Assembly: GCA_964634855.1 (NCBI GenBank)
Contig: CAZWKK010000002.1
Span: 1-28,559 of the forward strand
DNA from: an uncultured Anaerolinea sp.
Lineage (GTDB): Bacteria; Chloroflexota; Anaerolineae; Anaerolineales; Anaerolineaceae
Length of the DNA: 28,559 nucleotides
Direction of reading: 5' to 3'
In this document: piece by piece, positions 1 through 28,559 of the stretch
How the letters are laid out: every line of letters starts with the position of its first letter
Numbering within the stretch: position 1 is the first letter of the stretch
Made by a program: the position numbers and the translations under genes
The notes under the pieces: generated by a model
What the model saw: the letters and a program-made list of their open reading frames with translations, nothing else
Databases searched by the model: none
What the model was told of the DNA's origin: nothing

Positions 1-1
1 T

Positions 2-3000
2 GCTGACCTGATCGATCAGTTCGGTTCAGCTGAGAAAACTGACCTGATGGGATATGCCCAGGCTGCTGCCGAGACCAATCAACCGGTGGTGGCACTGGAT
101 GCTGCCCAAAAAGTGCTTGCTCAAGAACCCGAAAATGGCCGCGCTTTGGCTATCAAAGGCTTTGCAGAATATCGCCTGGGTCAGACGGACCAGGCATTAC
201 ATCATTTGAGCCAGGCAGTTGAATCAGCACCCGAACTGCCAGAACCCTGGAAAATGTTGGCTCAGGTTTACCGTGAAAAAGGCGAGATTGCCCGTGCGAT
301 CGAGACCTTACGCACTGCCCACGCTGCTGTCCCGGGCAATGTTGCCATTTTGCGGGAATTGACAACTGAATTGATCGGGGAAGGACAGGCAGCAGAAGCA
401 TACAGCCTGCTTTCTGGCGATGAACCGAAAGTGGATGGCGATCTGCAAACTTCTTTGCTCAAGATTGCCGCCATGAAACAATTGAATATGGCAGATGTTG
501 ATTCCACCATCGAAAAGACCTATAAAGCTTTTTCCACGCAGGCAGAAGCCATACAGGAATATGCGGCGCTGGTGCTGCGTAAAGGAGAAGCTGGGAAAGC
601 CCGAAGCCTGGTTGAGCCATTGGTGCTTTCTGCCCAGGCGAAGACAGTTGCGAAACTGATCTATGTGGATTCTGTACTGGGACAAGATTATCGGCATATC
701 CTGGGTCAGCCAGTGGTTGAGGAACATTTACAACAAAAAGCAGCCCAGGTATTGGATGATGTTATAAGCAGTGAACCGGAAAATCTCTACGCCAACGTTT
801 TACAGGCAGAGCATGCGCTCCGGTCTGGTGAAAGCGAGAAGGCATTCGACCTGTTTTCCAATCTGCTCAATCATGTAGAAGCACAGGGCTCTAACTGGCT
901 GGAACGCATTCAGGCAGGTTTCGCCTGGGCAGCCAACTTGCTGGGAAAATTTAATTACGCTTTGGCTGGGATCCAATCAGTGTTGGAGATCAACCCCAAC
1001 TGGGCTGGCGCCCGTGAGACTTTGGCCGAAGTCAGTGCCACCAGCGGTGATATCGAAGAAGCCGTGGTTCAGGCAAACCAGGTGTTGGAATCTGCTTCAG
1101 ATGTAGCCGAGAGTGTGGAATGGTTTGCCGACTTCATGGGCAATTTAGGAAAAGCTGATGAAGCTGAGAAAGCCATCTTAACTCTGGCACAGGCGCATGA
1201 GCAGAAATTGCCCTTATTCCTTAAATTGACTGAATTGCAACTGGAAAGTGGTAAAAAGGATGCGGCCAGGCAGACAATTGAGGGATGCAAAAACCTGTTG
1301 GCAAAATCGAAGAATGAATCTGATCTGATCCGCGGCGCCCACCTGTTCGCTGCGGTAGAAAAAGAAGACCTGGCCGTAGAGTGCTTAAAAATGCGTTCTG
1401 TCTTACCGGATGCTCAACACCAAAATGCACTGCTCGATCTGGCGGGTTTTTACCGCAACAATAAACAATACGAACAGGCATTGACGGTTCTCGAGCAGGC
1501 CGGGCAGTTTTATGAGGATCAGAATTGGTTGAAGTTGATCCACGCTGAGATTCTACATGCCATGGGTCAAAGTGAAGCAGCTTTGAGTAAACTGGCTGAA
1601 CTGAATGACTCAAGTGAATTGGCACCAGAAGCAAATGAGATGAACTTTGTTCCTGCGATCTGGAAATCGCTGTTAAAGAAAAGCACCAGCGTTGATGTGC
1701 TGGCTGCTGAATTGGCCTTTGAAACCGGCGATTACTCCCTGGCTGCAGAAAAAGTATCCGCTGCTGAGGCGATGGCTGAAAAGACAGTCTTGCAGCTGGA
1801 AATTGGCCACGCTCTGGGCAAGCAGAAGGATACTCTCTCCTTCATGGATTTGAGCGCAGATGATCCTTCTGTCTATGTGGATGCAAATCTTTGCACCGAG
1901 ATCCTGGAGAGTTTACTTGACGCCGGGCAAAACGAAAAAGCCGGGTTAATGATCAATAAAGCCGTTGAGATCTTCCCGCAGGCAAATAGCCTGGCCCTGG
2001 TTGAAGCTCGTTATCTGGCTGAACTGGGACAATTGGTGCAAGCGGAAGCGCTGTTCGACCAGGTCTTGGCCAAGGTGGAGATCAAAGGCGAGATCAATAG
2101 TGTGGAAGAAACCCTCGTTGTGCGCAACCTGGTCAAAGCTGGAATGGCGACCAATCGCTGGGAAGAAGCCAAAGCCTGGAGTGACAAACTGTACACCTCG
2201 CAACCAAAGAGTATGGCTGCCATCAAGATCGCCCTGGAAGTGTTGTTATTGGCCATCGAATTCGGCAAAATGATCGCCGGTTTGCGGGTAAAGAAACATT
2301 TGAACTTTGAATCGACCGTTTCTGACTCAACAATCGCCACCCTCAAAGACCTGATCTCGAGGGCTGAACGGATTGGTACGGCGGAACTGGAACATCTGGT
2401 TACACGAGCAAAATTAGCTATCGAAGCCAACCAGGCCAATATCCGCGCATTGGCAATGAACACCCCGCAAAAAGGCGACGTGGTGGCAATGATGCTGGCC
2501 CTCAAAGAGACCGGTCAAGCAGCCACGGCGGTTCAACTGGCCAAGAAGCAGATCCCCGCAGCAGATGTTTTGTATGCCACTGCCTGCTGTTTACAGGATA
2601 CCAACCCCAGCGAAGCGTTGCTGGCCCTCAAACAGAGCATGAAAAAGAATTCTGCCCAGCCGTGGGCGTCTACCCTGGCAGCCATGTTATACGAAAAAAG
2701 CGGTCAGGCTTATGCGGCCATGAGCGATCTCAACGAAGCGTTGGAATACTGGCCAGATGAGCCCGATTGGCAGGTATTGGCTGCTGAATATGCCCATGAA
2801 AATGGCAATCAAAAGGAAGCCGTGCTTCATCTGGAACAGGCTGCAACTTTGCAACCTGAAGATGCTCAGATTAAGTATTGGCTGGGCAAAGCCTATCTGC
2901 AAAATGGGGAAGGCGAGAAAGCAATCGAAACACTCGAACCCATCAGCAAAGCTGGCGCTAATAATTATGAAGTTTGGGAAACCTTGGCAGAAGCCTACTT

Positions 3001-3862
3001 TGCCCAAAATGACACGGCGAATGCCCTGGCCGCAGTCGAACGTGCCAATTCTGTGAACGAGTTCTCCATCAGCCCCATGTTGCTCAGCAGCAAACTGTAC
3101 CTGGCCAATGGCGAGAAAAAGAAAGCGTTGGAATTCGCTCAAAAAGCAGCCACGCAAGATGCTGCCAATGCAGAAGTTCAATTGCTGCTGGCAAAATCCT
3201 GGTTGGCCAATGGTGACAAATTGCAGGCTTTACAGGCGCTGGAAAAGGCCGTCCATGCCAAGAATACCAGTCTGGAGGTCATGGTGGACCATGCCAAATT
3301 GATCAAAGAGATCAATGGTGCTGCCAATGCCAGACCCTTGTTTGAAGCTTTGGTGCAAAAGTACCCAGAAAATGCCGAGATCTTAAACTTGTTGGCAGAA
3401 GCCCAATTGGCTTGCGGTGATAAATCAGCAGCAGAGTTGAGCGCCCAAAAATCGCTCAAACTTAATGAGGTGCAGCCGAAGATGCAGCAATTCCTGGGAA
3501 AACTGGAATTCGATGGCGGGCATCTGGACCAGGCTATCTTCCACTACAGTCAGGCCATTGCCCAGGCTCCTCAAGAGGTTGAAGTCTATTTGGACCTCAG
3601 TAATGCATATCAGCAACAGCGGGAGTACGAGGAAGCCTTGAAGACCCTGCAAACGGCCATGGATCTGGCACCTCAGGACACACGCGCTATTCTGGCAGCC
3701 GTCAATTTGCTGCGCAATGCCAAAGATTACACTCGTGCCGAAGCTCTCTTGCGCAAGGCAGCCGAAATGGCTCCCAATGATCTCAATATTCGCCGTCAAC
3801 TTGGCGCGGTTATTGCACTGAACATGGTACACAGTTCACAGGAAGCGAGCTCACACGTATGA
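2..3862 (+). CDS. Very large tetratricopeptide-repeat (TPR) protein, 5'-partial (at least 1286 aa)
   Basis: The frame of ORF 47..3862 stays open back to position 2 (ADLIDQFGSAEKTDL-MGY...), so the true start lies left of the window. The protein is A/L/E/Q-rich and helical throughout, with TPR-like units (e.g. ALAIKGFAEYRLGQTDQALHHLSQAVESAP, YWLGKAYLQNGEGEKAIETLEP, LGKLEFDGGHLDQAIFHYSQAIAQAP). No catalytic motif recognised. Confidence 0.88.
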   Translation, partial: ADLIDQFGSAEKTDLMGYAQAAAETNQPVVALDAAQKVLAQEPENGRALAIKGFAEYRLGQTDQALHHLSQAVESAPELPEPWKMLAQVYREKGEIARAIETLRTAHAAVPGNVAILRELTTELIGEGQAAEAYSLLSGDEPKVDGDLQTSLLKIAAMKQLNMADVDSTIEKTYKAFSTQAEAIQEYAALVLRKGEAGKARSLVEPLVLSAQAKTVAKLIYVDSVLGQDYRHILGQPVVEEHLQQKAAQVLDDVISSEPENLYANVLQAEHALRSGESEKAFDLFSNLLNHVEAQGSNWLERIQAGFAWAANLLGKFNYALAGIQSVLEINPNWAGARETLAEVSATSGDIEEAVVQANQVLESASDVAESVEWFADFMGNLGKADEAEKAILTLAQAHEQKLPLFLKLTELQLESGKKDAARQTIEGCKNLLAKSKNESDLIRGAHLFAAVEKEDLAVECLKMRSVLPDAQHQNALLDLAGFYRNNKQYEQALTVLEQAGQFYEDQNWLKLIHAEILHAMGQSEAALSKLAELNDSSELAPEANEMNFVPAIWKSLLKKSTSVDVLAAELAFETGDYSLAAEKVSAAEAMAEKTVLQLEIGHALGKQKDTLSFMDLSADDPSVYVDANLCTEILESLLDAGQNEKAGLMINKAVEIFPQANSLALVEARYLAELGQLVQAEALFDQVLAKVEIKGEINSVEETLVVRNLVKAGMATNRWEEAKAWSDKLYTSQPKSMAAIKIALEVLLLAIEFGKMIAGLRVKKHLNFESTVSDSTIATLKDLISRAERIGTAELEHLVTRAKLAIEANQANIRALAMNTPQKGDVVAMMLALKETGQAATAVQLAKKQIPAADVLYATACCLQDTNPSEALLALKQSMKKNSAQPWASTLAAMLYEKSGQAYAAMSDLNEALEYWPDEPDWQVLAAEYAHENGNQKEAVLHLEQAATLQPEDAQIKYWLGKAYLQNGEGEKAIETLEPISKAGANNYEVWETLAEAYFAQNDTANALAAVERANSVNEFSISPMLLSSKLYLANGEKKKALEFAQKAATQDAANAEVQLLLAKSWLANGDKLQALQALEKAVHAKNTSLEVMVDHAKLIKEINGAANARPLFEALVQKYPENAEILNLLAEAQLACGDKSAAELSAQKSLKLNEVQPKMQQFLGKLEFDGGHLDQAIFHYSQAIAQAPQEVEVYLDLSNAYQQQREYEEALKTLQTAMDLAPQDTRAILAAVNLLRNAKDYTRAEALLRKAAEMAPNDLNIRRQLGAVIALNMVHSSQEASSHV

Positions 3863-6546
3863 ACCCTAACCGACCTTCTGCCCATAACGAACCCAAAATG
3901 ATCGATCGCAGCCGCTTGCTGCAATATCTCCAATCGGGACTGCAATCGAATTCCTACCAGTTCATCCGACAGGCTACTGTTGCCTGGCTGGCTTCTTACC
4001 CGGGCGATCTGGAGATCAACCTGCTGTTCGCAAAAGCGTTGATCCAGGAGGGGCGTGGGCAGGTGGCAGTTCCATTGGTAGATAAGATCCTGCGTTGCGA
4101 CCCGGAATATCAGGAAGCACTGCGTGTAGCGGAAGGTTTATATGTCCGTGAAGATGTGGTAAAGGCCGCCAATGTGCGCGGCATGCAAAAAGCGTTGGGT
4201 TTTGAATTTTCCACAAGTGGTGCAGTCCCAACCTGGGCTGATCCGCTCCTAAAAGCCTCCCAGTTGCTCAAAGCTGGCGATCTGGATACCGCTCAAAGCG
4301 CGATCTTTGAAGTGTTGAGCCAGGGAGAGTACCCTGCGCTGGCAGGAGCAATCCATTTACAGATCGTCGCTCAGAGGGGTGACAAGGCAGCCTTATTGAA
4401 TATGGCGCGCCTGTACCATTCCCGTTGGCCAGATTGTCTCTCCATTAGTCTGCAGTTGGCCAAAGTTTGGATGCAAAATGGTCAGCAAGACGAAGCGGTG
4501 AATTTACTGCACGAATGTGCCAGCCTTGACCCTGTGGGGCAGGTGCCTCAACGCTTGTGGGGAACAAACTTTGAGTTCAAACCCCTTTACCCTGAAAAAA
4601 TGCAGGTAGTGGAAAATTTTGCCATTCCTTCTCAGGTGGCGGCAAAGTTTGGCCTGAACAATTTGTATTCAGGACAGCCTGAGTTTGTTCAACCTGTTTC
4701 GGTTGCACCAATGACGGATAGCAAACCATTTTCGTATATCGATAGCGAAAGTGGGCGACTTGGGCAGGAGGGCTCTCAGCCTGATGCGCCCATCCGCACC
4801 GAAATTCACAGCTTTGATGGCTATGGATTGAAAAATGAAGCCGATTTCGGCGGCCAATCAGAATTAGATGCAAAAGAATCATCTACCAAACCAAAAGACA
4901 AAGACCTGCAAAAGGTACAGCGTGAGTTTGAGAAACTGGCAGATGAGCTTAAGACCCCCGGCGTGGTCCGTGCTGATAACCGTTATCCGGCTTATGTGAT
5001 CTTGAGCACCAAAACCGGTCTGACCGCTCAGTATGGTCAGCAAAGTGCACAGGTGATCATGAACGAGTTGGAGCAGTTGGCACTCAGCATTGCCAAACGC
5101 GATGGTTGGCATGCCGTGATCTTCTTCCCCGATGACATGGCTACCTGCGGCAAGTACGGCATCACCCCTGTGGATGCCATTGACCCCTGGAAGATCAAAC
5201 TAGCATTGACCGACCTGGACAAAGCGTTGGAAAAGACTGGCGAGATGATCGGAGCCGTAATGATCGTCGGCGGAGACAAGGTGGTGCCTTTCCACAATTT
5301 GCCCAACCCAACCGATGATTCAGACGCCACGGTACCTTCAGACAACCCGTACGCTTCTCTGGATAAGAACTATTTTGTGGCCGATTGGCCGGTAGGACGT
5401 TTGCCGGGAGATGCCAGTTCCGATTCTGGGTTGCTGCTATCTCAGATCCGCAATGCCACGTTGTATCACACTGATGAAGCAGAGACGCAATCGTGGTTGA
5501 ACCAGATCATCCGTATCTTGTTGTTCTGGAACCACACCTATTCAAAGAATTTCGCTAATTTGGGGTTAACCGCGGCCATCTGGCAACGGTCCAGCTACTC
5601 TGCCTTCCGCCCCATGGGTGAAGCCCGAAACCTGTCGCTGTCTCCTAATGGGAAGAACACGGCCTTTAACCCGACCAAAATGGCATCTGCTCCCTTCTGT
5701 TACTTTAACCTGCACGGGGTGGAAGATGGCAGTAACTGGTATGGTCAAAAAGACAGTTCTGATACTTCTGGTGCTGAAGACTTCCCGGTGGCTTTGCAGC
5801 CCACGGATGTAAGCAAAAACAGTGAAGCTCCTCGTATTGTGATCTCAGAGGCCTGTTATGGTGGGCATATTCTCAATAAAGCCGAAAATGAATCAATGGC
5901 GCTGACCTTTTTGGGCAGCGGTGTTTTGGCCATGATCGCCTCCACCACCATCGCTTATGGGTCTGTGACCACTCCCTTGATCGGTGGCGACCTGCTGGCG
6001 CATCTGGTGATGAGTTACCTGGCCAAAGGTACCTCCATCGGCGCGGCATTCTGCAAGGCCAAAGTAGACTTTGTGCGTGAGATGAACTTGCGCCAGGGAT
6101 ATCTGGATGGCGAGGATCAGAAAACCCTCATTTCCTTTGTTCTTTATGGTGATCCACTTGTGGCGTACGACCCCTACCAGGCCATGAAAACCGTTTATGC
6201 GCGCGAAAAGAATCACCCTGTGGTGAAAACGGTTGTAGACCAGGCGTTGGACGAAGCCAAAACGAGTGCCATCTCTGCCAAAGCCATTGCCAATGCCAAA
6301 GAAATGGTGCGCGACTATCTGCCCGGCATTGAATATGCCGAGGTTCGTATAAGCCAGCAACACGTGCGGGTGAACAACAACAGCCAGGCGAGAACAGCCG
6401 GCAAAGCCAACGGCGACCGACCGGCCAGCCGCACGGTAGTCAGCTTCAGCAAACAGATCACCTTTGATCATCATATTCACCGCCAGTATGCGCGCGTAAC
6501 GCTCGATTCGCAGGGAAAAGTGGTGAAAATGGCGATCTCTCGCTAG
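3859..6546 (+). CDS. N-terminal TPR-like region fused to a C25 (gingipain-like, clan CD) cysteine peptidase domain
   Basis: ATGA overlap with the upstream stop (3859-3862). C25-type motifs: IVGGDKVVPF...SDNPY...PVGRLP, catalytic-type FNLHG (His619, 5713-5715), ISEACY (Cys666, 5854-5856) and terminal FVLYGDP. No N-terminal hydrophobic signal peptide. Alternative start at 3898 (MIDRS). Confidence 0.78.
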   Translation: MNPNRPSAHNEPKMIDRSRLLQYLQSGLQSNSYQFIRQATVAWLASYPGDLEINLLFAKALIQEGRGQVAVPLVDKILRCDPEYQEALRVAEGLYVREDVVKAANVRGMQKALGFEFSTSGAVPTWADPLLKASQLLKAGDLDTAQSAIFEVLSQGEYPALAGAIHLQIVAQRGDKAALLNMARLYHSRWPDCLSISLQLAKVWMQNGQQDEAVNLLHECASLDPVGQVPQRLWGTNFEFKPLYPEKMQVVENFAIPSQVAAKFGLNNLYSGQPEFVQPVSVAPMTDSKPFSYIDSESGRLGQEGSQPDAPIRTEIHSFDGYGLKNEADFGGQSELDAKESSTKPKDKDLQKVQREFEKLADELKTPGVVRADNRYPAYVILSTKTGLTAQYGQQSAQVIMNELEQLALSIAKRDGWHAVIFFPDDMATCGKYGITPVDAIDPWKIKLALTDLDKALEKTGEMIGAVMIVGGDKVVPFHNLPNPTDDSDATVPSDNPYASLDKNYFVADWPVGRLPGDASSDSGLLLSQIRNATLYHTDEAETQSWLNQIIRILLFWNHTYSKNFANLGLTAAIWQRSSYSAFRPMGEARNLSLSPNGKNTAFNPTKMASAPFCYFNLHGVEDGSNWYGQKDSSDTSGAEDFPVALQPTDVSKNSEAPRIVISEACYGGHILNKAENESMALTFLGSGVLAMIASTTIAYGSVTTPLIGGDLLAHLVMSYLAKGTSIGAAFCKAKVDFVREMNLRQGYLDGEDQKTLISFVLYGDPLVAYDPYQAMKTVYAREKNHPVVKTVVDQALDEAKTSAISAKAIANAKEMVRDYLPGIEYAEVRISQQHVRVNNNSQARTAGKANGDRPASRTVVSFSKQITFDHHIHRQYARVTLDSQGKVVKMAISR

Positions 6547-6561
6547 AATAAGCAAAATGAT

Positions 6562-6591
6562 AAGGCCGCGGTCAAAATCCGCGGTCTTTTT
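6562..6591 (+). terminator. Intrinsic terminator after the TPR/peptidase pair
   Basis: AAGGCCGCGG-TCAAAAT-CCGCGGTCTT stem-loop running into TTTTTGTT, about 15 nt after the TAG at 6546. Confidence 0.8.
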
Positions 6592-6592
6592 G

Positions 6593-6621
6593 TTGCGAGT
6601 GGGCAATCCTTAGAATATAAT
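6593..6621 (+). promoter_or_regulatory. Sigma70-type promoter for alaS
   Basis: TTGCGA (6593-6598), 17 bp spacer, TATAAT (6616-6621); 49 nt upstream of the alaS ATG. Confidence 0.7.
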
Positions 6622-6670
6622 AAGGTCTCTAGATACGAAAGAGCGTCACGATACTTTTGACAGGTGAAAA

Positions 6671-9400
6671 ATGAGCTTACCCAAGACCGGTACTGAAATC
6701 CGACAATCCTTCATTGAATTTTTCAAATCGAAAGGGCACACTTTCGTGCCTTCTTCTTCGATCGTTCCTGGCGGGGATCAAACCTTGCTGTTTACCAACG
6801 CCGGTATGGTGCAATTTAAAGACGTTTTTCTGGGTACAGATACCCGCCCTTACACGCGCGCAGTAAATTCACAAAAATGTATGCGTGTGGCAGGAAAACA
6901 CAATGATCTGGATGATGTAGGTCGTGACGACACTCATCATACCTTTTTTGAAATGTTGGGTAACTGGTCTTTTGGCGATTACTATAAAAAAGAGGCGATC
7001 TCATGGGCCTGGGAACTGCTGACGCAGGTCTGGGGCATTGATGGATCCAAGCTTTACGCCACCTGTTTCAAGGATGACAAAGGCAATCTACCGACAGACG
7101 AAGATGCCTATAACTTCTGGAAAGAACAGCCGGGCATGAACCCGGAGCACATTTTGTATTACGGCCGCAAAGAGAACTTCTGGGAAATGGCTGAGACTGG
7201 CCCCTGCGGTCCCTGCAGCGAGATCCACATTGACCGCGGCCCAGATGGCTGCGACAAGAAGGGTGTTCCCGGGCACGTTTGCCGTGTGAACGGCGACTGC
7301 AAACGCTATTTGGAGATCTGGAACCTGGTCTTTATGCAGTACAACCGCATGGGTCAGACCCAGTTCGATCCGCTGCCTGCCACTCATGTGGATACCGGCA
7401 TGGGCTTTGAGCGCATCGTCTCCATCATGCAGGGCGTCAATTCCAACTACCGCACCGATCTGTTCTCCCCGCTGATGGACAAGATCCGTGAACTTTCCAA
7501 GACCAGCGTTGAAGAGATGGATGCCAACTTCACCCCTTACCGGGTGGTGGCTGACCATACCCGTGCGGCCACATTCCTGATCGCCGATGGTGTTGTACCT
7601 GGCAATACCAGCCGCAATTACATCTGCCGCATGATCATTCGCCGGGCAGCCCGTTTTGCCACAAAGATCGGGCTGAACGAACCCTTCATGGCCAAGGTGG
7701 CCGAAGTGGTCATCAATAACTACGGCTCAGCTTACCCCGAACTGGAAAAGAACCGCAAAGCCATTCTGGATAGCCTGACCCGTGAAGAAAAACGCTTCCA
7801 GCGCACGGTTGAGGCAGGGTTGGGTTATTTGCAGGAAATGCTCACCGATCTGCAGAAATCCAACCAGACCGTTTTGGATGGCGCTAAAGCATTTGACCTG
7901 TATGCCACCCACGGTTTGCCACTGGAATTGACCCGCGACGTTGCCCGCGAAAGCAACCTGGATGTGGATGAAGCCGGATTCAAGCAGGCGATGGAAGAAC
8001 ATAAAGTACAATCTGGCGCCGGTAAAGCCTTTGGCCCGCTTGGCGGCGAAGATGTTGAAGTCTACCGCGGCATTTTTGATGGTCTCATCGAAAAAGGTCT
8101 TGTTGCCAAGAGCGGTGTGGCCTACAACCCATACGAATGGTTGGAGAGCGAAGGCAATGTGCTAGCCCTCTTTAGTGAAGGCGAGTTGATCGATCAGGCC
8201 CTGCCGGGTCAGCCCGTGGAAGTGATCTTGCCGAAAACCGGCTTCTACATTGAATCTGGTGGTCAGGTGGGGGATCGTGGCAAGATCGTGGCCAAAGACG
8301 GCTCCTGGGAGATCAGTGTGGACGAAGTGCGCCGGCCCGCTGCTGGTGTGATCATTCACATCGGCACCGTTGAAAAAGGTTCCCCCAAGACTGGTGATGC
8401 TGCCGTGGCCAAGGTGAATTGGATGCGTAGATTTGACACCATGCGTAACCATACCGCCACTCATTTGCTGCACGCCCAATTGCACAAACATTTGGGTGAC
8501 CATGCCCGCCAGGCCGGCTCTTTGGTGGCACCGGATCGCTTACGCTTTGACTTCAATCATCCTGAGGCTATCCCCGCGGATGTGCTGGATGCCATTGAAT
8601 ATGATGTTAACCAGGACATCCTGGCCAATCATAAATTGCGCATCATTGAAAAGTCTCTCCAACAGGCAATGGATGAAGGTGCCATGGCTTTGTTCGGTGA
8701 AAAATACGGTGAGACCGTTCGTACTGTTACCGTTGACCCGGACGAACCGATCTCTTACGAATTGTGCGGTGGCACCCATGTTGCCCAAACAGGGGATATC
8801 GGTACCTTTATCATCATCAGTGAGGGCAGCGCAGCTGCAGGCATTCGCCGCATCGAAGCGGTGACTGGACATCGGGCATATGAGATCCTGCGCGAGCGCA
8901 ATAAGGCGTTGAAGAAGACAGCCCATGCTCTGAATGCCTCCCTTGAAGATGTTCCAGCCAAGGTTGTTGGCTTGCAGGACAGTCTGGAAGACGCTCGCAA
9001 AGAAATTGGCAAGCTGCGCCAGGCCGGTGCTGCAGACGAGTTTAACCAGAAATTAGCTTCTGTGCCCACGGTGAACGGCGTGCCAGTGTTGACAGCCGTG
9101 CTAAAGAATGCCGATGTGGATACCCTGCGTCAGATGTGCGACCTGTTCCGCCAGAAATACCCGAGCGGTGTAGTAGCCCTTGGCAGCGTGAGCAATGACA
9201 AGCCCATGATCATCTGCGCGGTCACCGATGACCTGGTCAAACGAGGCTTGAACGCCGGGGAGATTGTCAAGACTGCGGCTGCCGTGATGGGTGGCAGCGG
9301 TGGTGGACGGCCGAACCTGGCTCAGGCTGGCGGCAAAGATGCCGACAAGCTGAACGAGGCCATTGATCAGGTGCTGCCTCTGGTTCAGAAAAAGCTCTAG
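6671..9400 (+). CDS. alaS: Alanine--tRNA ligase
   Basis: LLFTNAGMVQFKDVF, HHTFFEMLGNWSFGDYYK, DTGMGFERI, editing-domain HTATHLLH and ELCGGTH, C-Ala GGSGGGRPNLAQAGG. Confidence 0.99.
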   Translation: MSLPKTGTEIRQSFIEFFKSKGHTFVPSSSIVPGGDQTLLFTNAGMVQFKDVFLGTDTRPYTRAVNSQKCMRVAGKHNDLDDVGRDDTHHTFFEMLGNWSFGDYYKKEAISWAWELLTQVWGIDGSKLYATCFKDDKGNLPTDEDAYNFWKEQPGMNPEHILYYGRKENFWEMAETGPCGPCSEIHIDRGPDGCDKKGVPGHVCRVNGDCKRYLEIWNLVFMQYNRMGQTQFDPLPATHVDTGMGFERIVSIMQGVNSNYRTDLFSPLMDKIRELSKTSVEEMDANFTPYRVVADHTRAATFLIADGVVPGNTSRNYICRMIIRRAARFATKIGLNEPFMAKVAEVVINNYGSAYPELEKNRKAILDSLTREEKRFQRTVEAGLGYLQEMLTDLQKSNQTVLDGAKAFDLYATHGLPLELTRDVARESNLDVDEAGFKQAMEEHKVQSGAGKAFGPLGGEDVEVYRGIFDGLIEKGLVAKSGVAYNPYEWLESEGNVLALFSEGELIDQALPGQPVEVILPKTGFYIESGGQVGDRGKIVAKDGSWEISVDEVRRPAAGVIIHIGTVEKGSPKTGDAAVAKVNWMRRFDTMRNHTATHLLHAQLHKHLGDHARQAGSLVAPDRLRFDFNHPEAIPADVLDAIEYDVNQDILANHKLRIIEKSLQQAMDEGAMALFGEKYGETVRTVTVDPDEPISYELCGGTHVAQTGDIGTFIIISEGSAAAGIRRIEAVTGHRAYEILRERNKALKKTAHALNASLEDVPAKVVGLQDSLEDARKEIGKLRQAGAADEFNQKLASVPTVNGVPVLTAVLKNADVDTLRQMCDLFRQKYPSGVVALGSVSNDKPMIICAVTDDLVKRGLNAGEIVKTAAAVMGGSGGGRPNLAQAGGKDADKLNEAIDQVLPLVQKKL

Positions 9401-9420
9401 AGTAGAGATAATTAAAAATT

Positions 9421-9448
9421 CAACCCCCTGTTTTGAAACAGGGGGTTG
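9421..9448. terminator. Bidirectional intrinsic terminator between alaS and the convergent metallophosphoesterase gene
   Basis: Perfect 12-bp stem CAACCCCCTGTT-TTGA-AACAGGGGGTTG, with T-rich runs after it on both strands (TTGTTATTCTTT on +, AATTTTTAATT on -). Confidence 0.85.
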
Positions 9449-9451
9449 TTG

Positions 9452-10612
9452 TTATTCTTTACCCGCGAGGGTCCAAACAATCAGTTCCGGGCGACAGAAA
9501 AGGCGAACCCTTGGGGCAATGCCCCCTTCCATGCCCAACCCTCGGGTGACGTACAATGTCATGTCTTTGAGCAGGTAGCGGCCCGATTCAAACAGTTTGC
9601 CGTAAAGAGAGGCGGCATAAAGGGCACCGAAGAAAGGTAGACGAACCTGCCCGCCGTGGGTGTGGCCGGAGAGTTGCAGGTCAAAACCCTGACTGGCAGC
9701 CAGAGGAGCCAGATCTGGCGAGTGGTAAAGTAGAATACTCACGGCGGCTGGGTCTGGTGAATAAAAGGTCTGCAATGTTTGCAGGTCTCGTTCAGGCAGG
9801 TGGGTGCAGGTGAGGCCAACGATCTGTACTGAGGTTTCTCCCAATTGAACACTACCAACTTGATTATTCAGCCATTGAAGTGGCGTTCCTGCAATTGTTT
9901 TGGCAAAAACTTCAGGTGGATCCACTGGCGGTGAGCCGGTTACGGCAAAGACGCCCAGTGGGGCGTGCAGTTTCGTGAGAAAATCTCGTGCCTCGCTCTG
10001 GGCAGTCTCATCTTGAACGTAGGAGAGGTTCAGCACATCCCCGCTAAAAAGAATGAGGTCTGGTTTTTCCGCTTCCAGTACCTGCAAGATCTTTTGTTCG
10101 CGCCGGGTAAGACGCTCAATGTGCAGATCCCCCAAATGGACCACTTTGAGCGATTGATCCTGGGGGATCTTGCTGGTTTCAAGGGTCTCCCGGTGGACAT
10201 CCAAACTTTGGGGCTCAAGGTAAAAGCCGATGACCACAAGCAGAGTGCCAATGGTTTGTAATACCAGAGCCGGCCAGAGGGGGAGCAGGCCAAATGCTGC
10301 ACGCAAAACAGCCAATATTAAAACCACGGGTTTGACCGGGCCATAGGAAGTACAAGTCTTGGGTAAGAGGGAAATCAGTAACCAATCGAGAAGCATAAAC
10401 GCCAGCAGTAAAGCTGCTTTGAGCAGATTGGTCCAGGCAACCAGAGAAGCCAGCAAGGCCAGAATGATGAAAAACGCGATGCCGGGAATTTTCGAAATGG
10501 CTGAACCCGCATTTAAGATCGTGTCAAACGGATTGCCGGCAGTACCGGGCAACCAGCTTGAATTTTCGAAGGAACGCGGAGAAACGTCACGGCGACGGAT
10601 TTTAGGGGGCAT
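9452..10612 (-). CDS. Membrane-anchored calcineurin-like metallophosphoesterase (YkuE/YaeI-like)
   Basis: N-terminal hydrophobic segments, then GDLH, GDVL, LLYHSPD, SGHTHGGQ and YVTRGLG. Motif III is atypical (GSPP instead of GNH[DE]). Confidence 0.85.
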   Translation of the reverse strand: MPPKIRRRDVSPRSFENSSWLPGTAGNPFDTILNAGSAISKIPGIAFFIILALLASLVAWTNLLKAALLLAFMLLDWLLISLLPKTCTSYGPVKPVVLILAVLRAAFGLLPLWPALVLQTIGTLLVVIGFYLEPQSLDVHRETLETSKIPQDQSLKVVHLGDLHIERLTRREQKILQVLEAEKPDLILFSGDVLNLSYVQDETAQSEARDFLTKLHAPLGVFAVTGSPPVDPPEVFAKTIAGTPLQWLNNQVGSVQLGETSVQIVGLTCTHLPERDLQTLQTFYSPDPAAVSILLYHSPDLAPLAASQGFDLQLSGHTHGGQVRLPFFGALYAASLYGKLFESGRYLLKDMTLYVTRGLGMEGGIAPRVRLFCRPELIVWTLAGKE

Positions 10613-10614
10613 GG

Positions 10615-11127
10615 TTATTTAGTTTGCAGAGATTCCAACCATTTTTGCAGCGGGGCATAGGTAATGAGGCTGCCAATGCGTTCCACAAAGGGAATGTTTT
10701 CAGGGTGAGAGCTGGCCAATGTATCGCGGATGATGATGGGTGTGAGATCCAGGTCGAGTGCGCCACGGTAGGTGGAAAGCACACAGTTTTCCGCTTCAAA
10801 ACCGGTGAGGAAAAGGGTATCCACACCCATTTCCTGCAGCTTTTCCAGCAGAGTAGTTTTATTGAAGGCGTTGCCATACGTTTTGTCGATGTGCAGGTCT
10901 GTGGGCTGAATTTCAAGTGATTCTGGAACATCATAGCCATCCGAGCCGGGAACGAACCCCCATTCCGGTTCGCTGTTGCGTACACAGATCACGGGCAGGT
11001 CAAACTTACGGAACAGGCCAATATAATAATTGATCACACCGATAGCTTTCGTGAGGGATTCTGCCCCTTCCGGGCTTTCTCTGAAATACGCCTGTTGAAT
11101 ATCAATTACCAATAATGCAGGTTTCAT
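10615..11127 (-). CDS. Isochorismatase-family cysteine hydrolase
   Basis: LLVIDIQ (Asp), IDKTYGNAF (Lys), TGFEAENCV (Cys). Start placed at 11127 (MKPALLV) behind a GAGGAG RBS. Its stop lies 2 nt from the next gene's start. Confidence 0.88.
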   Translation of the reverse strand: MKPALLVIDIQQAYFRESPEGAESLTKAIGVINYYIGLFRKFDLPVICVRNSEPEWGFVPGSDGYDVPESLEIQPTDLHIDKTYGNAFNKTTLLEKLQEMGVDTLFLTGFEAENCVLSTYRGALDLDLTPIIIRDTLASSHPENIPFVERIGSLITYAPLQKWLESLQTK

Positions 11128-11164
11128 GCTTACTCTCCTCATAATCTTTTTAAATCATTTCTGG

Positions 11165-11192
11165 ATTGTATCATTTTGGACAATTAAATCAA
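11165..11192 (-). promoter_or_regulatory. Candidate promoter for the isochorismatase/metallophosphoesterase pair
   Basis: Minus strand TTGATT, 16 bp spacer, TACAAT with TG extended -10; lies just downstream of the gcv terminator. Confidence 0.45.
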
Positions 11193-11219
11193 AACTCCGC
11201 CTGCAGAGAAGCGGAGTTT
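11186..11219 (-). terminator. Intrinsic terminator of the gcv operon
   Basis: Minus strand CTCCGCTT-CTCTGC-AGGCGGAG followed by TTTTGATTT, just after the gcvPB stop at 11226. Confidence 0.75.
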
Positions 11220-11225
11220 GAACAT

Positions 11226-12689
11226 TTAGTTATTATCGGGAAGCCAACAGCAGAGCACGAGCTCCTTGGCGGCTTTGACCTCGTCGAGGCGGCCAACTGG
11301 AGTGTCATGCGGGGCGTCTTTGAGCAATTGCGGCTCTGAATGCGCTTCATTGGCGATCTTGAGCAGGGCTTCGGCAAAGAGATCCAGTGTCTGCTTGCTC
11401 TCCGTCTCGGTCGGCTCAATCATGAGCGCTTCATGCACAATGAGTGGGAAGTAGTTCGTGGGCGGATGGAACTTGTAATCCATCAGCCGTTTGGCCACAT
11501 CCAGTGCGTGTACCTCGGGTGCATCCGCCCAACAGCCTTCCAGAACAAACTCGTGCATGCAAACACGTTGGTAGGGAAGCACGAAGGCGCCTTTGAGTTT
11601 GGAGAGAAGATAGTTGGCGTTGAGCACAGCGTATTCAGATATCTTGCGCAGGCCATCCGGCCCGTGCATGCGGATATAGGTGAAGGCGCGAACCATCATA
11701 CCGAACTGGCCGTAGAAAGATTTTACGCGGCCGATGGTATGTTTGGGTTGAATGAACCCGTACATGGGTGGAATTTCGTCTGTACCCTCTTCCGTGATGC
11801 CAACGATTGGGGTAGGCAGGAAATCAGCCAGGTGTTTGGCCACGCCTACAGGTCCGCTGCCGGGACCGCCGCCACCGTGCGGGGTAGAGAAGGTCTTGTG
11901 CAGGTTGAAGTGCATCACATCAATGCCCAGGTCGCCGGGACGGGCAATGCCAAGCAGCGCGTTTAGATTGGCGCCATCGCCATAGACCAGACCGCCACAG
12001 CCATGTACCAGCTTGATGACTTCCAGCACGTTCTCATCGAACAGGCCAAGGGTGTTGGGGTTGGTGAGCATTAACCCAGCAACTGTCTCATCGCAGAGGG
12101 TCTTTAACACAGTCAGATCCACATTACCGCGGGCATCTGAGGGCACGGGTACCACCTCGTAGCCGCTCATGGCAGAGCTGGCCGGGTTGGTGCCGTGCGC
12201 AGAATCGGGGATGAGGATGCGGGTACGTTTTTCATCGCCGCGTGAGCGATGGTAAGCGCGGATAACCATGACCCCAACCAATTCACCCTGAGCGCCGGCA
12301 GCCGGTTCCAGGCAGACAGAGGCAAATCCGCTGATCTCTTTGAGGAATTCCTGCAGGTTATACATCAGCGCCAGGTTGCCTTGCACGGTTTCCACTGGCT
12401 GCAGCGGATGCACCTGGGAGAAGCCTGGAATACGGGCGGTCTCTTCGTTGATCTTGGGGTTGTACTTCATGGTGCAGGAACCCAGGGGATAGAAACCACT
12501 ATCAATGCTGTAATTCAGGCTGGATAGATGGGTAAAATGACGAACCACATCCAGCTCAGAAAGTTCGGGTAAGGGGAGATCTGTACGGACTAAACCTTCT
12601 GGCAGGGCTGTTTCCGGGACATCAGGTTGGGGGAAGCGTACGCCCTGGCGTCCTTTGGAAGAAAGCTCATAAATGGTGAGTTCAGTCAT
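11226..12689 (-). CDS. gcvPB: Glycine dehydrogenase (decarboxylating) subunit 2
   Basis: GFYPLGSCTMKYNPK, AHGTNPASS, LTNPNTLGLF, PLP lysine motif HFNLHKTFSTPHGGGGPG, ALMIEPTETESK. Confidence 0.98.
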   Translation of the reverse strand: MTELTIYELSSKGRQGVRFPQPDVPETALPEGLVRTDLPLPELSELDVVRHFTHLSSLNYSIDSGFYPLGSCTMKYNPKINEETARIPGFSQVHPLQPVETVQGNLALMYNLQEFLKEISGFASVCLEPAAGAQGELVGVMVIRAYHRSRGDEKRTRILIPDSAHGTNPASSAMSGYEVVPVPSDARGNVDLTVLKTLCDETVAGLMLTNPNTLGLFDENVLEVIKLVHGCGGLVYGDGANLNALLGIARPGDLGIDVMHFNLHKTFSTPHGGGGPGSGPVGVAKHLADFLPTPIVGITEEGTDEIPPMYGFIQPKHTIGRVKSFYGQFGMMVRAFTYIRMHGPDGLRKISEYAVLNANYLLSKLKGAFVLPYQRVCMHEFVLEGCWADAPEVHALDVAKRLMDYKFHPPTNYFPLIVHEALMIEPTETESKQTLDLFAEALLKIANEAHSEPQLLKDAPHDTPVGRLDEVKAAKELVLCCWLPDNN

Positions 12690-14034
12690 GCTTCACCTCC
12701 GCAAGAGCTTCTACGAGCGCATCAATTTCTTCACGCCGATTCATTTCTGTCACAGCGATGAGCATGTGATTCTTGAGCGTGGGGAAGTCTTTGCTCAGAT
12801 CATAACCACCCAGGATACCTTCATCCAGGAGTACGTTGTTGATCTGGTTTACAGGGCGTGGGCACTTAACCACAAATTCATGGAAGAAGGGAGTGGTGCC
12901 GACTACCTCAAAACCTGGGAGTTTGGCGATCTCTGCTGCAGCGTAATGCGCTTTCTGATAGCAGAGAGTGGATACCTGTTTGAAGCCAGATTTTCCCAAT
13001 AAGCTGAGGTAGATGGTGGCAGCCAAAGCGATGAGACCCTGGTTTGTGCAGATGTTTGAGGTGGCTTTTTCTCGGCGGATGTGCTGCTCGCGCGCGGTGA
13101 GGGTAAGCACATAGCCTTTGCGGCCTTGTGCATCTACTGTCTCACCCACCAGGCGGCCAGACATTTTGCGCGCATAATCCTTACGGGTAGCGAAAAAGCC
13201 CAGATAAGGCCCACCAAAGGAGAGGGGAATGCCCAAAGGTTGGCCTTCGCCAACCACAACATCAGCGCCAAATTCGCCTGGGGTCTTGAGCAGGCCAAGG
13301 GCAGTGGGGTTGGTGATGACACCCAACAGCGCACCTTTTTCATGCGCTTTGGCAGCGAGTTCGCTCAGATCGTAGACACGACCAAAGAAATCGGGGTATT
13401 GAACCAATACCATCGCGGTGTCTTCGTCAATCTGCGGCAACAGGTCAGTGGGTGCAGCAAAAGGATCTTGCTTGCTGCTGCCAGAGACGATCTGCATGTT
13501 CTCATATCCGCAAAGGTAAGAGCAAAGGACTTCACGGTACTGTGGGTTGATCGCTTCAGAGAGCAAAATCTTGCCCCGTTTACCGCGGAAGTGATGATAA
13601 GCCAAGACGCCAGCTTCAGCAGTCGCCGTAGCGCCGTCGTAATGGCTTGCGTTGGCTACTTCCATGCCCGTGAGGTTGGCGATCAGCGATTGGAATTCAA
13701 AGATCGCCTGCAGGGTTCCCTGCGAGATCTCTGGCTGGTAAGGGGTGTATGCAGTATAGAATTCACCACGGCGTAACAAGCTATCTACGGCCGCAGGCGT
13801 GTAATGATGGTAAGCGCCCGCTCCCAAGAAGCACACCAGATCCTTGACGGACTCATTGGCTAATGCAAATTCTTGCAGCTCAGCCAGCGCTTCCATCTCT
13901 GTGATGCCTTCAGGAAGATCTAATTTGGGGAACCGAAACTTTTCTGGAACATCGGTAAAGAGGTCTTCAATGCGTTTGACCCCGATGCTTTTCAGCATCT
14001 CCTCCGTTTCAATTTCGGTATGGGGGATGAACAT
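12682..14034 (-). CDS. gcvPA: Glycine dehydrogenase (decarboxylating) subunit 1
   Basis: FLGAGAYHHY, EFYTAYTPYQPEISQGTLQAIFEFQ, NASHYDG, GQPLGIPLSFGGPYLG, REQHIRREKATSNICTNQ. 8-nt overlap with gcvPB. Confidence 0.98.
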   Translation of the reverse strand: MFIPHTEIETEEMLKSIGVKRIEDLFTDVPEKFRFPKLDLPEGITEMEALAELQEFALANESVKDLVCFLGAGAYHHYTPAAVDSLLRRGEFYTAYTPYQPEISQGTLQAIFEFQSLIANLTGMEVANASHYDGATATAEAGVLAYHHFRGKRGKILLSEAINPQYREVLCSYLCGYENMQIVSGSSKQDPFAAPTDLLPQIDEDTAMVLVQYPDFFGRVYDLSELAAKAHEKGALLGVITNPTALGLLKTPGEFGADVVVGEGQPLGIPLSFGGPYLGFFATRKDYARKMSGRLVGETVDAQGRKGYVLTLTAREQHIRREKATSNICTNQGLIALAATIYLSLLGKSGFKQVSTLCYQKAHYAAAEIAKLPGFEVVGTTPFFHEFVVKCPRPVNQINNVLLDEGILGGYDLSKDFPTLKNHMLIAVTEMNRREEIDALVEALAEVKHD

Positions 14035-14426
14035 TAGTGGCTCCGCTCTGCGCAGAACTTTTCGTATGCGGCGGCATCCATCAGCGTGTCCAGTTCAGCC
14101 GGGCTGGAAAGTTCAACTTTGAGCATCCAGGCAGCACCGAATGGATCGGAGTTAACGGTTTCTGGAGTGTTGGAGAGGGCATCATTCACGGCAACGACTT
14201 TACCGGATACAGGTGCATTCACATCAGAGGCAGCTTTGACGGATTCAACAGTCGCGATGGTTCCGCCCTTTTTCACAGAATCACCAACGCCAGCGCTGAT
14301 CTCAACGAAAACGACATCAGAGAGCTGATCTTGGGCGAAATCGGAGATACCAATTGTGGCGACATTCCCTTCAACAGAAACCCATTCATCCGTGTTAGCG
14401 TACTTGTAATTAGATTCAAATTTCAT
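14034..14426 (-). CDS. gcvH: Glycine cleavage system H protein
   Basis: IGISDFAQDQLSDVVFVE, lipoyl-Lys motif VESVKAASDV, NSDPFGAAWM. Start placed at 14426 (MKFES) behind GGAGG; TAATG overlap with gcvPA. Confidence 0.98.
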   Translation of the reverse strand: MKFESNYKYANTDEWVSVEGNVATIGISDFAQDQLSDVVFVEISAGVGDSVKKGGTIATVESVKAASDVNAPVSGKVVAVNDALSNTPETVNSDPFGAAWMLKVELSSPAELDTLMDAAAYEKFCAERSH

Positions 14427-14451
14427 TGTTTCCTCCAGAATAATTTTGATT

Positions 14452-14486
14452 AAAGAAAAAGGACGCAAAACAATTTTGCGTCCTCT
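14452..14486 (-). terminator. Attenuator terminator (expression platform of the glycine riboswitch)
   Basis: Minus strand GGACGCAAAA-TTG-TTTTGCGTCC followed by TTTTTCTTT, between the second aptamer and the gcvH RBS. Confidence 0.85.
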
Positions 14487-14650
14487 GTGATCGACCTGAG
14501 AGATTCACCAGTTACCTGGTTTGCCCCTTCGGTGAAATTACACTTTCCAGAGTTTGGAAAAAAACCGGGGTCCTTTTTGCCTGAGAGATTCACCAGTTTT
14601 GCTGGTTTGCCCCTTCGGCGTCTGAGCATTCAGATCTCTTCCTCGGTTTT
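14483..14650 (-). ncRNA. Tandem glycine riboswitch (two aptamers)
   Basis: Minus strand GGAAGAGA...CGCCGAAGGGGCAA...AATCTCTCAGGCAAAAAGGAC, linker, CTCTGGAAAG...CACCGAAGGGGCAA...AATCTCTCAGG...ACAGAG. Matches the known tandem glycine aptamer pattern and lies directly upstream of gcvH. Confidence 0.95.
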
Positions 14651-14670
14651 CTTTGTTCTTTTGTAGATTC

Positions 14671-14699
14671 ATTCTAAGAATAGCTACCCAAAATGTCAA
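14671..14699 (-). promoter_or_regulatory. Sigma70-type promoter of the riboswitch-gcv transcript
   Basis: Minus strand TTGACA, 17 bp spacer, TAGAAT; predicted start about 14 nt before aptamer 1. Confidence 0.8.
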
Positions 14700-14726
14700 G
14701 ATAAATGGCTAATAAATCAGAGCAAT

Positions 14727-16001
14727 CTACGCGACGATTTTCTTGTGAGACAGTCTTTGTTTGAGGGTGGGCCAAAGGAAGAGGAAGAAGCCGAGCAAGC
14801 GGAAGGCAGCAGAGATCATCAGACCTACGCCTAAGCCGTACGAGTCGCCAATTGTTGTACCGATGACAGGGGCAAACACTGAGGAAAGGTACTGGATGCT
14901 CTGTGCGAAAGACACGAAAATGGCCGAATATCCAACAGGTACCGTTCGCATCAACTCATCAAAGAATACCAGGTCCAGGCCAGCCTGGAAAATACCCGCC
15001 ATGCCAGCAAATGCGGTGATCTGCAAGGTTGAATGACTGAACGACATGGCCAACGGGTACAGTGCCACACCCAGAGACGTCCAGATGAGTACTTTGGAGG
15101 GGCCATGTTTTCTTGATTGACGGGTCCAGACAAAATAGCCCACCACCAGGACGGCGGTTTGCACTGTGTTGATGATGGAGATCCAGCCATCACTGGCATG
15201 CACCACTCTGACCAGGTAAAGCGGAATCAGCGGAGCAGCCAAAGCTGTACCGGTCAGGAAAATAAACCGTTTGATGATAAAAGATAGGTACGGTTTTTCA
15301 GAGAGGATCAGGTCTTTATACTCTTTTACCTGTTCTGTAAAAGCGCGTTTGCCATAAGATAGACCTTGAGGTGTAGAGAATGGAATTCTGATGTGACTTG
15401 AATAGGTATAACTGATGAGCCCACCCAGTGAAAGTACAATGAACATGATCTGGTAATTGAGGGGGAAGACAACCCTGTCCAACAATTGACCAATTGCAAG
15501 GACACAAATGGTGGTGGTGATGCCCAATACCGACCAGCGGCGTGTCATTAACTCAAAGCGGCCGGAAGGACCAGCCACAGCATTCATCACCACAGAGAAG
15601 GTGATGGCTACGACCGTTTGTGGAATAGTGGCCAAAGCCCAAATGGCGAGAATAGCAATTACCACTGCCCGGTCTGGCAAGAGGAAAGAGGCAAACCCCG
15701 TCAACGCGTAACAGGCGATCACCATCAATCTGGCGATGCTGAACCAACGAACGATGTTAGGTTGTCGTTGTAAAAACCGTCCGAGTGGGATTGAAAGGAT
15801 CAACCCGGTGATGGCCGGCATAGAGGAGAGCAGGCCTACCTGGAAACTGCTGGCGTTTAAATGGGTCAAGAAAACAGGTAAGAAAGGAGATGCGGCATTT
15901 GCCAAACCGACGCCGATTGCATCGATCTGCACATTTGAATAATTCTTTCTCTCTGTTTCGGATAAATTTGCAGGTAGACTAAAGTTTCTTAATAATTTCA
16001 C
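14727..16001 (-). CDS. MFS transporter
   Basis: 424 aa, roughly 12 hydrophobic segments in two halves, GRFLQRQP loop after TM2. GTG start with a weak RBS; extended -10 TGGTATAAT (minus strand) at 16031-16039. Substrate unknown. Confidence 0.88.
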   Translation of the reverse strand: MKLLRNFSLPANLSETERKNYSNVQIDAIGVGLANAASPFLPVFLTHLNASSFQVGLLSSMPAITGLILSIPLGRFLQRQPNIVRWFSIARLMVIACYALTGFASFLLPDRAVVIAILAIWALATIPQTVVAITFSVVMNAVAGPSGRFELMTRRWSVLGITTTICVLAIGQLLDRVVFPLNYQIMFIVLSLGGLISYTYSSHIRIPFSTPQGLSYGKRAFTEQVKEYKDLILSEKPYLSFIIKRFIFLTGTALAAPLIPLYLVRVVHASDGWISIINTVQTAVLVVGYFVWTRQSRKHGPSKVLIWTSLGVALYPLAMSFSHSTLQITAFAGMAGIFQAGLDLVFFDELMRTVPVGYSAIFVSFAQSIQYLSSVFAPVIGTTIGDSYGLGVGLMISAAFRLLGFFLFLWPTLKQRLSHKKIVA

Positions 16002-16048
16002 ATAAAGATTCTGGGTTCAATGATTTGATTATTATACCAAGGGTGTGT

Positions 16049-16675
16049 TTATGGATTAATCAACACATCTGTCACGAGCATGGAGTTACATCCAGAGTCT
16101 TTCCACATGCCCAGGTAGTTACCTTCTTTGGAGTAGGCTTTTAGCTCATAGATCTCCCAACCTTTGATGATGACATGATCACCAACTTTGATCTTGAGCA
16201 ACTTGGTTTGAATGTCCTGATTCATCGGCACTGTGTGCAGCAGGTTGATGGTTCCTGAAGGAGAGTTCTCTGTGTTACTGTTCCAGTAGAAGTGATGATC
16301 CTCAACATTGGTCGAGACAAGGCGGCGGTCTGAATAATCGCCTGTGGTGACCAGAATATCCGAGGCGAGGATGGGAAAAACCAATTCATGGTCGTTATTG
16401 TAGTGCCGTACCAGACCATCGAAAACGCGATCATGATCTGCTTCATATAAAAGCGAAAAGAAGCTACCATCCGGCAGGGCGATTGAATGAAACCCGTTGG
16501 TGACGATCATGGTATCAAAATCTTCAAGGGGAGCTACGCCCACTTCTGCGCGGAAGAGGTAGATACCAGCAAAGACCAGGATGGCAAATATGAGGACCAG
16601 AATAGGCGTCCAGATCAGCGAAAGATAGGTCCTTCGTTTGATCTCTGAATTACGCCTTGGATAGAGAAAGTTCAT
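16049..16675 (-). CDS. Hypothetical protein with one N-terminal transmembrane anchor
   Basis: Start placed at 16675 (MNFLYP), downstream of the promoter at 16710-16738. Basic N-terminus (RRNSEIKRR), hydrophobic LIWTPILVLIFAILVFAGIYLF, then a soluble beta-rich domain. Confidence 0.7.
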   Translation of the reverse strand: MNFLYPRRNSEIKRRTYLSLIWTPILVLIFAILVFAGIYLFRAEVGVAPLEDFDTMIVTNGFHSIALPDGSFFSLLYEADHDRVFDGLVRHYNNDHELVFPILASDILVTTGDYSDRRLVSTNVEDHHFYWNSNTENSPSGTINLLHTVPMNQDIQTKLLKIKVGDHVIIKGWEIYELKAYSKEGNYLGMWKDSGCNSMLVTDVLINP

Positions 16676-16709
16676 ACAATCGCCTACTGTAGAATCCCTG
16701 AATAATTCG

Positions 16710-16738
16710 AGTATAATAGCAAAAGTATTGACGTTCAA
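16710..16738 (-). promoter_or_regulatory. Sigma70-type promoter for the hypothetical membrane protein
   Basis: Minus strand TTGAAC (16738-16733), 17 bp spacer, TATACT (16715-16710). Confidence 0.6.
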
Positions 16739-16783
16739 GCGAAGGAGGTGTTAAGCGAGTTTTCAGTCTTAAGTGGAAAGCCA

Positions 16784-16911
16784 AGCGCATGGCCTAGATC
16801 ATATTTCTAGGTGACGAGGATGAGGGTTCTTCACCGCAAGGTGAGGCTAACCGGGAAGACCGGGAAAATCGACAGATCAGCGGAAGCCCTTCAGGTGGCA
16901 AACAGCCCCTG
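16784..16911 (+). ncRNA. glmS (GlcN6P-activated) ribozyme, structural variant; predicted cleavage between A16784 and G16785
   Basis: A/GCGC...GG, P1 CCTAGA/TCTAGG, TGACGAGG, P2 TGAGGGTT/AGCCCTTCA, ATCGA, TCAGCGG, P3 GGTGGC-AAACA-GCCCC, all in the canonical order upstream of glmS. There is a 39-nt insertion at 16829-16867. Confidence 0.88.
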
Positions 16912-17022
16912 CACTTTCCAACATTTTCAATCAAATCATTCACCTAAATCCTGCCCGGGAACCCTGGCAGGGACGCTCTGCCTGTATATACAGGAAGGGT
17001 GTATTTGAAACATGGAGGATAC

Positions 17023-18864
17023 ATGTGTGGAATTGTTGGTTACATTGGTGAGCAAGACGCTACTCCAATCATTTTAAAAGGCTTGAAACGGCTTGAATAC
17101 CGAGGTTATGATTCTGCAGGGATCGCCGTATTAACTAACGGACATATCGAAGTTCGTCGTGATGCCGGCAAATTGGGCAATTTGGAAGCACTGGTCGAAC
17201 AAAACCCGATCAAAGGACGGGTAGGGATTGGCCATACCCGTTGGGCTACCCATGGCGAACCGACCGCACGAAATGCACACCCACATATGGGGGCGACCGG
17301 CAAGGTTGTGGTGGTGCACAACGGAATTGTCGAGAATTTCATTGAGCTTAAAGAAGAATTGAGTCAGGACGGCGCTGTTTTCCAATCGGATACCGATACT
17401 GAGACCATTGTATTGTTGGTGGAAAAGTACATGAAAACTGGGCTTGGCCTGGAAGCTGCTGCCCGTAAAACACTGGCCCGCCTTAAGGGTGCTCATGGCG
17501 TAGTGCTCTTCTCTTCTCAGGAACCAGATAAGATCGTGGCAGCACGCATTGGCAATGCCGGCGGAGTTGTATTAGGCCTTGGCGAAGGAGAGAACTTCAT
17601 TGCCTCCGATATTCCGGCCATTATGGAACATACCCGCAAATTGATCTTTTTAGAATCACGCCAGATGGCTGTGGTGACCCGCCAGGGCATTACCCTTTCT
17701 ACCATTGAAGGAACGCCGATCGAGGCGAAGATCTCTACTGTAGCCTGGGACCCTGTGGCTGCAGAAAAAGGCAACTACCGCCACTTTATGCAAAAAGAGA
17801 TCCACGAGCAGGTCAGGGCTTTGAACGATACTCTGGCTGGTCGGGTGGATTTTGAAGACGGCAGCATTCGTTTGCCCCAATTAAAACTGGATGCTGAAAA
17901 TGCCAAACAATTCAATCGCATCGTCATTACTGCCTGCGGTACGGCATGGCACGCTGGTATGGTAGGACGAATCTTGTTGGAACGTATTGCCAGAATTCCG
18001 ACCAGCGTGGAAATTGCCTCTGAATTCCGCTATGCTGATCCGCTGGTGGATGAGCACACCATTGCCATGGCCATCAGCCAGTCGGGTGAAACAGCCGATA
18101 CCCTGGCAGCCATGGATGAAGCCCGCAAGCATGGGGCAAAACTTTGGTCCATCGTCAATGCCATTGGTTCTCAGGCCATGCGCATTGCGGATGGGTATAT
18201 TTCCATGCAGACCGGGCCGGAGATCGGCGTGGCCTCTACCAAGGCCTTTACAGCCCCTCTGGTGGACCAATACATGTTAGCCATCCTTTTGGGTGAGCTT
18301 CGCGGAACGGTCAGCTTGGAAAAACGCAAAGAACTGGTCAACGACCTGCGCCTGGTGCCAGAATTGGTGGGTCAATGCCTGGACCGTGAAGGGGAGGTAG
18401 AGAAGATCGCTGCGGTATTGAAAGATACCAAAGATATGCTCTACCTGGGTCGCGGCATTAATATGCCCATCGCCTATGAAGGCGCTCTCAAACTTAAAGA
18501 GATCTCTTATATTCATGCAGAAGCCTACCCGGCTGGTGAAATGAAACATGGGCCGATCGCTCTGGTGGATAAAGATATGCCAGTCTTGGCCATTGCCACT
18601 GAGGATATGTGGCATGAGAAGATGATCAGCCAGATCGAGCAGGCCAAAGCACGGGGTGGCGTGGTGGTTGCGGTTGCCACTGAAGGCGACGAACGTATTG
18701 CCAGACTGGTGGACCATGTTTTGTGGGTACCCAAGACCCCCTGGCTGCTCAGCCCGGTAGTCAATGTGATCCCGCTGCAGATCCTAGCCTATCACATTGC
18801 CTGTCAACGTGGGTTGGATGTTGACCAGCCGCGAAATTTGGCAAAATCAGTAACGGTCGAATAA
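17023..18864 (+). CDS. glmS: Glutamine--fructose-6-phosphate transaminase (isomerizing)
   Basis: Start placed at 17023 (MCGIVG, catalytic Cys) behind GGAGG. RGYDSAG, GHTRWATHG, SQSGETADT, GVASTKAF, MKHGP, C-terminal RNLAKSVTVE. Confidence 0.99.
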   Translation: MCGIVGYIGEQDATPIILKGLKRLEYRGYDSAGIAVLTNGHIEVRRDAGKLGNLEALVEQNPIKGRVGIGHTRWATHGEPTARNAHPHMGATGKVVVVHNGIVENFIELKEELSQDGAVFQSDTDTETIVLLVEKYMKTGLGLEAAARKTLARLKGAHGVVLFSSQEPDKIVAARIGNAGGVVLGLGEGENFIASDIPAIMEHTRKLIFLESRQMAVVTRQGITLSTIEGTPIEAKISTVAWDPVAAEKGNYRHFMQKEIHEQVRALNDTLAGRVDFEDGSIRLPQLKLDAENAKQFNRIVITACGTAWHAGMVGRILLERIARIPTSVEIASEFRYADPLVDEHTIAMAISQSGETADTLAAMDEARKHGAKLWSIVNAIGSQAMRIADGYISMQTGPEIGVASTKAFTAPLVDQYMLAILLGELRGTVSLEKRKELVNDLRLVPELVGQCLDREGEVEKIAAVLKDTKDMLYLGRGINMPIAYEGALKLKEISYIHAEAYPAGEMKHGPIALVDKDMPVLAIATEDMWHEKMISQIEQAKARGGVVVAVATEGDERIARLVDHVLWVPKTPWLLSPVVNVIPLQILAYHIACQRGLDVDQPRNLAKSVTVE

Positions 18865-18883
18865 GGATCTACGCATAAATACC

Positions 18884-18917
18884 AAAGAGCTGAGAGGAAA
18901 ACCTCACAGCTCTTTTT
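18884..18917 (+). terminator. glmS terminator, overlapping the last codons of the convergent regulator gene
   Basis: AAAGAGCTG-A-GAGG-AAAA-CCTC-A-CAGCTCTTT followed by TT. The regulator's stop codon (18904-18906) lies inside the stem. Confidence 0.75.
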
Positions 18918-19407
18918 GGATTTTGGCAATGATGTCTTTTGCCAGGTTGGCATCCAGGAAATCAGTTTCGGTGAGGGAGATCAACGGACCATCTGGACCA
19001 GCGATCCATTTAGCCTCAATTCCTTTGGTGTGTAAAAAGGCTACTGCCTGATTCAATTTTGCGGTGGGGTGACCAGTTGGAGCGAAATCTGCGAGGATAG
19101 AATCAGCAATTTGGACAGTGAGTTCTTCTTCTGAGAGGCCGAGAGAGTGAAGCAAATGGGTCTGGGATTGGACAAGGGTCTGCACCCAGGTTCGATTCAA
19201 AGGGCGGATAGCCTGATAAGCATGGGCTGGCCGTCCCACCTGATTTGTAGATGTCAGTGTTTTGACCACACGCCCTTCGCTGATCAACTCGTTCAGGTGA
19301 TGGCGGATATCTGCGCGGGTGAGATGAAGCATGCGGCTCAATTGGGGGATGGTGAGGGGGCCTTTTTGAATGAGTGTTTCAAAGATCAATTCAGCGGGTT
19401 TTGACAT
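18904..19407 (-). CDS. Winged-HTH transcriptional regulator (ArsR/SufR-like N-terminus)
   Basis: LTIPQLSRMLHLTRADIRHHLNELISEGRV...VGRPAHAY matches the HTH plus GRPxxxY wing of SufR-like proteins. Start placed at 19407 (MSKPAE); the ORF track extends to a TTG at 19428. Confidence 0.8.
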   Translation of the reverse strand: MSKPAELIFETLIQKGPLTIPQLSRMLHLTRADIRHHLNELISEGRVVKTLTSTNQVGRPAHAYQAIRPLNRTWVQTLVQSQTHLLHSLGLSEEELTVQIADSILADFAPTGHPTAKLNQAVAFLHTKGIEAKWIAGPDGPLISLTETDFLDANLAKDIIAKIQKEL

Positions 19408-19440
19408 TTTATACCCGATTCTTCCCAATTAATTAAGATA

Positions 19441-19506
19441 ATAATTATTATGTTAATTATAACCTTGACTTTGAATTAATCAAAGATAAAATGAATCTAA
19501 ATTAGA
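19441..19506. promoter_or_regulatory. Overlapping divergent promoters with palindromic candidate operators
   Basis: Plus strand TTGACT (19465-70), 16 bp, TAAAAT (19487-92). Minus strand TTGATT (19483-78), 16 bp, TATAAT (19461-56). Palindromes CTTTGA-ATTAA-TCAAAG (19469-85), ATAATTA-N6-TAATTAT (19441-60) and TCTAA-A-TTAGA (19496-19506). Confidence 0.6.
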
Positions 19507-19527
19507 GAATTATTTGGAGGTGCCGCA

Positions 19528-20187
19528 GTGGCAAGACCAAATTTGAACAAAGAAGGCGTTGATATCCCCGCCGAGATGCAAGGGCAGGTGGCAGTGACCA
19601 CTCTGGACCGTGTCTACAATTGGAGCCGTGAAAATTCCATGTGGCCCATGATGTTTGGCTTGGCCTGTTGCGCCATTGAAATGATCGCGACTGCCGCCAG
19701 CCGTTATGATCTGGCCCGATTTGGCATGGAAGTGATGCGACCCAGTCCCAGGCAAGCTGACGTGATGATCGTGTCTGGTACGGTCACCAAAAAGATGGTG
19801 CCTCAGATTGTCCGTCTGTATAACCAAATGGCTGAGCCACGTTACGTCATCGCCATGGGCGCCTGCGCTTCTGGCGGTGGCCTCTTCAAAGATGGCTATA
19901 ACGTGGTTCCTGGCGTTGATAAGTTCATCCCCGTTGATGTTTACATTGCTGGCTGTCCTCCAACTCCTCAAGCGCTTCTCAATGGGCTGATAACTTTGCA
20001 AAAGAAAGTGGAACGGGAATCCATTAAGACCTCCAAGTGGTATCAGAAAGGCCCCTCAGAGCCCATCCCTGTGCCGGTATTAGGCCCAGACCTGATGTCA
20101 CCCGATCAATACCACTTGATCTGCCAGTTGACCCATGCACCAGAACCAGTAGTACAACCTGAAATCGGGGAGGAAACCCATGCCTGA
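19528..20187 (+). CDS. nuoB: NADH-quinone oxidoreductase subunit B homologue
   Basis: GTG start behind [19 protein letters not shown] (tandem Cys of cluster N2), [31 protein letters not shown]. Confidence 0.95.
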
Positions 20188-21928
20188 GTTTGATCTGTCA
20201 GCGAAAGTGATGGCGGGTTTGGAAGCAAAGCACCCCGGGTTGGTAAACCACGATGATCGTCCAGGTTTTGGCGGTGGGATCGTGGAAGCTGCCCATCTAC
20301 TAGAAGTAGTGAAAACATTACACGATGACCTTGGCTATGATTTTCTCTCATCGGTCACCGCGGCAGATGATTACCCGGAAGACAAATTGGAAGTCATTTA
20401 CCACCTGTTCAAATCCAGCGGTGGTAATGGCCTTTCACTGAAAGTGTTCACTCCAAGAGATGGGGCTCACGTTCCATCTTTGGTTAGCCTCTACCCGGGT
20501 GCTGAATTACAGGAGCGAGAGGTATATGACCTGTACGGCATTCGCTTTGATGGTCATCCTGACCTGCGCCGTATCTTGTTGTGGGAGGGCTTTGCTGGTT
20601 ACCCCTTGCGAAAGGATTGGAAAGAACCTTTTTACGAAGAGGATGTGAAGCCGTTTAAATCCCGCTGGCCAGAAGGTAAAAGTGAGTGGATCGAAAATAA
20701 AAATCCTTACGGCGGGAATGTTCAGTATCCGCGTGAGTTTGAACCAGAAAAGTGGATCCCTGAACATGAAGATCTGCTGTATAAAGGGCTTTCTCATGGT
20801 GATGAACACAGCAGTGAGGAATTAAAGACCGATCAGTTGGTGGTAAACCTTGGACCTCAACATCCCTCCACCCATGGTGTTTTCCGTATGGTGGCGGTGT
20901 TGGAGGGAGAGACGGTTGTGGATGTCAAACCGGTCATGGGGTATCTACATCGTAATCATGAAAAGATCGGTGAGCGGAATACTTATTTACAGATCATGCC
21001 ATATACTGACCGGCTGGATTACATCTCCTCCATGAGCAATAATTTTGGTTATGCCCTCACAGTGGAAAAACTGATGGGCATCAAACCGCCAGAACGTGCC
21101 GATTACATTCGGGTGATGATGGCTGAGCTGACGCGTATCGAAAGTCACATCATGTCCATTGGCTTTCTGCTCAATGATCTGGGCGCTTACTTCACGCCTG
21201 CCTTGTACTCTTTGGAAGAGCGCGAACTGATCTTGGATATCTTTGAAGCTGTATCTGGCTCGCGAATGATGTGTAATTACTTCCGCTTTGGCGGGGTAGT
21301 GCGTGATGTGAGTGAAGAAATTCTCAAAAAGGTGAAAGACCTGGTGGAGAACCGGTTGCCCAAGAAAGTGGATGATCTGGACCGCTACCTTTCTGGAAAC
21401 GAAATCGTTCGGGCCAGAACCGAAGGCGTTGGGGTCATCACTGGCGAGCAGGCAATTGCCCTCAGCATTACCGGCCCAATTTTACGGGCGTCTGGCATTC
21501 CGTACGATATCCGGCGCGCCGATCCTTATAGTATTTATGAGCGTTTTGACTTTGATGTGATCATCGGTCAACATGGTGATATTTTTGATCGCTATAAAGT
21601 GAGACTTGACGAGATCCGTCAGAGCATCCGCATCTTGCAGCAAGTATTGCAACAAATGCCTAAAGAAGGTCCTGTCATGACAGGCAAATTGCAGTATCAG
21701 GTACGTGTTCCTGCTGGTGAGGCATACGGCCGGGTGGAAGGGCCGAAAGGTGAACTGGGCTTTTATGTTGTCTCAGATGGAAAACCGAACCCGAAACGGT
21801 ATCATGTGCGCGCCCCATCGTTCATCAATTTGACTGGTCTGGCAGCAATGGGCCGGGGCGAAAAAGTGGCCGATCTTGTGGCTGTATTGGGCTCAATTGA
21901 TATTGTGTTGGGCGAAGTAGATCGATAG
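20180..21928 (+). CDS. nuoCD: Fused NADH-quinone oxidoreductase subunit C/D homologue
   Basis: C domain: [30 protein letters not shown] domain: [41 protein letters not shown]. No Ni-binding CxxC motifs. Confidence 0.95.
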
Positions 21929-21940
21929 GCTGGAGGAAGC

Positions 21941-22540
21941 ATGAAGGGTTCAGGAATCATCAAAGGACTGGGTGTCACATTCAAGCACTTCTTTGATACC
22001 TATTTGGTCGATGCCCGTGAGGGCAAGAAACGTTATAACAATGAAAAGGGGATTGAATCAAGGACATCTGCAGATGTCTCTGGGTTCTTTACAGTGCAAT
22101 ACCCTGAAGAACAAATGCCTGTGCCAGAAGAATTTCGCTTTTTACCCTTCCTTGTTTACGAACATGATGAAGCTGGCGAAAAAAAGTATCGCTGCACTGC
22201 ATGCGGAATCTGCTCCAAAGTTTGCCCGCCGCAATGTATTTGGATCACCCGCAAGACAGATCCTGTCACTGGGAAACCGATCCCGCAGCCGGAGAGTTAT
22301 CAGATCGATACAGATATTTGTATGAACTGCGGCCTCTGTGTGGAATACTGCCCGTTTGATGCAATCAAAATGGATCATGATTTTGAATTATCTTCCTATG
22401 ATCGCCAGAATGGTGCTCATATTTACGATAAAGAGAAACTTGGTAAACCGGTTGAATATTATGCTAAAATTCGACCAGTGAATTTTGCCCGCGAAGAAGC
22501 TGCAAAAAAGGCTAAAGCGGGGGCAGCTAATCCTGTTTGA
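21941..22540 (+). CDS. nuoI: NADH-quinone oxidoreductase subunit I homologue (2x[4Fe-4S])
   Basis: GLGVTFKHF, TVQYPEE, CTACGICSKVCP, IDTDICMNCGLCVEYCPFDAI. Confidence 0.9.
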   Translation: MKGSGIIKGLGVTFKHFFDTYLVDAREGKKRYNNEKGIESRTSADVSGFFTVQYPEEQMPVPEEFRFLPFLVYEHDEAGEKKYRCTACGICSKVCPPQCIWITRKTDPVTGKPIPQPESYQIDTDICMNCGLCVEYCPFDAIKMDHDFELSSYDRQNGAHIYDKEKLGKPVEYYAKIRPVNFAREEAAKKAKAGAANPV

Positions 22541-22549
22541 TGAAAGCGG

Positions 22550-22882
22550 GTGATCATGTTCAACTCAGATACTGAATTATTTTTCCCAATTCGGGTCATT
22601 CCGAACCTTGCCGATATACGCGGTAAACAATGGGAAGAATTGATCCAGCATTTGAGCTCAGCAGAAGCAACTGAGGCTGAGCAGATCGCATTTACTGACC
22701 TGGTGGTTCACTTGGCCGGATGTGCGGGCTGTGATGCTGACTCCTTCCGCGCAATGCGGGGTTGTACTCAGTGTGCGCGGCTGGTGATCCGTAGATTCAA
22801 AGGGACCGATCAGGAATTATTGGACCAGTATCATCAGTGCCAGGCAGAAGTAAATGAGTTTCTGCAAAAACGTACTGGATGA
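22550..22882 (+). CDS. Small hypothetical protein with CxxC-x10-CxxC motif (putative metal/Fe-S binding)
   Basis: 110 aa, fills the gap between nuoI (9 nt) and mrp (16 nt). CAGCDADSFRAMRGCTQC at 22721-22774. Start is GTG 22550 or ATG 22556. Confidence 0.75.
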   Translation: MIMFNSDTELFFPIRVIPNLADIRGKQWEELIQHLSSAEATEAEQIAFTDLVVHLAGCAGCDADSFRAMRGCTQCARLVIRRFKGTDQELLDQYHQCQAEVNEFLQKRTG

Positions 22883-22898
22883 TCAAAAGGAAAGATCA

Positions 22899-23954
22899 AT
22901 GATCTCATCGAAGGATGTATTAGGTGCATTGGGTACCGTTATGGAACCTGAACTGCACAAAGATCTGGTTACACTCAACATGGTCGAGAATGTGACCATT
23001 GAAGGCGGGAAAGTTCGTTTTAAAGTGATCCTCACCACGCCTGCCTGTCCGCTACGCGGGAAGATCGAACACGAGGCCAAAGAAGCCGTCATGAAACTGG
23101 ACGGTGTCAAAGAAGTGGTCGTGGATATGGACGCCAAGGTCATGTCGGATGGCAAAGTCCGCGAACTGCTTACATTGCCTATTCATAATGTGGTGGCGGT
23201 CGCTTCTGGTAAGGGCGGTGTGGGAAAATCGACCGTGGCGGTTAACCTGGCAGTGGCTTTAGCTCAAAAAGGAGCCAGGGTTGGTTTGCTTGATGCTGAT
23301 ATCTATGGTCCAAACATTCCCACCATGATGGGCGTGGATCATTTACCTGCACCCAAAGAGAACCGCTTGCAACCGGCTGTCTCTCACGGCGTTAAGATGA
23401 TGTCTATTGGCTTTATGGTACGACCTGGCCAACCGCTTATCTGGCGTGGTCCGATGCTTCATACGGCCATCCGGCAATTCCTGGCCGATGTAGAGTGGGG
23501 TGAGTTGGATTACTTGATCGTGGATATGCCGCCTGGAACCGGAGATGCACAATTAAGTTTGATGCAGTCGGTGAACCTGAGCGGTGGGGTCATAGTTACA
23601 TTGCCCCAGCAAGTTTCAATTGATGATGCCAGTAGGGGGCTTTCAATGTTCCGTGAAATGAAAGTGCCTGTTCTGGGTATAATTGAGAACATGAGCTATC
23701 TGGAAATGCCAGATGGCACCAAGATGGATATCTTCGGTCAGGGCGGCGGTGCCGAACTGGCCAGAGCTACGAAATCACCCTTCCTGGGAGAGATCCCCAT
23801 GGAACCGGATGTCCGCATCGGCGGCGATTCGGGTAAACCAATCGTCATGGCAAGACCTGAATCAAAAGCGGCCAAGGCGCTGGTGGAGATCACCGAAAAA
23901 TTGGCTGCCCAGATCAGTATTGCCGCATTCGCTGCCAGGGCAGAAAACAACTAG
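22899..23954 (+). CDS. mrp: Mrp/ApbC/NBP35-family P-loop ATPase with N-terminal DUF59 domain
   Basis: Start placed at 22899 (MISSKD) behind AAGGA. EPELHKDLVTLNMV...LTTPACP, SGKGGVGKST, DADIYGP, WRGP, DMPPGTGD, ENMS. The CxxC that usually follows ENMS is absent. Confidence 0.93.
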   Translation: MISSKDVLGALGTVMEPELHKDLVTLNMVENVTIEGGKVRFKVILTTPACPLRGKIEHEAKEAVMKLDGVKEVVVDMDAKVMSDGKVRELLTLPIHNVVAVASGKGGVGKSTVAVNLAVALAQKGARVGLLDADIYGPNIPTMMGVDHLPAPKENRLQPAVSHGVKMMSIGFMVRPGQPLIWRGPMLHTAIRQFLADVEWGELDYLIVDMPPGTGDAQLSLMQSVNLSGGVIVTLPQQVSIDDASRGLSMFREMKVPVLGIIENMSYLEMPDGTKMDIFGQGGGAELARATKSPFLGEIPMEPDVRIGGDSGKPIVMARPESKAAKALVEITEKLAAQISIAAFAARAENN

Positions 23955-23970
23955 AGAGAGAGTTAGTCTC

Positions 23971-24900
23971 ATGGATAGTGTCAGTACTCCTATTATCGTT
24001 GGAGTCCGATTTAGCAAAGTCGGCAAGATCTACCATTTTGATGCCTCCAAGATCGAAAATTTCCGCAAAGGGGATGTGGTGATCGTCGAAACCAGCCGTG
24101 GCTGGCAGCTTGGCGAGATCGTAGTACCCAAAGTGGAAGATGCTACTCCGCCGCCAGAAGGTGCCTGGAAATTGATCGATCGTCTGGCCACGCCGCGTGA
24201 CCTGTTGCAACGCCAATCGTGGCAGGCAAAAGAGCCCGAAGTGACTGTGGCAGCCCGAGAGCGAGCCAAAGAGCTACGGCTGAACGGGATCAAGATCATC
24301 TTCGCTGAATACAGCTATGATGGTGCAAGACTTTCCATTTTCTTCAGTTCCGATTCAGAAGATAAAGCGGAATTGAAATCTTTACGTTCCGATATGCAAC
24401 GTATCTATGGACCCGCCCAGGTGGATTTGCGCCAGATTGGCCCACGTGATGTGGCCAAATATCTCGGCGGCATGGGTGCCTGCGGTATGGAAACCCGTTG
24501 CTGTTCCATGTTCATCACCGAATTCAGTTCCATCTCCATTCGTATGGCCAAAGAACAGGGCATTTCATTGACGCCGACCGAGATCACCGGTATGTGTGGC
24601 AGATTGCGCTGTTGTTTGATCTACGAATACGAAACTTATGTTGAAGCCAAAAAGAACCTTCCCAAGAAAAATAAACGGGTTATCACGCCCAAGGGTGAAG
24701 GAAAAGTGGTTGATCTCATGCCCTTGCGTAATGGCGTGATCGTAGAATTACAGGACCTTGGACGGATCGAGTTCAAGTTGGAAGAGCTCAAGCCGGCTGA
24801 AGAATATGAAGCATTTGTGCATAAGGCCGAGAATCCGAGTTGCGCCAGTTCTTCTGGCGGCAGTGGAACAGGATGTTCTCGTTGCCAGAAGAGGCAATAA
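23971..24900 (+). CDS. PSP1 / RicT (YaaT)-family protein
   Basis: Start placed at 23971 (MDSVST). VGVRFSKVGKIYHF, VIVETSRG, DLRQIGPRDVAKYLGGMGACGMETRCC, SIRMAKEQ, ITGMCGRLRCCLIYE. Confidence 0.9.
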   Translation: MDSVSTPIIVGVRFSKVGKIYHFDASKIENFRKGDVVIVETSRGWQLGEIVVPKVEDATPPPEGAWKLIDRLATPRDLLQRQSWQAKEPEVTVAARERAKELRLNGIKIIFAEYSYDGARLSIFFSSDSEDKAELKSLRSDMQRIYGPAQVDLRQIGPRDVAKYLGGMGACGMETRCCSMFITEFSSISIRMAKEQGISLTPTEITGMCGRLRCCLIYEYETYVEAKKNLPKKNKRVITPKGEGKVVDLMPLRNGVIVELQDLGRIEFKLEELKPAEEYEAFVHKAENPSCASSSGGSGTGCSRCQKRQ

Positions 24901-25629
24901 ATGGTTTTTGAACCTGAAGGATGGAATGAAGGAAAGAAAATTCTGGTAATTCTGGCTCATCCAGATGACCCAGAATTTTTTTGCGGTGCTACTTTGGCCA
25001 GGTGGAGCCAACTTGGGCATGAAGTACGCTATTGTTTGCTGACAAAAGGCCAGAAAGGCGCCCCCGATCTAAAACGCAGCCCAGAAGAACTGGCAGCTTT
25101 ACGTGTGGTTGAACAAAAGGCAGCCGCAGCTACCCTGGGGGTGCGATCTGTTGAGTTTTTGGACTATGTGGATGGAGAAGTATTCCCAGATCTGGAAATG
25201 CGCAAAAAGATCGTGCGTGTCATCCGTCGCTGGAGACCTGAGATCCTTGTTAGCAGTGACCCGCTGAATCTGTTCCCCACGGATACCCGAATCAACCACC
25301 CAGATCACCGCGCGGCAGGGCAGGCAGTGGTTGATGCTGCGTTCCCGGCAGTGGGGAACCCGATGTTCTACCCGGAATTGATCTCACAAGAGGGGTTACA
25401 GCCTCACTCTGTTGATGAAATTTGGCTTTCGGCAACGGCTCATCCGAATTTTTACATGGATGTTACACAGCAATTTGAGGCTAAACTGGCTGCCATTCAT
25501 TGCCACAAGTCTCAGATCAATATGCCTCTTGAGAAATTCGACGCTATGATGCGGCAGCGTTTGATAAAAAACGATGAAACCGGAATGGAAGTCTATAAAG
25601 AGCAGTTTAAACGCATCAAATTTGGTTAA
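24901..25629 (+). CDS. PIG-L/LmbE-family zinc deacetylase
   Basis: LAHPDDPEF, LTKGQKG, HPDHRAAG, KLAAIHCHKSQ. The ATG directly abuts the upstream TAA. Confidence 0.92.
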   Translation: MVFEPEGWNEGKKILVILAHPDDPEFFCGATLARWSQLGHEVRYCLLTKGQKGAPDLKRSPEELAALRVVEQKAAAATLGVRSVEFLDYVDGEVFPDLEMRKKIVRVIRRWRPEILVSSDPLNLFPTDTRINHPDHRAAGQAVVDAAFPAVGNPMFYPELISQEGLQPHSVDEIWLSATAHPNFYMDVTQQFEAKLAAIHCHKSQINMPLEKFDAMMRQRLIKNDETGMEVYKEQFKRIKFG

Positions 25630-25649
25630 TTCCTGACAATAAATCCTAA

Positions 25650-25660
25650 TAATCAGATTA
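25650..25660. promoter_or_regulatory. Candidate operator, copy 1 (TAATC-A-GATTA)
   Basis: 11-bp palindrome; the 13-mer AATAATCAGATTA (25648-25660) recurs exactly at 25732-25744. Confidence 0.5.
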
Positions 25661-25679
25661 ATAGAACAGAATGTGATGA

Positions 25680-25714
25680 ATAACAGGCTTGAAATCCTAT
25701 TTCAAGCCTGTTAT
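25680..25714. repeat. Perfect 16-bp inverted repeat (probable terminator of the nuo-mrp operon) overlapping the GntR promoter
   Basis: ATAACAGGCTTGAAAT-CCT-ATTTCAAGCCTGTTAT. The following U-tract is weak. Confidence 0.75.
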
Positions 25715-25717
25715 AAT
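25689..25717 (+). promoter_or_regulatory. Sigma70-type promoter for the GntR-OFOR operon
   Basis: TTGAAA (25689-94), 17 bp spacer, TATAAT (25712-17), with TG extended -10 at 25709-10. Confidence 0.78.
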
Positions 25718-25733
25718 GGTTTATAAATCGGAA

Positions 25734-25744
25734 TAATCAGATTA
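25734..25744. promoter_or_regulatory. Candidate operator, copy 2 (TAATC-A-GATTA)
   Basis: Same palindrome as copy 1, between the predicted transcription start and the RBS. Confidence 0.55.
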
Positions 25745-25760
25745 TATTACGGAGATGCGG

Positions 25761-26462
25761 ATGGAAAATCGCAAGCCAACCTTCTCAAGCCTTTCAGAAT
25801 TCTTACAATTCATCGCAGCCACACCTGAAAAAGGGGACAGCCGCATCCCGCCGCTGAATGAATTGAGTCAGATCCTTGGAATTAGCGTTGCCACTTTGCG
25901 TGAGCAATTAGAAGTCGCACGTATGATGGGCATTGTAGAGGTCAAACCCAAAGCCGGTATCCATAAAATGCCCTATTCTTTTAAACCAGCGGTCATCACG
26001 AGCCTGAATTATGCACTGGCATCAGAATCGACCCAATTCGTTCAATACGCCAATCTGCGAAAACACCTTGAGGCCTCTTATTTTATGGAAGCAGTCAAGC
26101 TGATGACGCCAGAAGACAAAAATGAAATGGAAGCCATTGTGGCGCGCGCGGAAGAGAAACTCAGCAGACGTCCGGCGGTGGTTCCTACAGTGGAACATCA
26201 CGATTTTCACATGCTCATCTACAAGCGCCTGGAAAACCCATTCGTGATCGGTCTATTGGAAGCCTACTGGGAATTGTATAAGGCCGCTGGGTTTGAGATC
26301 TATCCAGATATGGATTATGTAAATCGCATCTGGCAATATCATCGAAAATCGGTTGAGCTGATCAAAGCCCAGAATTACGAAGAAGCTCACAGGTCTTTGA
26401 TGGAACACATGGAATTGATCACTTTACGCGAAAAGAAAGTGCCCCGACAATCTTTTGAATAA
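25761..26462 (+). CDS. GntR/FadR-family transcriptional regulator
   Basis: RIPPLNELSQILGISVATLREQL...GIVEVKPKAG wHTH, and an FCD-like C-terminus (RKHLE, HHDFHMLI...NPF, YHRKSVELI, MEHME). Start placed at 25761 because GGAG is at 25751-54; ATG 25755 is the alternative. Confidence 0.9.
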   Translation: MENRKPTFSSLSEFLQFIAATPEKGDSRIPPLNELSQILGISVATLREQLEVARMMGIVEVKPKAGIHKMPYSFKPAVITSLNYALASESTQFVQYANLRKHLEASYFMEAVKLMTPEDKNEMEAIVARAEEKLSRRPAVVPTVEHHDFHMLIYKRLENPFVIGLLEAYWELYKAAGFEIYPDMDYVNRIWQYHRKSVELIKAQNYEEAHRSLMEHMELITLREKKVPRQSFE

Positions 26463-26496
26463 GTCTGACAAATCCAAATTTACTGGAGAAGCTTTG

Positions 26497-28308
26497 ATGG
26501 AAAGTCAAAATTCGATCGTAAATGATTTTTGTATCACTTTTAGTACGGTGAATGGTTCGGGAAGCGCGACCGCCAATACAACGATCATGCGGGCTCTCTT
26601 TAAGATGGGCATCCCGGTCTCTGGAAAAAACATATTTCCTTCCAATATTCAGGGTCAACCCACCTGGTACACTCTGAGGGTCAGCAATAAGGGGTATCTG
26701 GCCCGGGTTGAGAAAGACGATATCATCGTTGCCATGAATGCCTCCACACTGGCCAGAGAGATCAGCTTTCTGGACAAAGGTGGTGTTTTACTCATTCCGG
26801 ATGATTTCAAGGTAAGCGAGATCCGTGACGACATTGTAGTTTATCCCATGCCGGTGAAGAAGCTTATCCGTGAGGCTGAAGTTCCACCGTCTTTGCGAGA
26901 TTACATCGCCAATATGGTCTATGTTGGGGTAGTCGCTTGGTTGCTAGGCATCGATCTTGAAATGATCCGCCAAGCGCTTGATTTCCATTTTAAAGGTAAA
27001 CAAAAAGCGATCGATTCCAATTTCAACACAGTTAAAGCGGCTTTTGATTGGGCGAATGAAAACCTGGTCAAGAAAGATCCGTATAAGGTTGAGAAATTGG
27101 CGCCTCTTGATGGCTACATTTTGTCTGATGGGAACACCGCATCAGCATTGGGCGCCATCTATGGCGGTGTGCAATTCGCTGCCTGGTACCCAATCACCCC
27201 TGCAACCAGTTTGGCTGAGTCTTTGAGCGAGTATGTTCCACTGTTACGCAAAGACCCTGAGACTGGTAAAGACACCTGTGTGATCGTTCAATCAGAAGAT
27301 GAATTGGCGGCTATTGGTATGGCCATTGGGGCAGGATGGGGAGGGCTGAGAGCCATGACCTCGACCTCTGGTCCGGGAATTTCTTTGATGTCTGAGTACA
27401 TTGGTCTGGCGTACTTCGCTGAAGTGCCTGTGGTGATCTGGGACGTGCAGCGGGTTGGTCCGAGCACGGGAATGCCCACACGTACTGCCCAGGGAGATCT
27501 GACCCAGGTCAACTTTATCAGCCATGGTGATACGCAGATGATCACCCTCATACCTGGATCCATCAACGAATGTTTTGATTTTGGCTGGAAGGCTTTTGAT
27601 ATTGCAGAACGATTGCAGACTCCTGTGGTGGTTTTGACGGATCTTGATTTCGGAATGAATCAATGGATCGCCAAGAACTTTGACTATCCGGATGTTCCCA
27701 TGGATCGGGGTAAGATCCTTTGGGAAGCTGAACTGGATGCGAAAATCAAGGAATGGAACAATACTTGGGGACGCTATTTGGATGTAGATGGAGATGGCAT
27801 CCCTTATCGCACATTACCAGGCAACACTGACCCGCGCAGCGCGTATTTTGCCCGTGGTACCAGCCACGATGAATATGCCAAGTATTCTGAGTCTCCTGAA
27901 GTATGGGAACGCGTCTTTGAACGAATTGGCAAGAAATTCCAGACTGCGCTTCAATACATCCCGAGGGCAGAAGTTCAAACCATGCCTGAGGCCAAGATCG
28001 GCATCATCGCTTCAGGATCTGCACACCCTGCTGTGGAAGAGGCACGTGATATGCTGGCAGCTCAAGGCTACAAGACCGATTATCTGCGCGTTCGCAGCAT
28101 TCCCTTTGGGGAAGAGGTTAAAGAGTTCCTGGCAGCCCATAAGCAGGTCTTTATTGTGGAACTCAATCGTGATGGGCAGATGAAACAATTGCTTACCATA
28201 GACTTTCCGGAATTCGCCGGGAAAATGGTCAAAACCGCCCATATGGATGGCTTGCCCTTAACGGCCAAATGGGTGTACCAACAAATATTATCCAAAGAGG
28301 AGAAATAA
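26497..28308 (+). CDS. 2-oxoacid:ferredoxin (acceptor) oxidoreductase, alpha subunit (gamma-alpha fusion); substrate not assignable
   Basis: Start placed at 26497 (MESQNS) behind GGAG. VNGSGSATAN, YPITPAT, QSEDELAAIGMAIGA, TSTSGPGISLM, QRVGPSTGMPT, VELNRDGQM. Confidence 0.95.
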   Translation: MESQNSIVNDFCITFSTVNGSGSATANTTIMRALFKMGIPVSGKNIFPSNIQGQPTWYTLRVSNKGYLARVEKDDIIVAMNASTLAREISFLDKGGVLLIPDDFKVSEIRDDIVVYPMPVKKLIREAEVPPSLRDYIANMVYVGVVAWLLGIDLEMIRQALDFHFKGKQKAIDSNFNTVKAAFDWANENLVKKDPYKVEKLAPLDGYILSDGNTASALGAIYGGVQFAAWYPITPATSLAESLSEYVPLLRKDPETGKDTCVIVQSEDELAAIGMAIGAGWGGLRAMTSTSGPGISLMSEYIGLAYFAEVPVVIWDVQRVGPSTGMPTRTAQGDLTQVNFISHGDTQMITLIPGSINECFDFGWKAFDIAERLQTPVVVLTDLDFGMNQWIAKNFDYPDVPMDRGKILWEAELDAKIKEWNNTWGRYLDVDGDGIPYRTLPGNTDPRSAYFARGTSHDEYAKYSESPEVWERVFERIGKKFQTALQYIPRAEVQTMPEAKIGIIASGSAHPAVEEARDMLAAQGYKTDYLRVRSIPFGEEVKEFLAAHKQVFIVELNRDGQMKQLLTIDFPEFAGKMVKTAHMDGLPLTAKWVYQQILSKEEK

Positions 28309-28309
28309 C

Positions 28310-28559
28310 ATGGAACAACAACCAGTTGCTTCTCAAGGGGTACAGCCAACCAATAAAGCGGGGCTGACGCGCAATGATTATCGTGGCGCACCTTCCACGC
28401 TTTGTCAGGGATGCGGTCATAACGGCATTGCAGCGCAGATCGTGGCCGCCTGCTACGAGATGGACCTGGTCCCCGAAAAAGTGGTGAAATTTAGCGGTAT
28501 TGGCTGTTCCAGTAAAAGCCCTACTTACTTTTTGGGCAGATCTTTTAGCTTCAATGGCC
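28310..28559 (+). CDS. 2-oxoacid:ferredoxin oxidoreductase, beta subunit, 3'-partial
   Basis: Not in the ORF track. Translated by hand from ATG 28310 (RBS GAGGAG): MEQQPVASQGVQPTNKAGLTRNDYRGAPSTLCQGCGHNGIAAQIVAACYEMDLVPEKVVKFSGIGCSSKSPTYFLGRSFSFNG, containing CxGCG and SGIGCS. Confidence 0.93.
   Translation, partial: MEQQPVASQGVQPTNKAGLTRNDYRGAPSTLCQGCGHNGIAAQIVAACYEMDLVPEKVVKFSGIGCSSKSPTYFLGRSFSFNG

Follow-up and report, generated by a model that had tools for sequence, protein, structure and literature searches.

A candidate glmS ribozyme with two additional conserved hairpins in its core, an architecture standard in the class Anaerolineae

The window analysed in this study is a 28,559-nucleotide stretch of DNA from an uncultured Anaerolinea sp. 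A 285-nt gap lies upstream of the open reading frame (ORF) at 17023-18864, and it holds a leader of the glmS type. This leader spans 16784-17019, with about 15 nt between the end of the ribozyme and the first base of glmS. The same 5' UTR position ahead of glmS was found in 104 relatives. The gene is as follows.

17023-18864, + strand: glmS coding sequence (MCGIVGY..., 613 aa), with Pfam GATase_6/7 and two SIS domains, best E = 5.9e-48

The whole window was searched with Rfam at the gathering threshold, which gave one match, a glycine riboswitch, and none for the glmS RNA. The gathering cut-off of RF00234 is 37 bits, and the glmS leader of the window falls below it. With an E-value threshold, RF00234 aligned end to end with positions 16773-17008 (27.0 bits, E = 1.4e-4), and the alignment contained a 48-nt insertion opposite 10 model positions. 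A sequence-only reading of the window had named the element a glmS ribozyme, and this identity is supported by the end-to-end alignment, by the glmS gene downstream and by the mapping of the core described below. A scan of the leader for promoters and terminators showed no + strand promoter consensus and no terminator. The DNA runs containing the window were sludge and wastewater metagenomes. Transcripts were checked in four runs over 16000-19000, namely three RNA libraries and one run labelled RNA-Seq that is probably DNA. The RNA-library contigs cover 16993-18762, corresponding to the glmS coding sequence, plus the ribozyme of one relative, and they are silent on cleavage because contigs carry no molecule ends.

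Other elements of the window were also recorded. The glycine riboswitch is an ordinary single aptamer (RF00504, 62.6 bits) at 14558-14653 on the - strand, upstream of gcvH (14034-14468) and gcvP subunit 1 (12682-14034). A 65-aa ORF at 16811-17008 (+ strand), wholly inside this leader, is almost certainly a spurious one. A 229-aa ORF at 16049-16738 (- strand), divergent from the glmS leader, had no Pfam match.

The catalytic core of the window RNA was assigned as follows.

16784-16785, + strand: predicted self-cleavage site between A(-1) and G1 of AGCGCA, by homology to RF00234 and the numbering of PMC7125110
16786-16791, + strand: P2.2 5' strand (C2 G3 C4 A5 U6 G7), partner 16878-16882
16792-16812, + strand: P1 hairpin, 7 bp, loop UCAUAUU, basal G.U pair, by covariation
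16813-16819, + strand: J1/2 GACGAGG, invariant in all aligned sequences
16822-16828, + strand: P2 5' strand GAGGG (16822-16826), then junction UU, by P2 covariation
16869-16871, + strand: P2.1 3' strand UCG, invariant; part of the glucosamine-6-phosphate (GlcN6P) pocket in canonical ribozymes (PMC7125110)
16872-16877, + strand: P2.1-P2.2 pseudoknot loop, A + CAGA + U, of canonical length and matching AUCGA-NNNN-UC one-to-one
16878-16886, + strand: P2.2 3' strand CAGCG (16878-16882), then GAAG; UCAGCGGA invariant
16887-16891, + strand: P2 3' strand CCCUU, covarying with 16822-16826
16892-16911, + strand: P3 hairpin, 7 bp, U16896 bulged, loop AAACA, by minimum free energy (MFE) fold and covariation

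In the core of Thermoanaerobacter tengcongensis, P2.2 runs from C2-G56 to C5-G53 and continues, past a bulged A6, with G7-C52; P2.1 is formed by residues 28-30 with 43-45, and residues 47-50 make up the pseudoknot loop (PMC7125110). The window RNA mapped one-to-one onto this core, with the insert as the exception. The remaining differences are A5/U6 with A53 (not C5/A6 with G53) and the G.U pair at the base of P1. In P2.2 of the window, A5 is probably bulged and U6-A53 stands in place of the canonical C5-G53. The 5' strand of P2.1 is C16815-G16816-A16817, and AUCGA follows the insert directly at 16868-16872. The 3' part of the core (16868-16886) reads AUCGA-CAGA-UCAGCGGAAG.

Conservation was examined in a MAFFT alignment of 46 relatives (A1). 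AGCG at the predicted cleavage site was invariant (46/46), as were the P2.2 pairs C2-G, G3-C, C4-G and G7-C, and U6-A was present in 42 of the 46. The canonical C5-G53 position is A/A here, and the U6-A alternative itself was without covariation in these relatives. The GACGAGG and AUCGA blocks of P2.1 were both invariant and 100% paired, and UCAGCGG was invariant in the aligned relatives. P1 showed two-sided changes in 6/7 pairs with 96-97% pairing, and P2 covaried at 3/5 pairs with 99% pairing in both the 46-sequence alignment and a 97-sequence alignment. The junction UU after the P2 5' strand occurred in 94/97 sequences. All six pairs scored in P3 covaried (6/6), with 84% pairing in the model-fitted alignment. 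The placement of P3 by Rfam itself, with a 41-nt loop, was rejected; the short hairpin at 16892-16911, which folds in the MFE structure and covaries, was preferred. Every catalytic-core block is invariant in the 46 relatives. The proposal that the motifs flanking the insert are intact was borne out.

These data bear on whether the RNA still cleaves itself. Ribozyme activity could have been lost, so that the RNA would now only mask the ribosome-binding site, either constitutively or in response to GlcN6P. The Rfam score below the cut-off, the reduced peripheral domain, the loss of the C5-G53 pair and the paired Shine-Dalgarno (SD) sequence would all fit such a loss. We consider it extremely improbable, as no variation was seen in the cleavage dinucleotide, in the triple-forming G and A of GACGAGG, or in P2.1 and P2.2. 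A mutational study found a shifted P2.2 bulge, A6U and A8G to be active or rescuing states (PMC7125110). A6U and A8G, neutral or rescuing there, are both present in the window RNA, and a 66-nt core stripped of its periphery retains catalytic activity (PMC7125110).

Between the P2 5' strand and P2.1, the following elements were found.

16829-16846, + strand: inserted hairpin A, CUUCACC-GCAA-GGUGAGG, 7 bp (one G.U) with a GNRA loop, by covariation
16847-16850, + strand: linker CUAA between hairpins A and B (consensus YUAA), conserved
16851-16863, + strand: inserted hairpin B, CCGG-GAAGA-CCGG, 4 bp, the short form of a variable-length stem, by covariation
16864-16868, + strand: conserved GAAAA junction into P2.1

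From the core mapping, the insert sits inside the double pseudoknot, in the single-stranded segment leading from the 5' side of P2 to the 3' side of P2.1. GAGGGUU and AUCGA had been described as adjacent or nearly so in ordinary ribozymes, and this holds in the Rfam consensus, gGaGguUuAu-(CGA..), and in insert-free ribozymes of Chloroflexota, which read GAGGUUUAUCGA. The insert (16829-16867) folded with an MFE of -17.2 kcal/mol, and this fold made up 80% of the ensemble. Compared with dinucleotide shuffles, z was -3.64, and 1 of 200 shuffles folded as well. In the MAFFT alignment of 46, all seven pairs of hairpin A changed on both sides (7/7, 96.3% paired), as did all four of hairpin B (4/4, 97.8% paired). 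The slid-partner control for the whole structure in the 46 relatives gave 29-46% pairing. A covariance model, R1, was built from the A1 alignment with the insert included, and 100 matches aligned to R1 gave 97 distinct sequences. In this alignment every pair of both hairpins again covaried, and hairpin A was 98.3% and hairpin B 97.8% paired, figures that lean towards the structure because the alignment is fitted to the covariance model. Folding of single sequences gave two top-level hairpins in 109/112 glmS-type inserts, with one hairpin in the other three, and in 33/33 inserts of a glnA-associated type. The MFE fold, the z-score and the covariation together indicate that these 39 nt form two hairpins as had been claimed, and of these results the covariation speaks most strongly against a chance fold.

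The two hairpins differed in what is conserved. Among the 97 sequences, hairpin A had a total length of 18 nt in 77, and its loop was GCGA in 41, GCAA in 18, GCAG in 11 and GCGC in 6. The loop is therefore of the GNRA type in about 60% of sequences, with GCRR as the overall form. Hairpin B ranged from 13 to 93 nt in total length (median 20), and its loop was not conserved. The linker was UUAA in 41, CUAA in 40 and CCAA in 7 of the 97. In the GAAAA junction the G was nearly invariant and the AAAA invariant in the 46-sequence alignment; the loci from L051 onwards were fetched by a pattern containing AAAATCGA, and for GAAAA only the loci found with RF00234 are independent. At two loci, L003 (G036) and L075, a single hairpin occupies the insertion site (6 bp, then UAAAAUCGA). 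These two may be intermediate or reduced forms.

The distribution of the insert was investigated with Rfam and with the custom model, as the sequence-only reading had proposed. RF00234 matched 39/41 related genomes, and the match was above the cut-off in just 14; Deinococcus radiodurans was matched as a named control. At the loci of these relatives, the same two hairpins lie between GAGGGUU and GAAAAUCGA ahead of glmS, with clearly different stem sequences. R1 scored the window at 141 bits versus 27 bits for RF00234. R1 matches were obtained in 96/151 sampled genomes of the class Anaerolineae, representing 70/103 genera. A pattern scan with a variant-specific motif, using one genome per species, gave at least 119 loci. 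Among the matches listed (at least 119), nearly all were labelled Anaerolineae, Anaerolineales, Caldilineaceae, Ardenticatenaceae, Aggregatilineales, Anaerolinea, Bellilinea, Leptolinea or Levilinea, and 102 of the matches listed parse as complete cores.

Across Chloroflexota, R1 and RF00234 behaved reciprocally. Families f1, f15, f22, f30, f31 and f46 gave long matches with high R1 and low Rfam scores, and the ribozymes of families f25, f33, f40, f43, f23 and f59 were short and insert-free and reached 54-88 bits with Rfam. The double insert was also present in a metagenome-assembled genome (MAG) labelled Roseiflexaceae (L085). These results demonstrate that the double insert is the standard glmS ribozyme architecture in the class Anaerolineae and in some other Chloroflexota families. 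The proposed further architectural variant thus stands as a real insertion at a core junction, but it is not a one-off of this genome. Since ribozymes elsewhere in the phylum lack the insert and have a complete P4/P4.1, the insert is a derived trait of part of the phylum. Some double-insert members lie above the Rfam cut-off (L001, 60.5 bits; L002, 54.9 bits; G167, 63.8 bits), so such sequences would pass the threshold wherever these genomes were scanned. Part of the finding may already be in published alignments.

Several unusual loci were met in these searches. At L181:1620-1700 (G161, another Chloroflexota family), a glmS ribozyme is without an insert where P2 meets P2.1; about 50 additional nt lie instead between AUCGA and UCAGCGG, in the P2.1-P2.2 pseudoknot loop, which is a different core expansion. 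A double-insert leader at L203:426-620 (G086, family f46) has AACGAGG and AAGCGA replacing GACGAGG and AAUCGA; G takes the place of U in the UCG strand of P2.1, the leader has a very long hairpin B, and the score with Rfam is only about 30 bits. L129 (PLEM01000325.1), from a MAG labelled Bryobacterales (Acidobacteriota), carries a complete double-insert ribozyme ahead of glmS, and mis-binning or horizontal transfer is possible there. In the window's own genome, a third weak RF00234 match (C64, 15 bits, E = 0.34) was set aside because it had no R1 match.

The second RF00234 match in the genome lies outside the window, at G000:C205:1692-1906 (L031:1692-1906, + strand), and scored 29.3 bits with RF00234 and 101.5 bits with R1. 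This paralogue is upstream of the glutamine synthetase gene glnA (L031:2007-3341; Pfam Gln-synt_N and Gln-synt_C). It shares with the window RNA the two-hairpin insert, the junction letters and the 3' strands of P2.1 and P2.2. It differs in its 5' strand, which reads AGCGGCUG, in a P4/P4.1 that is kept with a GNRA loop, and in a terminator-like hairpin at its end, before the glutamine synthetase gene. Over all fetched loci, AGCGCA was paired with glmS in 104 cases and AGCGGC with glnA in 26. The glnA-type arrangement was found in about 20 genomes of the genus and also in other families.

The conservation and variability described so far allow a further alternative to be weighed. The insert could be a tolerated expansion segment without a function of its own, persisting in the lineage at a junction that accepts extra RNA. 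Hairpin B varies from the shortest to the longest form given above, L003 and L075 make do with one hairpin, and L181 carries its insert at a different core site. Core single-nucleotide insertions were better tolerated than deletions or substitutions (PMC7125110). We also compared the loop type of hairpin A (GCGA, GCAA, GCAG or GCGC) with every P1, P2 and P3 pair and found no association; with no covariation between this loop and P1, P2 or P3, no tertiary partner was found, and the lack of a covarying receptor also fits a passive segment. Against this, 77/97 sequences keep the 7 bp and 4 nt of hairpin A, the conservation of UU, YUAA and GAAAA extends over the class and to the glnA paralogue, and the arrangement is kept in 70/103 sampled genera. 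We therefore regard a functionless expansion as unlikely.

The 3' part of the leader was examined next to the core. Its features were as follows.

16914-16930, + strand: pyrimidine tract CUUUCC and the following bases, the anti-SD strand, conserved directly after P3
16945-16974, + strand: reduced P4.1-like hairpin (CCUGCC..GGCAGG; 16950-16971) with flanks UAAAU and GAC, by likeness to the Rfam consensus judged by eye
17005-17019, + strand: strand with the SD sequence GGAGGA (17014-17019), partner 16917-16930, by MFE folds

The canonical peripheral set, consisting of P3, the P3.1 pseudoknot, P4 with the internal-loop stack IL4, and P4.1 with a GNRA loop, is incomplete in the window, and P3 is present. 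The P4.1-like hairpin at 16945-16974 is without a GNRA loop and without the 3' AAAG, compared with UAAAUC-hairpin-GGAC(AAAG) as the Rfam canonical form. The P4.1 signature of GNRA plus ACAR was found in 0/21 leaders of the window's genus, in 39/86 other Anaerolineae glmS leaders and in 14/17 glnA-type leaders of the same genus. In the window's genus just 98-138 nt separate the core from the start codon. Canonical ribozymes support P2.1 with the IL4 purine stack, and the IL4-P2.1 interface is held by the P3.1 pseudoknot and by docking of the P4.1 GNRA tetraloop on P1 (PMC11602151). Because the 66-nt core is active (PMC7125110), the peripheral domain is not a defining requirement for catalysis.

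The pyrimidine tract after P3 is CUUUCC in the window and CUUUCCCUCC in other families. Complementarity between this tract and the SD sequence recurs in most Anaerolineae relatives and is sometimes lengthened by matching flanks. A duplex control with shuffled SD sequences is a poor one because base composition alone pairs, and it was replaced by an anchored pair-count test. In this test, the first flanking anti-SD/SD pair was paired in 0.59 of sequences versus 0.45 +/- 0.04 with permuted partners. Covariation was modest, at 1-2 flanking pairs, and the pairing rests mainly on conserved complementarity. These results suggest that the post-P3 tract may occlude the SD sequence, and that the ribosome-binding site may belong to the peripheral fold of the ribozyme. 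If the post-P3 strand pairs with the glmS ribosome-binding site in this way, translation initiation is probably tied to the fold of the RNA.

The sequence-only reading had suggested that the insert could provide a second regulatory input. It would then be bound by a protein or a small molecule, or form one side of a switch between alternative pairings. The conserved junction nucleotides and the rigidly conserved hairpin A would suit such an input, and with a predicted SD-sequestering helix in the leader, regulation may be multi-layered. However, the loop of hairpin B is not conserved, and the same insert occurs in two paralogues with different downstream genes and expression platforms. The stems of the insert covary freely, which rules out conserved alternative pairings and counts against such an input. 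With hairpin B free to vary in length and loop and the stem of hairpin A free to covary, the suggestion found no support, and we judge it very unlikely.

We propose that the leader is a GlcN6P-type glmS ribozyme whose core carries a lineage-specific structural insert that aids folding of the core. From sequence, covariation, taxonomic distribution and gene context, we give this reading a probability of roughly 0.75. By homology, GlcN6P would bind in a pocket formed by P2.1 and P2.2, and its binding would promote cleavage between A16784 and G16785. The cleaved glmS message would then be destabilised, giving negative feedback. The two hairpins are predicted to project from the double-pseudoknot core as lineage-specific structural elements that help it fold. 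Hairpin A, with its fixed 7 bp and its GCRR/GNRA-type loop, and the junction adenines of YUAA and GAAAA probably make tertiary contacts, and hairpin B would serve as a length-tolerant stem. The structural reading is based on the geometry of hairpin A, its GNRA-type loop, the A-rich junctions beside P2.1 and the length tolerance of hairpin B, and also on the retention of the module in a paralogue with a different expression platform. In the window's genus the domain that supports P2.1 in canonical ribozymes is reduced, which creates a need that the insert could meet. New tertiary contacts made by the insert, as had been suggested, are plausible on these grounds.

A more specific version of the structural reading can be considered. 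Hairpin A and the adenines of UAA and GAAAA could be a built-in substitute for the canonical interface of periphery and core, made up of the IL4 purine stack and the L4-P1 tetraloop contact, an idea that we hold only tentatively and consider doubtful. If true, it would explain the loss of P3.1/P4/P4.1 in the genus and the redirection of the freed 3' strand to cover the ribosome-binding site. Such a ribozyme would be compact and would act in two ways, through cleavage and through translational occlusion.

The finding is one of architecture and distribution, not of a new mechanism. A well-known ribozyme is seen here in a genuine and conserved variant of its architecture, useful chiefly for annotation and for the question of how the periphery supports the core. 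In sludge and sediment, a large and abundant bacterial class has a glmS core enlarged by two covarying helices. The Rfam cut-off misses much of this diversity, since 14/41 relatives pass it, and the insert-containing model R1 offers an improved search model for annotation. The variant also represents a natural experiment on the different ways in which a periphery can support a marginally stable double pseudoknot.

Among ribozymes that depend on a cofactor, the glmS ribozyme is the textbook example, and it is an antibacterial drug target. Its consensus is usually described as strikingly uniform, and strict conservation has been ascribed to P3.1/P4/P4.1. In the library searched, no paper linked glmS ribozymes with Anaerolinea, Chloroflexi or glnA. 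Variants with additional stems in the catalytic core have reportedly been described in Deinococcus-Thermus by McCown, Roth and Breaker (RNA 2011). Those variants reportedly resemble the present RNA in being natural, in having extra core stems and in showing altered substructures that support the core, and they belong to a different phylum.

The junctions of the insert resemble a known motif. [quoted passage not shown] The flanks of stem B, 5'-UAA and 3'-GAA, are conserved and fit the ccUAAg/uGAagg signature (PMC2615604). This is a resemblance only, since the second flanking helix is missing here and the site is a multi-helix junction, not an internal loop.

The canonical glmS ribozyme (RF00234; Bacillus subtilis, B. 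anthracis and T. tengcongensis) shares with the window RNA the A/GCGC cleavage context, P1, GACGAGG, P2, the AUCGA of P2.1, a 4-nt pseudoknot loop, the (U)CNGCGG of P2.2, P3 and a position in the glmS 5' UTR. In contrast, the window RNA has 39 extra nt forming two hairpins, a reduced P3.1/P4/IL4/P4.1 and an anti-SD tract after P3; A5/U6...A53 replaces C5-G53, and a G.U pair lies at the base of P1. Many insert-free Chloroflexota ribozymes (e.g. L170-L179 and L183-L196) have AGCGCA...UCAGCGG and a basal G.U pair in P1, as in the window. UU(U)AUCGA or GUUCGG comes immediately after P2 in these ribozymes, and their P4/P4.1 is full, with a GNRA loop and ACAAA. With Rfam, the window RNA scored 27 bits versus 70-87 bits for the insert-free ribozymes of the same phylum.

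Follow-up and report, generated by a model that had tools for sequence, protein, structure and literature searches.

A split complex I has already been described in Chloroflexi, with nuoBCDI detached, nuoC and nuoD fused and a second nuoM present (PMC7117926, citing Chadwick et al. 2018). The original description of this '2M' enzyme (Chadwick, Hemp, Fischer & Orphan 2018, ISME J 12:2668) is considered here as summarised in PMC7117926 and PMC6606698, the latter also mentioning a long NuoL, the second NuoM and a hypothetical link to ferredoxin. The nuoB-CD-I locus analysed here, from a fragmented Anaerolineae MAG obtained from sludge (81% complete), looks indeed very similar. Its nuoBCDI genes are detached from a membrane arm encoded elsewhere in the genome (contig C32), nuoCD is fused, nuoEFG is found neither in the head operon nor in the arm locus, the second nuoM lies between nuoL and nuoN, and NuoL is lengthened (726 versus 658 aa in the conventional NuoL), with no difference observed in the core. 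The split is real but ordinary, since it has been published for this phylum.

Ferredoxin is the electron donor of NDH-1, with dedicated docking subunits (NdhS/V/O). This cyanobacterial and plastid enzyme is, like the Fpo-like complexes, an 11-subunit complex I-like enzyme that associates a Q-module with a membrane arm without NuoEFG. Its NdhH subunit is a close match to the NuoCD of this locus (6hum_H, E 3e-96), although gene order differs and an extra NuoM is present here, where we infer ferredoxin use. Homologous NuoB/C/D/I-like modules also occur in the group 4 [NiFe] hydrogenases and Mbx/Ehr-type complexes, two clusters of which are encoded in this genome (C219 and C131). In contrast to these, the head operon contains no membrane gene and NuoCD has no Ni-ligand Cys, its C-terminus reading ...LGEVDR; the hydrogenase-type small subunit reads SCNGCD, whereas NuoB here has the tandem CC of cluster N2. 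Matches of NuoCD to Mbh, the Mbh-like 6u8y complex and FHL (E 1e-44 to 1e-59) are far weaker than those to its nearest solved chains, the complex I NuoCD/Nqo4 (E 1e-102 to 1e-104). The best PDB matches are the fused NuoCD of Escherichia coli and Aquifex aeolicus complex I (PDB 7awt, 7p61, 7q5y), which share the C-D fusion and a length of about 580-600 aa; these enzymes are, however, encoded by contiguous nuo operons, the E. coli one with NuoEFG.

The features of the locus are listed in Table 1, with coordinates given within the window, that is, the whole stretch of 28,559 nucleotides analysed.

Table 1. Features of the nuoB-CD-I locus and the matches on which their assignment is based.
Feature	Position	Strand	Basis or description
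ArsR/Lrs14-like winged-helix regulator gene	18904..19428	-	PF01022/PF13412; NCBIfam Sta1/Lrs14/SufR-like
Intergenic region, putative promoter	19429..19527	+	Consensus scan and sequence
nuoB, 219 aa	19528..20187	+	PF01058 1.4e-29; NCBIfam NuoB subfamily 248 bits
nuoCD (fused), 582 aa	20180..21928	+	PF00329 and PF00346; TIGR01962 465.7 bits, above cut-off
nuoI, 199 aa, 2x[4Fe-4S]	21941..22540	+	TIGR01971 3e-27; Fer4 families
orf110	22550..22882	+	Cys4 protein, C58-x2-C61-x10-C72-x2-C75; conserved, all-helical
mrp/apbC, NUBPL/Ind1-type P-loop Fe-S carrier with DUF59	22854..23954	+	PF10609 1.5e-98; PF01883
ricT/yaaT (PSP1 domain)	23960..24900	+	NF041131 RicT 3.5e-53, residues 121-335 of the long ORF
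pigL, PIG-L family deacetylase gene	24901..25629	+	PF02585 1.2e-30; last gene before the hairpin

The initial annotation had the gene calls and coordinates of nuoB, nuoCD and nuoI right, and its description of their surroundings holds: nuoB comes directly after its putative promoter, without nuoA, and 12 nt separate nuoCD from nuoI. The nuoB and nuoCD genes overlap by 8 nt, and an AT-rich spacer of 99 nt lies between nuoB and the divergent regulator gene. The operon runs past nuoI into orf110, mrp, ricT and pigL. The spacer contains a TTGACT-16-TAAAAT match at 19465-19492, a pattern match only, and, before the GTG start of nuoB, a GGAGG at 19516-19520. A single strong terminator-like hairpin (25680-25714, 16-bp stem) is found 3' of pigL. 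The operon boundaries are only suggested by these elements, because the number of promoter-like matches in the region equals the shuffle expectation and the promoter and terminator scans stay at shuffle level overall. The divergent ArsR/Lrs14-like gene may encode a regulator of the operon. About 35 of 80 related loci have, in the corresponding divergent position, a gene with weak similarity to it (25-34% identity). A few contigs of 151-322 nt from two true RNA libraries fall on nuoB, nuoCD, mrp and ricT, which is compatible with expression of these genes, though uninformative on operon structure, and may reflect DNA carry-over. Two further sludge runs labelled 'RNA-Seq' also hold the locus and are probably DNA.

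None of the genes in the operon codes for a membrane protein, as initially noted: no 19-residue window of any of their products reaches a Kyte-Doolittle value of 1.6, unlike the NuoA, NuoH, NuoJ and NuoK controls, which have 25-85 such windows. This absence, together with a promoter-like site and a divergent regulator of its own, is what might be expected of a soluble, stand-alone NuoB/CD/I enzyme taking electrons from ferredoxin and reducing a soluble, non-quinone acceptor. The same could be said of two extensions revealed by alignment and missing from the conventional paralogues, a conserved C-terminal one of about 50 aa in NuoB and an N-terminal one of about 34 aa in NuoI.

The active-site motifs point in another direction. 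As the initial annotation had read from the sequence, the tandem Cys of N2, the GPQHPSTHG and DRLDY motifs are all retained and the Ni ligands are absent, which both motif inspection and alignments bear out. NuoB, the N2 cluster subunit, contains GLACCAIEM with its tandem Cys, GACASGGG and AGCPP, and its C48, C113 and C143 are invariant in an alignment with conventional and hydrogenase-type paralogues. In NuoCD, the GPQHPSTHG segment carrying the quinone-site His/His is identical to that of Thermus thermophilus Nqo4, and TDRLDY, with the quinone-site Tyr, aligns to TPRMDY of the same protein. In complex I structures, these His/His/Tyr residues face a chamber that is completed by NuoH. Their strict conservation thus makes sense only with a NuoH partner, which argues against the soluble enzyme. 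NuoI contains two CxxCxxCxxxCP motifs, CTACGICSKVCP and CMNCGLCVEYCP; as its TIGR01971 score (94.6 bits) is under the cut-off of 113, its membership is based on these motifs, on alignment to conventional NuoI and on gene context. Taken at the sequence level, the nuoB-nuoCD-nuoI genes are established as those of a complex I Q-module.

The search of the genome for membrane-arm genes, proposed with the initial annotation, was successful. On contig C32, the C-terminus of NuoH is followed directly by nuoJ, K, L, M, M and N, with no nuoI, and this arm has no B, C, D or I gene of its own. Its four PF00361 genes follow the order L(726)-M(510)-M(448)-N(478). The arm genes are 47-71% identical to the nuoA-H-J-K-L-M-M-N cluster of A. 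thermolimosa (66-71% for L, M1 and M2), in which NuoL is 729 aa long, and just 41-44% identical to the conventional cluster of the same organism. This incomplete MAG yielded neither NuoA nor the N-terminal part of the 2M-type NuoH. The second nuoB and nuoD that were also looked for belong to a conventional complex I in the same genome, with nuoA-B on C23 and nuoD-E-F-G-H on C150. A PF01058 gene on C231, tried as the conventional nuoB, was rejected, being the small subunit of a soluble [NiFe] hydrogenase beside a formate transporter. The conventional complex is thus provided with a separate nuoB and nuoD, and the head does not fill a gap in it. The refuting case named initially, a single conventional complex encoded in a split locus, agrees in spirit with what is found: an arm lacking B/C/D/I does exist, but it belongs to an additional complex, as a conventional nuo cluster with another nuoB and nuoD is present. 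As for quinone biosynthesis, menaquinone can be made, since MenA exceeds its cut-off both here and in four cultured relatives; a search for PF02621, the marker of the futalosine pathway, found nothing in this genome or in four relatives.

The relationship between head and arm was surveyed across 121 genomes of the order through the distribution of the fused NuoCD and the long NuoL. Both are present in 94 genomes, both are absent from 11 and one alone is found in 16, counts which overstate the support because related genomes are not independent. The 11 genomes without either part fall in three families (f1, f83 and f88). The discordant ones are all MAGs of 63-97% completeness, and real head-without-arm cases could exist among them. 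Complete relatives each have one 14-gene nuo operon, an orphan A-H-J-K-L-M-M-N arm and an orphan B-CD-I head; locus L110 carries A-H-J-K-L-M-M-N alone. In G429 (5 contigs, 96% complete) and G442, the single NuoD homologue is the fused NuoCD and the single NuoH is that of the orphan arm. In G409, a distance of 3.7 kb separates the head operon from the 2M arm, both on one strand; in G429 and G454 the distance is about 8 kb. Co-occurrence, the sole NuoD and NuoH of G429 and G442 and the proximity in G409 together indicate, on genomic grounds, the pairing of the head with the orphan arm. In genus g240, a single-M version of the split arrangement is observed.

These data also bear on the soluble enzyme. 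The head occurs with no detected long NuoL in eight of the 121 genomes, as this enzyme would predict, but all eight are incomplete MAGs. An orphan arm without B/C/D/I is present here and in 94 of the 102 head-bearing genomes, head and arm were lost together in three families, and the arm of G429 and G442 would be headless unless served by this head. The soluble ferredoxin-linked enzyme with a new acceptor, one of two options initially offered, thus finds no support and is considered extremely unlikely. The other option, a separately encoded head docked on an arm elsewhere, is supported by the arm on C32, by the joint gain and loss across the order and by G429 and G442.

The partner arm could still be the conventional one, the head being a separately regulated Q-module isoform that swaps onto it. 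Conventional complex I is indeed present in this genome and in most relatives, and the divergent regulator makes separate regulation plausible. However, B, C, D and I genes already lie between A and J in the conventional operon, and it is the 2M arm that is devoid of them. In addition, G135 retains the conventional NuoG, and thus the conventional complex, although head and 2M arm have both been lost from it, and 17 of the 94 carriers of both parts are without a conventional NuoG (scored at E<=1e-100). Such a swap therefore looks scarcely credible. The head is very probably, judging from the above comparisons, the Q-module of a membrane-bound Chloroflexi 2M complex I devoid of an N-module, whose arm is encoded elsewhere.

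In the assembled 2M enzyme, the membrane subunits nuoA-H-J-K-L-M-M-N would be supplied from the second locus (C32 in this MAG), with NuoB, NuoCD and NuoI seated on NuoA and NuoH. The two NuoI clusters would relay electrons to N2 in NuoB, from which they would reach menaquinone in the chamber of NuoCD and NuoH. Such a flow may drive proton translocation via NuoL, the two NuoM and NuoN, or the reaction may run in reverse. The donor would be a ferredoxin-type carrier, as we infer, rather than NADH delivered through NuoEFG. The split complex might instead depend on NADH by borrowing NuoEFG from the conventional operon, given that 77 of the 94 carriers of both parts also have a conventional NuoG and that the Q-module is nearest to NADH-type complex I sequences. 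Yet NuoEFG does not appear to be required, because of the 17 carriers without NuoG mentioned above, and because G429, G442 and G458 also lack a second complex-I-type NuoD. The hypothesis put forward for 2M enzymes is moreover a link to ferredoxin, as far as it is presented in PMC6606698. The borrowing of NuoEFG is thus judged very unlikely. The gene set is shared by cultured relatives, namely Anaerolinea, Levilinea, Bellilinea and Longilinea. These organisms are known as strict fermenters, in which a quinone-linked proton pump has no obvious physiological role.

When Anaerolineae genomes are annotated, nuoB-CD-I genes found with no membrane genes beside them should be matched to the nuoA-H-J-K-L-M-M-N locus of that genome and not taken as a new soluble enzyme.

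The genes downstream of nuoI are less easily placed. The summaries of the 2M enzyme in PMC7117926 and PMC6606698 do not mention the Cys4 protein of the operon, the CxxC-less Mrp, RicT or the single-M version of g240. The Cys4 protein has no Pfam or NCBIfam match, and its Atlas matches are unnamed Chloroflexota clusters alone. Its AF2 model (pLDDT 80.5) gave no Foldseek match below E=2 against the PDB, and against AFDB only its own family, one member of which is auto-named CMD/AhpD-like, a match too weak to use. Its gene separates nuoI from mrp in 67 of 80 loci, and the four Cys are invariant. Mrp scores 298 bits as ApbC, under the cut-off of 348, and is devoid of the usual C-terminal CxxC, its Cys being found only at positions 4 and 65 and the motif reading ENMSYLEMPDG. 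The Cys4 protein, this Mrp/NUBPL-type carrier and RicT may take part in loading the head with its three [4Fe-4S] clusters, and the first could supply the cluster-bridging Cys missing from Mrp, or be an accessory subunit for ferredoxin docking. That the three form a dedicated maturation system or an electron-input adaptor for a head without N-module is a rather doubtful proposal. The true start of ricT is probably after the mrp stop codon, though the longest ORF begins at 23713, and the gene is kept 3' of mrp in related loci.

The nuoB, nuoCD and nuoI genes of the window, and the motifs named for them in the initial annotation, were borne out by the ORF listing, the family scans and the translations. 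The first two genes overlap by 8 nt and a 12-nt gap precedes nuoI. NuoB retains the tandem cysteines (GLACCAIEM) and the remaining N2 ligands, and NuoI carries the CxxCxxCxxxCP motif twice. In NuoCD, GPQHPSTHG is identical in Thermus thermophilus Nqo4, TDRLDY aligns to Nqo4 TPRMDY, and the C-terminus is devoid of Ni-ligand cysteines. The operon encodes no membrane protein, since none of its products contains a hydrophobic 19-residue window above 1.6, against dozens in the NuoA/H/J/K controls. With genes, motifs and absence of hydrophobic windows all found, the earlier observation is thus confirmed. A 99-nt AT-rich spacer, containing a TTGACT-16-TAAAAT match and a GGAGG site, separates nuoB from a divergent ArsR/Lrs14-like regulator gene. 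The operon runs past nuoI on the same strand, through genes for a 110-aa Cys4 protein (orf110), an Mrp/NUBPL-type Fe-S carrier, RicT and a PIG-L deacetylase, with no strong terminator-like hairpin along it before the one located 3' of pigL.

Features of the window and their coordinates
Feature	Position	Strand	Description
two very large tandem genes	47-6546	+	1271 aa and 895 aa; upstream of alaS
nuoB	19528-20187	+	219 aa; PF01058
fused nuoCD	20180-21928	+	582 aa; PF00329 + PF00346; TIGR01962 above cut-off
nuoI-type 2x[4Fe-4S] gene	21941-22540	+	199 aa
orf110	22550-22882	+	110 aa
mrp	22854-23954	+	Mrp/ApbC/NUBPL-type P-loop Fe-S carrier
hairpin	25680-25714		16-bp stem (ATAACAGGCTTGAAAT...); 3' of pigL
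promoter-like match	25689-25717		TTGAAA-17-TATAAT; best of the region

The nearest NuoCD homologues (about 70% identity) belong to Anaerolinea, Thermanaerothrix, Longilinea, Bellilinea and Levilinea, and DNA near-identical to the window is present in many sludge metagenomes. The order nuoB-nuoCD-nuoI-(orf110)-(mrp)-ricT-(pigL)-(gntR-oorA) is kept in all 80 related loci fetched, none of which has a membrane nuo gene within its 8-kb flanks. The Levilinea locus (L058) has menA (about 4290-5120) at about 2 kb on the upstream side of nuoB.

The probable membrane partner was found elsewhere in the same MAG (2.34 Mb, 416 contigs, 81% complete), of which the window is contig C2. Family searches returned four NuoD-like regions, five NuoH-family regions and nine antiporter-like matches, which were assigned by Pfam and by tblastn against two annotated Anaerolinea thermolimosa clusters. 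A conventional complex I is represented by nuoA and the start of nuoB on contig C23 (68% and 87% identical to the A. thermolimosa reference) and by nuoD-E-F-G-H on contig C150 (54-71%). A third contig, C32, holds a 2M arm, in which the C-terminal end of NuoH is directly followed by nuoJ, nuoK, a 726-aa nuoL, two nuoM and nuoN. Their identity to the A. thermolimosa nuoA-H-J-K-L-M-M-N cluster (L110) is 47-71%, against only 41-44% to the conventional genes of that species. On C32 and in L110 alike nuoJ directly follows nuoH, with nuoI absent between, and in L110 nuoH directly follows nuoA without B, C or D; such a locus is a headless membrane arm. In A. thermolimosa the conventional operon (L111) is complete at 14 genes, with a B, C, D and I of its own. 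An ATP synthase a-subunit gene follows the 2M arm in L110 (18347-19411). The MAG also contains two group-4-hydrogenase-like clusters (C219 and C131), with NuoB/C/D/H-like genes and an antiporter-like gene, and a soluble [NiFe] hydrogenase adjoining a formate/nitrite transporter gene (C231). A NuoH-like gene adjoining a HycI protease gene is present as well; these hydrogenase-related loci are on C219, C131, C314 and C231 (L025, L026, L027 and L029).

Each of five closed or near-closed relatives has a conventional complex, in which one NuoD stands beside a NuoH. Each also has one fused NuoCD with no NuoH nearby and one NuoH with no NuoD nearby. Among 121 sampled genomes of the order, fused NuoCD (E<=1e-180) and long NuoL (E<=1e-150) are both present in 94 and both absent in 11, the latter from three families (f1, f83 and f88); eight have only the former and eight only the latter, and these 16 discordant genomes are all MAGs of 63-97% completeness. 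Since the genomes are related and not independent, these counts are consistent support and not a statistic. One genome (G135) has kept conventional NuoG and lost both head and arm. In the phylum-wide sample, both parts or neither were found within the window's own order, and contiguous arrangements in other classes. Two genomes, G429 (5 contigs, 96% complete) and G442, have no NuoD homologue besides the fused NuoCD and no NuoH besides that of the orphan arm, so that the two loci must form one enzyme there or none. The initial annotation had proposed either a soluble stand-alone enzyme or a head docked on an arm encoded elsewhere. The headless arm of the same MAG, the co-occurrence and the two genomes having a sole NuoD and NuoH speak against the former, which is rejected, and support the latter.

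The distance between the two parts varies. In G409 (L115, C30:1-20000), the head operon (nuoB...ricT, 2205-7711) shares a strand with the 2M arm (nuoA...N, 11377-19913), and only 3.7 kb separates them, a layout which may be intermediate or ancestral. They lie about 8 kb apart in G429 (L116, C3:344000-363999) and G454 (L117, C12:9000-28999). These two loci, of genus g240, show the split arrangement with a single nuoM (A-H-J-K-L-M-N), nuoB-CD-I being downstream of the arm on the same strand. Seven of the nine sampled relatives in the window's family (G081, G153, G189, G207, G247, G271 and G399; 96-99% complete, 2.0-2.8 Mb) gave no NuoD-type match with this NuoCD (E<=1e-20), and neither a 2M-type NuoL nor a conventional NuoG was detected in them; these lineages seem to have lost complex I entirely.

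Every defining feature of the Chloroflexi-type 2M complex I that could be tested is present in the window's MAG. The same arrangement was found on two contigs of a MAG (PMC7117926), and that paper cites Chadwick et al. 2018 for the Chloroflexi arrangement. The earlier observation is correct, and the arrangement is one already published. A longer NuoL, an additional NuoM and a ferredoxin link are summarised in PMC6606698, ferredoxin being the usual donor hypothesis for 2M enzymes.

MenA scored above cut-off in the window's MAG and in four cultured relatives, and menaquinone is therefore available; the futalosine marker was not found in any of these five. On the donor side, head and arm occur with no conventional NuoG detected at E<=1e-100 in 17 of the 121 genomes. 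Another complex-I-type NuoD is present in one of them (G406), and G429, G442 and G458 have no second one. The enzyme thus does not depend on borrowed NuoEFG. Most related loci have a 2-oxoacid:ferredoxin oxidoreductase gene a few kb downstream, a synteny within one order which might hint weakly at a ferredoxin donor. The electron donor of the head would be ferredoxin.

Only the NuoB and NuoI extensions, orf110 and the CxxC-less Mrp have any freshness. Compared with the conventional paralogues, NuoB is longer by about 50 aa at the C-terminus, in a conserved extension, and NuoI by about 34 aa at the N-terminus. In 67 of 80 Anaerolineales loci orf110 separates nuoI from mrp; the gene encodes four invariant cysteines (C58-x2-C61-x10-C72-x2-C75) in 41-68 orthologues. 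Its predicted fold is all-helical (pLDDT 80.5); no named family or fold match was found, and its relatives are uninformative. Mrp, whose operon also encodes RicT and three complex I Fe-S subunits, has ENMSYLEMPDG in place of the usual C-terminal CxxC, its sole cysteines being residues 4 and 65. Of the two large tandem products, the 1271-aa one is rich in TPR repeats and the 895-aa one has weak N-terminal TPR matches only. The hairpin 3' of pigL overlaps the promoter-like match, and this overlap precedes genes for a GntR-type regulator and the 2-oxoacid:ferredoxin oxidoreductase.
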